Shown here: piece after piece, positions 1 through 64,000 of the stretch
Numbering within the stretch: position 1 is the first letter of the stretch
Layout of the letters: each line of letters begins with the position of its first letter
NCBI GenBank assembly: GCA_017527155.1
Contig: JAFXQI010000026.1
Span: forward strand, 883-64,882
DNA from: Kiritimatiellia bacterium
Lineage (GTDB): Bacteria > Verrucomicrobiota > Kiritimatiellia > CAIQIC01 > Lenti-01
Length of the DNA: 64,000 nt
Reading direction: 5' to 3'
Program-made: the position numbers and the translations under genes
The notes under the pieces: generated by a model
What the model saw: only the letters and a program-made list of their open reading frames with translations
What the model was told of the DNA's origin: nothing
Databases searched by the model: none

Positions 1-46
1 ACGGCGGCGAGCCCCCCCGCCGTCGTCCCTCCCGCCCGTTCCCGAC

Positions 47-112
47 GAGGACGCGCGGAAGCGCGTCCCTCCCCTAGGGAGGGTCGCGCTTCCGCGCGAC
101 CTCGCGAATGGA
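47..112. repeat. GC-rich double-hairpin REP-like element (family REP-2)
   Basis: Adjacent stem-loops GACGCGC-GGAA-GCGCGTC and GGTCGCGC-TTCC-GCGCGACC. A second copy of the same unit lies at 27983-28050. Confidence 0.6.
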
Positions 113-178
113 AAACTCCCGGAAGCGACCGGCACGCGCCCCCGTCCCCCCCACCGTTCCCCCCTCCCCCTCCGCCCG

Positions 179-1195
179 TCACGTCCGCGGCGTGCGGCGG
201 GGGTGTTTTTCGCGGATGTGCAGTTCGGGGTGCTGGCTGGAGACCAGGCTGTTCGGCGGGACGCTCTCCATCAGGAAGACGTTGCCGCCGATGACGCTGT
301 GCGCGCCGATCACCGTATCGCCGCCGAGGATCGTCGCGTGCGCGTAGATGATGACGTGGTCGGCCACCGTCGGATGGCGCTTGATGTGCTTGACCGGATG
401 CCCCGCGGCGTCCAGCGCGAACGACTGCGCGCCGAGCGTCACGCCCTGGTAGAGCTTGACGTTCTCGCCGATTTCCGCCGTCTCGCCGATCACCACGCCC
501 GTCGCGTGGTCGATGAAGAACGACCGCCCGATGCGCGCGCCGGGGTGGATGTCGGCCCCGGTCTTGGTGTGGATCCATTCGCTCATCACGCGCGGCAGGA
601 TGGGCACCCCCAGCACGTAGAGTTCGTGCGCGATGCGGTGCGCGGCGATGGCCGTCAGGCCGGGATAGGAAAGGATGACTTCGGCGAACGTCAGCGCGGC
701 GGGATCCCCGTCGTAGGCGGCCTGCACGTCGTCCGCGACCAGGCGCCGCACGGCGGGAATGCGGTCGAAGAACGCCTTCATGACGCGGTCGGCTTCGCCG
801 TCGAGGTCGGCCACGCGCGGCGGCCGGGCGCCTTCGACCCGCGCCGCCTCGCCGATCCACCGGTACGGCAGCGCGCGCCGCACCTCGCGCCGGAGCAGGT
901 TCCACGCCTCGCTCAGGCGCCGCACCAGGAACACGTCCAGTTCGGCCGCGCCCACCGCTTCGCCGCTGACCCGGCCGGGGAACAGCACGTCGAGCAGGAT
1001 GCGCAGCGCGTCCACCACCGCCCGCGGCGCGGGCGCGTTCGCGGGGAGGGCGCTCGGCGCGTCCACCACCTCTCGGTCGAACAGGCCGGCGAGTTCGCCC
1101 GCGGCCTGGCAGATGTCGGCCTGCGGCGAGCGGTGGCGGCAGGCGTGCGGCGCGGCGGCGGGCGCCTTCGGTTTGCGGGAATTTTTCGTTTTCAT
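179..1195 (-). CDS. cysE: serine O-acetyltransferase
   Basis: Left-handed beta-helix hexapeptide repeats (GARIGRSFFIDHATGVVIGETAEIGENVKLYQGVTLG...TVADHVIIYAHATILGGDTVIGAHSVIGGNVFL) plus a SATase N-domain. Only the last 338 codons of the 1108-aa track ORF are credible; start ATG at 1195. Confidence 0.93.
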   Translation of the reverse strand: MKTKNSRKPKAPAAAPHACRHRSPQADICQAAGELAGLFDREVVDAPSALPANAPAPRAVVDALRILLDVLFPGRVSGEAVGAAELDVFLVRRLSEAWNLLRREVRRALPYRWIGEAARVEGARPPRVADLDGEADRVMKAFFDRIPAVRRLVADDVQAAYDGDPAALTFAEVILSYPGLTAIAAHRIAHELYVLGVPILPRVMSEWIHTKTGADIHPGARIGRSFFIDHATGVVIGETAEIGENVKLYQGVTLGAQSFALDAAGHPVKHIKRHPTVADHVIIYAHATILGGDTVIGAHSVIGGNVFLMESVPPNSLVSSQHPELHIREKHPRRTPRT

Positions 1196-1929
1196 TGGCA
1201 GACGATGCTGGCGCTGGCGCTCTTGCCGCCGGAATTGACGGTGAGCGTGTCGGTGCCGGACGAGACGTGCGTGTAGACGACGGAGGAACCGGTGGAACCC
1301 GAGAGCGTCCCGCACGAGCCGGAGTGCGCCCACGTGTACGTCCCGTTGCCGCCCGACGCCGTGAACGTCCGCGCCTGCCCCGACGAGATCGTCGCCGAGT
1401 TCGGCGAGATCGTCACCGACGACTGCGTGTTGGTCCCAGGCGAGGACACCGTCCCGACCGCGAAGAAGCTGCCCGAGAAGCCGCCGGATTCGAGCCACGA
1501 CGCGCTGATGGTCGATTGCTGGTCCGCGTAGGACATCGTGCCGGCGATCGTGACGGACGCGCCCGCCGTCGTGCGCCCTTCCATCGAGAAGCGCGCGGTG
1601 GTGTCCGCGATGCCGGAGATCGCGCCGGTCCAGTTCTGGCCCGCGTTGTCGAAACCCTGGAGGGAGGAGCCGTTCTGGATGATCCGCATCCAGGTGAGCT
1701 TCTGGCCGGACTGCCGGTCGGCCGGATACACCAGATAGCCGTCGCCTTCGTCGGTGCCGCCGTTGTTCGCCCGGTAGAGCGCCGAGAAGTCGTACGTCGT
1801 CCCCGCGTTGTTCGACACCACGCTCGACGTGTTCGTCGAATCCGTCTCGCAGGCCGAAAGGCCGAGACAGAGCGCGGCGGCCAGGGCGGCGGCGGCGGCA
1901 TGGAAAGGTTGGCGGCAGGTTGGTTTCAT
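1192..1929 (-). CDS. lipoprotein with C-terminal bacterial Ig-like (Big_2-type) region
   Basis: MKPTCRQPF...AALCLGLSAC signal peptide with lipobox. Ser/Thr/Gly-rich beta-type sequence (ATISSGQARTFTASGGNGTYTW). Stop overlaps the cysE start (ATGA, 1192-1195). Start taken at ATG 1929. Confidence 0.7.
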   Translation of the reverse strand: MKPTCRQPFHAAAAALAAALCLGLSACETDSTNTSSVVSNNAGTTYDFSALYRANNGGTDEGDGYLVYPADRQSGQKLTWMRIIQNGSSLQGFDNAGQNWTGAISGIADTTARFSMEGRTTAGASVTIAGTMSYADQQSTISASWLESGGFSGSFFAVGTVSSPGTNTQSSVTISPNSATISSGQARTFTASGGNGTYTWAHSGSCGTLSGSTGSSVVYTHVSSGTDTLTVNSGGKSASASIVCQ

Positions 1930-1988
1930 CGGTGGGTTCCTCCGGGATATTTGTTTTAGCTTCCCCCATCCGCCGCGTTTTGGCAAGA

Positions 1989-2930
1989 ATGTTATTCATG
2001 CGTACCGCCGCAAAAGCCCTTCTCGCCCGCCTCGCCGGCCGCACCGGATTCCTCCGGCGCCGCCTCGCCGGCCGTCTCGTCGTCCTCACCTTCCACCGCG
2101 TCCGCCCCGACGGCGAACCCGCCGACGGCCGCCCCATGCGCAACCTCGAAGTCCCCGTGTCCGCCTTCCGCTCCCTCCTCCTCTGGATGCGCCGGCACGC
2201 CGCCCCCGTCGCCCTCGCCGACTGGTTCCCCGCCGAAGACGCCCCCGGCGCCGCCGCCCTCCCCACCCGTCCCCGGCGCATCCCCTTCTTCGCGGTCACC
2301 TTCGACGACGGCTGGGCCGACAACGCCCTCCACGCCGCGCCCGTCCTCGACGAACTCCGCATCCCCGCCACCGTCTTCCTCTCCACCGGCGCCGTCGAGA
2401 ACCGCATCCCCTTCTGGTGGCAGCTCCCCGGCCTCGCCGACGACGCGATCGAGACCATGAAATCCCTCCCCCCCGACGAACTCGACCGCCGCCTCCGCGA
2501 CGCCCCCCGCGGCGTCCGCGACGCCTGCGCCCGCGAATTCCTCGGCTGGGAGCAGGTCCGCGCCCTCGCCGACGGCGGGCGGATCCGCTTCGGCCTCCAC
2601 GGCCACCGCCACGCCCTGATGACGTCCCTCTCCCACACCGCGGCGCTCGACGACATCTGCCGCTGCCGCCAGCTCCTCCTCTCCCGCGCCCCCGGCGCCG
2701 CCGTCCCGTTCTTCGCCTGGCCCAACGGCAACGTCCGCCCCGACCTCGCCCCCGCCCTCGCCTCCCTCGGCCTCCGCGCCGCCTTTTCCACCCGCCGCGG
2801 CCTCGTCCCGCCGCGCCCGCCCGCCGGCGCCCTCTGGTCCCTCCCCCGCAACAACGTCGACCGCCGCCTCGCCGAAACCCCCGCCCTCTGGCCCTGGCTC
2901 CTCCTCCGCGCCGCCGTCCCGCGCGCTTGA
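1989..2930 (+). CDS. polysaccharide deacetylase (NodB / CE4 family)
   Basis: VTFDDGWADN Asp-Asp motif, FLSTG, and HGHRH His motif. Start is ATG 1989 or 1998; the track start 1920 would overlap the divergent lipoprotein start. Confidence 0.85.
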   Translation: MLFMRTAAKALLARLAGRTGFLRRRLAGRLVVLTFHRVRPDGEPADGRPMRNLEVPVSAFRSLLLWMRRHAAPVALADWFPAEDAPGAAALPTRPRRIPFFAVTFDDGWADNALHAAPVLDELRIPATVFLSTGAVENRIPFWWQLPGLADDAIETMKSLPPDELDRRLRDAPRGVRDACAREFLGWEQVRALADGGRIRFGLHGHRHALMTSLSHTAALDDICRCRQLLLSRAPGAAVPFFAWPNGNVRPDLAPALASLGLRAAFSTRRGLVPPRPPAGALWSLPRNNVDRRLAETPALWPWLLLRAAVPRA

Positions 2931-2974
2931 CCCCGCACCGGGACCGCTGCGCCCGCGCATCCCCCCCCATCGTT

Positions 2975-3034
2975 CATGCAGGGGACCTTGACCGGAATCC
3001 GGGCAAATTGTCCTGTTTTCCCGTGTTTCCAAAA
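2975..3034 (-). promoter_or_regulatory. upstream-element (UE) family copy, orphan
   Basis: Minus strand reads TTTTGGAAACACGGGAAAAC ... ATTTGCC ... CCTGCATGAAC. It points antisense into the deacetylase 3' end and no credible ORF follows. Confidence 0.45.
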
Positions 3035-3172
3035 CCATCCGCCCCCAAGCGCCGATTGGGCTTTGCGCGGCGCGCGCGACGTGGCACAGTGGAGGCGATG
3101 GCGGACACCGCCGATCCCGGGCGTCCGGGCCGGTCCCGCCGGAGAGCACGGTTGATTCCAGGAGACGACGAC

Positions 3173-3460
3173 ATGAGCGGATGGGAAGCGGGCATGCTGG
3201 TATGCTTCGGCATGAGCTGGCCGGTATCGATTGCCAAGGCCCTGCGGACCAAGCGGTCGGACGGCAAGAGCCGCCTGTTCCTCTCCATCATCCTGCTGGG
3301 CTACGCCTGCGGCCTCGTCCACAAATGGCTGCACGACCTCGACTGGGTCATGGGCCTCTACGCGCTCAACTTCGCCCTCGTCGCCATCGACCTCGCCCTC
3401 TGCCTCCACTACCGCCGCCACCCCGGCGGCCGCTCCCCCCGCCGCCCCGGGGCGGAGTAG
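3173..3460 (+). CDS. small 3-TM membrane protein, possibly PQ-loop/SemiSWEET-like
   Basis: 95 aa with three hydrophobic helices. SWPVSIAKALRTKRSDGKS resembles a PQ-loop motif (weak). GGAG lies 9 nt upstream of ATG 3173. It is the terminal part of a long artefactual ORF. Confidence 0.5.
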   Translation: MSGWEAGMLVCFGMSWPVSIAKALRTKRSDGKSRLFLSIILLGYACGLVHKWLHDLDWVMGLYALNFALVAIDLALCLHYRRHPGGRSPRRPGAE

Positions 3461-3508
3461 CCCCGCCGCCTTGCCCCCACCCCACCTCCGGACCGCGTCC
3501 CCCACTCT

Positions 3509-3567
3509 CGCGATATCAAGGAAAACCCAAGCGTTTTCAACCGTTTTCCACCCTGTTCCACCCCATG
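3509..3567 (+). promoter_or_regulatory. UE family copy upstream of pilin-like gene
   Basis: CGCGATATCAAGGAAAAC-N7-TTTTCA...TTTTCC...CCACCCCATGG. The GGAAAAC-to-ATG distance is 45 nt; the gene start lies 90 nt further downstream. Confidence 0.5.
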
Positions 3568-3656
3568 GAAATTACTCCGGTCTCCCGTCCCCCCACCCAC
3601 GGAAGCAGACGTTTTGCTCTTTACTCTTTCGCCCCCTCGCCGTTTAATCCCACGAC

Positions 3657-4007
3657 ATGGATCACAACCCTCCAGCATCCGGCACAACCGAGCGCCGCCG
3701 CGGCATGACCGTGGTGGAGGCGTGTCTCGTGGTGGCGTTGGTCGTTCTGGTGGGAGCGATCGCGTTGCCGGCGCTCTCCCGCAACCGGCAGCGGCGGCAG
3801 GCCGCGCGCTGCGCGCAGCACTTGGACACCCTCTCCACCGCCTGCAAGGAATACGCCGCCGCCAACGGCAGGTGGCCCACCTCCCAGGATGTCCTCGTAC
3901 CCGCCCTTCTCGACGCGCCGCTGGCCTGTCCCGCCGGCGGCACCTACTCCCTCGGCACCCCCGAGGGCGACCCGCCCACTTGTTCCATTCCCGGCCACAG
4001 CCTGTAA
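3657..4007 (+). CDS. prepilin-type N-terminal domain protein (pseudopilin-like)
   Basis: RRRGMTVVEACLVVALVVLVGAIALPAL resembles the G/FTLIE cleavage-methylation helix of type IV pilins and T2SS pseudopilins. Small 116-aa body with Cys pairs. Confidence 0.7.
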   Translation: MDHNPPASGTTERRRGMTVVEACLVVALVVLVGAIALPALSRNRQRRQAARCAQHLDTLSTACKEYAAANGRWPTSQDVLVPALLDAPLACPAGGTYSLGTPEGDPPTCSIPGHSL

Positions 4008-4022
4008 AGCAAGGAGTCCGCC

Positions 4023-4775
4023 ATGCCCAAAGCCACCGCCAAGAAACCTACCGCCACCAAGGTCAAGTACCGCCGCATCCTCCTCAAGCTCAGCGGCGAA
4101 GTCCTCCACGCGAAGGACGGACCCGACTGCATCGATCCGGACGTCCTCGCCCGCATGGCCGACCAGATCAAGGCCGTGCGCGCCCTCGGCGTGCAGGTCG
4201 GCGTGGTCATCGGCGGCGGGAACATCTTCCGCGGGCTCCGCGGCCAGGACCGCGGGTTCGGCCGCGCCGAAGGCGACAACATGGGCATGCTCGCGACGAT
4301 GATCAATTCGCTTGCCCTGACCTCCGCCCTCAACGCGGCGGGCATTCCGGCGACGTGCCTCGCGGCGCGCGCGATGCCGGCGGTCGCGGAGCTGTTCACG
4401 TTCCGGCGGACAATCGAGTTGCTGGAAGCCGGACAGGTCGTGGTTCTCGGCGGCGGCAGCGGGGCGCCCTTCTTCACCACCGACAGCGCCGCCGCCCTCC
4501 GCGCCGCCGAGATCGGCGCCGAGGTCCTCCTCAAGGCCACCAAGGTCGATGGCATCTACACGGCCGACCCCGTCAAGGATCCCACCGCCACCAAGTTCGA
4601 CCGCCTCACCTACTCCGAAGCCCTCGCCCGCCGCCTGAAGGTCATGGATTCCACGGCCTTCTCGCTGTGCATGGACAACCGGATCCCCATCCTCGTCTTC
4701 GACTTCTTCAAGCCCGGCGAGCTCCTCAAGGTCGTGCGCGGCCAGAAGGCCGGCACCCTGGTCGCCGGCGACTGA
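4023..4775 (+). CDS. pyrH: UMP kinase
   Basis: KYRRILLKLSGEVL, VGVVIGGGNIFRG, VVVLGGGSGAPFFTTDSAAALRAAEI; AAGGAG RBS upstream. Confidence 0.97.
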   Translation: MPKATAKKPTATKVKYRRILLKLSGEVLHAKDGPDCIDPDVLARMADQIKAVRALGVQVGVVIGGGNIFRGLRGQDRGFGRAEGDNMGMLATMINSLALTSALNAAGIPATCLAARAMPAVAELFTFRRTIELLEAGQVVVLGGGSGAPFFTTDSAAALRAAEIGAEVLLKATKVDGIYTADPVKDPTATKFDRLTYSEALARRLKVMDSTAFSLCMDNRIPILVFDFFKPGELLKVVRGQKAGTLVAGD

Positions 4776-4828
4776 CGCCCCCTTTGTCCCCACCCACCGA
4801 AACCAACCGAAACCGAAAGGAAAACACC

Positions 4829-5395
4829 ATGTACGAATCCTCCGACGAAATCCTCCTCGACGCCGAAGACAAGATGGAAAAGAGCGTCGAACACCTCCAG
4901 CAGGGCCTCAGCGGCCTGCGCACCGGCAAGGCCTCGCCCGCCCTCGTCGACGGCATCAACGTCGAATGCTACGGCACCCAGGCCCGCCTGAACACCATCT
5001 CGCTGATCAGCACGCCCGAGCCGCGACTGATCGTCATCAAGCCCTTCGACCCCTCCTCGCTGCCGGCCATCGAGAAGGCGATCCTCGCGGCGAACATCGG
5101 CGTCACTCCCCTCAACGACGGCCGCCTCATCCGCGTACCCATCCCCGAGCTGAGCGAAGAGCGCCGCAAGGAACTCACCAAGGTCGCCAACCGCATGGGC
5201 GAGGAAGCGCGCGTCGCCATCCGCGCCGTACGCCGCGAAGCCAACGACGCCGTCAAGGCCCTCGAAAAGGACGGAACCATCAGCGAAGACGACTGCACCC
5301 GCGCCCTCAAGGACGTCCAGGACTACACCGACACCTACGTCAAGAAGGTCGACGACGCCGTCGCCGCCAAGGAAAAGGACATCATGGCCGTCTGA
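4829..5395 (+). CDS. frr: ribosome recycling factor
   Basis: 188 aa. LRTGKASPALVDGINVECYG...LIVIKPFD...IRVPIPELSEERRKEL. Canonical pyrH-frr order. Confidence 0.97.
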   Translation: MYESSDEILLDAEDKMEKSVEHLQQGLSGLRTGKASPALVDGINVECYGTQARLNTISLISTPEPRLIVIKPFDPSSLPAIEKAILAANIGVTPLNDGRLIRVPIPELSEERRKELTKVANRMGEEARVAIRAVRREANDAVKALEKDGTISEDDCTRALKDVQDYTDTYVKKVDDAVAAKEKDIMAV

Positions 5396-5436
5396 CGGGC
5401 CGCGCCCCGCGCGCCCCCGCCCCGACGTTTTTCCCT

Positions 5437-5481
5437 TCGATTGCAATCGATTGCAGTCGAGTGCATTCGATTGCAATCGAG
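5437..5481. repeat. tandem 10-nt palindromic repeat R10 (putative bidirectional terminator)
   Basis: TCGA(TTGCAATCGA)(TTGCAGTCGA)(GTGCATTCGA)(TTGCAATCGA)G. TGCAATCGATTGCA is a perfect palindrome. Lies 42 nt after the frr stop, with T-runs on both sides. Confidence 0.7.
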
Positions 5482-5492
5482 TTTCCTTTCCG

Positions 5493-6716
5493 ATGCCTAC
5501 CCGCAAGCCCCAAACCAAATCCCCCTGGCGCCACCTCGTCTGGATTCTTCCGCTCCTGGTGGTCGACTTCTTCCTCTCCCGCTCCCTCTCCGCCGGATGC
5601 GCACGCAGCGGCGCGCCCGACAAAGGCGGCGACGCCCCGGCGGTGGCCGCGCCCGCCCGTCCCGGCGGCGCCGCCGAGGCTCCCGCCGCGCCCGAGCCGC
5701 CGCCCCCGCCACCGCCCGTCTGGCAGGACTTCCACACGCCGACCCCGCAGCAGGACCTGCTCCATCCCGAAGCCCCGGGCGTCCTGCAGCCCACCGGCTC
5801 CGGGCGCCTCGTCTCCGCCATGTTCGGCTCCACCCGCACCGGCAGCATCAACGGGCGCCTCGCGCCGCGCTTCCACGAAGGCGTGGACATCGCGGCGACC
5901 GCGCGCAACAACCGCGGCGCGCCGACCGACCCCATCTACGCCGTCGCCGACGGCCGCGTCGCCTACGTCAACACCGTCGCCGGCAACTCCTCCTACGGCA
6001 AATACATCGTCCTCGAACATCCCGACCCGAGCCTCGGACTCGTCACGCGCGCCAACGGCAGCGTCGTCACCTCCGTCGTCTACACCCTCTACGCCCACCT
6101 CGCCGACATCCGCTTCGGTGTGCGCGCCGGGGCCGCCGTCCGCGCCGGCGACGAAATCGCCACCATGGGCAACACCTCCAACGACCGGACGGGCATCCCC
6201 ATGGCCCGCGCCCACCTCCACTGGGAAATCGGCCTCATGCTCAACAGCCGCTACGACCGCCTCTCCCGCGAGCAGAAGACCGCCAACCCCATGGGCCTCT
6301 ACAACGGCCTGAACCTCTTCGGCGTCGACGCCCTCGACGTGTGGAAGGCGCACATGAACGACCCCGCCATGACCTTCGGCGGCTACCTCGCGCACCTCAA
6401 GCCCGCGATGACCCTGGTCCTGCGCGGCAAGAACCCCGACTTCTTCGTCCGCAACCCCGGCCTCTGGCACGGCGCCCCCTACGACGGCGGCCCGATCACC
6501 GTCACGTTGGGCGAGAGCGGCATCCCCCTCTCCGGCCGCAACGCCACGCCCATGGAACTGAAACTCCTGGGCAACACCCGGCAGGCCGTCGTCGAAGCCG
6601 ACGAAAGCGTCCTCGGCCGCAACGCCCGCGCCTACATCCAGAAATCCTCCTCCTTCAAGACCGGCTGGATCGTCACCGCCAAAGGCCGCGCCTGGATGGA
6701 CCACCTCTTCTTCTGA
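5493..6716 (+). CDS. M23 family metallopeptidase, membrane-anchored
   Basis: HEGVDIAA, GDEIATMGNT and AHLHWEI motifs. N-terminal TM helix and a Pro/Ala-rich linker. Start at ATG 5493 (MPTRKPQ); the track start lies inside the R10 repeat. Confidence 0.88.
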   Translation: MPTRKPQTKSPWRHLVWILPLLVVDFFLSRSLSAGCARSGAPDKGGDAPAVAAPARPGGAAEAPAAPEPPPPPPPVWQDFHTPTPQQDLLHPEAPGVLQPTGSGRLVSAMFGSTRTGSINGRLAPRFHEGVDIAATARNNRGAPTDPIYAVADGRVAYVNTVAGNSSYGKYIVLEHPDPSLGLVTRANGSVVTSVVYTLYAHLADIRFGVRAGAAVRAGDEIATMGNTSNDRTGIPMARAHLHWEIGLMLNSRYDRLSREQKTANPMGLYNGLNLFGVDALDVWKAHMNDPAMTFGGYLAHLKPAMTLVLRGKNPDFFVRNPGLWHGAPYDGGPITVTLGESGIPLSGRNATPMELKLLGNTRQAVVEADESVLGRNARAYIQKSSSFKTGWIVTAKGRAWMDHLFF

Positions 6717-6805
6717 TTCCCCCCTCCCCCCCCGCGTGCGTGGCGTCGGCCCCCTCGCCGTCGGGATGGACTGCGAATGGCGGGCGAAGGCTCCGTTGCA
6801 CCTCG

Positions 6806-6850
6806 TTTCCATGCGCTGACAGGCGCACGCCGGAAAAGGGACTCGCCGCC
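6806..6850 (+). repeat. ~46-nt direct repeat, copy 1
   Basis: TTTCCATGCGCTGACAGGCGCACGCCGGAAAAGGGACTCGCCGCC; a near-identical copy lies at 7176-7222. Confidence 0.7.
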
Positions 6851-6855
6851 CCCTC

Positions 6856-6915
6856 TTTTGGAAATACGAAAAACATTGAATTATACCCCTGTTTTCCCCC
6901 ATGGTCCCCTCCATG
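6856..6915 (+). promoter_or_regulatory. UE family copy, orphan (only a dubious 68-codon ORF follows)
   Basis: TTTTGGAAATACGAAAAAC...TTTTCCCCCATGGTCCCCTCCATGAAAAAC. It also reads as TTGGAA-17 nt-TTATAC (sigma70-like). Confidence 0.45.
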
Positions 6916-7116
6916 AAAAACACGACGGGGAGCGTGCCGGATGGGTCCTCGTTCCATGCCCTGGTTGCGGAACCACGGCGCGCCGCCGCCGCGTGCCTAG
7001 CGACGGCGCCCTCGCCGTCGTGTGCCGCCAGGATGGCGGAAGGGCGCGCGCCTTCCGGACACGGCCGCGCCTGGTACATCGCAAAGTCAAATCATTCCTA
7101 TTTGTCGGGCTGGTAG

Positions 7117-7138
7117 GGCGGGCAGTCCCCTGCCCGCC
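7117..7138. repeat. GC-rich palindromic REP (REP-3)
   Basis: GGCGGGCAG-TCCC-CTGCCCGCC perfect 9-bp stem inside a gene-free 650-bp region. Confidence 0.6.
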
Positions 7139-7175
7139 GAGCGAAGGGGGCGCGAAACACGGACAAATGCAACGC

Positions 7176-7222
7176 TTTCCCATGCGCTTGGCAGGCGCAC
7201 GGCGGCGAAGGGACTCGCCGCC
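7176..7222 (+). repeat. ~46-nt direct repeat, copy 2
   Basis: TTTCCCATGCGCTTGGCAGGCGCACGGCGGCGAAGGGACTCGCCGCC; pairs with 6806-6850. Confidence 0.7.
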
Positions 7223-7335
7223 CTACCCAAACATGCGAAAGAATGAACGTTACGCTGTACTGGAGCGGGGTAAAAAATAGTGTGGCCGCTTTTCTGAAAG
7301 CCCGCACCTCCCACCCAGCGGCGTCTTCATCCGGG

Positions 7336-7364
7336 TTGGAAAAACACGCCATCCGGTGTATATC
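7336..7364 (+). promoter_or_regulatory. sigma70-like promoter, apparently leaderless
   Basis: TTGGAA (7336-7341), 17-nt spacer, TATATC (7359-7364); the ATG at 7373 lies only 8 nt downstream. Confidence 0.5.
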
Positions 7365-7372
7365 TCGTGTGC

Positions 7373-9046
7373 ATGAAAACCCGCTTTCCTTCCATTCTCC
7401 ACCTGGCTCTGGCCTGCCTGTTCGCGTTCCTTTCCCCGGCCGCCCCCGCGCAGGACGGCATCTATGCCGATTTCGCCACCGCCCGCGGCACCTTCACCGC
7501 CCGCCTCGACTTCGAGCGTGCGCCCAAGGCCGTCGCCGCCTTCGTCGGCCTCGCCACCGGCGAAAAGAACTGGCTCGATCCCTTCGGCAACGTCCACGCC
7601 GCCACCCCCTTCTACGACGGGACCCTCTTCCACCGCGTCCTCCCCGGACTCGCCATCCAGGGGGGCGGCCTCCCCTCCCCCGCCGACGTCTGGGTTCCGG
7701 CCAACTACGGCCCCGCCACCCTCGCCGCCCCCATCGACCTCCCCCTCCTGACCACCAACCTCCCGCCCGGAGTCTCCACCATCCGCCTCGGTACCGCCAC
7801 CCTCGCCGTCACCTCCGCCCCGGCCATCCCGCTGACCGTCATGCGCGCGGGCGAACCCCTGGAATTCATCCAGACGAACCGCACCCGCGTGACCGCCTGG
7901 ATGGTTTCCACGTCCGCCGGCCCGACCGGCACCGTCGTGCAGTCCAACCTCTGCCTCGACACCTGGCTGGCCAACGCCACCACCCAGGCCCTCGCCACCA
8001 ATCTCGCCGTCCGCTTCGATCTGCGCCTGACGAATTCGGAGGCCACCCCGGCCCCGTTCACCATCTCGGGCTTCCATGCCTGGAGCGCGACCAACGTCCT
8101 CGCGCGGCATAGCGTCGCCACCAACTTCGCCAACGCCGGCTTCTACTTCCCCGACAACGTCACCAACGGACTCCGCCACGTCCCCGGAACCCTTTCCATG
8201 GCCCGCTCTCTCCCGAACACCGACGGCTCCCAGTTCTTCGTCTGCGTCGCCACCAACACCGCCTGGGACGGCAACTACACCGTCTTCGGCCACGTCGTCG
8301 CCGGTCTCGATGTCGTCGAAGCCATCGCATCCGTTCCCGTGGATGCCGGAAACAACGACCGGCCCCTCGACGACCAGGTCCTGGAGCGGGTGACGATCCG
8401 CCGCGTCGGCGCCGCCGCCGGAGCATTCGACATCCACGCCCAGGGCCTTCCCCGCGTGGACAACGTCCCCCTCCGGCTGGACTTTCCCACCAACGGCCTC
8501 GACGTGACGCTCGACATCCCCGCCCGGTCCGAGATCCTGTTCCGCTGGAACACCGATCTCGCACGCCAGGGCTGGGGCGCCTGGGAAACGAACGATCTCG
8601 GCTATTTCACCAATGCCCTTTCGGCCCCCCTGACGCTCCGGACCCCGGTCTCCCGCCTCTTCTGCCACGCCTCCTCCGTCACCTACCCCATCCCCTGGAC
8701 CCTCCCCGCGACCCACCGCGGACGGACCTTCGTCTTCCGCTGGACCAACACCGCCCCCGAGACCGCCGAAACCCTCCGCTTCCCGTCCTCCTGGATCCAG
8801 AAAGGCGCGTGGACGCGCGTCTCCGGGACCAATGCCGCCTCGGGCGAAATCTTCGTCGGCTACGACCAGTGGACGCGCTTCCCCTACTCCGCGGCCTTTT
8901 CCTTCTGGGACAGCCAATTCACCCACGCCTACCAGCTCCGCATGGACCCCGGCGCCACCACCGGCACCTTCACCGGCCGCCTCTCCCCCCTCCTCGACTC
9001 TTCGACCGTCTACGCCCTCTCCGGCACCTTCACCGTCTCCCCCTGA
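7373..9046 (+). CDS. secreted cyclophilin-type peptidyl-prolyl isomerase with large internal insertion and C-terminal extension
   Basis: Signal peptide. FYDGTLFHRVLPGLAIQGGG ... [~155 aa] ... GTLSMARSLPNTDGSQFFVCVATNTAWDGNYTVFGHVVAGLDVVEAI. Followed by ~210 further residues of unknown fold. Confidence 0.8.
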   Translation: MKTRFPSILHLALACLFAFLSPAAPAQDGIYADFATARGTFTARLDFERAPKAVAAFVGLATGEKNWLDPFGNVHAATPFYDGTLFHRVLPGLAIQGGGLPSPADVWVPANYGPATLAAPIDLPLLTTNLPPGVSTIRLGTATLAVTSAPAIPLTVMRAGEPLEFIQTNRTRVTAWMVSTSAGPTGTVVQSNLCLDTWLANATTQALATNLAVRFDLRLTNSEATPAPFTISGFHAWSATNVLARHSVATNFANAGFYFPDNVTNGLRHVPGTLSMARSLPNTDGSQFFVCVATNTAWDGNYTVFGHVVAGLDVVEAIASVPVDAGNNDRPLDDQVLERVTIRRVGAAAGAFDIHAQGLPRVDNVPLRLDFPTNGLDVTLDIPARSEILFRWNTDLARQGWGAWETNDLGYFTNALSAPLTLRTPVSRLFCHASSVTYPIPWTLPATHRGRTFVFRWTNTAPETAETLRFPSSWIQKGAWTRVSGTNAASGEIFVGYDQWTRFPYSAAFSFWDSQFTHAYQLRMDPGATTGTFTGRLSPLLDSSTVYALSGTFTVSP

Positions 9047-9068
9047 TCCCGACTCCCCTCCCCCGCCC

Positions 9069-9204
9069 GTTTTCCAACCATTGGAAAAAAGTTCCCGCCG
9101 TTTTCCAATGATTGGAAAAATTTTTGCCGTTTTTTCCAATGATTGGAAAATATTTTTCCAATGGTTGGAAAATTCCGCGGATTTTTTCCAATGGTTGGAA
9201 AATG
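9069..9204 (-). repeat. AT-rich palindrome array A (5 copies, inverted relative to arrays B/C/D)
   Basis: Five TTTTCCAA-N3-TTGGAAAA units centred at 9079, 9110, 9141, 9163 and 9193. The spacing 31-31-22-30 mirrors arrays C and D. Confidence 0.9.
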
Positions 9205-9250
9205 GTCTGATGGAGCCGCCCGGCCCAACCCCAACCCCATGGCATGGGAT

Positions 9251-9320
9251 GGTGGGGCGAGCACGCCGTGCGAGCCGCACAACCGATTGGAACGGCTCGC
9301 TCGGAGAGCTCGCCCCACCC
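9251..9320. repeat. REP-1 hairpin (inverted orientation)
   Basis: GGTGGGGCGAGCACGCCGTGCGAGCCG ... CGGCTCGCTCGGAGAGCTCGCCCCACC. Same family as 50737-50803 and 52314-52388. Confidence 0.75.
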
Positions 9321-9370
9321 GCCTGGAAGACCCCGCAGAAGCTACACGATTTCCTGCCCCGCTCCGGGAA

Positions 9371-9811
9371 TCAGGAGAGCAACCCCTGCAACACCTGGCT
9401 CACCGTCTTGCCGTCGGCGCGGTGGGCGATCCGGGGCTTGAGGGCGGACATCAGTTTGCCCATTTCCTTCTTGGAGGTGATGCCGGTGGAGGCCATGGTT
9501 TCGCGGGCGAGGGCTTCGATTTCCTCGCGGGAGAGCGGCGCGGGGAGGTAGCGCTTGAAGAGGTCCATTTCGGCCTGTTCTTTCGCCGCCAGTTCGGGGC
9601 GGCCGCCTTTCTCGTAGAGGGCGATGGCGTCGGCGCGCTGCTTGACCGCTTTCTCCAGGCAGGCCAGCACGGCGTCGTCCGTCAGGTCCTTGCCGGCGTT
9701 GACGGTGGCGTCCTTGATTTGCGCGTGGATGCCGCGGAGGGCCGTCAGGGCGGCCGCGTCCTTGTTCTTCATGGCGGTCTTGATGTCGGAGAGGATGGTG
9801 TCGATGATCAT
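9371..9811 (-). CDS. GatB/YqeY domain protein
   Basis: 146 aa. DIKTAMKNKD...LTALRGIHAQIKD...AIALYEKGGRPELAAKEQAEMDLFKRYLP...MGKLMSALKP. Typical YqeY family. Confidence 0.9.
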   Translation of the reverse strand: MIIDTILSDIKTAMKNKDAAALTALRGIHAQIKDATVNAGKDLTDDAVLACLEKAVKQRADAIALYEKGGRPELAAKEQAEMDLFKRYLPAPLSREEIEALARETMASTGITSKKEMGKLMSALKPRIAHRADGKTVSQVLQGLLS

Positions 9812-9830
9812 GGGGGGATTTCTTTCTTTT

Positions 9831-9872
9831 CGAGTGCAATCGAGTGCAGTCGAGTGCAGTCGATTGCAATCG
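9831..9872. repeat. tandem 10-nt palindromic repeat R10
   Basis: (CGAGTGCAAT)(CGAGTGCAGT)(CGAGTGCAGT)(CGATTGCAAT)CG. Lies 7 nt downstream of the stop of the 851-aa gene (minus strand). Confidence 0.7.
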
Positions 9873-9878
9873 GGGGGG

Positions 9879-12434
9879 TCAGGGGGCCGCGGGCAGGCTC
9901 AGCGGGAAGCCCGCGGGGTCGAGTTCGGCGGCGGTCTTGGAGCGGAGGGTGGCGGTGGAGGCTTCGGGGTCGCTGCTCACCCACTCCATGGACCAGGTGC
10001 CGGTCTGGCCGGAGGGCGAGGTCATGGTGCCGGACATGAATGTGTCGCTCCAGCGGGCGCCGCGGTAGATGGCGGAGGCGCCGTCCCATTTCTCGCGGGT
10101 CTCGAAGCGGACGGTCTTGCCGTTGAGGTGCCAGTCCCACCAGTAGTCGTTCGGCGAGGTGTCGTGCATCGAGCCGTCGGCGTAGATGCGCGCGGCGTAG
10201 GCGCACGCCTTCGACCCTTCCCACTGGTAGAGGAACCGCCAGGTGCCGACCAGGCCCTCCACCGGCGCGTCGGCCGCGAGGGTCACGCGCGCCGTGGCGC
10301 TGATTTCGCCGTAGCCGTTCCGGACCGTGACGGTGTAGTCGCCGGCGGTCGCTTCGGCGGCGGTCATGGTCATGAAGGTGTCGCGCCGCCCGGTGTCCAC
10401 GCCGTTGTGGTACCACGTGTAGCGCAGCGGCGGCGTGCCCTTCGCCAGCGCGGAGAGCATGACGGTTTCGCCGGCCTTCGCCTCGTAGTCGAAGGGTTTG
10501 GACGCGAAGCTCGGCGGCGTGTTCGTCCCCTCGATCCGCAGGAGTTCCTTGCGCAGCGGCGAGAAGGTCTTGTGCGGCGGCGTCCCCCAGTCGTCGCTCC
10601 AGATGGTGGACGCGAGGCCGATCTCGGCGTTGAGGCCGGCGTACGCGGTCATGAGGTAGTAGAAGTCCGGCGCCTGGAGGTTCTGTCCGCGCACGTAGCC
10701 CGCCGCGTTGGCCTCCAGGTAGGGCTCGACCCACCCGTAGGCGCCGATGAGGCTGTAGACCTTGACGGTCAGCTCGGGCTTGATGGAGGCGCGCACGCCG
10801 GCGCTGCCCACGACTTCGTAGGTGAAGTTGGTCTTGCTGATGACCCAGCCGGTGTTGCCGCTGCCGATCTGCTTCCACTGGTCGTCGGTGAGGCGCCAGC
10901 GGAAGTCGAGCGCGCGGGAGATGTCGATGGTGGCCTTGACGCTGGCGTTGGTGGCCTGCGCCTGCACGGAGAGCTCGACGGGCACCTCGACGCGGATGTC
11001 CACCCACACGGGCACGGGCCCGATGGTGCCGGCGAAGGTTTTTTTCACGTCGGCGATGGTCTTGCTCCAGGTGTTGCTGTAGGCGGCGTTGGTCGTGGCG
11101 GCGAGCTCGGGATGCAGGTAGACGTGGACGTTGCCGTTGACCGCGAGGTCGCAGCTGTTGAATTTGCGCTTGAGGATGCCGAAGTCGGCCGCGACGGAGA
11201 ACCCGGCGCCGACGTCCCACTCGCCGAGGTCGCCCACGAACTCCAGCGGGACCTTGGCGGGAATCTTGGCGTTGAGCCAGTCGGACTTGAGGACGCCGTT
11301 GGTCGCAAAGCTCTTCGCCGTGGAGCCGCCGATGCGCGGGCGGACCATGCGCCGGCGCGACTGCGCGGAGACGGGTTCGCCTTCGCCGTTGTCCACGACG
11401 TCGTACTCGGTCCATTCGCCGTCGTCGCTGCTGAAGCTGCCGCCCACGAAGAAGTCCGCCAGCGTGGCCTCCTCGGTCGTCGCCGTGATGGTGCCGTCCG
11501 ACGGTTCGCCCAGCGCGGCGATCCGGCGGTAGAAGATGTTGTTTTCGTCGTCGCTGGCCCACAGCTGGCCGACGGCGAGCAGTTCGTACGCGTTGCCGGT
11601 GTAGGCGAAGACGAGGGTGTCGTCGGTGGTTCCGGTGATTTCGAGCGTGTCGGTTCCCGCCGCCCGGCTGGCCGCGATGGACTTCGCCGCGGTGCCGGGG
11701 GTATCGGACACTTTCTCGACCAGTTCGTCGACGCTTTCTTCGCCCGCGCCGATGACGAGGAACGGCACCACCTGCGGCTCGTCCGATTTGACGGTCGCGG
11801 CTTCGCTCGCCAGCACCAGCAGCGACTGCTCGCTGCTGGCGACGTTGCCCTTCGTGTCGGTGGCGGTAGCCCATACGTCGACGGTCTCGCCCGCCGCGCC
11901 GATGGGGTCGGCTGGGGTGTACGTCAGCACGCCGTCCGCCCACGTCACGTCGGCGTCGCCGTAGGCGTGGCGGACGCCGCCGACGTAGATGGCGAGGCTG
12001 TTGTCCGCGACCACGCCGCTTTCGTCGGCGATGCGCACGGAGATGGACGCCTGGTCCACGGGCACGGAGACGGCGTCCTTGGCGGGCGAGACGTACTCGA
12101 TGGTCGGCCCTTCGCGGTCCACCTTCTCGACGCGGTAGAACATGATGTCGTTGGTGAGCGCGACGGTTTCTTCGAGCGTCCAGCTCGTGATGGGGGTGAC
12201 GAAGCCCGACGCCGCCTCCCACGTCGCGTTGGTGTCCACCAGCGACGGCGTGGCATAGACCCGGTACGCCGCGTTGGGCGCGCCGGGATCGCCGAGCCAG
12301 TTCAGGGTGACGCCGCTGCCGTCCGCGGTGGGCGTGGCGGAATCGATGGGGGTGGTGTCCTGCGCGAAGGCCCGCGCCGCGAGCGCGACCGCCGCGGCAA
12401 CCGTCACCGTACGAAACACGTTGGAGAACTTCAT
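9879..12434 (-). CDS. secreted 851-aa multidomain protein (FN3/Ig-like modules, central beta-rich region of unknown fold)
   Basis: Signal peptide MKFSNVFRTVTVAAAVALAARAFA. SbsA/Big-like segment. I-set-like Ig module (AKAGETVMLSALAKGTPPLRYTWYHNG...AGDYTVTVRNGYG). 13 nt downstream of the preceding gene. Confidence 0.75.
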   Translation of the reverse strand: MKFSNVFRTVTVAAAVALAARAFAQDTTPIDSATPTADGSGVTLNWLGDPGAPNAAYRVYATPSLVDTNATWEAASGFVTPITSWTLEETVALTNDIMFYRVEKVDREGPTIEYVSPAKDAVSVPVDQASISVRIADESGVVADNSLAIYVGGVRHAYGDADVTWADGVLTYTPADPIGAAGETVDVWATATDTKGNVASSEQSLLVLASEAATVKSDEPQVVPFLVIGAGEESVDELVEKVSDTPGTAAKSIAASRAAGTDTLEITGTTDDTLVFAYTGNAYELLAVGQLWASDDENNIFYRRIAALGEPSDGTITATTEEATLADFFVGGSFSSDDGEWTEYDVVDNGEGEPVSAQSRRRMVRPRIGGSTAKSFATNGVLKSDWLNAKIPAKVPLEFVGDLGEWDVGAGFSVAADFGILKRKFNSCDLAVNGNVHVYLHPELAATTNAAYSNTWSKTIADVKKTFAGTIGPVPVWVDIRVEVPVELSVQAQATNASVKATIDISRALDFRWRLTDDQWKQIGSGNTGWVISKTNFTYEVVGSAGVRASIKPELTVKVYSLIGAYGWVEPYLEANAAGYVRGQNLQAPDFYYLMTAYAGLNAEIGLASTIWSDDWGTPPHKTFSPLRKELLRIEGTNTPPSFASKPFDYEAKAGETVMLSALAKGTPPLRYTWYHNGVDTGRRDTFMTMTAAEATAGDYTVTVRNGYGEISATARVTLAADAPVEGLVGTWRFLYQWEGSKACAYAARIYADGSMHDTSPNDYWWDWHLNGKTVRFETREKWDGASAIYRGARWSDTFMSGTMTSPSGQTGTWSMEWVSSDPEASTATLRSKTAAELDPAGFPLSLPAAP

Positions 12435-12447
12435 GGTCCGCTCCTTT

Positions 12448-15400
12448 CTATTCCGCCGCCAGCACCGTCCAGAACTTCGCCGGGCCGTCGAGCGGCACCG
12501 TCGCCTCCGTCCCTTCCACGCGCTGGAGGAAGGTGAACCCTTCGGCCAGGTTCGTCGAAACGTAGATGTCGTACCGGCGCACCGCGCGCGCGCCGTCCGG
12601 CGCCGCGTCCTCCCAGGCGGTCTTCACGCCGCCCGCGCCGTCGCCTTCCACCGCGGTGATGCGCACGCCGCAGGCGGCGGACATCGCGGCGAGGGTTTCG
12701 GCATCGACCAACACGCCGGCGGGCGGGGTCGCGGAGGCGAGGACTTCGAGGTCGAAGCTCGCCTCGGTCCAGAGCCCCTGCGCGTCGGTGGCGCGCACGC
12801 GGATGCGCCGCACCGCGGCGTCGGCGGCCCGGAAGGACGCCGCCGCGCGCACGGTCGCGCCGCTCAGCTCGACGAGCGCGTTGTCGTCCGCGCCTTCGCC
12901 GTCCGCCAGCGAGTACGTCACCTCGTCGCCCGCGTCGGCGTCGACCGCGCTCAGCAACCCGATGTAGGCGCCGACGGCGTTGTTCTCGCGGATGGACCGG
13001 CTGCTCAGCGAGATGGCGCTCGGCGCGCTCGCCGCGGCGGTGCGCCCGCTCGCCTCGACCCACGCCGAGGCGTGGCCCCAGGCGTCGACGGAGCGGACGT
13101 GGACGTAGTAGGCCGTGTTCATGTCCAGCCCCTTCGCCGTCGCGGTGGCCGTGGCTTCCTCCTCGACCGCGTCCGCCAGCGGCGCCGGTACGGGTTCGAG
13201 CGCGATCGCCGTCTCCGCGCCGTAGTCGGGCGCGGGCGCGCCAACGGTCTGCAGCGTGACGTTGCGGACGCCGTTGCCGTATCCGCTCCAGAGGCTGCTG
13301 GTCGTCGCGTCGGGAACGCCCAGTTCCAGCGCCACGCCGTCCACCAGCGCGACCGCGGGCAGGTCGATGTGGAGATAATTGTTGTTGTTGATGTAGATGC
13401 TGTTGGTGGTGACGCGGCCGGCCTCGGTCCAGGCGCCGCCCGGCACCTTGTAGTACAGCACGATGGGCTTGCCCGTCTCGCCGTTGTCGCCGCCGCGCGT
13501 GCGCGCCACGAAACGCAGGGTCGCACTTTCGCAGCCGGAGAGGTCGAGCGCCGGCGACTGGATGCCCGGCGCGGGCGCGACCACCAGCCCGTGGTAGTCC
13601 CAGTCGGTGTTGGTCGTCGCGCAAATCCAGTTGCTGGAGACCTGCACGTGGTTCGCGCTGTAGAACCAGCCGCTCTTGTTCGCGCTGCCGCTGAGGTTCA
13701 CGTTCGGCACCGACTCGAGGTCCTTCGGCGTCCCCGCCGCCACCACCGGCGTGAGCTGGACCTCGAAGTGGTCCACCAGCCCCGGGTCGGTCCACGTCGC
13801 GGTCAGTTCCGTCGAGCTGGCCGTCGCGACGGAGAGGCCCGTCGGGGCGGGGACGGTGTCTTCGGTCTTGCGGTGGCCGTAGCCGACGTCGACCCACTCG
13901 CCGTTCACGTTCGCGCGGACGTGCCACCAGTACGGTTCGCCGGCGGGCAGGTTCTGGACCTGGATGTTCGTCACGTTCACGTACCGCGGATAGCCTTCCA
14001 GATGCACGTTCGCGTCCGCGAACTCGCCCTGCCCGTACAGGCTGGCCGTCGCCGTCGTCACGTACGGCCCGCGCTGGTAGCTGTCGCGCCAGGCGTTCGG
14101 CGCTTCCAGCTTGAAAGCGACCGTGGCCGCGCCCTCGGGCATGAAGACGAGCTCGCCCCAGTAATTCGTTTCCCCGCCGTCGCCCGTCGCCTTCGACTGG
14201 TTGTAGCCGATGAACTGCCACTCGCCGCCGTCCACGCGGTAGTAGGCGTCCACGCGCGACACCGCCGCGGTGCCCTTGCCGTTCCAGTTGGCGTTCTGGA
14301 AGTCGATGGCCACCGCCGACGCGCCCAGCAGCGGCAGGTCCCGCGTGACCAACGCAACGCCGTTCGTGCCGAAGAGGCCGTGCGCGTTCGTCGTCCCGTA
14401 GGTGAACCAGCACGGCGAAGTCTTCACACTGCCTTCCGTCGTCGTCGTCGCCCCGCCCGGCGCCTCGTAGCGCCAGTACTGTCCGTCGAGGAACTGGTTC
14501 GTGCCGAGCGACCGGTTCGGCGTCGTGTAGATGGAATCCGTCGAGCCCGCCGACACGTCCACCTCATAATAATCCGCCCCCGGCACCGCCGCCCACGACA
14601 GGTTGAGCCACGCGTCGCCCGTCTCCTGCGCGGGCGTGCGCTCGTCCACGTCGATGACATCGATGGTGAACGCCTCGTCAGTGTAAGCCCCGTTTCCGTC
14701 GCTCGCGCGGATGCGGCAGAAATGCTGCGGATATTGCTCGTAGTCGAACACCTGCGCCGTCTTGAGCTTGTTGCCCTCGATGGAGAAGCAGGCGTTGCCC
14801 GTGTCGCCGTCGCCCGCCACCAGCGCGTACGTCAGCGCGTCGCCGTCCTCGTCGTAGGCGCTCAACGTGCCCACCACCGTCCCGATGGGCGCGTTCTCCT
14901 CCACGCTCGCGTTGCTGAGCGACAGCCCGCTCGGCGCGTGGTTGCTCTCCGACGCTGTCAGGTAGGTGCCGCTCACCTGGCGCGTCACGGCCTTGGTCGC
15001 CGTGAAGGTCACGTCCTTGGGCTTGGTGTACTCGCTGATGCTCTTGAAATTGACCGTGTAGCTGCGCCCCGGAACCAGCGCCGGGAGCCGCACCCCCGTC
15101 CGCTGCCACGGACTCGTCTCGCCCGTCACGTTGTCCACCAGCCGCCACGCCGCGCCCGCCGACACCGCGGCGGCCGGCTGGCAGTAGCCGCGCACCTGCG
15201 TGAGCAGCACCGCCTTCACCGCGTCCATCGTCACCGGCACGTCGAGGTAGCTCGCGTGGTCCACCTGCTGGCCGTCCATGGCGTTGAGGTTGAACTTCGC
15301 CGCCGTCGGGTGCGCGTTGCGGTCGCTGGCCTTCGCGCAGGAGAGCGAGTCGCTCATCAGCGCGGAAATCAGCGGGACCAGCCCGTCGTTGTCGCCCACG

Positions 15401-17085
15401 CCGGTGCCGTCGGCGTAGCTCATGGAGCGGTAGATCTTCGTCGCGACCCACAGCCCCAGGTGGTCGGTGCTGACCTCGCTCGCGGCCGCCTTCGTCCAGC
15501 TCGGGCGCAGGTTGTCGCCGATCTGGTTCGTCGAACTGCCGCCGAAGAGCACGCACTTGTTGTCGGCCGACTTGCTGCGCATCCCGGCCCAGCCCGTGAA
15601 GGGGTCTTTCAGGCTCGCCCGCATCAGGTCCGTCCGGTACGAGTCGCCCATCTTCCCGATCGCCTCCTCCGTCAGCGCCGCCGCCGGGATCTCGTTCGTC
15701 GCGTACCACGCCAGATCGAAGCACCCCGCCGTGTTGTTGTGCAGGTTGAACGTGTTGTAGATGCCGGAGACGAACCAGCTGTTGTCGTCCGGCCCCGAGT
15801 ACTTGATCCACGTCGGGTTCGCCCCCTGCGCCCCGAGGTGCGGACTGCCGAGCGTGACGAGGCGGTGGACCTTCGCCGCGAACTGCGTGTTGACGTTCAT
15901 CGCGTAGCGGCTCACCAGCCCGCCCATGCTGTGGGCCATCACGACCACCTGGCGGCCCTCGAACTCCGGATGCCGGGTGTAGAAATTGTTGAGGAAGTTC
16001 GCGAACCGCACGCCGTTCGTGCTGATGTTGTCGCGCGAGTCGTACACGTAGCGGTAGACGCGGAACATGCTCGAAAGCGGCGCCTGGTTGAAGTAGCCCA
16101 GCGGCGCGTTCGTGTCCGCGTTCATCCACCCGTACCAGTAGTTCAGCGTGTTCGGCTTCGCGTCGCCGCTCATCCCGTGGACCAGGATGATCGGGATCCG
16201 GTCGTCCGTCAGCGTCACCTTCCCGCTCGACGCCCCGCGCAGGCCGGGGTCGCTCGTGCTCTCGTTGTCGTAGTAGAAATCGTTCTTCGCGCTCCCGTAG
16301 CTCGGCGCCATCCGGTCGTTGCTGACCAGCAGCATCACGCCGTCCGCCTCGCCGCTGTCCCCCTCGCAGCTGTACGCCCCCTCGGTCGCGCTCGCCTTGA
16401 AATAGTACTTGCCCGACGCCCACGACGCCTTCATCGTCCGGTTGAAGAAATACGTCCCGCCCGAATACTGCACCGTCGTCGTGTACGTCCCCACCTGGCT
16501 GTCGAACCCCGTCTTCGACTGCCACACCTCCAGCGTCACCGTCCGCCCCGCCGCCAGGTTCGCGCACTCGCCGTAGACCGACACCCAGTCGTTGCTCGAA
16601 ACATCCAGCGGCTGCAGCCACTTCAGGTCCGAGAAGGCCGGCTGGCCCTGCACCGTGAACTTCACGCTCTTCGAGTTGTTCCCCTCGTTGCTCTCGGCGA
16701 TCGCGTTCCCGCCGTCCGCCACGCACGTGATGTAGTAGATGCCCGGCGTCGTGCTCGCGGGAATTGTCCAGCTCAGCGTGTCCGGCTCTTCCTCGCCCTT
16801 GTCGATGCCGTTGACCTCCTGGTAGTTCGGCGTCGCGCCCGAGCCGATCTTCTGCGCCCGGGGATTGCTGGCGGTCCCCCAGTAATAATACACGTCGCAG
16901 TACTTCCACCAGCCCGTCGCGTCCCCGTTGTTGCGCGTCACGCTGTCGATCGTGATCTTCGTGCCCGGGATCGCCTTGTTCGTCGAAAGCGAAATCGACG
17001 AAATCACCAGATCCGGCGCCGCCATCGCCGCCGCCGCCAGCCCCCAGAACGCCCCCGCCGCCAGAACCTTCGCGAATTCCTTCAT
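12448..17085 (-). CDS. secreted 1545-aa CARDB / alpha-beta-hydrolase (lipase, PGAP1-like) / cadherin-repeat protein
   Basis: GGAGG RBS then ATG 17085, followed by a signal peptide. CARDB-like N-domain. IPIILVHGMSGD and GxSxG VVVMAHSMGG (Ser codon ~15928-15930). Two cadherin-like repeats (SAYDEDGDALTYAL, SAVDADAGDEVTYSL). FN3-like modules. Confidence 0.85.
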   Translation of the reverse strand: MKEFAKVLAAGAFWGLAAAAMAAPDLVISSISLSTNKAIPGTKITIDSVTRNNGDATGWWKYCDVYYYWGTASNPRAQKIGSGATPNYQEVNGIDKGEEEPDTLSWTIPASTTPGIYYITCVADGGNAIAESNEGNNSKSVKFTVQGQPAFSDLKWLQPLDVSSNDWVSVYGECANLAAGRTVTLEVWQSKTGFDSQVGTYTTTVQYSGGTYFFNRTMKASWASGKYYFKASATEGAYSCEGDSGEADGVMLLVSNDRMAPSYGSAKNDFYYDNESTSDPGLRGASSGKVTLTDDRIPIILVHGMSGDAKPNTLNYWYGWMNADTNAPLGYFNQAPLSSMFRVYRYVYDSRDNISTNGVRFANFLNNFYTRHPEFEGRQVVVMAHSMGGLVSRYAMNVNTQFAAKVHRLVTLGSPHLGAQGANPTWIKYSGPDDNSWFVSGIYNTFNLHNNTAGCFDLAWYATNEIPAAALTEEAIGKMGDSYRTDLMRASLKDPFTGWAGMRSKSADNKCVLFGGSSTNQIGDNLRPSWTKAAASEVSTDHLGLWVATKIYRSMSYADGTGVGDNDGLVPLISALMSDSLSCAKASDRNAHPTAAKFNLNAMDGQQVDHASYLDVPVTMDAVKAVLLTQVRGYCQPAAAVSAGAAWRLVDNVTGETSPWQRTGVRLPALVPGRSYTVNFKSISEYTKPKDVTFTATKAVTRQVSGTYLTASESNHAPSGLSLSNASVEENAPIGTVVGTLSAYDEDGDALTYALVAGDGDTGNACFSIEGNKLKTAQVFDYEQYPQHFCRIRASDGNGAYTDEAFTIDVIDVDERTPAQETGDAWLNLSWAAVPGADYYEVDVSAGSTDSIYTTPNRSLGTNQFLDGQYWRYEAPGGATTTTEGSVKTSPCWFTYGTTNAHGLFGTNGVALVTRDLPLLGASAVAIDFQNANWNGKGTAAVSRVDAYYRVDGGEWQFIGYNQSKATGDGGETNYWGELVFMPEGAATVAFKLEAPNAWRDSYQRGPYVTTATASLYGQGEFADANVHLEGYPRYVNVTNIQVQNLPAGEPYWWHVRANVNGEWVDVGYGHRKTEDTVPAPTGLSVATASSTELTATWTDPGLVDHFEVQLTPVVAAGTPKDLESVPNVNLSGSANKSGWFYSANHVQVSSNWICATTNTDWDYHGLVVAPAPGIQSPALDLSGCESATLRFVARTRGGDNGETGKPIVLYYKVPGGAWTEAGRVTTNSIYINNNNYLHIDLPAVALVDGVALELGVPDATTSSLWSGYGNGVRNVTLQTVGAPAPDYGAETAIALEPVPAPLADAVEEEATATATAKGLDMNTAYYVHVRSVDAWGHASAWVEASGRTAAASAPSAISLSSRSIRENNAVGAYIGLLSAVDADAGDEVTYSLADGEGADDNALVELSGATVRAAASFRAADAAVRRIRVRATDAQGLWTEASFDLEVLASATPPAGVLVDAETLAAMSAACGVRITAVEGDGAGGVKTAWEDAAPDGARAVRRYDIYVSTNLAEGFTFLQRVEGTEATVPLDGPAKFWTVLAAE

Positions 17086-17115
17086 CGTCAAACCTCCGTC
17101 AACAAACCCACCGCA

Positions 17116-17148
17116 ACTTTTCACTTTTCACTCTTCACTTTTCACTCC
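17116..17148. repeat. 7-8-nt micro-tandem repeat
   Basis: CTTTTCAC TTTTCAC TCTTCAC TTTTCAC in the 56-nt gap between two operon genes; no complementary arm nearby. Confidence 0.6.
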
Positions 17149-17831
17149 GCAGCGCGGACCGCCGCCTTCCGCTGCGCCTGCCGCACCCGGGACGCGGCCG
17201 CGCCCCAGCGTGCCTTCGCCGCCGCCGCCGCTTCCGCGTCGGCCTCTTCCGCCAGCTTCTTCAAATCATCCGGCAGCACCTCCCGCTCCGCCTCGGCGGC
17301 CGCCTTGCGCGCCGCCGCCGCTTTCCTGAGCGCCGCCAGCTTGCCGCCCCCGCGCGCCCCGGCCGGAGCCGGAGCCGCATACCGGATGTCCCCCGCCCCG
17401 AGCCGCACCGCCTCCCCCCTCCACCCGTCCTTCGTCCCCTCCTGGTACCAGTCCGCCAGCCCGCGGAAATGCCGGAAAACCAGCGAATCCGTGTCATTGC
17501 CCCCCGTCACGATGGTCGCCGTCGAGCCATACAGCTCCGACTCCCCGTCATCCCCGACTTCCCCATCCGCGACGGCCGCCCGCACGGCCCCCGCCTCCGC
17601 ATACCGCGACCCTTCCAGCGCGAACACGAACCCCCACGCCGCGACGCCGCCCTCCCCGTCCCGGACCGCCACCGCATCCGCCGGAACCCACCCCTCCCCC
17701 GGAAACGCCTTTTCAACCCCCTCCGCCGCAACCGCTTGCGCCACATCCTGCCCGATTTGGGCCCCCATCGCCCCGCCTGCCAGCATCAACGCCAGAAAAC
17801 CAATCGCCCATTTGTTCACGAATGCTACCAT
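17142..17831 (-). CDS. secreted/membrane-anchored hypothetical protein with Ala/Lys/Glu-rich coiled C-terminus
   Basis: GGAGG RBS then ATG 17831. MVAFVNKWAIGFLALMLAGGAMGA signal or anchor. No recognisable domain. Confidence 0.6.
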   Translation of the reverse strand: MVAFVNKWAIGFLALMLAGGAMGAQIGQDVAQAVAAEGVEKAFPGEGWVPADAVAVRDGEGGVAAWGFVFALEGSRYAEAGAVRAAVADGEVGDDGESELYGSTATIVTGGNDTDSLVFRHFRGLADWYQEGTKDGWRGEAVRLGAGDIRYAAPAPAGARGGGKLAALRKAAAARKAAAEAEREVLPDDLKKLAEEADAEAAAAAKARWGAAASRVRQAQRKAAVRAAE

Positions 17832-17945
17832 ACTGACCTCCGTTTTCAACCCGTCCATCTTCCCACAATCCCCCTCCCCTGCCAAGCCCAAACTCTCTCG
17901 CGCGGGTACGCTTCTTTTGGGCACCCCATTTCCCCCCCGCCCGGA

Positions 17946-18890
17946 TCAGCCCCTGTCTTCCGTTTCCGCCGTGTCCTCGGCCACCAGGTACAGCGGCCGC
18001 CCCTTCCCCTCTTCGTAGATGCGGCTGACGTACTGTCCCAGCAGACCGATGCTCACCAGCTGCGCCCCACCCAGGAACACCACCACCGCGATGATCGACG
18101 CCCAGCCTTTTTCCAGCGTCTCGGGGCGGAATATCGCCGTCCAGATCACGTACAGCGTCCACACCCCCGCCACCGCGCACACCCCCACGCCGAAGAGCGC
18201 GATCCACCGCAGAGGCGACGCGCTGAAGGACGTGATGGCGTCGAACGCCAGCTTGGCGCTCTTCCACACCGGGTACTTCGTCTCCCCCGCGAACCGCGCC
18301 GCCCGGTCGTATTCCACCGCCGCCTGCTTGTACCCCACCCAGCACGTCAGGCCGCGCATGAAGCGGTGCAGCTCGCGCATCTTCTTGAGCGAGTCCACCA
18401 CCCGGCGGCTCACCAACCGGAAATCCCCCGCATCCATCGGCACCTCCACCTTCGCCAGGCGGTGGAACACCCGGTAGAACCCCGCCGCCAGGAACTTCTT
18501 CATCCACGTCTCCCCCCTGCGGCTCCGGCGAACGGCGTAGACCACGTCCGCCCCGCCCTCCCACGCCGCGATCAGCTCGGGAATCACTTCCGGCGGGTCC
18601 TGCAAATCGGCGTCCATGACGACCACCGCGTCGCCGACGGCCCGGTCCAGCCCTGCCGTGATGGCGTACTGGTGACCGAAATTCCGCGACAGGCGGACCA
18701 CCCGCAGGTGCGGCTCCTCCCGGGTCCTGGCCACGGCCCACTCCGCACTGCCGTCGGTCGAGCCGTCGTCCACGAGCAGCAGCTCCCAGTCCTCCGGGCG
18801 CGCCGCGAACACGGCCGCCACCCGCGCCACCAGCTCCGGCAGCGACTCCTTCTCGTCCAAAAATGGCACCACGACCGATATCGTCTTCAT
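17946..18890 (-). CDS. family 2 glycosyltransferase (polyprenyl-phosphate sugar transferase, GtrB/DPM1-like)
   Basis: MKTISVVVPFLDEKESL...LLLVDDGSTDGS...VVMDADLQDPPE, plus two C-terminal TM helices. Confidence 0.88.
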   Translation of the reverse strand: MKTISVVVPFLDEKESLPELVARVAAVFAARPEDWELLLVDDGSTDGSAEWAVARTREEPHLRVVRLSRNFGHQYAITAGLDRAVGDAVVVMDADLQDPPEVIPELIAAWEGGADVVYAVRRSRRGETWMKKFLAAGFYRVFHRLAKVEVPMDAGDFRLVSRRVVDSLKKMRELHRFMRGLTCWVGYKQAAVEYDRAARFAGETKYPVWKSAKLAFDAITSFSASPLRWIALFGVGVCAVAGVWTLYVIWTAIFRPETLEKGWASIIAVVVFLGGAQLVSIGLLGQYVSRIYEEGKGRPLYLVAEDTAETEDRG

Positions 18891-18958
18891 GCCCCCATCC
18901 CCTACCACATCCCCCGCCCGCCTTCAATCCCGCGCTTCGCCCTGCGCGCCTCCCCCGC

Positions 18959-19020
18959 TTTTGGAAACAGGAAAAATCCCTGCATTTTCCCCCTCTTCCA
19001 CCCCATCCTCCACGACCATG
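18959..19020 (+). promoter_or_regulatory. UE family copy upstream of pseudopilin-like gene
   Basis: TTTTGGAAACAGGAAAAAT-N7-ATTTTCC...CCACGACCATGAAC; the gene ATG lies 69 nt further downstream. Confidence 0.5.
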
Positions 19021-19088
19021 AACGACACCCCGTGAACCATTCCCCGCCCCCCGGCGTTTTATCTTCGAAAGCAACCGAGGAACCCGCC

Positions 19089-20192
19089 ATGCAGAACAAC
19101 CACCCCCTCTCCGCCCCCCGCCGCGCCGCCGCCGCCGGCTTCACGCTCATCGAGCTGATCATCGTCGTCGCCATCCTGGCGTTCGTGGCGATGGTCGGCC
19201 TGCGCGGCTACGCGAACCTCCGCGAGACCCAGGCCCGCAAGGTCAACATCTCCAACATCAAGCGCGTCGCCCACTCCCTGGCCACCTACGAAGCCATCCA
19301 CCGGGAGCAGGGCACGGGCGGCTACTTCGACAACTTCGACTCGCTGGTGGACGTCGCCTCCTCCGGCGCCTGGACCGGCACGCAGGGCACCCTCGACTGG
19401 GGGACCGTCTCCGGCGGCTCCGTCGACGCCCGCACGGTCCACGGCGGCCTCGGCATCTACGACGGCTCCTGGAAGGTCCTCGGCCCCCTCTACAACGCCG
19501 CCGGCGAAGGCTCCGGCAACACGGCGACCCTCGACGAAGCCATGGACGCCAACCGCGGCATGCGCGACACCGGCCTCTACAAGTCGCTCGGCATCTACTA
19601 CCTCTCCACCAACGACGTCGCCCTCCTCCGCAACGCCGGCATCGTGCAGATCCTCCTGCACAACCCCTCCACCCAGCAGGCCTACGGCTCCCGCCGCAAC
19701 GGCTACTGCACCGCGATGGACGACAACGGCTTCACCGCCGACGGACTCAAGACCCCCGGCGGCGGCGGACCCGGCTTCCGTCCCGACATGAGCGCGTTCT
19801 ATCCCGTCCGGGTCACCAACGGCATCCCCGTCGCGGTCATCCGCCCCAACTCGACCATCTACAACGACCTCGGATACCAGAACGTCTTCACCAACGCCTC
19901 CCCCTCCGCCGCCGACCTCACCGCCGCCGTCTCCGGCCAGACGACCAAGCTCGTCGCCTTCGGCATCGGCCAGAACGCCGAATGCGTGAAGAACGCAATC
20001 GGCCTCGGCGACGCCCCCTACAACCCCTCCTTCGACAAGAAGAACTACCGCCCCTACATCGCCGTCTTCGCCCTCACCACCCGCGGCCAGGGAACCCCCT
20101 CCACCTGCCACCTCGCGGGCGTGATCGACTGCGCCGGCAACACCGCCCGCGCCGCCGAATACGCCGTCAACTGGACCAGCTCGCTCGACTGA
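19089..20192 (+). CDS. prepilin-type N-terminal cleavage/methylation domain protein (367 aa)
   Basis: AAGFTLIELIIVVAILAFVAMVGL is a canonical G/FTLIE motif. The large C-terminal globular part is of unknown fold. Confidence 0.85.
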   Translation: MQNNHPLSAPRRAAAAGFTLIELIIVVAILAFVAMVGLRGYANLRETQARKVNISNIKRVAHSLATYEAIHREQGTGGYFDNFDSLVDVASSGAWTGTQGTLDWGTVSGGSVDARTVHGGLGIYDGSWKVLGPLYNAAGEGSGNTATLDEAMDANRGMRDTGLYKSLGIYYLSTNDVALLRNAGIVQILLHNPSTQQAYGSRRNGYCTAMDDNGFTADGLKTPGGGGPGFRPDMSAFYPVRVTNGIPVAVIRPNSTIYNDLGYQNVFTNASPSAADLTAAVSGQTTKLVAFGIGQNAECVKNAIGLGDAPYNPSFDKKNYRPYIAVFALTTRGQGTPSTCHLAGVIDCAGNTARAAEYAVNWTSSLD

Positions 20193-20235
20193 GGGCGGAG
20201 CGGGGGGGGCGCCGGAGGGGCGCGGGAAGGGAGAT

Positions 20236-20270
20236 TCGACTGCAATCGAGTGCAATCGACTGCAATCGAT
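20236..20270. repeat. tandem 10-nt palindromic repeat R10
   Basis: TCGAC TGCAA TCGAG TGCAA TCGAC TGCAA TCGAT, between convergent stops at 20192 (+) and 20310 (-). Confidence 0.7.
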
Positions 20271-20309
20271 TTTCTTGCGGCGGGCGCACCCCTCCCGCCC
20301 CACCACCTC

Positions 20310-23300
20310 TCACAAATCCAGCAGTTCCTGGACGTCCTGCCAGGTCATTTCCGGCAGGGTGAGCGGGCCGCTGGTGGCGTCGAGGGTGGCGTCGTAGAGG
20401 CGCTGCTTCTTGCGCTGGAGGGCCAGGACGCGCTCCTCGACGGTGTCCTGGGCGATGAGCTTGACGCTGTAGACGGTGCGCTTCTGCCCGATGCGGTAGG
20501 CGCGGTCGGTCGCCTGGTTCTCCACGGCCGGGTTCCACCACGGATCGAAGTGGATGACCATGTCGGCGCCCGTCAGGTTCAACCCCGTGCCGCCCGCCTT
20601 GAGGCTGATGAGGAAGACCGGTATCGACGCGTCCTGGTTGAACTGCCGCACGATGTCGAGGCGGTTCTGCGTGGATCCGTCGAGGTAGCAGTACCGCAGC
20701 CCCCGCCGCTCCAGCGCCTCCCGCAGGATCGTCAGCATGGACACGAACTGCGAGAAGACGAGCACCCGGTGCCCGCCGTCGACCGCTTCGTCCAGCAGCT
20801 CGAAGAAGAGGTCCATCTTGGCCGACGGCTCCGCGCTGTCGAGGCCTTCGAGCTTGAGCAGGCCGAGATGGCAGCAGACCTGCCGCAGGCGCAGCAGCGT
20901 GTTGAGGATCTCGAACTTGCTCTTGCGGAAGCCCTGGCCGGCGACGAGTTCGGCGACCTTGCGCTGCGACTCTTCGAGGAGGGCGGCGTAGACCTTCTTC
21001 TGGTCGTTGGTGAGGGGGCATACGGCGACGCGCTCGATCTTGGGCGGCAGCTCCTTCGCGACGTCCTTCTTGAGCCGCCGCAGCAGGAACGGCTGCAGCT
21101 TGCGGTGGAGCCGCCACTGGGCGAGTTCGCCTTCGGGACCGCCCTGCTGGATGGGCTGCTCGACGTTGGCCCGGAACAGGACGTGGTCCCCGAGGTAGCC
21201 GGGCATGAGGAAATCCATGATGGACCAGAGGTCGCTGACGCCGTTCTCGATGGGCGTGCCGGTCAGCACCAGCCGGTGGACGGCGCGGACGCGCTTGGCG
21301 GCGAGGGAGTTCTGGGTGGAGCGGTTCTTGATGTGCTGGGCCTCGTCGAGGACGGCGGCGGCGAACTCGATGGTTTCCCATTTGTCGATGTCGCGGCGCA
21401 GCAGCGCGTACGACGTGATGGCGACGTCGCATCCGGGAATCTCCGCCCACCGCGCGTGCCGGTCGGCGCCGGTCATGACGCACAGGCGCAGGTCCGGCGT
21501 GAAGCGCGCGGCCTCGGCGGCCCAGTTCTCGACGAGGCTGGTGGGGCATACGATGAGCGCGGGCTTGTGCCCGCTGCCGCCGCTCCCGCCCTTGAGCAGC
21601 ATGGAGAGCCACACGAGCGTCTGCAAGGTCTTGCCGAGGCCCATTTCGTCGGCGAGGATGCCGCCGAAGCGGTTGCGTTCGAGATAGCGGAGCCAGCGGA
21701 CGCCGTCCTTCTGGTAGGGGCGCAGCAGCGTCTCGAAGCGGGCCTCCAGGGGCGCGGGCTCGGCCGGGGCGAGGCGGCGGTTGGCGCGGTCGGCCTCGCG
21801 GAGCCAGTCCGGCGGCGCCTCGATGTCGACGCCGTCGAGCGCGCGCAGGGTGCTCGCGACGTAGGCCGAATAGACGGGCGCGAGACGGAAGCTCCCCGGC
21901 CGCCGCCCCGGTCCCGACGCGCAGTCGCCGAACACGCTCTGCAGCGCGTGGATGGCTTCGCCGTCGATGAGCACCGGCCGCCCGTCCTTCTCGACGTAGG
22001 AGTCGCCGACCAGCAGCGCCCGCTGGATCTCCGCCGGGGCCAGCCCGACGCCGTTCGCGTCGTAATCGAAGCGCACCTCGAACCAGCCCTGGCCGCCCGC
22101 CACCGGATCGATGTGCACCACCGGCGTCGCGTACACCGCCTCGTCCGCCAGCGGCGCGATCCGCCCCTCGAACTCCACCCGCCACCCCTGCCGCCGCAGG
22201 TGCGGGACCGCGCGGCCGAGGAAATTCGTGACTTCCCGCGTCCCGACGACCGCCGGCAGGTCGTCCCCCGGCGTCGCGCGCAGGCCGAAGGCGGCGAGCG
22301 AATCGCGCGCCTGGAACTCCGCGGGCAGGTTCCGCACCGTGTAGCGGAGCAGGTCGTCCGGGTCGGGATGCGCGAACGACCCGCGCGGCGCCGGACGCCC
22401 CGCCGGGACCTCCAGATCCCCGTACACCGCCACCAGCGACGGCGCCAGGCTCGCCGGACTCCCCTTCAGCCGCAGGCAGAACTTCGGCGTCTCCGGCTCG
22501 AACGCGAACAGCTCCGCCTCCACCTCCGCCGCCACCGGCAGCAGCACCTTCAGCCGCGGCAGCTCCTCGCGCACGAAGCGCGGCACCATCGGCCGCGGAA
22601 TCCGCACGTCCCGGCGGTAGATTTCCCAGTACGGCTCCGGCAGCACCTTCGCCAGCGGACGGAACCGGCCGCCCGCGAACACCCATCCCGCCTTCCCCGC
22701 CGTCCAGTACGCCGGACGCTCCCCCTCCCGCGCCCCCGGCACCGGCGTGTCCAGCTTCAGCAGCAGCTCCCCCGTATCGTGATCCAGATCCACCCGCAGC
22801 GTGCTCGCCGCCGCCTCCGCCTCCACCGGCCACTCCCCGCCGCCCGGCGACCGCACCGACCGCCCGCGCAGCAGGCCCAGGATGTTCATGAAGTCCGCCG
22901 CCTTCATCTCCAGCCGGTCCGGCAGCTTCGCCGCCGCGATCTCCTCCAGCACGAACAGCAGATCCTCGTCCGCCTGCGACACCCCCAGCGTCACCGACCG
23001 CGGGAAATCCGCCACCGACCGCCTCTCCGCGCCGCGCACCAGCCGGATCCCCACCGGCGTCGTCCCCGCCGCCGCCCGCCGCGCCTCCCAGTCGCCCTCC
23101 ATCGATATCTCCACCCCGCACGGCACCGCCCCCGGCGTCCCCGGCCGCGCGCAGGTGAAGAACTCGTGCGCCTCCTCCCGCTGCTTCACCGCCGCCGCGT
23201 GGCGCTGCTCCTCCAGCACCTTGCGGTCGTGTTCCGGGTCCGTGTTCCGCACCACCAGCGCCATCCCCAGCGCGATCACGTGCGAGCAGATGATGCCCCT

Positions 23301-23507
23301 CTCCACGTTGTCCCGGCACGGACACCGGTTGTCGCACGACCCGTCCGGAAGGATCTTCGCCGCCGTCTTGATGGTCCGCGTCCCCCACGTGATGGTCCCC
23401 CGTATGAACGGCGGCTCGTACACGCCCCCCTGGACCTGGCCGTGCTCGAAGAGGAGCCGGGCGTCGCGGAAAACCGACGGCCCGCCCCAGTCCTGGAGCG
23501 TTTTCAT
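20310..23507 (-). CDS. SNF2-family helicase with N-terminal SWIM zinc finger
   Basis: SWIM CPCRDNVERGIICSHVIAL. ILADEMGLGKTLQTL, LDEAQHIKN, LTGTPIEN, FLISLKAGGTGLNLTGADMVIHFDPWWNPAVENQATDRAYRIGQ. Start at ATG 23507 (MKTLQDW). Confidence 0.92.
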   Translation of the reverse strand: MKTLQDWGGPSVFRDARLLFEHGQVQGGVYEPPFIRGTITWGTRTIKTAAKILPDGSCDNRCPCRDNVERGIICSHVIALGMALVVRNTDPEHDRKVLEEQRHAAAVKQREEAHEFFTCARPGTPGAVPCGVEISMEGDWEARRAAAGTTPVGIRLVRGAERRSVADFPRSVTLGVSQADEDLLFVLEEIAAAKLPDRLEMKAADFMNILGLLRGRSVRSPGGGEWPVEAEAAASTLRVDLDHDTGELLLKLDTPVPGAREGERPAYWTAGKAGWVFAGGRFRPLAKVLPEPYWEIYRRDVRIPRPMVPRFVREELPRLKVLLPVAAEVEAELFAFEPETPKFCLRLKGSPASLAPSLVAVYGDLEVPAGRPAPRGSFAHPDPDDLLRYTVRNLPAEFQARDSLAAFGLRATPGDDLPAVVGTREVTNFLGRAVPHLRRQGWRVEFEGRIAPLADEAVYATPVVHIDPVAGGQGWFEVRFDYDANGVGLAPAEIQRALLVGDSYVEKDGRPVLIDGEAIHALQSVFGDCASGPGRRPGSFRLAPVYSAYVASTLRALDGVDIEAPPDWLREADRANRRLAPAEPAPLEARFETLLRPYQKDGVRWLRYLERNRFGGILADEMGLGKTLQTLVWLSMLLKGGSGGSGHKPALIVCPTSLVENWAAEAARFTPDLRLCVMTGADRHARWAEIPGCDVAITSYALLRRDIDKWETIEFAAAVLDEAQHIKNRSTQNSLAAKRVRAVHRLVLTGTPIENGVSDLWSIMDFLMPGYLGDHVLFRANVEQPIQQGGPEGELAQWRLHRKLQPFLLRRLKKDVAKELPPKIERVAVCPLTNDQKKVYAALLEESQRKVAELVAGQGFRKSKFEILNTLLRLRQVCCHLGLLKLEGLDSAEPSAKMDLFFELLDEAVDGGHRVLVFSQFVSMLTILREALERRGLRYCYLDGSTQNRLDIVRQFNQDASIPVFLISLKAGGTGLNLTGADMVIHFDPWWNPAVENQATDRAYRIGQKRTVYSVKLIAQDTVEERVLALQRKKQRLYDATLDATSGPLTLPEMTWQDVQELLDL

Positions 23508-23609
23508 GGTGAAAGGCAGTTTCAAGCGCAATCCATTCCTGCCGCAAACCCGCGGCAAGCCAAAACGCCAAGATACCCCACCCCCACCCCGGATTCAAGC
23601 GCGGAAGTT

Positions 23610-23667
23610 CATGGGCCGGACGGCGGCGGAAAACACGGGAATTCCCCGCATTTCCCTTGATATCCCG
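23610..23667 (-). promoter_or_regulatory. UE family copy upstream of SNF2 helicase gene
   Basis: Minus strand reads CGGGATATCAAGGGAAAT-N7-ATTCCC...TTTTCC...GGCCCATGAAC; the gene ATG lies ~100 nt downstream. Confidence 0.5.
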
Positions 23668-23734
23668 AATGGTTTCCCGCTCCCCTCCGCAGGGAAAGAC
23701 GCCGGATCGGACCGCCCGCCCGCCCCCGTTCCCG

Positions 23735-24748
23735 TCACCGTTCGATGGTCCCCGACAGCGGCCGCGAATACGCCTCGTCCGGCGCCGCCGTGAACCCCTT
23801 CGCCCGCCCGGGATCGTCCATGAACCCGTTGTACGCCCGGTACACATCCCCCCGTTCGTCCACCACCCGCTCGTATCCCATCGTCGCGTCCGCCCGCTTT
23901 CCCACCCGCGCGTCGAACCCCTTCTGGCGCTCCTCCCAGCCCCGCACCACCAGGTCCGACGTCTCCTGCAGCGTCCGGTTCAGCTGCGCGGCCCCCTGCG
24001 ACTGGATCTGCAGGTCCCGCATCGCCGTCGCCGTGAACGCCTCCGTGTACGCCACCGACCCCAGCACCGCCGCCAGCGCCTCCGCGTACGTCCCGAGTTC
24101 CCCTTCCGGCGCCGTCACCCCCGAAATGTTGTACATCATGTTGCACCCCACGTTCCCGAACACGATCCCCCGGCACAGCGTCCCCGTGAACAGCCCCTCC
24201 CCGCGCCGCTTCGTCACCGCGTCCGCGAACGTCCCCCGCAGCACCGCGTCGTCCAGCGCCACCCCGGACATCGCCGTGCGCGCCTTCCGCTTCTCCACCA
24301 GCTCGAACCCCGCGATCTGAGGGAACGCGAACCCCTCGTAGCTCTTCTCCCACTTCGCCGCGAACGCGCAGAACGGCATGAACTGCGCATAGAAATCCTC
24401 CACCCGCTCCACCACGATCATGTCCGCGAACATCGCGTACAGCCCGAACCCCCGTTTCGGCTCGTAGAACGCCTTCGACGCGCGGTTCATCAGCAGGCAG
24501 TCCGTCTTCAGCAGCGAGAACACCCCCATCTCCGGCCGCTTCGCGTCCCACGCATGGATCCACAGCCCCAGATCGAATCCGCCCGACGACACCGTCCACC
24601 CCTCCGGCACCTTCATCGTGAAATTCCCCTTCGGGTCCCGGTACTCCTTCAACCCGCCCGCGAACCCCGCCCCCCGTCCCGTCCCCGCCGCCGCGCACAG
24701 CACCACCGCCGCCGCAACCACCGCGCACCACGCATTCGCCCGTTTCAT
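23735..24748 (-). CDS. secreted hypothetical protein (337 aa)
   Basis: MKRANAWCAVVAAAVVLCAAAGTG signal peptide. Non-repetitive, balanced composition. No domain recognised. Confidence 0.6.
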   Translation of the reverse strand: MKRANAWCAVVAAAVVLCAAAGTGRGAGFAGGLKEYRDPKGNFTMKVPEGWTVSSGGFDLGLWIHAWDAKRPEMGVFSLLKTDCLLMNRASKAFYEPKRGFGLYAMFADMIVVERVEDFYAQFMPFCAFAAKWEKSYEGFAFPQIAGFELVEKRKARTAMSGVALDDAVLRGTFADAVTKRRGEGLFTGTLCRGIVFGNVGCNMMYNISGVTAPEGELGTYAEALAAVLGSVAYTEAFTATAMRDLQIQSQGAAQLNRTLQETSDLVVRGWEERQKGFDARVGKRADATMGYERVVDERGDVYRAYNGFMDDPGRAKGFTAAPDEAYSRPLSGTIER

Positions 24749-24872
24749 CGCACATTCCCTTCCGGCCCTCGCGGCCCCATTGCCGCCGGCCTTTTCCTCT
24801 CCATCCTGCCCCTCCGCCCCCACCCCTTCAAGCCCAAATCCCCGTCCCCTTCCGCCACCACGTCCGTCCTGC

Positions 24873-24932
24873 TTTTGGAAACAGGAAAAATACTTGACTT
24901 TCCTCCATCCCGCCCCCATGCTCCCCTCCATG
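24873..24932 (+). promoter_or_regulatory. UE family copy whose ATGAA box is the start codon of P-family gene 1
   Basis: TTTTGGAAACAGGAAAAAT...CTTTCC...CCCCTCCATGAACAAC; ATG 24930 begins MNNKVKY. Confidence 0.5.
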
Positions 24933-25898
24933 AACAACAAGGTCAAATACGCCCTCCGCGAGGCCGCCGGGATTGCCGGCGACGTCGCGCGCGCCTACAC
25001 CATCCCCCTGGCCCTCCCCGTGGTCGTGCCGGTCGTCGCCGCCCTCTCCGCGACCGCGCTCGCGGGCTGGCTCGCCGACACCGCCGGCCGCGCCATCCTC
25101 TCCGAGCTGCGCCGCCGGGCCCGCCTCCGGGCACCGCGCCCGCCCTCCCCGTCGCTGCGCGGAACCCCGACGCCGGAGGAGTTCGCCGCCGACGCGGCGG
25201 AACGCCCCCGCACGCTGTCGGTGCGCCTGCGGATCGGCTCGCGCCTGGCGGACCTCGCACCGACCCTCGACCGCGGCAATCTCTACGACATCTCCCCGAC
25301 GGGCGCCAGACGCATCCGCGGCCGCGGCCGCGGCGTCCGCGGCTGGCTGGCCGACAACCGCGTCGCGATGAACTACTCGACCCTCATGCGCTACATGCGC
25401 CTCGCCGTCCGCCTCCGCGCCCTGCTGTCCTTGGACGAACGCATCCCGCTGGAGTGGCTGCTGCCCGGCGCGGCGCCCTCCGCGGAAGTGCCGCCGGCCC
25501 TGCGAATGCACTGCGCATCGGCGAAGCGCCGTCTCGCGCGCCTTATGCGCGCGCATTGGAATTTCAGCCGCCTGCAAGGACACGTGGACGAAGCGCTCGG
25601 CCTGCGGCGCCTGCCGCGTCCCGACCGCCCCAACGGCAAGCCCCTCGACGCCATCCTGGCGGAAAACGTCCGGCGCGAGCTGGCGGATTTCCTGCATGCA
25701 CGCGACCTGTCCCCGGAGCAGGAAGCCTTGCGCCAGGCGGCTCTGGCCGGCTTCCCGGCACCCCGGCCGGGCCCCGGCGCTCGCGACGCCCCGATGGAGA
25801 CTTGTCCGGCGGGGACGGGGTGTGGTATACAGGACGGAAATGCATCGGCGGGAAATGGTATCCGGGCCGGTGCGATGGAAGGAACTCGTTTCGCATGA
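24930..25898 (+). CDS. P-family protein 1: membrane-anchored Arg-rich protein of unknown function
   Basis: One N-terminal TM helix. The ~110-aa core is conserved with 61603-62580 (RLRIGSRLADLAPTLD, YSTLMRYMRLAVRLRAL, ERIPLEWLLP). Stop overlaps the next ATG (ATGA at 25895-25898). Alternative start at 24918. Confidence 0.65.
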   Translation: MNNKVKYALREAAGIAGDVARAYTIPLALPVVVPVVAALSATALAGWLADTAGRAILSELRRRARLRAPRPPSPSLRGTPTPEEFAADAAERPRTLSVRLRIGSRLADLAPTLDRGNLYDISPTGARRIRGRGRGVRGWLADNRVAMNYSTLMRYMRLAVRLRALLSLDERIPLEWLLPGAAPSAEVPPALRMHCASAKRRLARLMRAHWNFSRLQGHVDEALGLRRLPRPDRPNGKPLDAILAENVRRELADFLHARDLSPEQEALRQAALAGFPAPRPGPGARDAPMETCPAGTGCGIQDGNASAGNGIRAGAMEGTRFA

Positions 25899-27526
25899 AG
25901 AAGAAGTGGTATGTCGTGTTGACCTGCATCGTGATGCTCGCGGTGGCGGGGCTGGCGGTCGCGGTCGCCCAGTCGCCGGCCCCGACCGCGTTGCAGGCGG
26001 TGGAGGCGATGCCGGAAGCCGCGCAGGGCGCGGCGGTCGCGGTGACCGTGGAGGCCTCGTCCGGGTGGCTGGAACACCTGACGGACATGGTCAACAAGGT
26101 GGACGACTGGGTGTGGGGGCTGCCGCTGATGGGCTTCGTGCTGGTCACGGGGCTGCTGCTGACGGCAATCCTGCGCCTGGTGCACGTCTTCAACCTCAAG
26201 AACGCCTTCCGCTACATGTTCCACCAGGAAGAGGCCGGCGGCGTCTCCGGCGAGGTCAGCTCGTTCGGCGCGCTCTGCACGGCGCTTTCGGCGACGATCG
26301 GCACCGGCAACATCGTGGGCGTCGCGACGGCGGTCGGCACGGGCGGCCCGGGGGCGCTCTTCTGGATGGAAGTGGCGGCCTTCTTCGGCATGGCGACCAA
26401 GTACGCGGAAGGCCTGCTCGCGGTCCTCTACCGCAAGGTCACGCCCGACGGCAAGGTCCTCGGCGGCCCCTTCTACTACATCGAAAAGGGCCTCGGCGCG
26501 AAATGGAAGCCCCTCGCGGTGCTCTTCGCGGTGTTCGGCGTCCTCGCGGGGCTGCTGGGCATCGGAACCATCACGCAGATCCACGGCATCACGTCGGCCG
26601 TGCAGCGCTTCTTCGACCCCGGCTTCAATCCCCAGGACATGGCGACCGGCCTCAAGCTGTTCGGCGTCACCTACTCCATCCCCGTCGTCATCGCCGGCCT
26701 GATCGTCACGGCGTGCGTGGGGCTGGTGGTCATCGGCGGCCTCAAGCGCATCGCGAAGGTCGCGACGGTCATCGTCCCGTTCATGGCGATTTTCTACGTC
26801 CTCTTCGCCGCCATCCTCCTGCTCGGCAACCTCTCGAAGGTCACCACCGCCATCGAGCTGATCGTCAAGGCCGCCTTCAATCCCGCCGCGTTCACCGGCG
26901 GCATGGTCGGCACGCTGTTCATCGCGATGCAGAAGGGCGTCGCCCGCGGCATCTTCTCCAACGAAGCCGGCCTCGGCTCCGCCCCGATCGCCGCCGCCGC
27001 CGCCAAGACCAACGAGCCCGCCCGCCAGGGGTTGGTCTGCATGACCGGCACGTTCATCGACACCATCGTCATCTGCACCATGACCGGCTTGGCGATCGTC
27101 GTGACGGGCGCCTGGGAGCCGTCCCTCGGCCTCAAGGGCGTGGACATCACGATCGAAGCCTTCACGCGCGGCCTCTCCTTCCTCGGCCCGCACTCCAGCT
27201 GGCTGGCCTCGGGGTTCCTGATGCTGTCGCTGACGTTCTTCGCCTTCACGACGATCCTCGGCTGGGACTACTACTCCGAGAAGTGCCTCGAATACCTCGT
27301 CGGCATGGACAACCGGAAAGCCATCGGCGCGTTCCGCCTGCTGTACGTCGCGTTCGTGTTCGTCGGCCCCTACCTGACGGTCGCCGCCGTCTGGGGCATC
27401 GCCGACATCTTCAACGGCCTGATGGCGTTCCCCAACCTGATCGCCCTGGTGCTGCTCTCGCCGGTGGTCGCGCGCACGACCCGCGACTACCTCAAGCGCC
27501 GCGCAGAAGGCAAGGCCGAGGGCTGA
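25895..27526 (+). CDS. alanine/glycine:cation symporter (AGCS family)
   Basis: GEVSSFGALCTALSATIGTGNIVGVATAVGTGGPGALFWM, GIFSNEAGLGSAPIAAAAAKT. Only the last 543 codons of a 1289-aa track ORF are credible. Confidence 0.92.
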   Translation: MKKKWYVVLTCIVMLAVAGLAVAVAQSPAPTALQAVEAMPEAAQGAAVAVTVEASSGWLEHLTDMVNKVDDWVWGLPLMGFVLVTGLLLTAILRLVHVFNLKNAFRYMFHQEEAGGVSGEVSSFGALCTALSATIGTGNIVGVATAVGTGGPGALFWMEVAAFFGMATKYAEGLLAVLYRKVTPDGKVLGGPFYYIEKGLGAKWKPLAVLFAVFGVLAGLLGIGTITQIHGITSAVQRFFDPGFNPQDMATGLKLFGVTYSIPVVIAGLIVTACVGLVVIGGLKRIAKVATVIVPFMAIFYVLFAAILLLGNLSKVTTAIELIVKAAFNPAAFTGGMVGTLFIAMQKGVARGIFSNEAGLGSAPIAAAAAKTNEPARQGLVCMTGTFIDTIVICTMTGLAIVVTGAWEPSLGLKGVDITIEAFTRGLSFLGPHSSWLASGFLMLSLTFFAFTTILGWDYYSEKCLEYLVGMDNRKAIGAFRLLYVAFVFVGPYLTVAAVWGIADIFNGLMAFPNLIALVLLSPVVARTTRDYLKRRAEGKAEG

Positions 27527-27565
27527 ACCCCGCCATCCCCCACCCCATCTGAAAGGAATCCCACC

Positions 27566-27937
27566 ATGTACGAATTCACCGGAACGGTAAAGAAAGTCTG
27601 CGACCTGCAGACCTTCGCGAGCGGCTTCACCAAGCGCGACCTCGTGGTCGAGGAGGAGAAGGACGGTTCCTGGCCGAACCCCGTCGCCTTCACCTTCAAG
27701 AAGGACAACACCGCCAAGCTCGACGGCATCCGCGAGGGCCAGCGCGTGAAGGTCGGTTTTGCGATCGACGGCCGCGAATGGAACGACCCCAAGACCGGGA
27801 ACATCCGCTATTTCACCGACCTGACGGCCCTCCGCCTGGACGTCCTCGACAACGACGCCGGCGGCCCCGACGCCCCCGGCTCCGATTTCGTCCCCGAGGA
27901 ACCCCTCCAGGACCTCGACGGCGACATCCCGTTCTGA
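27566..27937 (+). CDS. DUF3127-like OB-fold protein with SSB-type acidic C-terminal tip
   Basis: MYEFTGTVKKV...FTKRDLVVEE...VAFTFKKDN...VGFAIDGREWNDPKTGNIRYFTDLTALRL is the DUF3127 pattern. The tail is DAPGSDFVPEEPLQDLDGDIPF. Confidence 0.7.
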   Translation: MYEFTGTVKKVCDLQTFASGFTKRDLVVEEEKDGSWPNPVAFTFKKDNTAKLDGIREGQRVKVGFAIDGREWNDPKTGNIRYFTDLTALRLDVLDNDAGGPDAPGSDFVPEEPLQDLDGDIPF

Positions 27938-27982
27938 CGCCCCCCGTCCGTCCCGCCGCGGACGTCACCAGCCAGTTCCACC

Positions 27983-28050
27983 GCGGACGCGCCGAAGCGC
28001 GTCCCTACCCGTGGAGAGCGAACCGGGAGGGTCGCGCTTTCGCGCGACCT
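27983..28050. repeat. REP-2 double hairpin, copy 2
   Basis: GGACGCGC-CGAA-GCGCGTCC ... GGTCGCGC-TTT-CGCGCGACC; same unit as 47-112. Confidence 0.6.
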
Positions 28051-28219
28051 TGTGGTCGGGCACTGTCCGTGATCCCACGGAAAAACGCAATCCGCCCTGG
28101 CGGCGGCGCCCTCGCCGCCGCCCTCCGCAGGCGACTTGCGCGGAAATGCCGGATTGCTTTTGCGGGGCGCTTGGGCTATAGTCAGGGAAAGTGCATTTGA
28201 AAGAAAACAAGGAGACATC

Positions 28220-29524
28220 ATGAAGATATCGGTAGTCGGAACGGGATACGTCGGGTTGGTCACGGGCGCGTGCTTCTCGGACGCGGGCCACGAGGTCATG
28301 TGCATCGACAACAACCCCAAGAAGATCGAGATGCTCCACCGCGGCGAAATGCCCATCTACGAGCCCGGGCTCGAGGAAATCGTCAAGCGCAACGTCGAGG
28401 CCGGCCGCCTCAAGTTCAGCACCTCCGTCAAGGAAGGCACCGAGTTCGCCGAAGTCATCTTCATCGCCGTCGGCACCCCTCCCGGACCGGGCGGCGAGGC
28501 CAACATGACCTACGTCGAGCAGGTCGGCCGCGAGGTCGCCGAGAACATGACCTCCTACCGCCTCCTCGTCGAGAAGAGCACCGTTCCCGCCAAGACCAGC
28601 GAACACCTCAAGCGCACCGTCCTCAAGTACCTGCGCGCCGACACCGACTTCGACGTCGCCTCCAACCCCGAATTCCTCCGCGAAGGCACCGCCATCCCCG
28701 ACGCCACCAACCCCGACCGCGTCGTGGTCGGCGTCGAATCCAAGCGCGCCGGCGACCTCCTCGAGGAAATCTACAAGCCCATCCTCGCCAAGGGCGGCGG
28801 CAAGTTCCTGCGCATGAACGTCACCAGCGCCGAGCTCACCAAGCACGCCTCCAACTCCTTCCTGGCCATGAAGATCTCCTTCATCAACGCCGTCTCCCGC
28901 ATCTGCGAGCTGGCCGGCGCCGACGTCGAGCAGGTCGCCCAGGGCATGGGCCTCGACCCCCGCATCGGCCCCCGCTTCCTCAAGGCCGGCGTCGGCTACG
29001 GCGGCTCCTGCTTCCCCAAGGACGTCGACGCCTTCGTGCGCCTCGCCGACGCCCTCGGCAACGAATTCACCCTCCTCAAGGAAGTCCAGAAGATCAACAA
29101 GACGCAGCGCGAGCACGTCATGAAGAAGATCAAGCAGGAGCTCTGGGTCGTCCAGGACAAGCGCATCGCGATCTTCGGCCTGGCGTTCAAGCCCGAGACC
29201 GACGACGTCCGCGAGGCGCCCAGCCTCTACTTCGTCCCCGAGCTGCAGGCCATGAAGGCCAAGCTCCGCGCCTGGGACCCCATCGCCGAGGGCAAGTTCA
29301 AGGAAATCCACCCCGACCTCGAGACCGTCCCCGACCTCTACGAGTGCGCGAAGGACGCCGACCTCGTGCTGATCCTCACCGAATGGGACGCGGTCAAGAA
29401 CATCGACCTCGCCAAGCTCAAGAGCGTGATGGCCTGCCCGGTCATCGTGGACGGCCGCAACACCTTCGACCCGGCCACCGTCCGCGCCGCCGGCTTCACC
29501 TACCACAGCATCGGCCGCGCCTGA
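28220..29524 (+). CDS. ugd: UDP-glucose 6-dehydrogenase
   Basis: MKISVVGTGYVGLVTGACFSDAGHEV, GGSCFPKDV active-site Cys; AAGGAG lies 6 nt upstream of ATG 28220. Confidence 0.95.
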   Translation: MKISVVGTGYVGLVTGACFSDAGHEVMCIDNNPKKIEMLHRGEMPIYEPGLEEIVKRNVEAGRLKFSTSVKEGTEFAEVIFIAVGTPPGPGGEANMTYVEQVGREVAENMTSYRLLVEKSTVPAKTSEHLKRTVLKYLRADTDFDVASNPEFLREGTAIPDATNPDRVVVGVESKRAGDLLEEIYKPILAKGGGKFLRMNVTSAELTKHASNSFLAMKISFINAVSRICELAGADVEQVAQGMGLDPRIGPRFLKAGVGYGGSCFPKDVDAFVRLADALGNEFTLLKEVQKINKTQREHVMKKIKQELWVVQDKRIAIFGLAFKPETDDVREAPSLYFVPELQAMKAKLRAWDPIAEGKFKEIHPDLETVPDLYECAKDADLVLILTEWDAVKNIDLAKLKSVMACPVIVDGRNTFDPATVRAAGFTYHSIGRA

Positions 29525-29546
29525 GCCGCCCAGCCAGGCCATGCCG

Positions 29547-29584
29547 ACCGCCCCGGATTTCCCGTCCGGGGCGGTTCCGTTTTG
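29547..29584 (+). terminator. rho-independent terminator after ugd
   Basis: Perfect 11-bp stem ACCGCCCCGGA / TCCGGGGCGGT with loop TTTCCCG, followed by TCCGTTTTG. Confidence 0.7.
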
Positions 29585-29625
29585 TCCCCCCGCCGCCCCG
29601 ATCCGCTTTTTTTTCGGAAAGGGCA

Positions 29626-29654
29626 TTGACGGGCGGCGGGCATCCTGCTATTGT
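29626..29654 (+). promoter_or_regulatory. sigma70-like promoter for tRNA-Leu
   Basis: TTGACG, 17 nt, TATTGT; the tRNA 5' end lies 22 nt downstream. Confidence 0.55.
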
Positions 29655-29675
29655 CCGCCCCCGTGTCGAACGGAT

Positions 29676-29762
29676 GCACCCGTGGTGGAATTGGCAGACA
29701 CGTAAGATTCAGGTTCTTATGCCCTCACCGGCGTGGAGGTTCGAGTCCTCTCGGGTGCACCA
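29676..29762 (+). tRNA. tRNA-Leu (anticodon CAG)
   Basis: GCACCCG acceptor pairs with CGGGTGC. Anticodon loop TTCAGGT. Long variable arm. GGTTCGAGTCC T-arm. Encoded CCA. Confidence 0.9.
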
Positions 29763-29834
29763 CCTTTTTCCCGCCCGCGCCACGGTTTCCCGTCGCGGGC
29801 GTTTCCGTGTCCCCCTCCCCGCGGCGGCGCGCCG

Positions 29835-30608
29835 TCAGAACATCTTCTCGAAGGAGTCGGTGAAGGTCACGCCGGGGAAGAACGACCCGGCGTCGAACAT
29901 CGCGTCGGGGATCGGGGCGGTCGCGGAGAGATTGTCGAGCCGGACCGTCTCCGAGCGCACGGCGCCGTCCATCGAAAGGTCGAGCTGCTGCCGCCGGGCG
30001 AGCCAGACGCCGGGCGCGACTTCCGCGAAATCCTCCATCGCGGCGAGCAGCAGGCGGTCGGCCATCGCTTCCGAGGCGTACATTTCGAGGCGGGTCCAGC
30101 GGCCGCCGGCGTCGAAGGAGAGGACGGCATAGGCCTTGCCCGGCCGGGTGCAGGCGATGCGGCGGGCGGCGGCGCCGTCGGGCGGGAGTTCCGTCTCGGG
30201 GAGGTCGCGGAAGGGTTCGAGCCAGCTGGAGTTGGAGCCGGGGAGCATGCGGAGGTTCACCAGCGCGTCGCCTTCGAGTTCCGCGACGGGGCGGGCGAAG
30301 CCGCGCGGGAGCCCTTCGGTGTACTGGCGGAGGGTCGTGCCGTCGCAGACGGTGCGGCGCTTCATCGGCGACAGGTTCTCCGCGTGCAGGCGGTCGGGAC
30401 GGCGGAACCAGATGCGCGAGAGGAAGCGCACCGTCTCGCCGTCCGCCCCCCGCACGTCGCGGCGGAGTTCGCAGGAGAGCTGCGGGACCGAGGCGTAGCC
30501 GTCGAGGAGCGCGCGCACGGTCTCCCCCGCCCGCGCGGCGGACGGCAGGACGAGGAGCGCGGCCGCGAGGGCGGCGGCGGCGGGGAGCGGGAATCTGGAT
30601 GCGGTCAT
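29835..30608 (-). CDS. periplasmic LolA-like / outer-membrane lipoprotein-sorting fold protein (tentative)
   Basis: GGAGG RBS then ATG 30608. Signal peptide MTASRFPLPAAAALAAALLVLPSAARA. The size and beta-rich pattern fit LolA/DUF4367-type proteins, but no diagnostic motif was seen. Confidence 0.45.
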   Translation of the reverse strand: MTASRFPLPAAAALAAALLVLPSAARAGETVRALLDGYASVPQLSCELRRDVRGADGETVRFLSRIWFRRPDRLHAENLSPMKRRTVCDGTTLRQYTEGLPRGFARPVAELEGDALVNLRMLPGSNSSWLEPFRDLPETELPPDGAAARRIACTRPGKAYAVLSFDAGGRWTRLEMYASEAMADRLLLAAMEDFAEVAPGVWLARRQQLDLSMDGAVRSETVRLDNLSATAPIPDAMFDAGSFFPGVTFTDSFEKMF

Positions 30609-30690
30609 GGCGGGTTCCTCCAAGGTCGGTTTCCCGGCAGTAAAGCACAAGCCGGGCTCCCCGCCAATGGCGGAATCGGGGGCGTGCGTT

Positions 30691-30746
30691 CATGGAGGGG
30701 AGGATGGGGGAAAACGGGCGGTTTCCGGGCGGTTTTCCGTAATCTC
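30691..30746 (-). promoter_or_regulatory. UE family copy upstream of LolA-like gene
   Basis: Minus strand reads GAGATTACGGAAAAC...TTTTCCCCCATCCTCCCCTCCATGAAC; the gene ATG lies 83 nt downstream. Confidence 0.5.
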
Positions 30747-30820
30747 GAAACGGGTCCGGCCGGGGCGGGCGCCGGTTCGGGCTGGCCAAGGGACGGCAAA
30801 GGGCGTACAGTTCCCGGCCC

Positions 30821-31960
30821 ATGAACTACTGCAACGGATCATGGGTGGAAGTGGACCTCCGGCGCCTGCGCCGCAACGTGGAATCGATCCAGCGCGGCCT
30901 CGGCCGCACGACGATGATCGCCGTCGTCAAGTCGGACGCCTACGGCCACGGCCTGGTCGGCATGGCCCGCGGCCTGCGCGACGCCGGCGTGCGGAACTTC
31001 GCCGTCGCCTACCCCGCCGAGGCCGAAACCGTCCGCCGGGAAGTCCCCGACGCCGAACGCATCGTCGTGCTCGGCGTCGCGACGCCCGACGACGTCCCCC
31101 TCCTGCTGCGCGACCGCATCACGCCCGTGGTCGTCTCCCTCGACCAGGCCCGCGCGCTCTCCGCCGCCGCCCTCGCCGCCGGGGCCCGCCTCCGCGCCCA
31201 CCTCAAGCTCGATACCGGGATGGGGCGGCTCGGCTTCGTATGCCCCGCCGACGTCCCCGCCGCCGCCGAAGCCCTCCGCGAGCCCGGACTCGACATCGAA
31301 GGCGCCTGCATGCACTTCGCCATCGTCGAACCCGTCCGCCACCCCGAGGCCGCCGCCGGGCAGGCCGCGAAGTTCGACGCCGCGCTGGAAGTGCTCGAAG
31401 CGGCCGCCGGGCGCCGTCTCTTCCGGCACATGTCCAGCAGCCGCGCGGCGCTCCTGATGCCGGAATGCGACCAGGACGCCGTGCGCGTCGGCATCTCCCT
31501 CTACGGCTACGGCAGCGCCCGTCCCGACGGCCGGTTCGCGACCGAGCCGATCCTGCAGTGGAAGTCGCGCGTGATGCAGGTCAAGAGCGTGCCCGCCGGC
31601 TTCCCGGTCGGCTACTACGGCGCCTACGTCACCGACCGCCCCACCGACATCGCGGTCGTCTCCTGCGGCTACACCGACGGCTACCTCCGCCTCCTCGGCA
31701 ACACGGGCGACGTGCTGGTCCGCGGCAAGCGCCGCCGGGTCGCCGGCCGCGTGAGCATGAACTGGCTCACCGTCGATCTCGGCCCGGACAGCGGCGTGCA
31801 GGCCGGCGACGAAGTGGTGCTGCTGGGCGAACAGGGCGGCGAAGCGGTATGGGCCGACGAACTCGCGCGCCACTGCGAGACGATCGCCTACGAAATCCTG
31901 ACCGACATCTCCCGGCAGATCGAGCGCCGCTACGTCGGGCAGCCGCACGAGACCGTTTGA
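30821..31960 (+). CDS. alr: alanine racemase
   Basis: AVVKSDAYGHG PLP-lysine motif; the C-terminal beta-domain pattern is also present. Confidence 0.93.
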   Translation: MNYCNGSWVEVDLRRLRRNVESIQRGLGRTTMIAVVKSDAYGHGLVGMARGLRDAGVRNFAVAYPAEAETVRREVPDAERIVVLGVATPDDVPLLLRDRITPVVVSLDQARALSAAALAAGARLRAHLKLDTGMGRLGFVCPADVPAAAEALREPGLDIEGACMHFAIVEPVRHPEAAAGQAAKFDAALEVLEAAAGRRLFRHMSSSRAALLMPECDQDAVRVGISLYGYGSARPDGRFATEPILQWKSRVMQVKSVPAGFPVGYYGAYVTDRPTDIAVVSCGYTDGYLRLLGNTGDVLVRGKRRRVAGRVSMNWLTVDLGPDSGVQAGDEVVLLGEQGGEAVWADELARHCETIAYEILTDISRQIERRYVGQPHETV

Positions 31961-31999
31961 CGCCCGCCCCCGTTTTTGCGATAACCCCCGCACACGCAA

Positions 32000-32076
32000 G
32001 GGCCCTTAGCTCAGTCGGTCAGAGCGGGAGACTCATAATCTCTTGGTCGCAGGTTCAAGTCCTGCAGGGCCCACCA
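32000..32076 (+). tRNA. tRNA-Met (CAU), elongator type (could be tRNA-Ile2 if lysidinylated)
   Basis: GGGCCCT acceptor pairs with AGGGCCC. Anticodon loop CTCATAA. GGTTCAAGTCC T-arm. Encoded CCA. Lacks initiator features. Confidence 0.88.
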
Positions 32077-32284
32077 CTTGCTTCCCCGCGGCCCCCGCAC
32101 GGGAATGACGGCATGGGCTCGCAAGGATTTCAGGTCCGCGCAGGTGCGCTTGACAGGGCAAAGGGGGGGGGATAGGCTGTTGGAGAATACCGTCCGGGGT
32201 GTCCGGACGGGTGGCGGTTCCGGCGGTCCGCGGACGTGCGCAGACCGGGGCCGCCGGCAGGCAATCCACGACGGGAGAAGCGAA

Positions 32285-33427
32285 ATGACGATGAAGAAGA
32301 GCGCAATTGCGATGTCCGCCGCGCTGGCCGCGGCGTTGGTGTGGGCCGCGTCCGCGGTGGCACAGGACGGCCCGGCGGCGGCCGACGGGGCGGCCCAGCA
32401 GCCGCAGGGCCCGAAGCCGTCGATGTTCCTGGTGGGGGTGGCGAAGGCGGGGACGGTGGACCACAATCCGGTGCGGACGTTCAGCGGGCGGGTACTCTCG
32501 CCGGAGACGGTGGCGGTGGTCGCGCAGGTGGCGGGGGAGGTCAAGAAGGTGAACTTCGAGGAAGGCGCGCTCCTCAAGAAGGGCGCGGTGATGTACAAGA
32601 TCGACCCCGTCAAGTACGAGGCCGCCGTCGCCTCGGCCAAGGCGCAGGTGGCGCAGGCCGCCGCGAGCGCGGACTACGCGCGCAAGTCGTTCGACCGCGC
32701 CCAGGCGCTGTTCGACAAGAAGGTCGCCTCCCCCGACGACCTCGACGCGGCCACCTCCGCCAAGGCGCAGGCCGAGGCCACCCTCGCGGCGGCGGAAGCG
32801 GCGCTGGTGACGGCGGAGGACAACCTGGCGCACTGCACGATCAAGGCGCCGGTGGACGGCAAGGTGGGGCTGAACGCGGCGGCGGCGGGCAACTACGTCT
32901 CGACGGCGTCGGGCGCGCTGGCGACGATCGTGCGCCAGGACCCGGTGCGGGTGGCGTTCGCGCCGGGCTCGCGCGACTACCTGGCGGTGTTCGGCGGCGA
33001 GAAGGGGCTCAAGGAGCTCTTCGCGGTGGGCGTGCGCCTGGCGGACGGGACGCTGCTGGAAGGCGGCGAGATCGAGTTCGCCGGCAACGAAGTGAACGCC
33101 TCCACGGACACGATGCCCGTCTACGCGCGCTTCGCGAACCCCGACGGCCTGCTCGTCCCCGGCGCGACGGTGAAGGTCGAAGTGCAGGCGCGCGAACCCC
33201 GCCGCTACGTCTCGCTCCCCGTCACGGCGGTGCAGCGCGACGGCGACCAGGCGTTCGTCTGGATGGTGGGCGAGAACAACCTCCCCGTCCGCCGCGACAT
33301 CGAAGCCGGCCCCGCGACGGCCACCTACCAGACCGTCCTCTCCGGCCTCGAAGCCGGCGAAGAAGTGATCGTCCGCGGCACCCACAAGGTCATGCCCGGC
33401 GTCCCCGTCGAGCCCGTGGAGCTGTAA
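32285..33427 (+). CDS. efflux RND periplasmic adaptor (MFP) subunit
   Basis: Signal peptide. Lipoyl/hairpin pattern GAVMYKIDPVKYEAAVASAKAQVAQAAA...NLAHCTIKAPVDGKVG. C-terminal barrel region. Confidence 0.9.
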   Translation: MTMKKSAIAMSAALAAALVWAASAVAQDGPAAADGAAQQPQGPKPSMFLVGVAKAGTVDHNPVRTFSGRVLSPETVAVVAQVAGEVKKVNFEEGALLKKGAVMYKIDPVKYEAAVASAKAQVAQAAASADYARKSFDRAQALFDKKVASPDDLDAATSAKAQAEATLAAAEAALVTAEDNLAHCTIKAPVDGKVGLNAAAAGNYVSTASGALATIVRQDPVRVAFAPGSRDYLAVFGGEKGLKELFAVGVRLADGTLLEGGEIEFAGNEVNASTDTMPVYARFANPDGLLVPGATVKVEVQAREPRRYVSLPVTAVQRDGDQAFVWMVGENNLPVRRDIEAGPATATYQTVLSGLEAGEEVIVRGTHKVMPGVPVEPVEL

Positions 33428-33435
33428 GCCCCCAC

Positions 33436-34656
33436 ATGCCCCGCAAGCCCGCCAAGCCGCACCCCGCGCCCGCCCCCGTCCCTCCCCTGGACGGATTCGA
33501 CGGCTTGGTCGGCCGCATCGCCGCGGCCTCCGACGCCTTGCGGGAAGGGGCGATGGCCGTCGTCAACCGCAGCGTCACCGCCCGCGCATGGCTCACGGGT
33601 TGCTACATCGTCGAATACGAGCAACACGGCCGCGACCGCGCGCAATACGGGGAGCGCCTGCTCGAACGGTTGGCGGAGCGGCTGGAAGACCGCGGACTTT
33701 CCGTCCCAAGCCTGAAAAAATTCAGGCAATTCTACTTGATGTACCCACGCCTTGCCGGCCCGATTTCCGCCTTTCTCGCCGGTCGGTTCGAAAAAGGACA
33801 GTCGGCGATTATCCAATTGCCTCCGGCCCGAACGGGAAAAGGAGAATCGGCGATTATCCCATCCGGCCCCCGTTCGTTGATTGCAGACGCGGACGGCATT
33901 CCGGAAGTGGACCCCGCGGTCCTTTTTTCACGTCTTTCGTTCACCCACGTCTTGCAGCTGCTTCCGCTCCCCGACCCCCTCCAGCGCACCTTCTACGCGT
34001 GGTCGGCCATCCGCGGCACGTGGAGCGTCCGCGAACTGCGCCGCCAGATCGCCAGCCGCTACTTCGAGCGCAGCGGCTGGAGCGGCGATCCCGCCCGGCT
34101 GGCGCGGCTGACCGACGCCCGTGCCGACACCGAAACGGCGCGCGAAAGCCTCCGTTCGCCGCACGTCTTCGAGTTCCTCGGCCTTGCGGCGAAGGACGTG
34201 TGGGAGGAGAGCGACCTCGAGCAGGCGGTGATCGACCACCTGCAGGCCTTCATGCTCGAGATGGGCCTGGGCTTCTGCTTCGAGGCGCGGCAGAAGAAAA
34301 TCCTGATCGACGGCCGCTACCACAAGATCGACCTCGTCTTCTACCACCGCATCCTCAAGTGCCACGTCCTCGTCGAACTCAAGGCCAAGCGGTTCGGCTA
34401 CGAAGACGCGGCGCAGCTGTCCGTCTACATGGCGCACTACCGCAAGCACGAGATGCAGCCGGACGACAACCCTCCGGTGGGCATCCTGCTGTGCACCGAA
34501 GCGGGGGCCGAGATGGCCGAATACGTCAGCACCTTCGTGGACCCGGGCCTGTTCGTGGCGAAGTACGAAGTGCAGCTTCCGCCGAAGGAGCGCATCGCCG
34601 CCTTCCTCAAGCGCGAGAACGCCCGCAACGCCCCGCCGGCGGGAGGTACGCCATGA
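33436..34656 (+). CDS. YhcG-like PDDEXK nuclease (DUF1016)
   Basis: FEFLGL...ESDLEQAVIDHLQAFMLEMGLGFCFEARQKKILIDGRYHKIDLVFYHRILKCHVLVELKAKRF. Only the last 406 codons of an 806-aa track ORF are credible. Confidence 0.88.
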   Translation: MPRKPAKPHPAPAPVPPLDGFDGLVGRIAAASDALREGAMAVVNRSVTARAWLTGCYIVEYEQHGRDRAQYGERLLERLAERLEDRGLSVPSLKKFRQFYLMYPRLAGPISAFLAGRFEKGQSAIIQLPPARTGKGESAIIPSGPRSLIADADGIPEVDPAVLFSRLSFTHVLQLLPLPDPLQRTFYAWSAIRGTWSVRELRRQIASRYFERSGWSGDPARLARLTDARADTETARESLRSPHVFEFLGLAAKDVWEESDLEQAVIDHLQAFMLEMGLGFCFEARQKKILIDGRYHKIDLVFYHRILKCHVLVELKAKRFGYEDAAQLSVYMAHYRKHEMQPDDNPPVGILLCTEAGAEMAEYVSTFVDPGLFVAKYEVQLPPKERIAAFLKRENARNAPPAGGTP

Positions 34657-34695
34657 CGGCGCGCCTCCGGCGGCCCGCCCGTGGCCTGCGGGGAG

Positions 34696-34820
34696 TTTTC
34701 CAACGATTGGAAAAAAACTTTCCAATCATTGGAAAAACCGGCGCGAATTTTCCAACCATTGGAAAAATATTTTCCAATCATTGGAAAACCGCCGAAAAAT
34801 TTTTCCAATCGTTGGAAAAC
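34696..34820 (+). repeat. AT-rich palindrome array B (5 copies)
   Basis: Units centred at 34705, 34727, 34757, 34779 and 34810 (spacing 22-30-22-31). Long identical runs shared with array C. Confidence 0.9.
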
Positions 34821-34859
34821 TCGCTTTGATCAATAACCCAGCAACAAAAGGACAACGCC

Positions 34860-35567
34860 ATGTCTGACAACCTCTCCACCGACCGCCCGCACAAATCTCC
34901 GCCATGGAAACGCATGCTCGGGATTGCCATTGGATGGCTTCTGGCCATGGGCGTCATGTTGTTGCTGCTGGACGGATGGTGGCGCGATGCACCATCGTTC
35001 GCCGTCATGTGGGGAACGATGGCCTTGTTGATGGCAGTTCCTTTCGCGGTGTCGGCGGCGTTGGTGTGGGGCGGGACGCGGTTGCGGCGCGGCGGCCGTC
35101 GCTGGGGAACGGCGCTCGTGGCCGTCGGGGTGGCCGGATTCATCGCGGCCGGTTCGATTCTGATTACCTTCGGGGGAAGTGCCGGGCCGTGGTGGGAGCG
35201 AATCGTGAAGCACGGGACGTTGCCGAACGGACGCGAATACGTCCTGTCCCAAGCCTGGGTAGACTGGTATGACGGCTACGACATCCGCATCTTCTTCCGC
35301 GAAGCGGACGGGAAATGGGTGTCCCTGTGCGGCGGCCACTGGTGGAAACCGTTCAGGCGCGTTACCGAAATCCAGCTGCATGAACCGGAGGGGGAGGTGG
35401 CCATCCGCACGACGCGCGGCGGCGAGTGGTTGCTGCGGGGGCATCGGACCGTCCACCCGGCGGAGATGACGCCGGAAGAACTCCATGCTTTCCACCGGGC
35501 GGAAATGGAAAATCTCCGCGCTGGGAAAACTCGCTCTGGAGAAGCGCCGCAAGGGGACGCACCATGA
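34860..35567 (+). CDS. A-family membrane protein 1 (4 TM plus soluble C-domain, unknown function)
   Basis: Paralogue of 38696-39382 (GTLPNGREYVLSQAWVDWYDGYDIRIFFREADGKW; HPAEMTPEELHAFHRAEM). Bracketed by arrays B and C. Confidence 0.65.
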   Translation: MSDNLSTDRPHKSPPWKRMLGIAIGWLLAMGVMLLLLDGWWRDAPSFAVMWGTMALLMAVPFAVSAALVWGGTRLRRGGRRWGTALVAVGVAGFIAAGSILITFGGSAGPWWERIVKHGTLPNGREYVLSQAWVDWYDGYDIRIFFREADGKWVSLCGGHWWKPFRRVTEIQLHEPEGEVAIRTTRGGEWLLRGHRTVHPAEMTPEELHAFHRAEMENLRAGKTRSGEAPQGDAP

Positions 35568-35650
35568 CCGCCCTCCTCCAACACCCCTTGCCCATCCCTT
35601 GCGCGGCGGCGCGGCAGGATGCCGCACCTCCCAGGGGGGGGCGGGGTTTC

Positions 35651-35717
35651 GGCCACAAAGAACACAAAGAGCACAAAGGGGGTTGGGAACTTTGTGCCCT
35701 TTGTGTTCTTTGTGGCC
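35651..35717. repeat. 28-bp-stem hairpin built from 9-nt units
   Basis: GGCCACAAAGAACACAAAGAGCACAAAG, 11-nt loop, CTTTGTGCCCTTTGTGTTCTTTGTGGCC (one mismatch). Confidence 0.8.
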
Positions 35718-35751
35718 AAAAAGGGATGGAGGGCGCGTCCAGGGGCGGAAA

Positions 35752-35910
35752 AATTTTCCAACCATTGGAAAAAAAGTTTCCAATCATTGGAAAAACCGGC
35801 GCGAATTTTCCAACCATTGGAAAAATATTTTCCAATCATTGGAAAAAACCGGAAAATTTTTTCCAATCATTGGAAAACCGGCGAAAAATTTTTCCAATCG
35901 TTGGAAAACT
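35752..35910 (+). repeat. AT-rich palindrome array C (6 copies)
   Basis: Units centred at 35763, 35785, 35815, 35837, 35868 and 35899 (spacing 22-30-22-31-31). Confidence 0.9.
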
Positions 35911-36286
35911 CGCCGCCCTCCTGCTCCTGCTGGCGGCGCCGTCGGCGCGCGCGGAAGACACGGTCTGGATGCCCGACCCCGCCGCCGTGGTCCGCTATAT
36001 GCGGACGGGCCCCTGGGACCGCACGGAGCGCGAAGTGCCGAAGGCCGAAGGAGACGGCATCATCGAGCTGCTGCGCGACGCCGAGCCGTTCCCGCGCCGC
36101 TATGTCCTCGAATCGAACCGGCATGACGGCGGGACGCTTTCCGGCGTCGCCCGCCTGTTTTACGGCGACGGCAATCTCTGGCGCATCATTTGGGAGGCTA
36201 ACAAAGACGCCGTTCCCGACCCGGACCGCCCCAAACCCGGCACCTCCCTCGTGATTCCCGCCCTGGCGGAAGGGGCCGCGCCGTGA
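35888..36286 (+). CDS. secreted LysM-domain protein (start codon unresolved)
   Basis: Signal-like KLAALLLLLAAPSARA and C-terminal LysM (TLSGVARLFYGDGNLWRIIWEANKDAVPDPDRPKPGTSLVIP). No ATG/GTG/TTG lies before the signal peptide. In-frame ATT 35888 and ATC 35897 lie inside array C; the nearest in-frame ATG is at 35726. Confidence 0.55.
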   Translation: MFPIVGKLAALLLLLAAPSARAEDTVWMPDPAAVVRYMRTGPWDRTEREVPKAEGDGIIELLRDAEPFPRRYVLESNRHDGGTLSGVARLFYGDGNLWRIIWEANKDAVPDPDRPKPGTSLVIPALAEGAAP

Positions 36287-36401
36287 CGGCAGGGCGGCAA
36301 AGGCGGCGTTTTCCCGTCCGATTGCAACCGAAGGCATTCGACGGCACGTGGTTTTCCCCGGCGTTCCCCTCTGGAATCCCATCCGCCCGGACTTCCAACC
36401 C

Positions 36402-36959
36402 ATGAAAAAACTCTTCCACATCCTCTTCGACACCGCTTGGGGGCCCGCCGCCGCCTGGGTTGTCGCCGGGGCCCTGGCAGGGGTTGCCTCCAATGCTTGC
36501 GCCGTTCATCCGGGCGACCCACGATCCACCATGCTCCTTGTCCTCGTCTGCCTGCCGCTTCTTTTGGCCGCCCTTGTCGCCTTGGGCGCGTTTGTCCGCT
36601 CGCTTCTGCGCCGGCGCTTTCTCCATGCCCTGCTCCAGATTCTCTTGATCGTTGCCGCCCAGGCGGCAACCGGCGTGGCCGTTGTCCCGTTGCTCGCTCC
36701 GGTCAACCGTTCGACTCCCATCCACACCCCGGACGCTCCACCCTCTCCTGACTCCTCCCTCCCCCCTTCCGCCCCTCCCGTCTCCCAGACATCCGAGTCC
36801 GCGCAGCGGCATTCGAGGCATTCTTGTAGATTCCGACCTCCCGCTTTCTTTCCGCAATTTGTCCGCCCGCAGGGCGCACCGCATCTTGTCACTTGTCACT
36901 TGTCACTGTGCCGGAGCCGCCCCCTTCCCGGGGTTGACGGAACAGGTCAAATGAACTAG
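36402..36959 (+). CDS. hypothetical membrane protein
   Basis: MKKLFHILF, then 3-4 hydrophobic helices and a Pro/Ser-rich tail that runs through a (CTTGTCA)x3 repeat at 36885-36906. The 3' end is uncertain. Confidence 0.4.
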   Translation: MKKLFHILFDTAWGPAAAWVVAGALAGVASNACAVHPGDPRSTMLLVLVCLPLLLAALVALGAFVRSLLRRRFLHALLQILLIVAAQAATGVAVVPLLAPVNRSTPIHTPDAPPSPDSSLPPSAPPVSQTSESAQRHSRHSCRFRPPAFFPQFVRPQGAPHLVTCHLSLCRSRPLPGVDGTGQMN

Positions 36960-36986
36960 TCTTCATGGCAGAAAGGAACGCCCCCC

Positions 36987-37265
36987 ATGACGGAACCCGC
37001 ACCTGCAATCGGATTGTTCGAAGCCAAGACGCATTTTTCGCGCATCGTCGACGACGTGGTCAACGGGCGCAGCGGCGCCGTGCCGGTGATGCGCCGCGGG
37101 AAACCGGCCGTGTACATCGTGGCGGACGCCTTCTACCGCCAGGCCACCGCCGGGGCCTCCCCGGGCATCCGCTACGGGCTGGCCAAGGGCAAATACCGGT
37201 TGGCGCGCGGCATCGACGCCGGCAACGCCGAAGTCCTCCGGCTCTTCCGCGGCGGTGAAGCGTGA
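36987..37265 (+). CDS. type II antitoxin, Phd/YefM-like
   Basis: 92 aa. GLFEAKTHFSRIVDDVVNG...PVMRRGKPAVYIV. Stop overlaps the toxin GTG start (GTGA). Confidence 0.75.
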   Translation: MTEPAPAIGLFEAKTHFSRIVDDVVNGRSGAVPVMRRGKPAVYIVADAFYRQATAGASPGIRYGLAKGKYRLARGIDAGNAEVLRLFRGGEA

Positions 37266-37648
37266 AGTACCTGCTGGACACGCACCTGCTGCTCTGGGCC
37301 ATCGTGGACGACCCCGCCTTCCCTCCGCGCGCCCGCAAGCTCCTGGCGGAAAGCGGCGCCGAGGCCTACTTCAGCGCCGCGTCCGTCTGGGAGGTGGCCA
37401 TCAAGAACGGCCTGCCCCACCGCTCGCTGGGGATACCGGCGGACGCCTTCCGGCGCGAATGCCTGGCGGCGGGCTTCCGCGAACTGCCCGTTGCGTCGCG
37501 CCACGCGGCGGCGGTCGAGTCGCTCCCGCACCGCCACGAGGACCCCTTCGACCGCATCCTCCTCGCCCAGGCCATCGAAGAAGACTGCACCTTCCTGACC
37601 CACGACACCCTCCTCCCCTCCTACGGCCCTCCCGTCCGCCGCGTGTGA
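37262..37648 (+). CDS. vapC: PIN-domain toxin
   Basis: MKYLLDTHLLLW, SVWEVAIK, HEDPFDRILLAQA, LTHD. The conserved acidic PIN residues are in the expected order. Confidence 0.85.
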   Translation: MKYLLDTHLLLWAIVDDPAFPPRARKLLAESGAEAYFSAASVWEVAIKNGLPHRSLGIPADAFRRECLAAGFRELPVASRHAAAVESLPHRHEDPFDRILLAQAIEEDCTFLTHDTLLPSYGPPVRRV

Positions 37649-37675
37649 CCCGTCCGCCCGGAAAACCGCAACACC

Positions 37676-38287
37676 TCAGTACCGCCCTCCATATTCCTTC
37701 CGCGCTTCGGCCGTCCATTTGGCGACGAAACCGCCCTTTGCATCCGTGTAGGCATCCCGGTCGTGCTCATGCCGCTTCCACAGGCGGAGCTTCAGCGATT
37801 CATATTCCTTCGCGGCGTCGGGGTGCTCGTTCAGGTAATCGCGGAAGTACAGCTCGCCGTTGTCCCCGGCATGCCGCAGGTGGATATGGTACACCTTGTC
37901 CGTAAACCCGTTTGGGGTATATCCCTTGTTGAGCGAGATCCTGGCCGCCCCGGCGGACATGACGGCAAAGCCGTTCCGTTCCAATATCCGGGCCAGGTCC
38001 TCCAATCCGCCGCTTTCGGGCACTTCGACCAGCACATCGACAATGTTCTTTGCCCATATCCCTTTGATCGCCGTGCTCCCGATGTGGCTGATCCTGCGGA
38101 TGGGACGTCCTGCGAACAGCTTCTTCAGCAGCATTTCCATCTCCCTGTAGTCCTCCGCCCACTTGCCATCAGGCTCGACAAGGACGATCGGAAACAGCTC
38201 CCACAATTCTTCCAACGACATCTCCGACAATTCTTTTCCCATGGCTGCCAACTCCCCAAGCGCCGATTTGCCGTCGGCCCTTTGCAT
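37676..38287 (-). CDS. GrpB family protein (UPF0157 nucleotidyltransferase fold)
   Basis: ISHIGSTAIKGIWAKNIVDVLVEV...YHIHLRHAGDNGELYFRDYLNEHPDAAKEYESLK. Visibly lower GC than neighbours. Alternative start at 38242. Confidence 0.85.
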   Translation of the reverse strand: MQRADGKSALGELAAMGKELSEMSLEELWELFPIVLVEPDGKWAEDYREMEMLLKKLFAGRPIRRISHIGSTAIKGIWAKNIVDVLVEVPESGGLEDLARILERNGFAVMSAGAARISLNKGYTPNGFTDKVYHIHLRHAGDNGELYFRDYLNEHPDAAKEYESLKLRLWKRHEHDRDAYTDAKGGFVAKWTAEARKEYGGRY

Positions 38288-38460
38288 GCAAATTCCGTAG
38301 AGCCACCAGTGCTCTTCACCGCCTTCCGCTTATATCCCCGCCCCCCTTGCCCCGCAAGAAAAAGAAGGTGCCCCGAATGCCCTTTCCTTTGGGCGGATTG
38401 GAACGGGATTTTCCAAGCTCACCCCATCCACGTCCCGCCCGCGCAGCGGGCGCACCGCAC

Positions 38461-38540
38461 TGAAAGGGTGAAAGGTTGAGGGAGTACGTTGAAGGGCCAT
38501 TCTTCGACTTTTCAACCTTTCGACTTTTCAACCTTTCACC
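38461..38540. repeat. hairpin with 8-nt micro-tandem arms, copy 1
   Basis: TGAAAGGGTGAAAGGTTGAGGG...GTTGAAGGG, loop, TCTTCGAC TTTTCAAC CTTTCGAC TTTTCAAC CTTTCACC. Confidence 0.75.
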
Positions 38541-38695
38541 CGTCGGGGCGGCCGCCGCGACGCGCGTTTCCCGTTGTCTCGCGCCGCGCCTTCTGCTAGA
38601 CGTTCCCTTGCAACCACACCTCTACGAACCAGAAGGGAACAAGGAGTGAGAACCATGGAGATGAAAAGCGGAAAAATGAAGCGGAAGGTGACGCC

Positions 38696-39382
38696 ATGAC
38701 GGCGGGACGGAAGTGGCTCTTGGGGGGATTGCTCGCGGTCGGCGCGGCGGCGGCGTTTTGCGGGCTTGCGTACTGGTTCTGGCGCGACGCGGTGTCGGTA
38801 CTCGCCCTGGTTTGGGTGCTTTGGATCCTGCTCGGCATCCCCGTCGCCTTGTGCGGATGCCTCTACTGGGCCGGACGCCGGCGCATCGGCTCCGGACGCC
38901 GCGGCGGACGGGCGATGGTCGGCGCGGCCCTGGCGGGCGGCGTGCTGGCCACCGCATTTTTCGGCTATTACCTCTGGATTGCCGGGCCGTGGTACAACGG
39001 CATCGTCCTGCGCGGGACGGCTCCGGACGGCGGCGAATACATCCTCTCCCAGGCGTGGACCGACTGGTTCGACGGCTACGACATCCGCCTCTTCCACCGC
39101 CAGCCGGACGGACAATGGCTCTCGCGCTGGGGCGGCTACAATTGGGAGTCGTATTACCGCGGCTACGAAATCGAGTGGAGCGGCCGCGCCCCCGTGATCC
39201 GGCTGGCCGACGGCAGCGAGCGCGGCTTCAACCACCGTCCCGACCGCCAAACCACCCATCCCGCTTTCCTTTCGCCCGACGACCTCCACGCCCTCCACCT
39301 CGCCGAAATGCGCACCGACCGCTCCATCCCCGGCATCTGGCACATCCTGAACAATGCGGATTCGGAAAGAGGCGCGCAATGA
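38696..39382 (+). CDS. A-family membrane protein 2
   Basis: 4 TM helices. GTAPDGGEYILSQAWTDWFDGYDIRLFHRQPDGQW; HPAFLSPDDLHALHLAEM. Paralogue of 34860-35567. Confidence 0.65.
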   Translation: MTAGRKWLLGGLLAVGAAAAFCGLAYWFWRDAVSVLALVWVLWILLGIPVALCGCLYWAGRRRIGSGRRGGRAMVGAALAGGVLATAFFGYYLWIAGPWYNGIVLRGTAPDGGEYILSQAWTDWFDGYDIRLFHRQPDGQWLSRWGGYNWESYYRGYEIEWSGRAPVIRLADGSERGFNHRPDRQTTHPAFLSPDDLHALHLAEMRTDRSIPGIWHILNNADSERGAQ

Positions 39383-39837
39383 AAAAGGAACGGCCCCGAA
39401 TGCGGATCAGATAAGCTCCGCCCGCCCATGGAACAAGCCCGCCCGCTCCCCGTTCTCCCCTGCCTGTGGCGCAAAACACGGAGCGTGCGGAGAAAGGAGA
39501 CACGGAGCTTTTCCAGGGAGGAGCTTCGCACTTCCAAAAACGTCCTCTCAGGAATAAGGGGCCAGGCCCGAACTTCCGCACTCCAGCCGTTCCTTTGTTT
39601 TCTTTTGTCCTTTTGTGCAAAAGCGCTCTCCAAGCCCTCCGCGTCTCCGCGTGGGTTTTCCTTCCCGAATCCCTCCCGCTCCCTTGTCGGACTTGGCGGA
39701 CTTTGAGTGGGACATTCTTCCGCCCTCCATCCGCCATGGCGCGGCAAGATGCCGCACCCCCGGAAGTGGCGCGGAAGCTTCCGGGCATGCATCGCGGGGA
39801 TTTCGGCGGGGCGGCTTCCAGGTAGGGCGCTGGATGT

Positions 39838-39878
39838 GAGATTACGGAAAACATTGGGCTTTTCGCTTGTTTTCCGCT
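39838..39878 (+). promoter_or_regulatory. UE family copy (5' half) upstream of RND gene
   Basis: GAGATTACGGAAAAC-N7-TTTTCG...TTTTCC. No ATGAA box; it is followed by the large 8-nt-unit hairpin. Confidence 0.4.
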
Positions 39879-39930
39879 TTCCAGGCGCCCCGCGGGCCTC
39901 CCGCCCGCGCCCCGACTGCACATCCGCGAA

Positions 39931-40070
39931 GGGTTGAAAGGTTGAAGGGGTGAAAGGTTGAAGGGTTGAAGGGTTGAGGGAATGGGCCGTCCTTCATCTT
40001 TTCAACCTTTCCACCTTTCAACCTTTCAACTTTTCAACCTTTCAACCTTTCAACCTTTCAACCTTTCACC
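39931..40070. repeat. large asymmetric hairpin with 8-nt micro-tandem arms, copy 2
   Basis: Left arm has ~6 units of GTTGAAGG/GTTGAAAG (39931-39980). Right arm has 10 units of CTTTCAAC (39991-40070). Ends 110 nt upstream of the RND start. Confidence 0.85.
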
Positions 40071-40179
40071 GGGCTTCGTGCTTTGCACATTCGCCCTTGC
40101 GGGGGGAGGGGGAAAATGGGTAGGATGGGGGGTCTCCGCGCAATGCGGGGGTAGTGTCTCCAAGGAAAGGATGTCATCC

Positions 40180-43100
40180 ATGTTCAGCAAAATCTTCATC
40201 GACCGGCCGAGGCTCGCGTTCGTGTGTTCGATCGTGCTCATGCTCGCGGGGGCCATCTGCGTGACGAAGCTGCCCGTGGAGGAGTACCCCGACATCGCGC
40301 CGCCCCAGATCTACGTGATGTGCAACTACCCCGGCGCCACTTCCCAGACGGTCCTCGACACGGTCGGCACCGCCATCGAGTCGCAGATCAACGGCGTCGA
40401 CGGCCTGCTCTACTACTCCGCCAACGCCGAGGACAACGGCAATTTCTTCGCCCAGGTCGATTTCCAGCCCGGCACCGACACCGACATCGCGATGGTCAAC
40501 GTCCAGAACGCCGTCAAGCGCGCCGAGCCCTCCCTCCCCGAGGAGGTCACCCGCCAGGGCGTCAACGTCAACAAGCGCTCCAGCGACATCCTCTGCGTGT
40601 ACGCGTTCATGACCGACGGCTCGCACATGAGCTCGATGGAGCTGAACAACTACGTCTCGAAGAACATCGCCGACGCGCTCTCCCGCGTCGACGGCGTCGG
40701 CTCCGTCACCGCCATGGGCGACACCTACGCGATGCGCATCTGGCTCGACCCCGTCCGCATGGACGGCCTCGGGGTCACCGTCGCCGAGGTCAACGCCGCG
40801 GTCTCCTCGCAGAACCTGCAGGCGACGGCCGGCAGCGTCGGCGGCGAGCGCGCGAACCCCTACGTGCAGTACCGCATCAGCACGATGGGCCGCCTGCAGA
40901 CGCCGGAGCAGTTCGAGGACATCGTGGTCCGCACGGGCGCGGACGGCAGCGTGCTGCGCATCCGGGACATCGGCCGCGCGGAGCTGGGGGCGCAGATGAC
41001 GTCGTTCATCGGCGAGTACAACGGCCGCAACGCGGTGGCGCTGATGGCCTACCGCGACACCGGCGCCAACGCCGTCGGCACCATCGCCCGCGTCAAGGCG
41101 GAGCTGGAAAGCTGGCGGGAGCGCCTGCCGGAGGGCGTCGATTTCCAGATCACCTACGACCCGTCGGAGTCGGTGGTGGTCTCGCTCAAGGAGACGGCCT
41201 TCACGCTGGTGCTGACGCTGCTGCTGGTGATCCTCATCACATACCTCTTCCTCCAGGACTGGCGCGCGACGATCGTGCCGGCGGTGGCGATCCCCGTCTC
41301 GCTGCTGGGCGCGTTCCCGTTCGTGTACGCGCTGGGGTTCTCGCTGAACACGCTGACGCTCTTCGGCCTGGTGCTGGTGATCGGGTCGCTGGTGGACGAC
41401 GCGATCGTCGTCGTCGAGAACTGCCAGTCCCTCATGCAGCGCGAAAAGCTCTCCGCCCGCGCCGCCGCCATCAAGTGCATGGAGCAGATCACCGGCGCCA
41501 TCATCGCGACGACCCTCGTCACCGTCGCCTGCTACGTCCCGCTCGCGTTCTACGGCGGCATGGTCGGTACCATCTACGTGCAGTTCGCCGTGACGATGTG
41601 CGTGTCGCTCTGCATCTCGACCTTCGTGGCCATGACCCTCTCGCCGGCCCTCTGCTCCCTCGTGCTGCGGCCGCCGCGCGAGAAGCCCGCGAAGATCTTC
41701 GCCCCCTTCAACCTCCTCGTGGACGGCTCGCGCAAGTTCAGCAACCTGTTCGTCGGGTTCCTCGTGCGGCGGAGCGTGTTCGCGGTCGCGATCCTGGCGC
41801 TCTTCGTCGCGGGCATCTGGGGCGTGTCCAAGCTCGTCCCCGGCTCCTTCCTGCCCGAAGAAGACAAGGGCATCGTCTTCTGCGACATCGGCCTGCCCGA
41901 AGGCGCCTCCCTCGAGCGCACCATGGACTCCGTCCGCGCCTTCCGCGACAAGACCGCCATGGTCCCCGAAGTCGACCGCACCATGGCCATCGCCGGCTTC
42001 GGCATGATCAACGGCGCCGGCGAATCCTCCGGCATGCTCATGGCCGGCCTCAAGCACTGGGACGACCGCGCCGGCAAGGGCCAGGACGCCGCCTCCCTCA
42101 AGAACAAACTCATGGGCCTGGGCATGACCCCCATCGGCTCCGACCCCGACTCCCTGGCGGCGCAGACCGACGCGCGCGTCATCTGCTTCACCCCGCCCGC
42201 CATCCAGGGGCTGGGCATGACCGGCGGCCTCTCCCTCTACCTCGCGAGCGACGGCTCCCTCAGCTCCTCCGAACTCGCCGCGGCCGCCGACAAACTCGCC
42301 GTCGACATCCAGCAGCTCACCGATTCCAAGGGCCGCAAGCTCGCCGCCTCCGCCAACAACTCCTTCGTCGCCAACACCCCCAAACTCTACCTCGACGTCG
42401 ACCGCGAAAAAGCCATCTCCCTCGGCATCAACATCTCCCAGCTCTTCTTCACCCTCCAGTCCCAGCTCGCCAGCTACTACATCAACGACTTCAACATGAT
42501 GGGCGAAGCCTTCTACGTCAAGATGCAGTCCGAGCAATCCTCCCGCACCAGCGAAGAATCCGTCCTCGCCCTCCAGATCCCCACCTCCTCCGGCGGCAGC
42601 GTCCCCCTCTCCACCATCGCCACCCTGCGGCACGAAAAGAGCTCCCGCGTCCTCCAGCGCTACAACAAGATGAACGCCGCCAAACTCACCGCCCAGTGCG
42701 CCCCCGGCGTCCCCACCAAGACCCTCATGGACGCCATCGAAACCATCCCCCTCCCCAAAGGCTGCTCCATCGAATGGACCGACATGTCCTTCCAGGAAAA
42801 ACAGAACCAGGGCCAGATCGTCTCCCTCATGGCCCTCGCCCTTTTGTTCGCCTTCCTCTTCCTCGTCGCCCAGTACGAGAGCTGGTCCATCCCCGTCCCC
42901 GTCATGCTCACCGTCGCCACCGCCACCTTCGGCGCCATGCTCGGCATCTGGGCGTGCAGCGGCAGCTGGGGCCTCGCCCACGGATTCGGCAGCGCCGGGT
43001 CCCTCTCCATCTACGCCCAGCTCGGCCTCGTCATGCTCATCGGCCTCTCCGCCAAGAACGCCATCCTCATGGTCGAATTCTCCAAACAGGAACGCGAAGC

Positions 43101-44763
43101 CGGCCAGCCCATCCCCGAAGCCGCCCGCAACGGCTTCAACATGCGCTACCGCGCCGTCCTCATGACCGCCTGGAGCTTCATCTTCGGCGTCATTCCCCTC
43201 GTCTTCGCCTCCGGCGCCGGTTGCAACAGCCGAATCGCCATCGGCGTCACCACCTGCACCGGGATGCTCATGGCCACCTTCGTCGGCATCCTCCTGACCC
43301 CCGGCCTGTACGCCTTCTTCCAGACCCTCCGCGAAGGCGTCAAACACCTCATCCACATGAAAACCTCCGTCGAGATCGCCGCCGAACACCGCGCCGAAGA
43401 AGCCGCCCGCGCCAAAGCCCGCGCCGCCGCCAAGACCCTCGCCCTCCTGCTGATTGCCGGCATCACCGCCATCCTCGCCACCGGCTGCGGAACCATCCGC
43501 ATGGCCCGCGACGCCCAGGCCACCGACACCGAACGCACCCTCCGCTGGACCGAGACCCCCTTCGCCGAACAAACCCCCATCCCCGTCGAAGCCCTCGCCC
43601 AGTGGGCCCGCACCAACGTCCCCGCCGTCGTCCAGGCCCGCGAAGACGTCGTGCAGGCCCAGATCGCCCTCCGCTCCATCAAAGCCTCTTATATCCCTGT
43701 CATCGACGGAAGCATCGCTTATACCTATGCTTCCGCCAACATCGACCCCCACGACACCTCTTGGGACGGCGACGGCATCTGGGACGGCAAACTCACCCTC
43801 AACTGGCTCCTCTTCGACTTCGGCCGCACCCCGGCCGCCACCCGGCAAGCCGTCGCCCGCCTCGCCGCCGCCGACCAGGCCGCGCGCGCCGCCGAACAGA
43901 CCGCCGCCTACAACGTCCGCGCCGCCTGCTTCGAACTCCTGCGCAAGACCGAACTCCACGCCGTCGCCCAGGCCAACGCCGCCGCCTACAAAGACCACCT
44001 CGAACAGACCCAGCACCGCTACGACGTCGGCGCCGTCACCAGCTACGAAGTCTCCAAGGCCCGCGTCGATTCCGAGAACGCCCGCCTCGCCGAAATCGTC
44101 GCCGCACACGGCGTCCAGACCGCCCGCGCCGGCCTCGCCCTCGCCCTCGGCCTCGCCGAAAACCCCGACATCGACCTCCAGCCCCTCGAAACCGCCCCCG
44201 ACACCCGCACCCTCGACGACCTCTGGGCCATCGCCCAGACCAACGCCCCATCCCTCGCCGCCCTGCGCGCCGCCGCCGACGCCGCCAAAAACTACGTCGA
44301 CTGGACCATCTGCGACCTCTACCCCAAACTCTCCCTCACCCTCACCTTCGACGCCCAAGGCGACAGCACCCCGCTTTTGTGGAACTACGCCGCCGTCCCC
44401 GCCGCCGCCCAGACCCTCTTCGCCGGCCGCGCCAAGACCCGCCAGATCGAGACCGCCGTCTCCCAACTCCGCGCCGCCCGCAGCAAACTCGCCGCCGCCG
44501 AACAGACTCTCTACAACACCCTCCTGAACGCCACCCTTTCCGCCCAAAGCGCCCAGGACGCCCTCGACGTCGCCCAAAGCGCCGCCGCCGCCGCCCAGGA
44601 AAACTTCGACATCGTCTCCAGCCGCTACGATGTCGGCAAAGCCTCCGTCCTCGAACGCACCGACGCCCAAGTCGCCCTCTCCCGCGCCCAAGCCGAAGTC
44701 GTCACCGCCCGCTACAACCTCCTCGACACCCGCATCCTCATCACCCGCCTCATCGGCGAGTGA
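40180..44763 (+). CDS. RND (AcrB-type) transporter continuous in frame with TolC/OprM-type outer-membrane factor
   Basis: AAGGAAAGG RBS then ATG 40180. MFSKIFIDRPRLAFV... 12-TM RND. No stop occurs before the OMF segment (lipobox-like LATGC plus TolC-type repeats), so the ORF is 1527 codons. The track start 39982 lies inside the 8-nt repeats. Confidence 0.85.
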   Translation: MFSKIFIDRPRLAFVCSIVLMLAGAICVTKLPVEEYPDIAPPQIYVMCNYPGATSQTVLDTVGTAIESQINGVDGLLYYSANAEDNGNFFAQVDFQPGTDTDIAMVNVQNAVKRAEPSLPEEVTRQGVNVNKRSSDILCVYAFMTDGSHMSSMELNNYVSKNIADALSRVDGVGSVTAMGDTYAMRIWLDPVRMDGLGVTVAEVNAAVSSQNLQATAGSVGGERANPYVQYRISTMGRLQTPEQFEDIVVRTGADGSVLRIRDIGRAELGAQMTSFIGEYNGRNAVALMAYRDTGANAVGTIARVKAELESWRERLPEGVDFQITYDPSESVVVSLKETAFTLVLTLLLVILITYLFLQDWRATIVPAVAIPVSLLGAFPFVYALGFSLNTLTLFGLVLVIGSLVDDAIVVVENCQSLMQREKLSARAAAIKCMEQITGAIIATTLVTVACYVPLAFYGGMVGTIYVQFAVTMCVSLCISTFVAMTLSPALCSLVLRPPREKPAKIFAPFNLLVDGSRKFSNLFVGFLVRRSVFAVAILALFVAGIWGVSKLVPGSFLPEEDKGIVFCDIGLPEGASLERTMDSVRAFRDKTAMVPEVDRTMAIAGFGMINGAGESSGMLMAGLKHWDDRAGKGQDAASLKNKLMGLGMTPIGSDPDSLAAQTDARVICFTPPAIQGLGMTGGLSLYLASDGSLSSSELAAAADKLAVDIQQLTDSKGRKLAASANNSFVANTPKLYLDVDREKAISLGINISQLFFTLQSQLASYYINDFNMMGEAFYVKMQSEQSSRTSEESVLALQIPTSSGGSVPLSTIATLRHEKSSRVLQRYNKMNAAKLTAQCAPGVPTKTLMDAIETIPLPKGCSIEWTDMSFQEKQNQGQIVSLMALALLFAFLFLVAQYESWSIPVPVMLTVATATFGAMLGIWACSGSWGLAHGFGSAGSLSIYAQLGLVMLIGLSAKNAILMVEFSKQEREAGQPIPEAARNGFNMRYRAVLMTAWSFIFGVIPLVFASGAGCNSRIAIGVTTCTGMLMATFVGILLTPGLYAFFQTLREGVKHLIHMKTSVEIAAEHRAEEAARAKARAAAKTLALLLIAGITAILATGCGTIRMARDAQATDTERTLRWTETPFAEQTPIPVEALAQWARTNVPAVVQAREDVVQAQIALRSIKASYIPVIDGSIAYTYASANIDPHDTSWDGDGIWDGKLTLNWLLFDFGRTPAATRQAVARLAAADQAARAAEQTAAYNVRAACFELLRKTELHAVAQANAAAYKDHLEQTQHRYDVGAVTSYEVSKARVDSENARLAEIVAAHGVQTARAGLALALGLAENPDIDLQPLETAPDTRTLDDLWAIAQTNAPSLAALRAAADAAKNYVDWTICDLYPKLSLTLTFDAQGDSTPLLWNYAAVPAAAQTLFAGRAKTRQIETAVSQLRAARSKLAAAEQTLYNTLLNATLSAQSAQDALDVAQSAAAAAQENFDIVSSRYDVGKASVLERTDAQVALSRAQAEVVTARYNLLDTRILITRLIGE
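43357..44763 (+). CDS. alternative reading: OMF lipoprotein initiated at internal in-frame ATG
   Basis: MKTSVEIAAEHRAEEAARAKARAAAKTLALLLIAGITAILATGC then a TolC family body. No SD-like sequence within 15 nt upstream of ATG 43357. Confidence 0.4.
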   Translation: MKTSVEIAAEHRAEEAARAKARAAAKTLALLLIAGITAILATGCGTIRMARDAQATDTERTLRWTETPFAEQTPIPVEALAQWARTNVPAVVQAREDVVQAQIALRSIKASYIPVIDGSIAYTYASANIDPHDTSWDGDGIWDGKLTLNWLLFDFGRTPAATRQAVARLAAADQAARAAEQTAAYNVRAACFELLRKTELHAVAQANAAAYKDHLEQTQHRYDVGAVTSYEVSKARVDSENARLAEIVAAHGVQTARAGLALALGLAENPDIDLQPLETAPDTRTLDDLWAIAQTNAPSLAALRAAADAAKNYVDWTICDLYPKLSLTLTFDAQGDSTPLLWNYAAVPAAAQTLFAGRAKTRQIETAVSQLRAARSKLAAAEQTLYNTLLNATLSAQSAQDALDVAQSAAAAAQENFDIVSSRYDVGKASVLERTDAQVALSRAQAEVVTARYNLLDTRILITRLIGE

Positions 44764-45386
44764 CCCCTCCCATCTACCAAGGCACCGTCCTCTTCTGCCG
44801 CCGCTTCCTGCCGGTGCGCGGGGACCGCACCGTCGACCAGATGACGCAGGCCGCCCGCAGCTGCAAACAGAACATCGCCAAAGGCAGCGCCGCCTCGGGC
44901 ACCTCCCGCGAAACCGAGATCAAGCTCACCAACGTCGCCCGTGCCACCCTCGACGAACTCATGGAAGACTACCTCGACTGGCTCAAGGCCCACGGCGCCG
45001 CCGAGTGGCCCGCCGACGATCCCCGCCGCCTGGCCGCCCGCGACTTCGCCCGGAAGCACGCCGATTGGGAAGACTGGCTCCCCATCTTCGAGACCCGCCC
45101 CGCCGAAACCGCCGCGAACCTCATGCTGACCCTCTGCCACCAGACCCGCTACATCCTCGACAAGATGCTCGCCTCCCAGGAAGAAGACTTCCGCCTCCAC
45201 GGCGGCGTCCGCGAGCGCATGCACGCCGCCCGCACCGCCACCCGCTCCGCCGACTGGGACAAAGCCCTCCACTCCCGCCTCTCCACCGCCGCCACCCCCG
45301 CAGCCCTCTCCGCCCTTGCCCGCAAGATCAAGCAAGCGGTGGACCGCTCCGTCGAAAGCATCCGCCGCCGCAACGGCTGGGGCTGA
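44760..45386 (+). CDS. four-helix-bundle suffix-domain protein (23S rRNA IVS protein-related)
   Basis: YQGTVLFCRRFLPVRGDRTVDQMTQAARSCKQNIAKGSAASGTSRETEIKLTNVARATLDELMEDY. GTG 44760 overlaps the pump stop (GTGA). It is the terminal part of a long alternate-frame ORF. Confidence 0.7.
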   Translation: MTPPIYQGTVLFCRRFLPVRGDRTVDQMTQAARSCKQNIAKGSAASGTSRETEIKLTNVARATLDELMEDYLDWLKAHGAAEWPADDPRRLAARDFARKHADWEDWLPIFETRPAETAANLMLTLCHQTRYILDKMLASQEEDFRLHGGVRERMHAARTATRSADWDKALHSRLSTAATPAALSALARKIKQAVDRSVESIRRRNGWG

Positions 45387-45387
45387 C

Positions 45388-45466
45388 GGGACATCCGGGA
45401 CCACCGGGACCACCGGGACTGGAGCGCCCTCGTCCCGGTTGTCCCGTCCGTCCCGGTGGTCCCGTC
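45388..45466. repeat. hairpin with 9-nt micro-tandem arms
   Basis: GGGACATCC GGGACCACC GGGACCACC GGGAC, loop, GTCCCGGTT GTCCCGTCC GTCCCGGTG GTCCCGTC. Starts 2 nt after the preceding stop. Confidence 0.8.
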
Positions 45467-45547
45467 AGCCTCCCCTCCCCGCTTTGGGGTTGAACGCGGC
45501 CGCGCGGCGGTGTAGAAAGAAACGGCTACGGAAAAGGAAACGGCAAC

Positions 45548-47290
45548 ATGGCGGAAGACAAAGGCAAAACCAAAATCCTGGTCCTCGACGACGAGCGCCT
45601 CATCCGGCTCACCATCGCCGCCAAGCTCCGCCGCCTCGGTTACGAAGCCGTCGCCGTCGCCTCCGTCCCGGAAGCCATGGCCCTGCTCAAGCGCGACGAC
45701 TTCCGCCAGTTCCGCGCCATCATCACCGACATCGTGATGGAAGGCATGGACGGGTTCGTCTTCCGCGACATCGTCCGCGGCCTCGACGCGACGATCCCCA
45801 TGTTCTTCATGACCGCGCTCGACCCGGAGGAGGGCGGCGGCTTCCTCAAGCGCATCCTGGAAGACGCCAACAGCCACTACCTGCCCAAGTCCGTCCGCGC
45901 GGAAGTCCTGCTCAAGCGCGTGGAAAGCATCGTGGGGTCGCGCCGGGTCGAACGCTTCATCGAGCGCCAGGCGGCGGAGGCGAAGCAGGCGCTCGCGCTG
46001 GCGGCGCAGGTGCAGCGCAGCATGCTGCCGGTCCGCGCGCTGATGCTGGAACACGGCTTCTACACGACCTGGTGGAAGCCTCAGGAGGAAGTCTCCGGCG
46101 ACCTCTACGAAGCAGTCCCCTTCGGCCACGGCTGCTGGCTGTTCGTGCTGGGCGACGTCCAGGGCCACGGCGTGAGCGCCGCGCTGGCCATGACCGCGGT
46201 CCAGTCCCAGCTCCGCCAGCTCGGCCACGACGACGGCGCCCCGCGCATGGGGCCGGCGGACGTCGCGAACCTCCTCCAGCGGTTCTTCCGCGAGAACCTC
46301 GCCGATGTCTCCTACATGACGGCCCTCATCTGCATCCACCGCCCGCTCGAAAGCACGGTCGAATGGATGAGCTGCGGCGCGCCCGACCTGGTGGTGCTCG
46401 ACCCCGCCCGCGGGGGGGCGGTCGACGTCAACCCGTCGCACCTGGGCGGCCTTCCGATCGGGCTGATGCCGGACACGGTCTACAGCCCCGAGGAAGTCGT
46501 CACCACCCCGCTCACGCCCACGGCCGTCTGCGTGGCCCACACCGACGGCGTGCTCGACATCGCGCGCGATCCCGAAGGCCTCGAACCGCTCCCCGACGAA
46601 GACCGCGAGCGCATCCGCGACGACCTCATCCTGGACGCCCGCCTCGACAGCTCCATCGTCGCCGCCCCCTACAAGTTCATGGCCGCCTGCGAAGACCTCG
46701 GCTACGCCCACTTCGGCGACGACGTCACCGAAGTCCTCTTCGGCGCCCGCCTCCACCGCGAAGGCGTGTTCGACGCCGCCGTCGCCGTCAACTCCGAGGA
46801 CATCGACCGCACCGCCCGCGAGATCGAGGCCTGGTGCACCGGTCGCGGATGGGACGCGATCCTCTCGACCCGCGTCCAGCTCGTCTTCGAGGAAAAGCTG
46901 ATGAACCTGCACGACCACGGCTTCGACTACCCCCAGCGCCTGCGCGAAGCCGTCTGCGTCCGCCTGCGCGAACGCGAACGCAACGGGCACCGCGAGGCCG
47001 AACTGACCGTATGGGACTGCGGGACGCCCGACCCGAGCCTCCTCGTCGCCGCCGGCAGCACCGACGTCGCCTTCGACCTGGCCAACCAGGTCTGGAGCGG
47101 GCGCGGGCGCGGGCGCCTGATGGTCCGGGAGCTGTGCACCGGCGTCGAGCGCAACCGCTACGGCGTGCTCAACGAAACCATCTACCACATCCCCTTCGAC
47201 CCCGACGACACCGACCCCAACGCCCCCGTCCCCGCCCCCGTCCCCCCCGCCCCCGAGCCCCCCGAAATCGACCCCCCGTCCAATCCCTGA
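45548..47290 (+). CDS. response-regulator receiver / PP2C (SpoIIE-type) phosphatase / RsbW-like ATPase-fold fusion protein
   Basis: REC: KILVLDDERL...IITDIVMEGMDG...LPKS. PP2C: EVSGDLYEA...FVLGDVQGHGVSAAL...HTDGV. C-terminal HATPase-like region; Pro-rich tail. Confidence 0.85.
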   Translation: MAEDKGKTKILVLDDERLIRLTIAAKLRRLGYEAVAVASVPEAMALLKRDDFRQFRAIITDIVMEGMDGFVFRDIVRGLDATIPMFFMTALDPEEGGGFLKRILEDANSHYLPKSVRAEVLLKRVESIVGSRRVERFIERQAAEAKQALALAAQVQRSMLPVRALMLEHGFYTTWWKPQEEVSGDLYEAVPFGHGCWLFVLGDVQGHGVSAALAMTAVQSQLRQLGHDDGAPRMGPADVANLLQRFFRENLADVSYMTALICIHRPLESTVEWMSCGAPDLVVLDPARGGAVDVNPSHLGGLPIGLMPDTVYSPEEVVTTPLTPTAVCVAHTDGVLDIARDPEGLEPLPDEDRERIRDDLILDARLDSSIVAAPYKFMAACEDLGYAHFGDDVTEVLFGARLHREGVFDAAVAVNSEDIDRTAREIEAWCTGRGWDAILSTRVQLVFEEKLMNLHDHGFDYPQRLREAVCVRLRERERNGHREAELTVWDCGTPDPSLLVAAGSTDVAFDLANQVWSGRGRGRLMVRELCTGVERNRYGVLNETIYHIPFDPDDTDPNAPVPAPVPPAPEPPEIDPPSNP

Positions 47291-47326
47291 TTCCACCAAC
47301 CGCCCACCACCGATAGGAGCCATCCG

Positions 47327-47635
47327 ATGAAACCCTGCTGCAAAGCCTTCCTCTCCGAGCAATTCGGCGGCGACGAAGACATCGTCGCCGAAATCTACGC
47401 CGAATACGTCACGTCCCTCCACGCCAAGGCCCAGGAAGCCGCCGACCGGCTGGCCGCCGCCGACTGGCAGCGCCTCGACGAAACCGCCCATGCCATCAAG
47501 GGCAACGCCCTCGTCGCCGGCGACACCGAGACCGCCGACGCCGCCATCGCCCTGCGCGGCGCCTCCAAGCTCGGCGACTCCGCCAAGGCCGGCGAACTCG
47601 TCGCCCGCATCCGCGAACTCGCCGCCCAGCTCTGA
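47327..47635 (+). CDS. HPt (histidine phosphotransfer) domain protein
   Basis: 102 aa, helical. ETAHAIKGNALVAGD is the H-x2-KG phosphohistidine motif. AGGAG RBS. Confidence 0.8.
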   Translation: MKPCCKAFLSEQFGGDEDIVAEIYAEYVTSLHAKAQEAADRLAAADWQRLDETAHAIKGNALVAGDTETADAAIALRGASKLGDSAKAGELVARIRELAAQL

Positions 47636-48564
47636 TGCCGCCGCACGCCTGGCAGGCACCCGACGCCGACCGCATCGTCGACGGCGCCATCGCCGGAATC
47701 CGTACCGATCTCGACCGCCTGGCCGTACCCGGGCTCGCCGGCGTCGTCCTCGGCGGCGGCTACGGCCGCGGCGAAGGCGGCGTCAAGCCCGACGGCACCC
47801 TTTCCAACGACCTCGACTTCTTCGCCATCGCCGCCGAGGGCGCCACCGACCGCGACGCCGCCCGCCTCGCACGCGCCCTGACCCCCCTCGCCGCCGACTG
47901 GACCGCCCGCCTCGGCATCGACGTCGACTTCACCGCCAAGACCCCCTTCCGCCTGCGCCACGACGCCGAGCGCCTGATGGTCCAGGAACTCCTCCGCGGC
48001 CACGTCGGCGTCTGGGGTGCGCCCGGCGCCGACCTCTTCGCCGGCATCCCCCTGCGCGACGCCGGCGAACTCCCCTGGACCGAAGCCGTACGCCTGCTCG
48101 CCAACCGCGGCATGGGGCTCCTCTTCGCGCGCGAAGCCGGCCGCGGCCCCGACTTCACCGCCCGCAACATCACGAAAGCCGTCCTCGGCGCCGGCGACGC
48201 CCGCCTCATCGCCCGCCACGACTACCGCTGGCGCGCCGGCGACCGCCGCGAAGCCCTTTCCGATTCCCTCTACGCCCGCGCCCTCGACTGGAAATTCCGC
48301 CCCGTCGCCGCTCCTCCCTGTCCTTGGGAGCAGGCCCGCGCCTGCTGGCTTTCCGCCGCCTCCGAAATCCGCGCCGCCGCCCGCCCCCGCCGCAGCCTCC
48401 GCGACCTCGCCCGCTGGCTCGCCCGCCGCCGCACCCCCGGCCCCCTCCGTACCCTCGCCCTCGATCCCGTCTTCCGCCTCTTCGACGAAATCGACGCCAT
48501 CCTCCAATCCCCATCCCCGAAAACCACCCCCTCCCTCCTCCGCGACTGGCAGACCTTCGGCTGA
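47635..48564 (+). CDS. Pol-beta-superfamily nucleotidyltransferase-fold protein with helical C-domain
   Basis: VVLGGGYGRGEGGVKPDGTLSNDLDFFAI fits G[GS]-x9-13-D-h-D-h. The ATG overlaps the HPt stop (TGATG). The function of the C-terminal helical half is unknown. Confidence 0.65.
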   Translation: MPPHAWQAPDADRIVDGAIAGIRTDLDRLAVPGLAGVVLGGGYGRGEGGVKPDGTLSNDLDFFAIAAEGATDRDAARLARALTPLAADWTARLGIDVDFTAKTPFRLRHDAERLMVQELLRGHVGVWGAPGADLFAGIPLRDAGELPWTEAVRLLANRGMGLLFAREAGRGPDFTARNITKAVLGAGDARLIARHDYRWRAGDRREALSDSLYARALDWKFRPVAAPPCPWEQARACWLSAASEIRAAARPRRSLRDLARWLARRRTPGPLRTLALDPVFRLFDEIDAILQSPSPKTTPSLLRDWQTFG

Positions 48565-48568
48565 GACG

Positions 48569-49186
48569 ATGTGCACCCGCTTCCACATCGCCCCCGGCAA
48601 CGAAGCCGTCCGCGATCTCGCCCCCGCCGCCCAGGCCTCCCCCCTCGCCGCCCGCTTCGCCTCCGCGGGGCGTCCCCTTCTCCTCGCCGGCGACGTCCGT
48701 CCCACCGACGTCGTGCCCGTCCTCGCGCCGGGCCGTGACGGCGCCCCGCGTCCCTTCCCCATGCAATGGGGATTCCGCCTTCCCGACGGCCCCCTTCTCG
48801 TCAACGCCCGCAGCGAGACCGCCGCCGTCAAACCCGCCTTCCGCGACTCCTGGCTCCGCCGCCGCTGCGCCATCCCCGCCACCTGCTACTACGAATGGGA
48901 GCACCGCCCCGGCCCCTCCGGTCGCACCGTCCCCGGAACCAAATACGCCATCCGTCACCCCGACGCCCCCGTCCTCTGGCTCTGCGCCCTCTACCGCATG
49001 GAGGCCGGCCTCCCCGTCTTCGCCGTCCTGACCCGTCCCGCCCCCGCCCCCCTCTCCGACCTCCACCCCCGCATGCCCCTCATCCTCCCCGCCGACGCCA
49101 TTCCCCGCTGGCTCGCCCCCGCCGCCGATCCCGCCCCCCTCCTCCCCCTCGCCCTCTCCTCCCTCGCCGCCACCCCCTCCCCCTGA
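48569..49186 (+). CDS. SOS-response-associated peptidase (SRAP / YedK family)
   Basis: MCTRFHI N-terminal Cys nucleophile, PMQWGF, VNARSET, RCAIPATCYYEW, FAVLT; begins 5 nt after the preceding stop. Confidence 0.88.
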   Translation: MCTRFHIAPGNEAVRDLAPAAQASPLAARFASAGRPLLLAGDVRPTDVVPVLAPGRDGAPRPFPMQWGFRLPDGPLLVNARSETAAVKPAFRDSWLRRRCAIPATCYYEWEHRPGPSGRTVPGTKYAIRHPDAPVLWLCALYRMEAGLPVFAVLTRPAPAPLSDLHPRMPLILPADAIPRWLAPAADPAPLLPLALSSLAATPSP

Positions 49187-49233
49187 TTTTCCCAGTCCCA
49201 TCCCCCCCCTTTTTTCCCCGGCTCCAACAAATA

Positions 49234-49292
49234 TTTGGAAACAGGAAAAATCCGCCATTTTCCCGCCATTTCACACCATCTCCATCGCCATG
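49234..49292 (+). promoter_or_regulatory. UE family copy, orphan, followed directly by an R10 repeat
   Basis: TTTGGAAACAGGAAAAAT...ATTTTCC...CATCGCCATGAAAAA. No credible ORF follows; the R10 repeat starts 27 nt later. Confidence 0.45.
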
Positions 49293-49318
49293 AAAAATGC
49301 CACCCATCCCCCCCCCGG

Positions 49319-49361
49319 TCGATTGCAGTCGAGAGCAGTCGAGAGCAATCGAATGCAGTCG
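49319..49361. repeat. tandem 10-nt palindromic repeat R10
   Basis: TC(GATTGCAGTC)(GAGAGCAGTC)(GAGAGCAATC)(GAATGCAGTC)G, between convergent stops at 49186 (+) and 49383 (-). Confidence 0.7.
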
Positions 49362-49382
49362 GGAAGCCCCCCTGCCCCCCCA

Positions 49383-50423
49383 TCAGTCGAACCGGATCCG
49401 CGGGTCGATGAGGAGGTAGCACAAATCCGACAGCAACCGCCCCAGCAACCCCAGCACCGACGTCACGGCCAGAATCCCCATGAAGACCATGTAGTCGCGG
49501 CTGACGATGGCGTCGAGGCTGAGCCGCCCCATGCCGGGAATCTCGAACACATTCTCGATCAGCACCGATCCGGCGAACAGCACGCCCAGCACGCCGCCGA
49601 ACCCCGTCGCGACCGGAATCAGCGCGTTGCGCAGCGCGTGGCCCCAGATGGCGCGGCGGAGGCTGCCGCCCTTGGCGAGGACGGTGCGGACGTAGTCCTG
49701 GCCGATCTGCTCCAGCAGCGAGTTCTTGGTCAGCAGCGTCAGCACCGCGAAATTGCCGATGACGTAGCAGCACACCGGCAGCACGAAATGCGCGGCGCTG
49801 TCCTTGAACTGCCCCCACGGCGACATCATCGCGTGGTCCACGGACACGACCCCCGCCGCCGGCAGGATGTCCCAGAATCCTTCGCCGCCGCCCGCGAAAA
49901 GCATCTTGAGCAGCATCCCGAACGCGAACGCGGGGATCGCATACCCCACGAACACGACCAAGCTGCTCGCCGCGTCGAACGCGCTCCCGTGCCGCAGGGC
50001 CTTGGCGATGCCGAGCGGGATGCAGACGAGGTATGTCAGGAAGAACCCGCTCAGCCCGAACACGAGCGACACGCGGAAGCGGCTGCGGACCAGCTCCCAC
50101 ACCGTCTTGTTGGGGTATTTCCAGGACCGCGCCGCGAGCCCCATCCGGTCGCGCACGAGCCAGTTCCAGTACCGCACCGGCAGCGGCTTGTCGAACCCGA
50201 AGTGCGCCTCCAGCGCCTTCCGCTGCTCGGGCGAGACGGCGGCCCCCGACCGCGGTCCGCGGCTGCCGCCCTCTCCCGCACCCAGCCCCCGCATCTGCGC
50301 GATTGCCTGCTCGACCGGACCGCCCGGCACCATCTGGCACAGCGCAAAGCACGCGATGGTGATTCCGAGGAAGGTCGGCACCATCAGCAGCAGCCGGCGG
50401 ACCAGATAGGCGAGGCGTTCCAT
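49383..50423 (-). CDS. ABC transporter permease (oligopeptide/YejB-like, binding-protein-dependent family)
   Basis: MERLAYLVRRLLLMVPTFLGITIACFAL, long periplasmic loop, EQIGQDYVRTVLAKG EAA-type loop. Confidence 0.85.
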   Translation of the reverse strand: MERLAYLVRRLLLMVPTFLGITIACFALCQMVPGGPVEQAIAQMRGLGAGEGGSRGPRSGAAVSPEQRKALEAHFGFDKPLPVRYWNWLVRDRMGLAARSWKYPNKTVWELVRSRFRVSLVFGLSGFFLTYLVCIPLGIAKALRHGSAFDAASSLVVFVGYAIPAFAFGMLLKMLFAGGGEGFWDILPAAGVVSVDHAMMSPWGQFKDSAAHFVLPVCCYVIGNFAVLTLLTKNSLLEQIGQDYVRTVLAKGGSLRRAIWGHALRNALIPVATGFGGVLGVLFAGSVLIENVFEIPGMGRLSLDAIVSRDYMVFMGILAVTSVLGLLGRLLSDLCYLLIDPRIRFD

Positions 50424-50427
50424 CGCG

Positions 50428-50712
50428 TCAGGCCATGAGGAGCAGCGCCTCGCGTCCCGTCATCCCGGCCTTCACGCCGAGCGCGGCGGCGGCGGGCGAA
50501 ACCTCGCACACCTTGGCGGCGAGCATGTCGGCGTACGACGCGACGCCCTTGACGATGGCCAGCGCGTGCCCGAATTTTTCCGCGGCGCCGAGGCTGACGT
50601 AGCCGCAGCCCAGCATCCCGCGCGAGCCCTGGATGAGCAGCAGCTTGGTGGTCCCCATAACGGGGATTTCGTCGGCGCGGAAAGCGCGCCCGTCGATTGT
50701 GAGCGTTTCCAT
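50428..50712 (-). CDS. DUF1805 (YunC-like) protein
   Basis: 94 aa. TKLLLIQGSRGMLGCGYVSLGAAEKFGHALAIVKGVASYADML. AGGAAAGGA RBS. The track start 50811 lies in a REP-1 hairpin. Confidence 0.8.
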   Translation of the reverse strand: METLTIDGRAFRADEIPVMGTTKLLLIQGSRGMLGCGYVSLGAAEKFGHALAIVKGVASYADMLAAKVCEVSPAAAALGVKAGMTGREALLLMA

Positions 50713-50736
50713 GTCAGTTCCTTTCCTTTTCCACGG

Positions 50737-50803
50737 GGTGGGGCGAGCTCTCCGAGCGAGCCGCTCCTTTACCTTGCGGCTCGCACGGAGTGCTCGCCCT
50801 ACC
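50737..50803. repeat. REP-1 hairpin
   Basis: GGTGGGGCGAGCTCTCCGAGCGAGCCG, loop, CGGCTCGCACGGAGTGCTCGCCCTACC. Confidence 0.8.
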
Positions 50804-50824
50804 ATGGCCATGCAACGGCATCCT

Positions 50825-52279
50825 TCACCCTTCCGAGGCCGCGACGGCCTTCGCCCAGGCGCGCTCCACCAGCTCGGGCGGCGGGGGCTCGATGAGGCCC
50901 GCGTCGCAAAGGGTGGCGAGCGAGGCGCGGGCGGCGGCGATGTCGCGGGCGGCGCGTTCGGCGACGGCGCCGGGCGGCAGCGGACGGCGGGCGAGGCCTT
51001 CGACGATGGCTTGTTGGGCGACGGCTTCGGCGGTTTCGGCGAAGACGGTTTCTTCGTCCATCGTCGGCATGATGCGGTCGGGCGCGAGGCCGGTGCGCTC
51101 GGCGTGGGCGGCGATGGTGCGGGCGGCGGCGATGGCCATCGCGTCGGAGATTTTCCGGGCGCGCACGAGGAGGACGCCTTTCAGGATGCCGGGGAAGCCG
51201 ACCGAGTTGTTGACTTGGTTCGGGAAGTCGCCGCGGCCGGTCGCGACGACGAGCGCGCCCGCGGCGTGCGCCGCGTAGGGATAAATCTCCGGCACCGGAT
51301 TCGCGCACGCGAAGACGATGGCGCGCGGCGCCATGCGGGCGATCCACTCGCCGGGGATGGCGTCGGGGCCGGGCTTGGCGAGCGATACCAGCGCGTCGGC
51401 GCCGGCGAGCGCGGCGTCGAGCGTCGCGATGCGGTCCGGGTTGGTGGTGCGGCAGAGCTCCCATTTGCGGTAAAAGCGCGGGTCGGCTTCGAGGTCCGTG
51501 CGCCCGGCGTGGAGCCCGCCGCGCGAGTCGAAGAGCGCCATCCGCGACGGGTCCGCGCCCGCCGCGATGAGGAGCCGCGCGATGGTGGTGTTCGCCGCGC
51601 CGGCGCCGTTGAGGACGATGCGCGCTTGGGACAGCTCCTTGCCGGCGACCTTCATCGCGTTGATCATCCCCGCGACGGTGACGCACCCGGTGCCCTGCGC
51701 GTCGTCGTGCCAGACGGGGATGGAGCAGCTCTCGCGCAGCTCGTCGAGGACCTTGAAGCAGTTCGGCTGGGAGATGTCCTCGAGGTTGACCGCGCCGTAG
51801 CTGGGCGCGAGGCGACGCACGAGGTCGATGAGCACGTCGGGATCCGGCTTCCCGCCGGGCCCGCGGCTGTCGATGCATACGGGGACGGCGTCCACGCCGC
51901 CGAGCACCTTCATGAGGTACGCCTTGCCCTCCATGACGCCCATGCCGCCGGGCGGCGTGACGTCGCCGTCGCCGAGCACGCGGGTGGAGTCGCTGACGAC
52001 GGCGACGGTGTTCCCGCGGCAGGTGAGTTCGAACGACAGGTCGTTGTCGTCGCGGATGGCGGTGGATACGGCGGAGACGCCCGGCGTGTACCACGCGTTG
52101 TACCACGCGCTCGACGGCAGCGGCGCGCGGGGCATGGTCTGGATCTTGCCGCCCCAGAAGCGGTGGGCGTCGAGTGCGAGCGCCTTGTAGAACGCGGTCT
52201 TGGCGCGCGCCTTGCGCGCCTCGTCCCAACCGCCGGGAATGCGCCCGGCGAGCGGATCGGAATGGATGGTTTCGTTCAT
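50825..52279 (-). CDS. NAD(P)-dependent malic enzyme (short form, no PTA domain)
   Basis: YTPGVSAV, VAVVSDSTRVLGDGDVTPPGGMGVMEGKAYL, VNLEDISQPNCF, IPVWHDDAQGTG, NGAGAANTTIA. Only the last 484 codons of a 1064-aa track ORF are credible. Confidence 0.92.
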   Translation of the reverse strand: MNETIHSDPLAGRIPGGWDEARKARAKTAFYKALALDAHRFWGGKIQTMPRAPLPSSAWYNAWYTPGVSAVSTAIRDDNDLSFELTCRGNTVAVVSDSTRVLGDGDVTPPGGMGVMEGKAYLMKVLGGVDAVPVCIDSRGPGGKPDPDVLIDLVRRLAPSYGAVNLEDISQPNCFKVLDELRESCSIPVWHDDAQGTGCVTVAGMINAMKVAGKELSQARIVLNGAGAANTTIARLLIAAGADPSRMALFDSRGGLHAGRTDLEADPRFYRKWELCRTTNPDRIATLDAALAGADALVSLAKPGPDAIPGEWIARMAPRAIVFACANPVPEIYPYAAHAAGALVVATGRGDFPNQVNNSVGFPGILKGVLLVRARKISDAMAIAAARTIAAHAERTGLAPDRIMPTMDEETVFAETAEAVAQQAIVEGLARRPLPPGAVAERAARDIAAARASLATLCDAGLIEPPPPELVERAWAKAVAASEG

Positions 52280-52313
52280 GTCGGAATCCTTAGGCATCAA
52301 TTGGAACAGGTCA

Positions 52314-52388
52314 GGTGGGGCGAGCTCTCCGAGCGAGCCGCATGGGGCCGGGGAGGAGGGCGGCTCGCACGGAGTGCTCGCCCTACCA
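52314..52388. repeat. REP-1 hairpin
   Basis: Same arms as 50737-50803 in the same orientation, with a different loop; it directly precedes array D. Confidence 0.8.
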
Positions 52389-52399
52389 CGGCTGGAAAC

Positions 52400-52556
52400 G
52401 TTTTCCAACCATTGGAAACTTTTTTTCCAATCATTGGAAAAAACGGGCCCGATTTTCCAACCATTGGAAAAATATTTTCCAATCGTTGGAAAAAACGGGA
52501 AAATTTTTTCCAATGGTTGGAAAACGGCCGGGAATTTTTTCCAATCATTGGAAAAC
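52400..52556 (+). repeat. AT-rich palindrome array D (6 copies)
   Basis: Units centred at 52410, 52432, 52462, 52484, 52515 and 52546 (spacing 22-30-22-31-31, identical to array C). Confidence 0.9.
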
Positions 52557-52698
52557 CGCGGGGGGCGCGCCGCGGGCAAAAAAGGCCCCCCGGCCGCGTC
52601 GGTGGGGATGCTTGTGATGGCCGGTCCCGGGAGGGGGGGGAGAGGGAGCCGGCCGAGCGCCGAGCGCGGGCAGGGGGCGAGGGTTCCGGGGCGGGCGG

Positions 52699-53493
52699 TC
52701 AGAAGGAGAAGCTCGCCTTGCCGCCGCCGTAGTAGTCCATGGCGTCGTCGGTGGTCGTGCCGAAGAAGCCGCTGATCGTGAACAGGTCGTTCGCGCGGAA
52801 CGCGAGGCCGGCGTGGCAGCGGACCCAGCAGTCGCTGTCCTTTTTCGGCGCGTCGTCGCGCAGCTGGACTTCGGCGAAGAGGCTGGAGAGGACGCCGCCG
52901 TAGACGCGCGGCATCTCGTTGAGGTCCCAGATCAGGGAGACCGCGCCCATCGCGACATCGTCGTCGGTGAAGTTGATGGCGTCGTTGATGCCGTAGCTGA
53001 TGTCGGCGCCCCAGTGGAGGCAGTCGTAGGTGGTGGTGCCGGCGGAGATGCCGAAGGTGGCGCCCGTGGTGCCGGTGCCGAGGCGGTCGTCTTCGTCGCC
53101 GGTCGCCCAGCGGACGTCGACGTAGGGGATGATCCACGCGTAGTCGAAGATGTCCTCGAAGAACAGGAACTGCAGGCCGGTGTGGACGTCGCCGATGCCG
53201 GACTTGTCCTTTTCGTGGCTGAAGTCCCAGCCGGCGAAGGGCACCCACGCGGTCAGGGCCAGGCGGTCGGTGATGCCGAAGCGGGCGGCGGGGCCGACCT
53301 GGTAGATGACGGCGTCGTCGGTCGAGTATTCCGCGTCGAATCCGGCGAAGATGCCCTGGACGGAGAGTTCGACGCCCAGCTGCTCGGGCAGGCGGTTTTC
53401 CATCGTGAAGAGCGTGCGGACGGGTTCGGCCGACGCCACGGACGCGAGCAGCCCCAGGGCCGCCACGGATACCATCAGTTTTTCGAATCTCAT
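52699..53493 (-). CDS. outer-membrane beta-barrel protein (MetA/phenol-degradation-like transporter family, tentative)
   Basis: Signal peptide MRFEKLMVSVAALGLLASVASA. Alternating amphipathic beta pattern. C-terminal ...GGGKASFSF with terminal Phe. Confidence 0.6.
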   Translation of the reverse strand: MRFEKLMVSVAALGLLASVASAEPVRTLFTMENRLPEQLGVELSVQGIFAGFDAEYSTDDAVIYQVGPAARFGITDRLALTAWVPFAGWDFSHEKDKSGIGDVHTGLQFLFFEDIFDYAWIIPYVDVRWATGDEDDRLGTGTTGATFGISAGTTTYDCLHWGADISYGINDAINFTDDDVAMGAVSLIWDLNEMPRVYGGVLSSLFAEVQLRDDAPKKDSDCWVRCHAGLAFRANDLFTISGFFGTTTDDAMDYYGGGKASFSF

Positions 53494-53791
53494 GTCTACT
53501 CCTTGCCAGGGCCGGAGCAACCGCGCACCGGGCCCTCAGACTGCCGCGCATCATACCCCTTCGCCCCATGCCGCGCAACCCGTATTTTCCGCCGCACGCC
53601 GCGGCGACGGAGAACGGGGGATGCCCCGCGGGGCCAGGACCGGAACGCCACGTCGGACAGGACGGCAGTCGCGGATGGCTTCCGGGGCGGCTTGGGGAAT
53701 CGGGGCGGCACAACCGGCGCCCCCGCCGCCCCATTGCCCCTTCCGGGAACAAAGGCCGCGCCTCCGCGGTCCTGCAACCAGGGAGATCGTT

Positions 53792-53850
53792 CATGGGCGG
53801 GGAATGGGGGAGAATGCGGGCGGAATCCGGATGTTTTCCTTGATATCGCG
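53792..53850 (-). promoter_or_regulatory. UE family copy upstream of the beta-barrel gene
   Basis: Minus strand reads CGCGATATCAAGGAAAAC-N6-ATTCCG...CCCCGCCCATGAAC; the gene ATG lies ~300 nt downstream. Confidence 0.5.
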
Positions 53851-53898
53851 AATGGGTGGGACCGGGGGCGAACCCGGGGCGGGGAGATGGTCCACCCC

Positions 53899-53934
53899 CG
53901 GACGGAGCGGCTCGCTCGGAGAGCGTGCCCACCA
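53899..53934. repeat. partial REP-1 arm
   Basis: GGAGCGGCTCGCTCGGAGAGCGTGCCCACC matches one arm of the REP-1 family. Confidence 0.5.
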
Positions 53935-54176
53935 GCGGGAGCGGGGCGGCACGAGGTACGGAGCGGCAGCAGAGGGAATCGGTCCCGCCGGCGTTTCCCC
54001 TCCCCGTCGCTGCCCGCATCCGGGGCTTGTCCGCGGCGGTGACGCGCCCGGACCGCCCCGCACCGCTGCCCGCCGAAATTTATGGATTGTCATGGAAGGG
54101 GGATGGGGGGTAGGATTGTTCATTCCTTTTGAACCAATGGGGTCCTGCGGGACCCCGCAGACGAAAGAACGATTTC

Positions 54177-57290
<3,114 letters not shown>

Positions 57291-57299
57291 GCCCGAGCC

Positions 57300-58631
57300 A
57301 TGACCGACCCCATCCCCGCCCCTGAATCCCCCACCGTCCCGCCTGTCCCGGAGTCCCCGGAAGTCCCGGTTGTCCCGGAGCCCTCCCCCGACCCCGTCCC
57401 CCGCATCCTCCGCGAAGACGAGCACCCCCTCCGCCGGGACCAGATCTGCCGCGAAGCCCTCAAAGTCATGGACCGCCTGCACAACGCCGGCTACAAAGCC
57501 TACCTCTGCGGCGGCGGCGTGCGCGACCTCCTCCTCGGCCGCCAGCCCAAGGACTTCGACGTCGTCACCGACGCCCGTCCCGAGCAGATCAAGCGCGTCG
57601 TGCGCAACACCCGCATCATCGGGCGGCGCTTCCGCCTGGCGCACTGCATCTTCGGCGACGTCATCATCGAGACCGCGACCTTCCGGGCCCTCCTCGACAC
57701 CCCGCCGCCGGACGCCGAAAACGTCCCCGTCCCCACCCGCCGCCGCGACGACATCCCCGACCCGACCTTCGCCACCCGCGGCGGCGTCATCGTCCGCGAC
57801 AACGTCTACGGCACACCGTCCGAAGACGCCCGCCGCCGCGACTTCACCGTCAACGGCCTCTTCTACGACCCCTCCGACGGCACCATCATCGACTACGTCG
57901 GCGGCCTCGACGACCTCCACGCCCGCGTCCTGCGCGTCATCGGCGACCCCACCGTCCGCTACCACGAAGACCCCGTCCGCATGCTCCGGGCCATCCGCAT
58001 CGCCTCCCAGCTCGACTTCGAGATCGAGCCCGCCGCGCGCGAAGCCATCATCCAGCTGGCGGGCGAACTCCGCAACGCCTCCCGCGAGCGCATGCACGAA
58101 GAAATGCTCAAGGTCATGAACTGCGGCGCCTCCCTCTCCGTCTTCGACCGCTCCTGGCGCAAGGGCCTCTTCCAAGTGATTTATCCCACCCTCTCCCGCT
58201 GGCTCGAGACCCCGCAAGGCGACGCCAAAGGCACCCCGTGGGTCCGGAAAGCCTTCCACCAATTCGACGTCTGGAAAAAAGCCGGCCTCAAGCCCATGCC
58301 CGCCCTCCAGTACTCGTTGCTCTTCGGCGCCCTCATCGAACAACGCGCCGCCGAGAACGAAGCCGCGGGCGCGGCCCCCTACGTCGCCGCCGAGCAGGCC
58401 GTCGACGCCACCATCCGCGACGCCGCGAACCTCCCCCAGCTGCCGAAGGCCATCATGTTCGACGCCGAGCGCATCCTGGGCCTGCAGGTACAGCTGAAGA
58501 AAGCGGGCCCGCAGAGCAAATACGCCACCCGCGTCCGCAACCGCCGCGGCTTCCAGGAAGCCCTCATCTACCTCAAATTCGCCGCCTCCCTCGACCCCCT
58601 CCGCAAACCCCTCCTCCAGCGCTGGCTGTAA
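57300..58631 (+). CDS. pcnB: poly(A) polymerase I / tRNA nucleotidyltransferase family
   Basis: YKAYLCGGGVRDLLLGRQPKDFDVVTDARPEQIKRVVRNTRIIGRRFRLAHCIF...ETATFR, RRDFTVNGLFYDP. The N-terminal Pro-rich extension is encoded by 9-nt repeats. Confidence 0.9.
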   Translation: MTDPIPAPESPTVPPVPESPEVPVVPEPSPDPVPRILREDEHPLRRDQICREALKVMDRLHNAGYKAYLCGGGVRDLLLGRQPKDFDVVTDARPEQIKRVVRNTRIIGRRFRLAHCIFGDVIIETATFRALLDTPPPDAENVPVPTRRRDDIPDPTFATRGGVIVRDNVYGTPSEDARRRDFTVNGLFYDPSDGTIIDYVGGLDDLHARVLRVIGDPTVRYHEDPVRMLRAIRIASQLDFEIEPAAREAIIQLAGELRNASRERMHEEMLKVMNCGASLSVFDRSWRKGLFQVIYPTLSRWLETPQGDAKGTPWVRKAFHQFDVWKKAGLKPMPALQYSLLFGALIEQRAAENEAAGAAPYVAAEQAVDATIRDAANLPQLPKAIMFDAERILGLQVQLKKAGPQSKYATRVRNRRGFQEALIYLKFAASLDPLRKPLLQRWL

Positions 58632-58659
58632 TCTGTCGGAGCGCGGGCGGCCCAGTTTT

Positions 58660-58715
58660 GAGATTACGGGAAACATGGACATTTCCACCCATTCCCCGTC
58701 ATCCCGGGCCCCATG
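58660..58715 (+). promoter_or_regulatory. UE family copy upstream of GT4 gene
   Basis: GAGATTACGGGAAAC-N7-TTTCCA...GGGCCCCATGAAC; the gene ATG lies 280 nt downstream. Confidence 0.45.
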
Positions 58716-58781
58716 AACATTTACGGCTTCCTCCCCGGCCGTTCCCGGACGGACGGGCCACACCGGCCGTTGCCGGAAAAG

Positions 58782-58800
58782 TTTTCCAATCATTGGAAAA
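58782..58800. repeat. solo copy of the 19-bp AT-rich palindrome
   Basis: TTTTCCAATCATTGGAAAA, located between the UE copy and the GT4 start. Confidence 0.85.
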
Positions 58801-58994
58801 TCCGTGGCGGGCCGCGGAGCCAGCGAATTGCGCGGCCCCCGGCGGGGGGGACGCGCGGAAGGGGCTTTTGTTGTTTTTGTTGTGGACACTTCGGGCGCGG
58901 TCCGCCATTGTAATGAAGATATGTCGATTGCCATGAGCCGTGCCGTATCCATTCCGTTCCGCCGCCCCACGGGGGGGCCCGAAAGGGCTTCCGC

Positions 58995-60140
58995 ATGAAG
59001 ATCACCATGCTGGGGCACAAGCGCTTCCCTTCGCGGGAGGGCGGCATCGAGGTCGTCGTCACCGAACTCGCCACGCGGATGGTCAAGCTCGGGCATACCG
59101 TCATCTGCCTCAACCGCCACGGACACCACGTCGCCGGCAAGGAGTACGACGACCGCCGCAACTGCATGGGCGCCGCCGGGGTATGGATCCACGACGTGTG
59201 GACCCTCGACCGCGCCGGGCTCGCCGCGATGACCTCCTCCGTCTCCGGCGCCGTGCGGGCCGCGCTCTCCGGCAGCGAAGTCGTGCACTTCCACGCGGAA
59301 GGGCCATGCGCGATGCTCTGGCTGCCCAAGCTCTTCGGCAAGCGCTGCATCGCCACCATCCACGGGCTCGACCACCAGCGCGCCAAGTGGGGGGCCTTCG
59401 CGCGGTGGTACATCATGTGCGGGGAGCGGATGGCCGCAAAGCGCGCCGACGAAATCATCGTCCTCAGCAAGCCGGTGCAGGAGTATTTCCGGAAAACCTA
59501 CGGCCGCGAAACGCGCCTCATCCCGAACGGCGTCTCCCCCGCGACGCCGCGCGCCGCCGACGAAATCGCGCGCCGCTGGGGCCTCGCCCGCCATTCCTAC
59601 ATCCTCTTCCTCGCCCGCATGGTCCCCGAGAAGGGCCTGCGCCGCCTCATCGAAGCCTTCAAGAAGGTCAAGACCGACAAGCGCCTCGTCCTCGCCGGCG
59701 GCCCCAGCGGCAGCGAAGCCTTCTACCGCGAGATGCAGGAGCTCGCCGCGGACGACCCGCGCATCCTCTTCACGGGGTTCGTCCAGGGCGCGCCCCTCGA
59801 GGAGCTGTTCTCCAACGCCTACCTTTTCGTCCTCCCCTCCGACCTCGAAGGCATGCCCCTGGCCCTCCTCGAGGCGATGGCCTACGGCAACGCCTGCCTC
59901 GTATCCGACATCCCCGAATGCACCGACGTCGCCGGCGGTGCCGCCCTCGTCTTCCACCTAGACGACCCCGACGGCCTCCGCCGCGCCCTCCAGGACGCCT
60001 GCGACCGGCCCGCCTCGCTCGACCCCCTCCGCGCCGCCGCCCCCGAACGCGTCCGCAAGCGCTTCGACTGGGACGACGTCGTCCGCCGCACCCTCCTCGC
60101 CTACGAGGGCAAGCCCGACGAACCGCCCCCCTCAGACTGA
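58995..60140 (+). CDS. family 4 glycosyltransferase (DUF1972-type N-domain)
   Basis: MKITMLGHKRFPSREGGIEVVVTELATRMVKLGH; C-terminal EGMPLALLEAMAYGNACLVSDIPE (E-x7-E region). Confidence 0.88.
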   Translation: MKITMLGHKRFPSREGGIEVVVTELATRMVKLGHTVICLNRHGHHVAGKEYDDRRNCMGAAGVWIHDVWTLDRAGLAAMTSSVSGAVRAALSGSEVVHFHAEGPCAMLWLPKLFGKRCIATIHGLDHQRAKWGAFARWYIMCGERMAAKRADEIIVLSKPVQEYFRKTYGRETRLIPNGVSPATPRAADEIARRWGLARHSYILFLARMVPEKGLRRLIEAFKKVKTDKRLVLAGGPSGSEAFYREMQELAADDPRILFTGFVQGAPLEELFSNAYLFVLPSDLEGMPLALLEAMAYGNACLVSDIPECTDVAGGAALVFHLDDPDGLRRALQDACDRPASLDPLRAAAPERVRKRFDWDDVVRRTLLAYEGKPDEPPPSD

Positions 60141-60212
60141 CCCGGCCGAACCGCCGGCCCGCTCCCCGCGAACCACCGAACCACCGAACCTCCGAACCTC
60201 CCCAATTCATCC

Positions 60213-61406
60213 ATGCCTCCCTCCACCAAGAAACTCAACGGAACCGTCATCGTCACCTACCGCTGCAACGCGCGCTGCTCCATGTGCAACCGCTACAAGG
60301 CGCCGTCGCGTCCCGAGGAAGAACTGACCGTCGAGACCCTGCGCAAGCTGCCGCCCATGTACTTCACCAACGTCACCGGCGGCGAACCCTTCATCCGCAC
60401 CGACCTCAAGGACGTCGTGCGCGAACTCTTCCGGCACAGCGACCGCATCGTCATCTCCACCAACGGCTTCTTCACCGACCGCATCGTCGACCTCTGCAAG
60501 GAATTCCCGCAGGTTGGCATCCGCATCTCCATCGAAGGCCTCGAAGCAACCAACAACGCCATCCGCGGCCTCCCCGACGGATACCGGCGCGGCTACGAAA
60601 CCCTCAAGACCCTCCGCAAGATGGGCATGAAGGACGTCGGCTTCGGCATGACCGTCCAGGACTGCAACGCCCCCGACCTCGTCCCCTTGTACGACATCTC
60701 CAACGAGTGGGGCATGGAATTCGCCACCGCCACCCTCCACAACAGTTTTTATTTCGTCGAGAACCACAACATCATCCACGACCGCCCCGCCGTCGCCGCC
60801 CATTTTGAGAAACTCATCTGCGCCCTCCTCAAGTCCAACTCCCCCAAGAAATGGTTCCGCGCCTACTTCAACCACGGCCTGATCAACTACATCTACGGGC
60901 AGAAGCGGCTGTTGCCGTGCGACATGAGCTTCGACACCTTCTTCATCGACCCCTACGGCGACGTCATGCCCTGCAACGGCACCAAGGACAAGGAAGTCAT
61001 GGGCAACCTCAACCGCCAGACGTGGGACGAGCTCTGGAACAGCCCCGAAGCCGACGCCGTCCGCCGCAAGGTCCGCCGCTGCACCCGCAACTGCTGGATG
61101 ATCGGCTCCGCCTCCCCGGCAATCCGCAAATACCTTCCGCGCCCCGCCTGGTGGGTGCTGCGCCACAAACTCCGCGCCCTCCTCGGCCTCAAACCCTACA
61201 GCATGTACGAACTCCCCGCCGTCCGCGCCCTCCGCGACGGCAAGGTGACGGCCGCCGAACTCGACGCCCTCTCCACCTGCGAACGCCCCGACGCCGTCAC
61301 GGACAACGGCCTGAGCGCCGCCTCCCGGGCCCAGCTCGCCTACTCCACCGGCGAAGCCATCGTCGCCGCCGACCCCGACGCCCAATCCCCCTCCCCCCCC
61401 CGCTGA
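60213..61406 (+). CDS. radical SAM protein with SPASM/twitch-like Cys-rich C-terminal region
   Basis: CNARCSMC (CxxxCxxC) at residues ~18-25, GGEPF, and a downstream Cys cluster (LLPCDMS...VMPCNG...RRCTRNCWM). Confidence 0.85.
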   Translation: MPPSTKKLNGTVIVTYRCNARCSMCNRYKAPSRPEEELTVETLRKLPPMYFTNVTGGEPFIRTDLKDVVRELFRHSDRIVISTNGFFTDRIVDLCKEFPQVGIRISIEGLEATNNAIRGLPDGYRRGYETLKTLRKMGMKDVGFGMTVQDCNAPDLVPLYDISNEWGMEFATATLHNSFYFVENHNIIHDRPAVAAHFEKLICALLKSNSPKKWFRAYFNHGLINYIYGQKRLLPCDMSFDTFFIDPYGDVMPCNGTKDKEVMGNLNRQTWDELWNSPEADAVRRKVRRCTRNCWMIGSASPAIRKYLPRPAWWVLRHKLRALLGLKPYSMYELPAVRALRDGKVTAAELDALSTCERPDAVTDNGLSAASRAQLAYSTGEAIVAADPDAQSPSPPR

Positions 61407-61546
61407 CCGCCCCTCCTCCCCCCACCCCCGCACCACCGCCGCCCCCTCCCACCCTCCTCCCGCCCTCCTCCCCCCCTCCTCCCGCCCCTCTCCCGCCCTC
61501 CCAGCCTCTCCATTCCTGTCCCCTCCCCCCCTCCGTCCAATCCAAG
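61407..61546 (+). repeat. extreme C-rich / G-poor tract (G-runs on the minus strand)
   Basis: By hand count about 10 G in ~134 nt. The opposite strand carries at least 10 runs of GGG or longer. It sits directly upstream of a UE copy. Confidence 0.8.
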
Positions 61547-61605
61547 CGCGATATCAAGGAAAACTCTTGATTTCCCGAAAGAGTTCCCCTATCCTTCCCC
61601 CCATG
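61547..61605 (+). promoter_or_regulatory. UE family copy whose ATGAA box is the start codon of P-family gene 2
   Basis: CGCGATATCAAGGAAAAC-N6-TTTCCC...CCTTCCCCCCATGAAAAC; ATG 61603 begins MKTEPIF. Confidence 0.5.
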
Positions 61606-62580
61606 AAAACCGAACCGATCTTCCCTCCCGGCTACCTCAAATCCCTCCGAGAACTCTGCTTCCCGGCCTTCGACCGCCGCTACACCACGCTCGCGGACCA
61701 ATTCCTCTTCCCTCTCGGTCTGGCTGCCTTCACCGGCGCCGTCGCCCTCCATCTCGCCTTCTACGGCGGCAAGACCCTCCTCGGCCGCATCCGCCGCCAC
61801 GTCTCCCCGCCCGAACCCCTCCCACCCGCCGCCCCCCAGGTTCCCGCATCCCTCCGGGGCATCCCCACGCCCGAGGACATCGAAGACATCTGGGACCTCG
61901 ACCCGCGCACCCTCTGCGGCCGCCTCCGCATCGGCTCCCGCCTGGCCGACCTGGAGCCGACGCTCGATTCCCGTTTCGTCTTCAAGAAAACCCGCAATGG
62001 ATCCCGCCGCATCGTCGCCCGCCAGCCCGGCCTCAAGGGCTGGATGAAGAAGCACCTTCCCTCCGTCAAATACTCCACCGCCATGCACTACAAGAAGCTG
62101 GCGACCCGCCTCCGCCAGCTGATTGGCCTCGACCCGCGCATCCCCCTCGAATGGCTCCTGCCCGACAACGAGGAAGACCTTTCCTCCCTCTCCGGAACCG
62201 ACCGCCAGGCCGCCGACCAGGCCCGCGCCAAGCTCGCCCGCCTCCTCGCCGACAATCCCAAGGTCACCCACCTCGTCCGTGCGGTGGAATCCAAGCTCGG
62301 CATCGTGCGGATGGTCACGATCCGCCGCATCCAGCCGCCGCGGCCCGGCCGCGGAAGGCGGCGGAAACCGATGGAAAACCAAGAGAATCCCTTGATATCG
62401 CGTGTATCCCGCGCCGGATTGGCCTTCACCGCGGACGAGATGCGGAGCCGGGCCTTCTGGGAGGCCGTCCGCAGGATACTGGGAGAGCGGAATCCCGATT
62501 CCGCGACCCGGCGCCTGCAAAGCGACATCCGCGACTGGCTCAACGCACCGCTCCAGGCCCGCCGGAACCGCCGCTGCTAG
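61603..62580 (+). CDS. P-family protein 2 (paralogue of 24930-25898)
   Basis: N-terminal TM helix. RLRIGSRLADLEPTLD, YSTAMHYKKLATRLRQL, PRIPLEWLLP. The track start 61567 is less likely than ATG 61603. Confidence 0.65.
   Translation: MKTEPIFPPGYLKSLRELCFPAFDRRYTTLADQFLFPLGLAAFTGAVALHLAFYGGKTLLGRIRRHVSPPEPLPPAAPQVPASLRGIPTPEDIEDIWDLDPRTLCGRLRIGSRLADLEPTLDSRFVFKKTRNGSRRIVARQPGLKGWMKKHLPSVKYSTAMHYKKLATRLRQLIGLDPRIPLEWLLPDNEEDLSSLSGTDRQAADQARAKLARLLADNPKVTHLVRAVESKLGIVRMVTIRRIQPPRPGRGRRRKPMENQENPLISRVSRAGLAFTADEMRSRAFWEAVRRILGERNPDSATRRLQSDIRDWLNAPLQARRNRRC
62360..62402 (-). repeat. partial UE copy (5' half) antisense inside P-family gene 2
   Basis: Minus strand reads CGCGATATCAAGGGATTC-N6-TTTTCC...TTTCCGCC. 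No ATGAA box at the expected distance. Confidence 0.5.
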
Positions 62581-62686
62581 AGCGGGACCCGCCCCGCTCA
62601 TGGCGGCACTGCGGGGATTTTTGGTTGCGCAGGGAGGGGGGGAAGGGTAGGATGCGCCCGATTCGACACAGAATGGAGAAAACAAG

Positions 62687-64000
62687 ATGACCAACAGCTT
62701 GAAGAAAATCCTGGCCGTGGCGCTCTGCCTCGCGGCCGGTCTGCCGGCGGCCCGCGCCGCGGACGAAGACCTGTTCGACCGGGCGCCCTGGTTCGCCACC
62801 GTCGGCGGCAACTACTACCACCTCGAAGGCGACATGGAAGCCGAGCCCGGCTTCGGCCTCTTCGGCAAACTCGGCTACAGCCTCAATTCCTGGTGGGACC
62901 TCGAAGGCGGCATCCATTACATGCCCGTCCTCGACGCCCGCAGCCAGAAGGACCTCAATCCCAGCGTCAAGGCCCTCGACGACGACACCTGGGGCCTCCG
63001 CCTCGGCATCGACGTCCTGCTGCACCTGCGCAACGCCGCCGACCGCCGCATCGATCCCTTCCTGAAGGCCGGGCCCTCCCTCACGATCTTCGGCGAGGAC
63101 CTCGACAACGGCAAGACCGAAGGCGGCGCCCACGCCGGCGCGGGCCTGTTCTACCACTTCGACGACGCCTGGGCGCTGCGCCTCGACGGCTCCGTCGGCG
63201 TGCAGGGCAAGGAGGCCGAGTTCTACGGCCTGGTCGAAGTCGGCGTCAGCTACCGCTTCGGCACCGCCCGCCACGTCGCCCCCGCCTACGCGATCGAAGC
63301 CGGCCCCGGCGACATCGACAGCGACGGCGACGGCCTGACCGACCGCGAGGAAGCCCGCCTCGGCACCGATCCCTACGATCCCGACACCGACGGCGATGGC
63401 CTCGGCGACGGCGACGAAGTCCGCGGCACCTACGCCCGCCTCGCCGGCGGCGATGCCGGCGACGGCGATGACGGCAGCGGCGCCTACCCCTACTCCGGCG
63501 CACCCACCGATCCCCTCAATCCCGACACCGACATGGACGGCCTCAAGGACGGCGCCGAAGTCCTCGCGTACAAGACCGATCCGCTCGATCCCGACACCGA
63601 CAAGGGCGGCGTCAGCGACGGCCACGAAGTCATCGAAGACGGCACCGACCCGCTCGACGCCTCCGACGACCTGCAGAAGTTCACCCTCCTCATCGAGTTC
63701 GACTACGACAAGGACTTCATCCGCCCGCAGTACTTCGCCGACCTCGAACCCGTCGTCAAGGTGCTCCGCCGCGATCCGACCGTCACGGTCCGCGTCGAAG
63801 GCCACGCCGACAAGCGCGCCAAGTCCCGCCGCGACTACAACCAGCGGCTGAGCGAGCGCCGCGCCCGGGCCGTCGCCAAGTACCTCGTCGAGAAGAGCGG
63901 CATCGACGCCTCCCGCGTGACCGCCGTCGGCTACGGCTTCGACCGCCCGATCTTCCCGAACGACACCGAAGAGCACATGCAGCACAACCGCCGCACCGAC
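62687..64000 (+). CDS. OmpA-family outer-membrane protein with thrombospondin type-3-like Ca-binding repeats (3' partial)
   Basis: Not in the ORF track because it runs off the window end. GGAGAA RBS then ATG 62687. Signal peptide and beta-barrel N-domain. Repeats [52 protein letters not shown]. OmpA_C motif ([24 protein letters not shown]). Confidence 0.88.

Follow-up and report, generated by a model that had tools for sequence, protein, structure and literature searches.

A recurrent intergenic cassette ending in an invariant ATG is a probable lineage-specific promoter in rumen Kiritimatiellae

A DNA cassette of about 65 bp that ends in an invariant ATG recurs about every 5 kb in the chromosome of an uncultured bacterium from the ruminant gut, and we consider it, with an estimated probability of roughly 60%, to be a lineage-specific promoter of a subclade of rumen Kiritimatiellae. 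Its sequence suggests that the promoter is probably of the sigma-70 type, combined upstream with a site that is UP-like or binds an activator, and that transcription probably starts at the invariant ATG. Kiritimatiellae are abundant, almost uncultured degraders of polysaccharides in gut and sediment, and to our knowledge nothing is known about their transcription signalling; our literature searches on the cassette returned no description of it. The DNA analyzed (the window, 64 kb at 68% GC) is part of a 105.9-kb scaffold from a ruminant gut metagenome (ENA ERZ28653664, scaffold XIEF21-1_SAMN15830041_METAG-scaffold_551). It is ordinary chromosome with pyrH, frr, secA, alr, two tRNAs, an RND pump and many pilin-like genes, and homologs of its proteins are named Kiritimatiellae or Kiritimatiellia at NCBI.

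An earlier note, made from the letters of the window alone, had listed 13 copies of the cassette on the two strands. All 13 were confirmed, aligning over about 65 nt (Table 1). A profile built from them and run against the 64-kb window with nhmmer recovered exactly these copies with E values of 5e-15 to 2e-9; the next match, at 6e-4, was the palindromic reverse of the copy at 23610. Sub-profiles of the 5' and 3' halves detected no additional weak copies in the window, which indicates that the cassettes are a discrete family and not the tail of a general signal. Twelve of the 13 copies are intergenic, though intergenic DNA makes up 17.5% of the window (binomial P = 9e-9). Three further copies are located beyond the window on the same scaffold (L120:12541-12614 and 14761-14825, both on the minus strand, and 18516-18584 on the plus strand), giving 16 on the available part of the scaffold.

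True copies were also found in the species-representative genome RUG11196 and on six metagenome contigs (64-69% GC). The former was the only real result of a scan of genome contigs with the 17-mer TTGGAAACAGGAAAAAT, nearly all matches being chance occurrences in AT-rich genomes, and the latter came from a metagenome scan with a 41-bit pattern for the class-1 cassette, in which six of 10 loci were real. Three scans of viral contigs, one for each of the three cassette classes, gave chance matches in low-GC contigs only and nothing related. Further loci at graded distance were collected from contigs with homologs of SecA or of the P family (a group of conserved proteins encoded directly downstream of some copies) and from exact matches to the Frr and DUF3127 proteins of the window. 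The window, the rest of the scaffold and related genomes together provided a profile set of 29 distinct full copies representing about 23 independent loci. The share of transcription units with a cassette is about 10% up to roughly one in four.

Table 1. Cassette copies in the window and the parts of the index copy.
Feature	Position	Strand	Context
Index copy, class-1 box	18959-19020	+	Followed by a pilin-like gene (start 19089) that has its own SD
Index copy, box TTTTGGAAACA	18959-18969		
Index copy, GGAAAAAT	18970-18977		
Index copy, -35-like CTGCAT	18980-18985		
Index copy, TTTTCC	18985-18990		
Index copy, -10-like CATCCT	19004-19009		18-bp spacer
Index copy, C-rich discriminator	19010-19017		
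Index copy, ATG	19018-19020		Opens a 5-codon ORF, MNDTP and stop
Class-1-like copy (TTTTGGAAACACGGGAAAAC)	2975-3034	-	Orphan facing the 3' end of a convergent polysaccharide-deacetylase-like gene (1989-2930, +)
Class-2 copy (CGCGATATCAAGGAAAAC)	3509-3567	+	Upstream of pilin-like/pyrH/frr operon, true gene start 3657
Class-1 copy, TTGAAT-18-CATGGT	6856-6915	+	454 nt upstream of cyclophilin-type PPIase gene (7367-9046)
Class-2 copy, central GGGGAATTCCC palindrome	23610-23667	-	81-87 nt upstream of SNF2 helicase gene (20310-23531, -); ATG opens a 5-codon ORF, MNFRA and stop
Class-1 copy, TTGACT-17-CATGCT-7-ATG	24873-24932	+	P-family paralog 1 (24930-25898) begins with the ATG at 24930
Class-3 copy, GAGATTACGGAAAAC-N16-GTTTTCC inverted repeat, CCCCCATCCT	30691-30746	-	70 nt upstream of gene for a secreted 262-aa protein (29835-30623, -)
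Class-3 5' half copy, GGAAAAC-N16-GTTTTCC	39838-39878	+	About 300 nt upstream of RND-OEP fusion transporter gene (40180-44763)
Class-1 copy	49234-49292	+	Orphan in convergent intergenic region
Class-2 copy	53792-53850	-	274-328 nt upstream of gene for a secreted ~270-aa protein (52699-53520, -)
Class-3 copy	58660-58715	+	282 nt upstream of GT4 glycosyltransferase gene (58995-60140)
Class-2 copy, TTGATT-17-TATCCT-7-ATG	61547-61605	+	P-family paralog 2 (61603-62580) begins with the ATG at 61603
Class-2 5' half copy	62360-62402	-	Antisense inside P-family gene 2

With the A of the ATG counted as +1, the 29-copy profile opens with a T-run at -57 to -54, followed by a class-specific box at about -53 to -46 (TTTTGGAAACA, CGCGATATCAA or GAGATTAC; the upstream A/T-rich region is counted from -58) and by GGAAAAY at -45 to -39. 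The three 5' box versions of the earlier note stand, but they do not always end in GGAAAAY, as GGGAAAC or GAAAAAC is sometimes found. The spacing from GGAAAAY to the ATG is near-fixed as proposed; the value of 44-48 nt is corrected to 45 nt (first G to A of the ATG) in 18 of the 29 copies, with a range of 42-47. Many copies have (c)aTTGACa directly after GGAAAAY, and a TTGACA-like hexamer is present in about half. A TTTYCC box after GGAAAAY had also been described; it occurs in most copies but is not universal, and it is matched in frequency by a second box, GTTTTCC, some 10 nt downstream. The two boxes appear in the profile as T-tracts at -31 to -29 and -21 to -18. They are followed by a C-run at -17 to -13, by CATnnT at -13 to -8 (A at -12 in 15, T at -11 in 17 and T at -8 in 18 of 29 copies), and by a C-rich, G-poor stretch of 7-9 nt between CATnCT and the ATG. 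The impression of a C-rich, almost G-free spacer was borne out: G accounts for about 9% of the bases between -30 and -1, where some 34% would be expected. Positions -1 to +5 read C-ATG-(A/G)-A without exception.

The 5' module (box, GGAAAAY, N16 and GTTTTCC) is gap-free, forms an inverted repeat in class-2 and class-3 copies, and is found alone at 39838, at L136:19206, and in antisense orientation in P-family gene 2 and its orthologs. The copies at 39838 and 62360 had been classified as 5' halves, and both indeed lack the C-run and the ATGAA. At another locus, L137:6067-6136, two class-3 boxes make up a full palindrome. The combination GGAAAAY-N5-10-TTTYCC occurs seven times against 0.04 expected, and four of the seven are not in a cassette but inside palindrome arrays of the form TTTTCCAA-N3-TTGGAAAA. 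These arrays have a half-site in common with the cassette, as had been noticed earlier.

Hexamers resembling -35 and -10 elements are located 17-18 bp apart in the cassette, and their mean score of 7.43 was above that of every shuffle (5.95 +/- 0.24). The best pairs are TTGACA-18-TACACT, TTGACT-17-CATGCT, TTGATT-17-TATCCT and TTGACG-18-CATTCT. In about half the copies the -35 match is at most 3/6, and in most copies the -10 element matches TATAAT at only 2-3 of six positions. A simple consensus promoter scan of the region from 18 to 32 kb recovered only the tRNA-Leu promoter; it missed the cassettes because their hexamers are too weak for such a scan. Ordinary promoters of cassette-free genes in the window (tRNA-Leu, tRNA-Met, secA, and the genes at 28256, 32285 and 45548) have TTGACA-17-TAnnnT in G-rich surroundings, and that of tRNA-Leu carries a T-run and CGGAAAGGGCA immediately 5' of its -35 element TTGACG. 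The information in the cassette totals about 67 bits, with 28 in the box and GGAAAAY, 13 in CCATGAA and about 14 in the two hexamer regions. Since most of the information is outside the hexamers, an additional factor is implied; together with the solitary and inverted-repeat 5' modules, this points to a putative specific binder of GGAAAAC-type sites at these promoters.

Several other assignments were tried and rejected. With a sigma-32 promoter (CTTGAAA...CCCCAT), the T of the -10 element would be displaced by one position; the close relative L140 has a sigma-54-type promoter (TGGCACG-N4-CTGCTT) at dnaK, and thus no heat-shock reference promoter was at hand for comparison. On inspection, an SD and ATG on the G-rich reverse strand yielded no conserved peptide, and GTTCAT on that strand, taken as a -35 element, had no -10 partner.

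As the earlier note had proposed, the cassette ATG is the start codon of the two P-family genes at 24930 and 61603, and the family alignment is conserved from M1. The same holds for eight of the 29 copies, which fall in three paralog groups; the three groups present on the scaffold have 37-40% identity. Several of these genes had been mis-called from upstream ATGs. They have no SD, and nAnnnT is found 7-8 nt upstream of their start codon. The alr gene (30821, +), divergent from the copy at 30691, is organized alike and has its own promoter, TACAGT-9-ATGAAC. Because an SD-like motif is present in 26 of the 47 genes on the scaffold but not in the P family, and because the N-terminus of the family is conserved from M1, a leaderless start is plausible. 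We conclude that P-family mRNAs are probably leaderless, with a 5' end that would coincide with the start codon.

The P-family proteins contain no Pfam domain, and the predicted structure (pLDDT 74) gave no PDB fold match (best E 0.5) and no clue to DNA binding. One Logan contig was tried as a possible transcript; it is genomic and continues for 122 nt on the upstream side of the ATG. The 5' half copy at 62360 falls in a variable linker of the protein that is predicted to be disordered (residues 248-277), at a position that is kept in the orthologs of L133, L136 and L137. We also considered that the P-family gene might be an IS-like unit bounded by its upstream copy and this internal antisense copy, and rejected the idea: the ORF runs 57 codons past the internal copy with a conserved C-terminus, and the other paralogs have no internal copy.

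The remaining copies are more varied in what lies downstream. In addition to the eight P-family starts, the 29-copy set comprises 13 copies with a co-oriented gene 70-700 nt downstream, seven orphans, and one copy at a contig end; 21 of the 28 assessable copies therefore lead toward a gene start or are one. That real genes start downstream of the other copies was correct, but the distances extend beyond the 70-330 nt given before. These genes have unrelated functions and encode pilin-like proteins, PPIase, SNF2 helicase, secreted proteins, GT4, an AMP-binding enzyme, aconitase and, in a relative, SecA. Among the copies in tandem intergenic regions, six of seven aim at the downstream gene, and four of the six divergent regions contain a copy. 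The secA gene, divergent from the copy at 53792, has a promoter of its own (TTGTCA-18-TAGGAT). In the leadered copies the ORFs that begin at the ATG are either 5-67 codons in length or long, out of frame and negative in coding score; in four copies the long ones run across or toward the next gene.

At the seven orphans (five loci) the gene ahead is convergent and presents its 3' end, and a hairpin is found 10-45 nt after the ATG. Downstream of the copy at 49234, for instance, a hairpin of 10-nt periodic palindromic repeats (49325-49361) begins after 35 nt, and next comes an ABC permease gene (49383-50423, -), 3' end first. The region downstream of the GlgB orphan was compared for a conserved sRNA in four genomes, all of which are very close relatives.

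Conservation among relatives is concentrated in the motifs. P-family orthologs in four genomes (59-74% amino-acid identity) are in different neighbourhoods, and their promoters keep GCGATAYC, GGAAAAY, CTTGCAT/CTTGATT, (C/T/A)ATCnT and the ATG, with a spacer of 17-18 bp that is constant in length and unrelated in sequence. Motifs that are kept while the spacer diverges are the footprint expected of a promoter. In strains of the same species every orthologous copy is kept, and substitutions are mostly between GGAAAAY and the -10 element. Identity within and between box classes is 0.82 and 0.46 in the box but equal elsewhere (0.45-0.52), which argues for constraint on motifs and against shared descent of whole copies. 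Since the classes differ in the box only, the boxes appear to be interchangeable modules and not markers of three lineages of copies.

Individual copies come and go between relatives. The copy at 3509 is species-specific and missing in the related loci L146, L147, L150 and L151, which have the CTTTAC-18-TTTAAT promoter in common with the window. In the window this conserved promoter of the pilin-like/pyrH/frr operon (about 3625-3654) lies between the copy and the gene start at 3657. In L140 (SecA 97% identical in amino acids and 93% in nucleotides), a class-1 copy that the window does not have is located upstream of secA, and the GT4 intergenic region contains four TTTTCCAATCATTGGAAAA palindromes in place of the class-3 copy of the window. 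No copy was found in 23 kb from each of two relatives with SecA identities of 85% and 81%.

Taken together, the intergenic location, the orientation mostly toward genes, and a hexamer fit that exceeds shuffles and places the ATG at +1 speak for a promoter. Against it are the weak -35 and -10 elements of many copies, the orphans, and the 5' half copies without a -10 element and ATG. The promoter module suggested in the earlier note is the best supported reading overall, but its version as the promoter of the next gene fails for about one-third of the loci. The separate promoter of the pyrH/frr operon argues against that version, and so do the array-type palindrome (58777-58803) and GC hairpins, which separate the copy at 58660 from the GT4 gene. 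The assignment of the ATG as +1 is weakened by the distance of 7-9 nt from the -10 element, about 1-2 nt longer than typical, and by the four long out-of-frame ORFs, which would be costly if translated.

In the mechanism that we propose, the three interchangeable A/T-rich boxes (-58 to -46) would be bound by alpha-CTD or by a transcription factor, and GGAAAAY would occupy the position of a UP-element proximal subsite or of a class-I activator site. A TTGACA-like -35 element would follow, then a 17-18-bp spacer with one or two TTTTCC tracts, the weak -10 element CATnCT after the C-run, and a C-rich discriminator of 7-9 nt. RNA polymerase would initiate at the A of C-ATG-AA, provided that the promoters are active. 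At P-family genes the product would be a leaderless transcript with the 5' AUG as start codon. At other genes it would be a leadered mRNA opening with a short or out-of-frame ORF, or the cassette would act as a second, upstream promoter; orphans would produce a short or antisense transcript.

A different main function is possible, albeit doubtful: the cassette could be an operator, at which a protein that binds GGAAAAC half-sites and the class box represses or activates all cassette-bearing units as one regulon. The GGAAAAC-N16-GTTTTCC inverted repeat flanks the -35 element and is strict, at N16-17, in the copies at 3509, 30691, 39838, 23610 and 6856, and the two-box palindrome of L137 fits as well. 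The 28 bits of the box and GGAAAAY are far above what a UP element needs, 5' modules exist without a -10 element and ATG (39838, 62360, L136:19206), and the copy inside the P-family gene is retained within a linker that is variable and predicted to be disordered. The palindrome arrays would be recognized by this protein or by one related to it, and one array replaces a cassette in a close relative; a threefold repeat of GCGGAAAAC with an 11-bp period adjoins an integrase gene just outside the window. However, only the left half-site is nearly invariant; GTTTTCC on the right is degenerate or missing in P-family promoters and in many class-1 copies. The genes with a cassette do not share a function, no candidate regulator emerged, and an operator leaves the invariant CCATGAA at a fixed distance unexplained. 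An operator would be compatible with the promoter reading, since it concerns the purpose of the extra information. Possible to a similar degree is a network in which a putative dedicated DNA-binding protein, or three paralogs, one per box, reads GGAAAAC half-sites and wires hundreds of loci, including cassettes, 5' half modules in and outside genes, and the arrays. Every cassette would then fire a 5'-AUGAA transcript, with a leaderless mini-ORF or short RNA as an obligatory product, and the fast-evolving, multicopy P family, an orphan fold always born at this ATG, could belong to the network.

The other alternatives account for less of the pattern. Promoters of ECF (group 4) sigma factors have the consensus GGAAC/GGAAT-N16-18-CGT/GTT, which GGAAAAC...CGTTTT may resemble. 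If GGAAAAC were the -35 ('AAC') and CGTTTT(CC), about 15-16 nt downstream, the -10 element, transcription would start near the A of CCCCAT with a 12-nt C-rich, SD-less leader before the ATG, and the half copies could be complete promoters. Class-2, class-3 and half copies do share a gap-free GGAAAAC-N15-CGTTTTCC with fixed spacing. Yet P-family promoters lose box B and keep the TTGnnn and YATnnT hexamers, class-1 copies have GGAAAAAT in place of AAC, the spacing falls one nt below the typical value, and both the heterogeneous gene set and the copy number, far above that of a usual ECF regulon, make this assignment unlikely. Very unlikely, in our view, is a mobile or recently propagated repeat, MITE- or Correia-like or a 'putative mobile promoter' copied from a P-family start. 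It would account for the presence of copies that differ between close relatives (the additional secA copy and the missing GT4 copy in L140, the species-specific copy upstream of pyrH/frr), for copies at synteny breakpoints (such as 2975-3034 relative to L140), and for the restriction of ATGs that are gene starts to one paralogous family. The mobile element that the earlier note had kept as a fallback is nevertheless disfavoured by the copies themselves: those in the window are 56% identical pairwise (39-72%), none reaching 80%, and are no more similar within than between classes outside the box. Inspection of the flanks of the copies showed no terminal inverted repeats or target-site duplications, relatives differ by replacement of whole intergenic regions and not by clean insertion, and viral contigs had no match. 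A structured RNA leader, the other fallback, or a small RNA with a GGAAAA:TTTTCC hairpin core would suit the complementarity of GGAAAAY and TTTYCC and the location of copies 5' of genes, but we give it almost no weight. There was no Rfam match at gathering score (in the window, the two tRNAs only) or, for the index copy, at E <= 1. Folds are weak and differ from copy to copy (MFE -6 to -12 kcal/mol, z -2.1 to +0.15). Pairing of GGAAAA with TTTTCC is seen in 64% of cells, which does not exceed shuffles, and compensatory base changes, which the earlier note had raised as a sign of RNA structure, are absent from this helix. In addition, the 3' end of the cassette coincides with the start of three genes.

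The promoter reading can be compared with known systems. In UP elements the proximal subsite is at -45 to -39, directly upstream of the -35 element. Like the sigma-70 promoter with UP element of the E. coli rrnB P1 type, the cassette has an A-tract 5' of the putative -35 element, candidate hexamers 17-18 bp apart, a C-rich discriminator, and a predicted C(-1)A(+1) start. It differs in that its upstream part exists in three discrete conserved versions of about 28 bits, above UP elements, that ATGAA is invariant, that the -10 element is CATnCT after a C-run, and that the genes served are not growth-related. The GGAAC -35 and CGT -10 of ECF promoters have a possible counterpart in the GGAAAAC...CGTTTT of class-2 and class-3 copies, which has a fixed spacing about 1 nt short, but not in the P family or class 1. 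In leaderless-mRNA promoters of Actinobacteria and Deinococcus the start codon follows the -10 box after a few nt (PMC3898074, PMC4007540, PMC6028130, PMC4633059), and P-family genes are alike in having a -10-like hexamer 7-9 nt before an SD-less ATG. Cassette copies would also resemble the mycobacterial situation in placing short ORFs at the 5' end of leadered transcripts. Unlike in Actinobacteria and Deinococcus, leaderless starts would be a minority class here, and the same cassette, with its ATG, also occurs at sites where no gene begins at that ATG. Putative mobile promoters (PMC3575422) similarly show related upstream sequences before non-homologous genes and turnover between relatives, but the 56% identity of the cassettes is at the level of motifs and not high over the whole length, with no sign of recent copying. 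A motif in acetogens that is activated by a TetR-family protein (PMC6873888) is also long, lineage-specific and overlaps promoters of many unrelated genes, implying a dedicated factor; its sequence is different.

For the biology of these bacteria, the cassette is a strong hint of a global factor, for which the 5' box may be used as bait, and the mis-called P-family genes illustrate its value as a handle for annotating gene starts. If the promoter reading is true, the cassette of about 67 bits would be a ready-made promoter part for genetic tools. If the leaderless starts are also real, the PVC group would join the lineages that use leaderless mRNAs for a defined class of genes.

The small pilin-like gene 5' of pyrH/frr starts at 3657 and not at 3705 or 3711 (window 3625-3660), which gives its product a prepilin-type cleavage motif in the N-terminal sequence MDHNPPASGTTERRRG|MTVVEA. 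About 9 nt 5' of this start lies a predicted promoter, CTTTAC-18-TTTAAT, that is kept in four related loci (L146, L147, L150, and L151). Because the promoter is so close, the gene looks leaderless or nearly so. Judging from sequence, two more genes that lack the putative promoter cassette (the recurrent ~65-bp element) are candidates for leaderless expression, alr and a glycosyltransferase-like gene. The dnaK gene of a close relative (L140) is preceded by a textbook sigma-54 −24/−12 element, TGGCACG-N4-CTGCTT (L140:20080-20100), rather than by a sigma-32- or sigma-70-type promoter.

A half-site of the cassette recurs in identical form beside a tyrosine-integrase gene on the window's own scaffold, about 0.9 kb ahead of the window start. 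Here GCGGAAAAC is present three times in direct orientation with an 11-bp period (L148:1955-1990), directly 5' of the Shine-Dalgarno sequence of the integrase gene.

The palindrome TTTTCCAA-YSA-TTGGAAAA forms arrays of 2-5 copies with 22/30-nt spacing. All are intergenic, in convergent as well as tandem regions, and are predicted to fold into hairpins of −13 to −25 kcal/mol; in L140 one such array fills an intergenic region that holds a copy of the cassette in the window. The arrays could be bidirectional terminators, since each hairpin is followed by the U-run of the next unit, or else they could be protein-binding arrays. Four tandem repeats of the 10-nt unit TCGAnTGCAA, in which two short palindromes, TCGA and TGCA, are combined, give long self-complementary hairpins (predicted −16 to −29 kcal/mol, z −3.7 to −7.8). 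A stop codon precedes each of them by 7-45 nt, and the hairpins look like bidirectional terminators that have no T-run.

Repeats, P-family genes and candidate leaderless genes (window positions unless a locus is named)
Feature	Position	Strand	Sequence or remark
8-nt tandem arrays	39928-39977; 40000-40068		GAAGGGTT x6; TTTCAACC x8.6
16-nt repeat related to 8-nt arrays	38503-38537		1.4 kb further upstream
Palindrome arrays	9101-9203; 34696-34819; 35749-35909; 52393-52556		
Palindrome, single unit	58777-58803		
Palindrome array, close relative	L140:14516-14631		
TCGAnTGCAA repeats	5437-5480; 9830-9872; 20236-20269; 49325-49361		
P-family paralogs	24930-25898; 61603-62580; L120:18575-19483		
alr	30800-30826 (start 30821)		TACAGT-9-ATGAAC
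Glycosyltransferase-like gene	18885-18930 (start 18891)	-	TTGAAG-17-TAGGGG-9-ATGAAG

The two 8-nt arrays are approximate inverse complements of one another. They lie directly 5' of the RND transporter gene's annotated start region and extend across it. This gene (40180-44763) is a single ORF of 1527 aa that, unusually, unites an inner-membrane with an outer-membrane component: a full AcrB-type RND domain (residues 2-1047) is followed, from residue 1144 on, by repeats of the outer-membrane efflux protein type (OEP/TolC-like).

The P-family, whose start codon is the ATG of the cassette, has three paralogs in ~80 kb, each made up of a single TM helix at the N-terminus, a core that is conserved among them (SLRGxPxPE...RLRIGSRLADLEPTLD...IPLEWLLP), and a tail rich in Arg. 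No match was found in Pfam or among PDB folds, and several database entries have a wrong start called at upstream ATGs. Between close relatives these proteins diverge much faster than SecA, and their genes are frequently located at synteny breakpoints. The family appears to be confined to Kiritimatiellae.

Follow-up and report, generated by a model that had tools for sequence, protein, structure and literature searches.

Gene Content of the Split Efflux Locus

The window analyzed here is a 64-kb stretch of DNA from an uncultured rumen bacterium of the class Kiritimatiellae. It harbors a gene for an MFP periplasmic adaptor of 380 aa (32285-33427, plus strand; TIGR01730 236.6 bits, with a cut-off of 94.9 bits for the MFP call), whose start and stop are identical in independent gene calls from public contigs, and, after 6,752 bp, an RND gene on the same strand (40180-44763, ATG start). 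While the first-pass annotation correctly placed the start of the latter at 40180, its 1527-aa product is not a plain RND pump but a fusion of an RND permease (ACR_tran, E 7e-274) with a TolC-like outer-membrane factor (OMF; two Pfam OEP domains, E 1e-44). The TolC-like part is full-length, with TIGR01844 covering aa 1142-1522, and the fusion contains a conserved internal lipoprotein signal peptide with a lipobox at approximately aa 1085-1103. Compared with relatives, dN/dS amounts to 0.24-0.27 for the MFP and 0.32-0.44 for the RND gene. Both are hence under purifying selection, and these rates suggest that the pump most likely still functions although its genes are split. The two flanks have different histories, with a dS of 0.84 for MFP versus 0.30 for RND against the relative L025.

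Contrary to the earlier statement that no tRNA gene flanks the locus, ARAGORN detects a tRNA-Met (CAT) at 32000-32076 on the plus strand, 209 nt upstream of the MFP gene. In L024, L025, L027, L031, L032 and L033, a MarR gene precedes MFP in this place. No repeat of the tRNA-Met sequence, 3' end included, that could mark an attachment site was found elsewhere in the 64-kb window. The left flank also differs among near-identical MFP copies, as the window, L018 and L020 represent three contexts.

The first slot after MFP is occupied by a YhcG/DUF1016 PD-(D/E)XK nuclease gene (33436-34656, plus strand; Pfam YhcG_C E 2e-43, DUF1016_N E 3e-23), which starts, as originally described, 9 nt past the last stop base (8-nt spacer). 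This candidate defence gene matches the PADLOC candidate defence family PDC-S02 (E 2e-109). Further downstream, two plus-strand genes encode the membrane proteins p235 (34860-35567) and p228 (38696-39382), which had been recognized as paralogues and indeed share 37-43% identity. In contrast, the four transmembrane (TM) segments initially assigned to both are probably three, since AlphaFold models of this protein type display three long N-terminal helices in addition to a beta-rich domain. The p228 family is narrow, with 61 clusters among 1.84 billion representatives; the AF2 model of p228 (pLDDT 76) gives no match in the PDB at E <= 0.001, and its dN/dS of 0.55 exceeds that of the pump genes.

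Between the two paralogues lies a gene for a secreted LysM-like protein (35870-36286, plus strand) with a signal-peptide-like N-terminus. Its designation as a LysM protein is weakly supported: the C-terminal motif is LysM-like, but the match to NCBIfam NF008399 (E 2.6e-8) falls below the cut-off and Pfam returns no match. The start of this gene is uncertain and may be the TTG at 35870, inside the second of two palindrome arrays (see below), or position 35726, the choice of the gene callers. It is followed on the plus strand by p203 (36402-36959), a membrane protein of small size whose tail is rich in Pro and Ser and for which Pfam, PADLOC and NCBIfam profile searches gave no family match, and by the previously proposed type II toxin-antitoxin pair of a Phd antitoxin (36987-37265; Pfam E 6e-5, below the Pfam cut-off) and a VapC/PIN toxin (37262-37648; Pfam E 7e-16). 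The latter two genes overlap by 4 nt and show a dN/dS of 0.12-0.22. The GrpB-family gene (37676-38242; Pfam E 1.7e-41) is the sole reverse-strand gene of the interval and has, at 58%, its lowest GC content, consistent with the initial description.

As anticipated, the interval also stands out in composition. GC3 of the island genes ranges from 0.69 to 0.92, versus 0.93-0.96 for flanking genes, and the tetranucleotide L1 distance is 0.26-0.315, versus 0.208 +/- 0.038 outside. Genes for surface proteins at 11-17 kb deviate to the same extent. The reported lack of integrase and transposase genes was borne out: neither these nor Y1/HUH-type genes were found among the window ORFs scanned with Pfam, and gene calls and Pfam marks reveal none of the three in the related junction intervals. 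The sole transposase seen is an IS110-family gene upstream of MarR in the outgroup L031.

Repeats and Hairpins

The two palindrome arrays noted at the outset consist of five units of TTTTCCAAYNRTTGGAAAA spaced by 22 or 30-31 nt (array 1, 34696-34819) and of six such units (array 2, 35754-35908), the two arrays forming direct repeats of 125 nt with 94% identity. In the 64-kb window, 23 units of TTTTCCAAYNRTTGGAAAA are observed with 0 expected by chance, and further arrays are located outside the island at 9070-9202 and 52401-52555. Arrays 1 and 2 bound p235 as a cassette. L020 and L018 lack this cassette and retain one hybrid array; the indel falls exactly between the two direct repeats. The proposal that the repeats mediate insertion thus accounts for one cassette indel, but they mostly belong to genome-wide families and leave the origin of the island unexplained.

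A second element is a hairpin of ~80 nt with the core GCGGCARGATGCCGC, of which the 64-kb window contains two copies, both inside the interval, with 0.07 expected. Copy 1 spans 35565-35644 on the plus strand (core GCGGCAGGATGCCGCAC at 35611-35627), while copy 2 (core at 39741-39757) lies in the gene-free stretch upstream of the RND gene. Other predicted hairpins are formed by tandem CACAAAGA units and their complement (35647-35721; -46.9 kcal/mol, z -7.0) and, upstream of p228, by octamers of the GGTTGAAA / TTTCAACC type (38461-38540; -35.3 kcal/mol, z -4.0). The gene-free stretch itself (39383-40179) measures 797 bp rather than the 770 given before and is, as stated, packed with several repeat families, including a promoter-like 'UE'-type segment (~39838-39890) and a 148-nt octamer hairpin (39925-40072; -85.3 kcal/mol, z -10.4). 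A scan for the sigma-70 consensus detected no promoter. Short tandem repeat blocks are found upstream of many modules as well as of the RND gene, which suggests that these are probably separate transcription units. RND-OMF would then probably be expressed from its own putative promoter in 39383-40179 and not by read-through from MFP.

Variation of the Junction among Relatives

In the outgroup Kiritimatiellae L031 and L032 (RND identity 57% and 47%), MarR, MFP and RND/OMF are contiguous, the intergenic gaps measuring 151 and 46 nt, respectively, and MFP and RND are likewise adjacent in distant homologues from Microvirga, a cyanobacterium and a proteobacterium. This agrees with the premise that the two genes normally lie side by side, and the synteny comparison supports the proposal that accessory DNA has split an operon. 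In all sampled relatives with 74-100% MFP identity, the junction is filled and the cargo differs in each, amounting to about a dozen different fillings, although some of these variants, which derive from metagenome contigs and MAGs, could represent paralogues of the locus or chimerically joined sequences.

The YhcG slot is swapped gene-for-gene for a 225-aa membrane protein (p225) in L014-L017, with ORF6N and a phage-like end in addition in L014, and in L020, which lacks the p235 cassette. L018 carries a truncated YhcG joined to the array, and L019 a different, only 26%-identical YhcG together with LysM. A 23S_rRNA_IVP gene takes the slot in L035 (IVP-array-p228-p203-GrpB) and in L033 (IVP-LysM-p203-Phd-VapC-p228, followed by two AAA_14/DUF4143 genes and AbiEi). 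The remaining fillings are p225-LysM-KilA-N-p247 (L024), IVP only (L025), 292 aa-HipBA-IVP (L027) and IVP-Phd-VapC (L039). The Phd-VapC pair recurs with 87-95% protein identity in L039, where IVP and RND are its immediate neighbors, and in L033, where it follows p203. Of all residents of the junction, the LysM-like gene is the most persistent one, being also present in L014, L018, L019, L020, L024 and L033, with a 282-bp difference in domain copies among relatives. As it is kept in most variants, it may be more than mere cargo. The PDC-S02 match of YhcG and the VapBC, HipBA, AbiEi, AAA_14-DUF4143, KilA-N and ORF6N genes among the cargo of relatives fit the original description as accessory or defence-type content.

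Both boundaries are fixed. DNA homology to every relative stops at 33417-33427, at most ~10 nt from the MFP stop, and resumes at 40155-40180, 0-25 nt before the RND start; the final 15-25 nt of the gene-free stretch are shared with relatives as conserved sequence. The interval between the boundaries varies in size from 0.4 kb to over 10 kb. The window arrangement recurs in at least five independent metagenome assemblies and is therefore not an assembly artefact.

A Probable Long-Lived Recombination Hotspot

Taken together, contiguous outgroups, filled relatives with varied cargo and fixed boundaries point to an old hotspot that is still turning over and not to one recent insertion. We consider it probable that the interval 33428-40179 represents one local form of a long-lived, integrase-free recombination hotspot in the MarR-MFP-RND/OMF operon junction, hosted by a clade of rumen Kiritimatiellae. 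The gene orders compared establish that the ancestral operon was contiguous, that its junction is always filled in this clade and that small modules differing between strains and species compose this filling in a mosaic fashion: YhcG, VapBC, GrpB, LysM and lineage-specific membrane proteins here, and IVP, HipBA, KilA-N, ORF6N, AAA_14-DUF4143 and AbiEi elsewhere. An ancestral arrangement in relatives had been named as a finding that would speak against a split by accessory DNA; the split is in fact ancestral to the clade, but its content differs. Judging from these patterns, modules may be gained, lost, swapped and reordered through homologous recombination. Anchors would be provided by the conserved 3' end of MFP and 5' end of RND, and internal crossover sites by the 125-nt palindrome arrays and the ~80-nt hairpin element, so that a dedicated site-specific recombinase would not be required. 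Among the contigs and MAGs compared, neither a recombination intermediate nor a donor was seen.

The alternative that holds up best, albeit an unlikely one, is that some or all cassettes enter site-specifically, either via a trans-acting recombinase or phage function that acts on the ~80-nt hairpin or as a tRNA-Met-linked island. In relatives, the hairpin element (alignment of 7 copies) is found only in the junction interval, beside cassette boundaries, and in L014 AT-rich DNA that carries a phage portal gene (phrog_332, E 5.5e-100) begins directly after it (window 39756). This confinement and the phage-like junction hint at a more specific mechanism, and the tRNA-Met gene takes the place of MarR. 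Yet, the junctions of L024, L025, L027 and L039 are filled without any hairpin element, IMG/VR viral contigs contain no match to this element, and the L014 join is a single contig that may be an assembly chimera at the repeat. The missing recombinase genes and the unrepeated tRNA 3' end argue against this route as well.

It also appears unlikely, and ranks next, that the interval is not foreign and that LysM, p225/p228/p235 and p203 are efflux accessories evolved in place, with YhcG, VapBC and GrpB as hitch-hikers. The persistent residents are all co-oriented with the pump genes and include predicted envelope proteins (signal peptide plus LysM; three TM segments plus a beta-rich domain that is probably periplasmic); the junctions of 7 types of variant, with MFP identities as low as 77%, contain LysM, and a p225/p228-type protein follows MFP in L014, L020 and L024. 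However, the outgroups, L025, L027 and L039 have intact pump genes without any of these residents, whose order and copy number vary elsewhere (p228 before p203 in L035; one to three paralogues per locus). Their GC3 of 0.69-0.85 is below that of host genes, p228 evolves under a higher dN/dS than the pump, and known pump accessories are unmatched by structure or family.

Very unlikely is an artefact of paralogous MFP...RND loci or of metagenome contigs joined chimerically at genome-wide repeats, since, even though palindrome arrays and tandem repeats could mislead assemblers, near-identical MFP genes occur in three left-hand contexts and the RND gene is never reached in L018 and L033, the window arrangement is reproduced independently, the p225 variant is carried by 4 additional contigs of separate samples, long blocks of 97-99% identity are shared on both sides of each difference between variants, and breakpoints lie mostly at gene ends rather than within repeats.

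Comparison with Known Systems

The favored recombination hotspot shares features with several known systems. Like tRNA-linked integrative genomic islands, it combines lower-GC accessory cargo with a nearby tRNA gene; unlike these, its tRNA-Met is separated from the island edge by 1.35 kb that include the MFP gene, and integrase and a direct repeat of the tRNA end are lacking. Integron cassette arrays likewise comprise mostly co-oriented small genes that can be gained, lost or reordered singly, with hairpin-forming repeats as separators downstream of a fixed gene. In contrast to integrons, no IntI was found here, the palindrome arrays are genome-wide, and many cassettes carry upstream tandem repeats that may belong to their own promoters. 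REP/BIME sequences of enterobacteria are genome-wide intergenic clusters of short palindromes and possible recombination substrates. The palindrome arrays resemble them in being intergenic and genome-wide, but their units are AT-rich perfect 8-9-bp inverted repeats spaced by helical turns, in a genome of 68% GC, and a RAYT-type transposase was not seen here.

Further parallels are the core defence hotspots cDHS1 and cDHS2 of Pseudomonas aeruginosa, which also have fixed conserved flanks, highly variable, often defence-related content and no obvious single mobile-element group, and for which %GC was taken as a signature of acquired genes (PMC10250203). They lie between unrelated core genes by non-coding RNA genes and span 1-224 kb (PMC10250203), whereas the junction described here separates the two genes of a pump operon that is most likely functional, has a length of 0.4 to over 10 kb and mostly carries toxin-antitoxin pairs and candidate defence genes rather than validated systems. 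E. coli hotspot #37 is likewise filled in almost every genome possessing it, with very diverse cargo and a mobile element that is undetectable in most cases, but it contains integrase or recombinase genes in many instances (PMC10121019), versus none seen in the about a dozen variants here. Variable hotspots between conserved flanks without an identifiable mobile element thus have precedent (PMC10250203, PMC10121019), and the MFP-RND junction is a further example of this known kind rather than a new mechanism.

A divided efflux operon

The adaptor gene (MFP; 32285-33427, forward strand) encodes 380 amino acids and scores 236.6 bits against TIGR01730 (RND_mfp family, cut-off 94.9), as befits the adaptor of a tripartite RND (HAE1) efflux system. 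The pump gene (RND-OMF; 40180-44763, 1527 amino acids) shows the 12-TM ACR_tran architecture of an RND permease (PF00873, E = 7e-274, 1020 of 1021 profile positions; TIGR00915 994.9 bits, cut-off 940). It is not a plain permease, as the first-pass annotation had it, since two OEP repeats (PF02321, E = 1e-44), which together amount to a full-length TolC-like outer-membrane factor (OMF), are fused to it in frame; TIGR01844 spans residues 1142-1522 of the fusion, under its cut-off (114 versus 225). In the window, the two genes are separated by 6,752 bp (33428-40179), with one reverse-strand gene among the content.

The view that this interval is accessory DNA splitting an operon is borne out by a synteny comparison, in which adaptor and pump genes are adjacent in outgroups and parted in every close relative sampled. 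Two Kiritimatiellae outgroups (L031, L032) carry MarR-MFP-RND/OMF with gaps of 151 nt and 46 nt and thus represent the empty site; their RND-OMF proteins share 57% and 47% identity with that of the window, respectively. MFP and RND genes also adjoin in the distant homologue loci L021-L023 (Microvirga, a cyanobacterium and a proteobacterium). All sampled relatives at 74-100% MFP identity have an occupied junction with different content each time, amounting to about a dozen fillings in strains or species, and no empty site was found within this close clade. DNA homology to the window ends at 33417-33427, at the MFP stop codon or no more than about 10 nt from it, and returns at 40155-40180, 0-25 nt ahead of the RND start codon. 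The observation itself is confirmed by the presence of the window arrangement in at least five independent assemblies and by gene calls on public contigs with identical proteins, which match the window coordinates. Among public genomes, rumen MAGs labelled Kiritimatiellae come closest (97-98% MFP identity). Contiguous outgroups, filled junctions and fixed ends of homology argue that the split is real, derived and older than this species, and the interval acts like a hotspot whose content is still turning over.

Purifying selection acts on both pump genes (dN/dS 0.24-0.27 for MFP, 0.32-0.44 for RND). Hence, the pump is probably still in use despite the split. The left flank of MFP (32077-32400) is a further breakpoint: it is occupied by alr-tRNA-Met in the window, by MarR in L024, L025, L027 and L033, and by unrelated host genes in L018 and L020 despite 97-98% MFP identity.

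The RND-OMF fusion

The linker of the fusion (about residues 1085-1103, roughly nt 43430-43490) carries a signal peptide of lipoprotein type, complete with a lipobox (LLLIAGITAILATG and KTLALLLIAGITAILATG, each directly before the Cys). Of 11 fused homologues (47-98% identity), 10 keep this feature. In L027 the OMF gene is separate, and the linker feature lines up with the genuine signal peptide at the N-terminus of its product. Its internal position, conservation and likeness to the L027 signal peptide suggest a polyprotein that, once inserted in the membrane, undergoes cleavage and lipidation, in what looks like processing by signal peptidase II. A literature search on natural RND-OMF fusions gave nothing directly relevant, and no description of a lipobox-bearing RND-TolC polyprotein was found in the searchable literature; to efflux specialists, such a protein with a conserved internal lipoprotein signal peptide may matter more than the hotspot. 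In L027 (13312-18174) and likewise L028, the RND gene is unfused (83% identity) and the RND/OMF junction is filled by a 192-aa gene, two HipBA-like pairs and an FGE-sulfatase gene. As the outgroups carry the fused gene, this arrangement looks like fission of a fused gene plus insertion.

Contents of the junction

The genes and repeats reported for the interval were all located. A YhcG/DUF1016 gene (33436-34656) follows MFP after an 8-nt spacer; it matches the PADLOC candidate family PDC-S02 (E = 2e-109), which is unvalidated, and the other seven interval proteins gave no PADLOC match. Then come palindrome array 1 (34696-34819, five TTTTCCAAYNRTTGGAAAA units), the membrane-protein gene p235 (34860-35567), a copy of an approximately 80-nt hairpin element (core 35611-35627), a 75-nt hairpin of CACAAAGA units, and palindrome array 2 (35754-35908, six units). 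A secreted LysM-like protein gene ends at 36286. In the region 35726-35930, gene callers put its start within the palindrome array; most plausible is a TTG at 35870, within a palindrome unit, so that part of the signal-peptide N-region would be encoded by the repeat. Downstream lie p203 (36402-36959), Phd-VapC (36987-37648), the lower-GC GrpB gene on the reverse strand (37676-38242, GC 58%) and p228 (38696-39382), a paralogue of p235. The gene-free stretch up to the pump gene (39383-40179) exists, with a length of 797 bp rather than 770. Likewise, the paralogy of the membrane proteins stands, but their description as 4-TM proteins does not, as the model has three long helices and a beta-rich domain. 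Phd-VapC is a type II toxin-antitoxin pair of VapBC type, with a PIN toxin (59.3 bits, cut-off 23.6) whose gene overlaps that of the small preceding antitoxin by 4 nt; the Phd/YefM-like antitoxin scores 23.2 bits, under its cut-off of 29.8.

In composition, the interval is atypical, as a scan proposed in the first-pass annotation revealed, but not uniquely so. Its genes have a GC3 of 0.69-0.92, compared with 0.93-0.96 for host genes in a window of 68% GC, and in tetranucleotide usage it lies at a distance of 0.26-0.315 from the rest of the window, versus 0.208 ± 0.038 outside; large surface-protein genes at 11-17 kb are equally atypical.

Among the relatives, L014-L017 have a 225-aa p228 paralogue in place of YhcG. 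L020 has the 225-aa gene and one array without p235, and in L018 a truncated YhcG gene is joined to the array. L019 combines a YhcG of only 26% identity with LysM. More distinct fillings are p225-LysM-KilA-N-p247 in L024, a 292-aa gene followed by HipBA and a 23S_rRNA_IVP (IVP) gene in L027, and IVP-array-p228-p203-GrpB in L035; in L033, IVP-LysM-p203-Phd-VapC-p228 precedes two AAA_14/DUF4143 genes and AbiEi. Toxin-antitoxin pairs thus occur in the window interval and in the junctions of relatives, and cargo other than YhcG consists, across variants, mostly of such pairs (VapBC, HipBA, AbiEi), KilA-N and ORF6N (phage-type DNA-binding domains), four-helix-bundle IVP genes and AAA_14/DUF4143 ATPases. 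Because relatives have IVP adjoining the RND gene, a relic of an IVP gene was sought in the window, and none was found. Nothing directly relevant came from literature searches on efflux operons that harbour toxin-antitoxin or defence genes, or on defence islands with DUF1016.

Tandem repeats and a possible promoter of the pump gene

Many genes of host and island have nearby 3-9 tandem copies of a 7-10-nt unit, in most cases checked 20-180 nt upstream of the start codon (window: 3528-3552, 5437-5480, 9830-9872, 17116-17146, 20236-20269, 36885-36907, 38503-38538, 40000-40068 and 49325-49361; relatives: upstream of the RND gene in L024, L025, L027 and L039). The unit varies from gene to gene and among orthologous RND genes (TTTCAACC, TCGACTGCCA, TGCATTAT, TGCATTGT, TTCTAGTC), and together with an inverted copy some units fold into very long hairpins, as at 39925-40072. 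Another hairpin of tandem 9-mers (CGGGACCAC and its complement; 45387-45466) lies in the 785-nt gap between RND-OMF and a response-regulator/SpoIIE gene.

The RND gene has a tandem-repeat block ahead of it here and in all relatives, each time of another unit; such blocks also precede several cassette genes. From this block, a very stable 148-nt hairpin that separates the last island gene from the RND start (-85 kcal/mol, z = -10.4) and the opposite transcription of GrpB, we infer that RND-OMF probably has its own promoter in 39383-40179. A sigma-70 scan of 31.9-45.6 kb, which is uninformative for this phylum, gave no sites, and terminator-like sites in the same region were no commoner than in shuffles. 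A promoter-like repeat of about 68 nt (CTTTTGGAAAyAsGAAAAA...TTGA...CCATGAAAAAC), probably the "UE" of the first-pass annotation, ends in a start codon at three places (6855-6922, 24872-24939, 49232-49299); a partial copy (about 39838-39890) lies 340 nt upstream of RND.

How the junction may vary

TTTTCCAAYNRTTGGAAAA is an AT-rich perfect palindrome with 23 units in the 68% GC window, forming four arrays and one singleton (9070-9202, 34696-34819, 35754-35908, 52401-52555, 58782-58800). With a spacing of 22 or 30-31 nt (about 2 or 3 helical turns) in arrays of 5-6, it resembles either arrayed binding sites for a protein or a REP/BIME-like family. It is a genome-wide family, and convergent host genes flank the two arrays located outside the island. 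The p235 cassette is flanked by two direct array copies (125 nt, 94% identical), and L020 and L018 have a single hybrid array and lack p235; the arrays accordingly explain one event, the p235 indel. Repeats had been considered as possible mediators of the whole insertion, a proposal that survives for this array-bounded event only. Palindrome arrays as island-specific agents of insertion were rejected, since more than half of the units (12 of 23) fall elsewhere in the window, most of them in two arrays, and since two relatives with filled junctions, L025 and L027, lack the palindrome, which is confined to the close clade; it does not explain the hotspot as a whole.

The most likely source of the variation is homologous recombination, which would swap non-homologous "alleles" between conserved anchors, possibly aided by internal repeats. 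This process is consistent with the fixed outer breakpoints, with differences between modules whose flanks are 97-99% identical, and with the indel bounded by arrays. The discordant flanks relative to L025 (dS 0.84 for MFP, 0.30 for RND) provide a further argument. No tyrosine or serine integrase and no transposase was detected among the window ORFs scanned with Pfam or in the related junction intervals, which agrees with the first reading and also points toward homologous recombination.

It is unlikely that modules were inserted site-specifically at the hairpin element, or that the interval is an island linked to the tRNA. The hairpin element (core GCGGCARGATGCCGC) has two copies in the window, both within the interval (0.07 expected), and in relatives it occurs inside the junction interval only. 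Moreover, a tRNA-Met gene found by ARAGORN at 32000-32076, 209 nt upstream of MFP, corrects the earlier reading, in which no flanking tRNA had been found. The island edge lies at 33428, however, and the rest of the window contains no partial copy of the tRNA-Met sequence and hence no recognizable attachment-site pair; a search for repeats of tRNA-Met or tRNA-Leu as attachment sites was also negative.

That the envelope residents (LysM, the p225/p228/p235 family and p203) are true pump accessories is rather improbable. They recur at the junction; the junction of L025 holds one IVP gene alone, and that of L039 IVP-Phd-VapC with the RND gene directly after. Pfam, NCBIfam, PADLOC and PHROGs contain no match to the p228/p235 family, a profile retrieved only 61 clusters among 1.84 billion representatives, and no p228 relatives were found in IMG/VR viral contigs. 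The family's AF2 model (pLDDT 76) yields PDB matches of E = 0.1 at best, and these weak matches look lipocalin-like.

A more daring idea, and a long shot, is that the MFP/RND junction serves as a dedicated cassette-exchange platform without its own integrase, where a recombinase or phage function acting in trans at the hairpin element (ATGACCGCCCTCC...GCGCGGCARGATGCCGCAC...) inserts and shuffles single-gene modules. The hairpin element is the best lead to a more specific mechanism. In L014, which additionally has an ORF6N gene, the sequence past window position 39756 is AT-rich DNA with a phage portal gene, and on this one contig the switch to phage-like DNA falls directly after the element; no match to it was found in IMG/VR viral contigs. 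If true, the platform would be an integron-like system without an adjacent integrase, at a junction favoured by a strongly selected pump operon whose read-through keeps new cargo expressed.

Paralogy or chimeric assembly, to which near-identical MFP genes in three left-hand contexts (window, L018, L020) might point, is highly improbable beside the agreement of independent assemblies.

Comparison with known systems

Taken together, the junctions of a tripartite efflux operon can apparently act as long-lived landing places for toxin-antitoxin and candidate defence genes without destruction of the pump, here in an uncultured phylum-level rumen lineage. This is relevant for inferring operons, co-regulation and pump partners from gene adjacency in metagenomes. 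With a dozen variants between two fixed breakpoints, the locus offers a compact natural test bed for the turnover of integrase-free hotspots.

Integrase-borne tRNA islands and integrons differ from it in their defining features as tested here: neither an integrase at one end nor an IntI with attI beside a cassette array was found in the scanned window ORFs or related junctions, and no direct repeat of the tRNA 3' end bounds the island in the window. The hairpin element (stem 6-8 bp, loop 3 nt) bears no obvious likeness to attC, and Rfam at E-value thresholds returned only spurious miRNA-type matches on long hairpins. The closest known systems are cDHS1 and cDHS2 of P. aeruginosa (PMC10250203) and hotspot #37 of E. 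coli (PMC10121019), core-flanked variable hotspots without an identifiable mobile element, whose fixed flanks, variable content and empty state in relatives are all found here. What is unusual in the present case is the position within a pump operon and the recurrence at both of its junctions, the one between RND and OMF also being filled in L027.

Follow-up and report, generated by a model that had tools for sequence, protein, structure and literature searches.

A dispersed family of phased, AT-rich palindrome arrays in Kiritimatiellia genomes and a gene-bearing indel with arrays at its ends

Introduction

Two almost identical AT-rich arrays of palindromes, lying in direct orientation on either side of a gene for a 235-aa membrane protein, raise the question of whether they delimit a mobile unit or belong to something wider. 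The arrays, called B and C, are found in the window analysed here, a stretch of 64,000 nt from contig JAFXQI010000026.1 of a Kiritimatiellia bacterium (assembly GCA_017527155.1). A first-pass annotation regarded the segment between them as a cassette, a duplication junction, or a ready substrate for recombination or excision. To our knowledge, detailed studies of interspersed palindromic repeats are confined to a few Proteobacteria, with hardly any from the PVC superphylum, and no description of a phased palindrome element was found in the literature.

The explanation that we favour, with a probability of roughly 60% for the whole of it, combines three elements: a family of arrays dispersed over many genomes, an indel at this locus brought about by recombination, and a putative role of the arrays as a phased platform for a protein. 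Loci in other genomes and contigs are referred to below by L numbers.

Arrays B and C and Their Relatives in the Window

Both arrays are real and occupy the positions originally assigned to them (Table 1), with five copies of the palindrome unit TTTTCCAAnnnTTGGAAAA in B (starting at 34698, 34720, 34750, 34772, and 34803) and six in C; the regular spacing described for them, including the one additional 31-bp step in C, was confirmed. The base-by-base alignment that the first-pass annotation had proposed gave 96.9% identity with gaps and 93.6% without gaps over 125 nt. A 70-nt run quoted in that annotation occurs exactly twice in the window, once per array (34719 and 35777), as does a 25-nt terminal run (34800 and 35889). 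Because other pairs of arrays in the window share only 84-91% identity, B and C are each other's nearest relatives within it. The array of L017, a rumen MAG and thus another genome, is 92% identical to both. The arrays have a GC content of 34-36%, against 68.1% for the window, and array B, folded as single-stranded DNA, reaches -47.7 kcal/mol (z = -10.1), in a fold whose terminal palindromes pair into a stem of 23 bp.

The status of B and C as a special pair was not borne out. The motif TTCCAANNNTTGGAA has 23 matches in the window, against 0.06 expected from shuffled sequences, and these make up four arrays (A, B, C, and D) and one lone palindrome. Array A is 25 kb and array D 17 kb away from the B/C locus, and all four, together with the L017 array, align end to end, spacers included, to one template. 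With about 45 intergenic gaps available, the chance that two of four arrays flank one gene is approximately 25%. Array D is missing from the corresponding spacer between the OMP-like and malic-enzyme genes of relatives, which measures 82-103 bp there and is about 320 bp longer in the window. None of the arrays is matched by Rfam 15 at the gathering score, which recovered only two tRNAs in the window, and none is a CRISPR array, as the spacers are 6-7 or 16-17 nt long and common to arrays A-D.

Table 1. Features of the window, by position in the 64,000-nt stretch
Feature	Position	Strand	Description
Array A	9070-9204	. (inverted orientation)	5 palindromes; starts 24 bp past a stop codon; flanking genes (cyclophilin, YqeY) convergent
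MFP gene	32285-33427		HlyD-type membrane-fusion protein
Hypervariable accessory island	33430-39980	+	splits the MFP gene from the RND-OEP efflux gene
Left flank of B	34661-34695	+	shares homology with the sequence left of the single array in L133/L135 (GCGCCnCCGGCGGCnnCGCC)
Array B	34696-34820	.	5 palindromes TTTTCCAAnSnTTGGAAAA, spacing 22-30-22-31
235-aa gene	34860-35567	+	three hydrophobic helices; C-terminal domain conserved and beta-rich; 12 clusters in its orphan family
Pre-hairpin repeat segment	35568-35640	+	recurs beside arrays in L133 (several copies) and L017
Long hairpin	35647-35721	.	CACAAAG-type heptamer repeats; arms 35647-35678 and 35690-35721, 32 nt, 94% complementary
Array C	35754-35909	.	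6 palindromes, spacing 22-30-22-31-31; orthologous to the single 4-palindrome array of L133/L135
138-aa ORF	35870-36286	+	TTG 35870 is the sole plausible start; this codon and the signal-peptide n-region fall within array C; ORF also conserved in L133
228-aa paralogue of the 235-aa gene	38696-39382		43% identity
RND-OEP gene	39982-44763		AcrB-type pump fused to an outer-membrane-factor domain
Array D	52401-52557	.	6 palindromes; between OMP-like gene and malic-enzyme gene
Lone palindrome copy	58782-58800	.	motif match at 58784

The Interval between B and C and the Accessory Island

The interval between the arrays had been described as holding nothing but a gene for a four-TM protein and a hairpin with a 28-bp stem. 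Hydropathy gives three hydrophobic segments in the protein (residues 17-41, 46-73, and 82-107), the hairpin is present with arms longer than reported and not fully complementary, and the pre-hairpin repeat segment also lies there. The 235-aa protein has no Pfam match, and its AlphaFold model (pLDDT 79) found no similar fold in the PDB (best E = 0.23). Homologues of the gene in other genomes, with 91%, 64-66%, and 39% identity, have no flanking arrays and adjoin toxin-antitoxin and immunity genes.

The interval is part of a hypervariable island that separates two efflux genes. MFP and RND pump genes are normal operon partners; here they stand about 6.5 kb apart, and the codon-position GC of the intervening region is atypical. 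The island carries a YhcG/DUF1016 nuclease gene, the 235-aa gene and its 228-aa paralogue, small membrane or secreted ORFs including the 138-aa ORF and a membrane ORF, an antitoxin-PIN pair, and a GrpB gene. Relatives of the island, located via the MFP protein, differ in content and order. In L139, the MFP gene is followed by a 23S-rRNA-IVS-type ORF, an antitoxin-PIN pair, and the RND gene, with no array between MFP and RND. L135 has the MFP gene, the IVS-type ORF, and one array, followed by the modules of the window in altered order, while in L133 the MFP gene, the IVS-type ORF, and one array precede the block of the 138-aa ORF and further modules, comprising two AAA_14-DUF4143 ATPases and two more hairpin-plus-array units. 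An island integrated at the tRNA-Met gene by an integrase was considered and rejected: the ORF beside the tRNA encodes the HlyD-type MFP.

A Single-Array Allele and the Role of Recombination

The single-array alleles that the first-pass annotation had suggested looking for were found in L133 and L135, both related metagenomic contigs. Their one array has a left flank matching that of B and a right flank identical to that of C; the homology to the window begins inside C and continues at 97.5% identity. The left-flank homology behind this comparison is short, about 35 nt of GC-rich sequence. With these two flanks, the window corresponds to that allele plus 1,058 bp, which comprise a further copy of the array together with the 235-aa gene, the repeat segment, and the hairpin. 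On the alignment of these flanks, the window and L133/L135 thus differ by a 1,058-bp indel with arrays at its ends. The number of palindromes also varies at this position, from four in the L133/L135 array to six in its orthologue, C. Such a product is what recombination between two arrays would leave, and the high identity of B and C agrees with it. We infer that homologous recombination between array copies produced the indel, through loss of the segment between B and C in the relatives or through integration of a circle carrying an array in the lineage of the window.

A more specific proposal would make B and C the recombination sites of an active, excisable cassette, comparable to a pair of integron attC sites or to a small mobile island, with the 235-aa gene as its cargo. 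The unit is indeed flanked by direct repeats of 125-156 bp, single-array alleles occur in relatives, and the region around it consists of modules that are shuffled from strain to strain. We nevertheless regard an active cassette as highly improbable. Pfam detected no integrase, transposase, or recombinase among the tested ORFs between 28.1 and 44.8 kb, nor among all genes called there, so that no site-specific recombinase is seen in or near the island. The same family of arrays occurs beside housekeeping genes genome-wide, homologues of the supposed cargo lack flanking arrays, and the placement of two of four arrays around one gene is, as noted above, within the reach of chance.

The state of the locus in other assemblies points the same way. 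All five distinct contigs that span it carry five palindromes in B and six in C, and no excised or empty form was seen; these contigs come from independent assemblies of several samples and represent one near-clonal population, a narrow sample. The excision and the presence-absence polymorphism within the population that had been anticipated were therefore not observed in the assemblies checked. L128, with which the window was compared at strain level for the conservation of arrays, is identical to it from 27.5 kb onwards, with all 271 differences confined to 26.1-27.5 kb. Contigs of 1 kb that contain only the 235-aa gene have both ends inside arrays, indicating that assembly breaks at the repeats. 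The original idea thus holds insofar as the arrays are a substrate for recombination, which the flanks in L133/L135 support, and fails insofar as it implied a special or active cassette, given the fixed arrangement, the missing recombinase, and the dispersal of the family.

A Family of Arrays Dispersed among Kiritimatiellia

To describe the family, one genome per bacterial or archaeal species was scanned for pairs of palindromes 19-35 bp apart. The scan returned at least 119 loci with such pairs, from about 45 species-representative assemblies. In the matches listed, the assemblies are labelled Kiritimatiellia, Kiritimatiellales, Kiritimatiellae, Pontiella, 'Lentisphaerae', or Verrucomicrobiota, with Kiritimatiellia labels forming the majority, and originate from lakes, sediments, groundwater, and rumen. 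Viral contigs contributed only 12 matches, some of them off-phase. The family core is TTCCAA-n-S-n-TTGGAA within an AT-rich palindrome of 15-19 bp, and the arrays of the window and of the matches listed consist of two to six units.

The geometry of the arrays is strict. Of the 259 spacings among the matches listed, 254 measure 21-22 or 30-33 bp, even with the whole range of 19-35 bp open to the scan, and the larger class has a mean of 31.43 bp, corresponding to 10.48 bp per helical turn. Steps of 31-32 or 21-22 bp equal three or two turns of the helix, which places every copy on the same face of the duplex. Two preferences that were not built into the search pattern also emerged from the 464 sites of the listed matches: 98% of them have C or G at the centre, and 71% have T/A at position +-8. 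Between the species in this set, the spacers are constant in length and not conserved in sequence.

Phased, AT-rich palindromes are accordingly dispersed in many Kiritimatiellia genomes, in a distribution that is widespread but patchy, and the presence and copy number of arrays differ between relatives. Three relatives with a 72-77% identical malic enzyme (L160-162, about 20 kb each) are free of arrays, as are several more distant loci that were examined. The array copy in L024 is eroded, and eroded arrays of this kind are overlooked by the strict motif. Orthologue pairs from different loci in which both members have an array nearby numbered 6, against about 7 expected, a count in which the strict motif likewise skips eroded arrays. 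The argument that AT-rich islands in a GC-rich background imply selection or recent spread, put forward for B and C, is therefore apt for the family as a whole and not for this pair in particular.

The family is best read as a previously undescribed interspersed extragenic palindrome of the REP/BIME-like kind, and this likeness brings with it an explanation by mobility alone. The arrays could be non-autonomous mobile elements of the REP/REPIN or MITE type, whose single-stranded hairpins are copied by a transposase encoded elsewhere, for example, a RAYT-like Y1/HUH enzyme; they would then need no host function, and their phasing would be inherited from a master copy. We consider this origin unlikely, though it is a credible contender with a good deal in its favour. 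The arrays within a genome follow one template, spacers included; the single-stranded fold is strong, with the terminal palindromes forming its 23-bp stem; relatives show presence and absence (no array in L139 or L160-162, an eroded one in L024, and the spacer lengthened at D); the distribution across the class is patchy; and a position just past stop codons is typical of REPs. Against these points stand the ends of the arrays in A-D, L017, and L133/L135, which coincide with the outermost palindromes and show neither target-site duplications nor distinct terminal repeats. Among the 150 proteins whose genes adjoin arrays in the matches listed, no transposase turns up repeatedly, and the sole Y1_Tnp gene seen belongs to L161, an array-free locus without palindromes beside that gene. 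A given REP is normally restricted to one species or genus, whereas here the same 15-bp core is shared by about 45 species among the matches listed while the spacers diverge. Spacing also keeps to multiples of the helical turn across species whose spacer sequences differ.

Position of the Arrays Relative to Genes

In the window, as in most of the listed loci, the arrays lie between genes. Genes in the 119 loci were called with a home-made caller based on codon usage, so the class counts and distances given here for the matches listed are approximate: 87 gaps holding arrays are tandem, 20 convergent, and 15 divergent, with divergent gaps mildly under-represented (15/122 vs. 50/224, p = 0.03), 51 of 127 arrays begin no more than 25 bp from a stop codon, and the distances to start codons are broad. 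The 150 array-adjacent proteins of the same set represent 219 Pfam families, none found more than twice, and are ordinary housekeeping proteins unrelated to one another. So generic a placement rules out the operator of a regulon, an obligate promoter, and an element specific to cassettes. A promoter or regulon operator had also been considered separately and was discarded in view of the arrays in convergent gaps (A and 20 others), the lack of sigma-70-like sites, and neighbours that share no function.

The position after gene ends invites another interpretation, namely a role in the transcript: the arrays would be tandem terminators that stop transcription in both directions, or stabilisers of 3' ends, and their short hairpins flanked by A/U would add up. 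Both the closeness to stop codons and the deficit of divergent gaps agree with it. Canonical terminators at gene ends are also rarer in array-bearing loci (24/387; in the window 1/30) than in array-free relatives (9/63, p = 0.034), though the GC content of the two sets differs and confounds these counts, and relatives carry a textbook terminator in the spacer between the OMP-like and malic-enzyme genes, where the window has array D. The putative hairpins themselves speak against such a function: the stems comprise six to eight weak, A/U-rich pairs instead of a G+C-rich stem with a U-tract, and a terminator scan finds none in or beside A, B, and C, with the one match in D at the level of shuffled sequences. 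Arrays and canonical terminators co-occur as often as expected by chance (8 vs. 7.2). Divergent gaps still account for 12% of the arrays in the matches listed, and some arrays extend over the start of a gene, as C does over that of the 138-aa ORF. RNA hairpins, moreover, do not need spacing in multiples of the helical turn. Termination as the primary role of the arrays thus appears quite unlikely.

A Possible Platform for an Oligomeric Protein

The preferred explanation assigns the arrays a function at the level of duplex DNA, where they would probably be a phased platform for an oligomeric DNA-binding protein. This interpretation is drawn from the invariant core, the constrained central base, the spacers that are fixed in length and free in sequence, and the spacing in helical multiples. 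Each palindrome would be read as duplex DNA by a symmetric dimer, and neighbouring dimers, being in phase, would contact each other along one face and, as an oligomer, bend the array or wrap it in the manner of Lrp-type octamers. The arrays would serve as architectural or boundary elements at gene ends and would only incidentally supply homology for recombination.

A geometric parallel is provided by the operators of the Lrp/AsnC octamer BarR of Sulfolobales, in which DNA with four to five 15-bp semi-palindromes, separated by 15-17-bp spacers, is reported to wrap on the octamer, one dimer taking each site (PMC10201364). Similar palindromes, spacers, and several phased sites are seen in the Kiritimatiellia arrays. 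Unlike Lrp-type operators, which lie at a few promoters and often at that of the regulator itself, the arrays occur several times in 64 kb, are placed mostly after gene ends, and have unrelated neighbours; the centre of the site contains S and is not A/T-rich. The Lrp likeness is one of geometry; it is offered as a model for the possible working of the arrays and implies no family assignment.

Comparison of hairpin and duplex by compensatory changes could draw on 24 sites only, and symmetric changes are predicted by both models. The symmetry at +-1 shows a global excess that vanishes within loci, the signal lying between genomes. The similarity of 84-97% between spacers within the genome also fits a copy-and-paste spread. 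The patchiness of the family, with its three array-free relatives, would be unusual for an essential architectural system.

A bolder version of the platform reading regards the arrays as the footprint of an undescribed chromosome-architecture system of Kiritimatiellia, in which an oligomer on phased palindromes past gene ends would form boundaries of wrapped or bent nucleoprotein, of the insulator or roadblock-terminator type. Selection would keep the arrays where the protein is present, they would be lost where it is not, and the portable homology that they provide would, as a side effect, promote the gain and loss of genes in islands. We put this forward as speculation and regard it as unlikely.

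Comparison with Known Repeat Systems

The REP/BIME elements of Enterobacteria and Pseudomonas resemble the arrays in being short, multicopy, extragenic palindromes that are clustered, variable in copy number, often located just downstream of genes, and similar within a genome, and they provide sites for recombination and for architectural proteins; BIMEs are bound by IHF and gyrase. The differences are equally clear. REP/BIME sequences are GC-rich, whereas the Kiritimatiellia arrays are AT-rich in a GC-rich genome, and their palindromes are nearly perfect, with no conserved flanking tetranucleotide. Their units follow each other in steps of two or three helical turns, one and the same core recurs in the species of the matches listed, about 45 in number, and no RAYT transposase was found among the 150 adjacent proteins.

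Two further systems share part of the picture. Like the attC repeats of chromosomal integrons (the Vibrio cholerae repeats), the arrays are dyad repeats of approximately 120-150 bp that separate small orphan and toxin-antitoxin genes in a variable region whose cassettes differ between strains. They differ from attC sites in having no integrase and no R''/L''-L'/R' core sites, and in being dispersed beside housekeeping genes. The sopC region of the F plasmid and plasmid iterons are likewise tandem short palindromes at a fixed period, and the arrays may similarly be a platform for cooperative binding. These, however, are single plasmid loci with the cognate gene adjacent, while the arrays occupy many chromosomal loci with no cognate gene next to them.

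Conclusions

The array family joins three features that known REP/BIME elements do not bring together: a core shared by dozens of species, strict helical spacing, and AT-richness in GC-rich genomes. It has practical consequences, as the arrays break short-read assemblies of Kiritimatiellia genomes, leaving contigs that end inside them, and as they mark sites of accessory-gene exchange, of which the island within the efflux operon is an example. The family also offers a tractable way into a DNA-binding protein or boundary mechanism in this poorly known and mostly uncultured class of bacteria.

Genes and Spacers Associated with the Arrays

A 6.5-kb accessory island, the content of which is different in every relative examined, parts the MFP gene from its RND pump gene. 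This pump gene encodes one protein of 1,593 aa in which an AcrB-type domain is fused to an outer-membrane-factor (OEP) domain. The 235-aa gene between arrays B and C is paralogous to the gene encoding a 228-aa protein. Both belong to an orphan family that is very small, with 12 clusters among 5.8 billion proteins, and that has the conserved core GPW...DGREYVLSQAWVDWxDGYDIRIF. Genes of this family sit among toxin-antitoxin and immunity genes, and its predicted fold has no match in PDB.

The 138-aa ORF has a signal-peptide-like stretch, and the only in-frame start that takes it in is the TTG at 35870, within array C. Start codon and charged n-region (MENRRKIFPIVGK...) of this ORF are therefore both supplied by the array, an arrangement kept in L133, a relative's locus with a single array. 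At array D, the spacer between the OMP-like and malic-enzyme genes was compared with that of array-free relatives (L160, L161 and L162), which have a conserved canonical terminator (GAACCGGTTTTG..CAAAACCGGTTCTTTTT) at this position. The window spacer is without a canonical terminator of this type and holds array D and a GC hairpin instead, its length being four times that in the relatives.

Assembly Breaks and Strain Differences

The arrays are break points of the short-read assemblies of this organism (contigs L124, L125 and L130-L132). Breaks inside the arrays thus yield 1-kb contigs carrying the 235-aa gene alone, which could be mistaken for excised units. The near-clonal strain contig L128 differs from the window at 271 positions, all within ~1.4 kb, and the strains are otherwise identical. 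To the left of this block homology stops completely, and on sequence comparison it looks like a recent recombinant block bordering another variable region.

Other Dispersed Repeats

Besides the arrays, the window contains a dispersed GC-rich imperfect palindrome (GGTGGGGCGAGC...GCTCGCCCCACC), which flanks both A and D and, once the polarity of each array is allowed for, does so on the same side. Tandem 7-8-nt units (CACAAAG, GTTGAAAG/CTTTCAAC) make up long hairpins. In three relatives, arms of like style (AATGCACAATGCAGAATGCA...) enclose a four-helix-bundle ORF of the 23S-rRNA-intervening-sequence type (PF05635), and the window hairpins may be empty versions of these elements. A ~75-nt GC-rich segment is present in several copies, each immediately upstream of a hairpin or array; this recurrence suggests composite repeat units consisting of segment, hairpin and array.

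Coordinates of the features in the window and in related loci
Feature	Window	Other loci
MFP gene	32285-33427	
RND pump gene	39982-44763	
Orphan-family paralogues	34860-35567, 38696-39382	
138-aa ORF start region	35870-35960	L133:1906-2000
OMP-like/malic-enzyme spacer	52280-52698	L160:9920-10000, L161:9915-10000, L162:9899-10000
Short-read assembly breaks and contigs	34735, 34791-35783	
Divergent block	26108-27500	L128:2676-4070
GC-rich imperfect palindrome	9251-9319, 50729-50813, 52314-52397	
Long hairpins of 7-8-nt units	35647-35721, 38455-38545, 39935-40068 (also 36880-36910)	
Hairpin-style arms around PF05635 ORF		L133:1335-1810, L135:462-925, L139:218-685
~75-nt GC-rich segment	35568-35640	L133:6550, 9288, 4377, 10104, 7356; L017 (array-bearing rumen MAG locus):2641-2691
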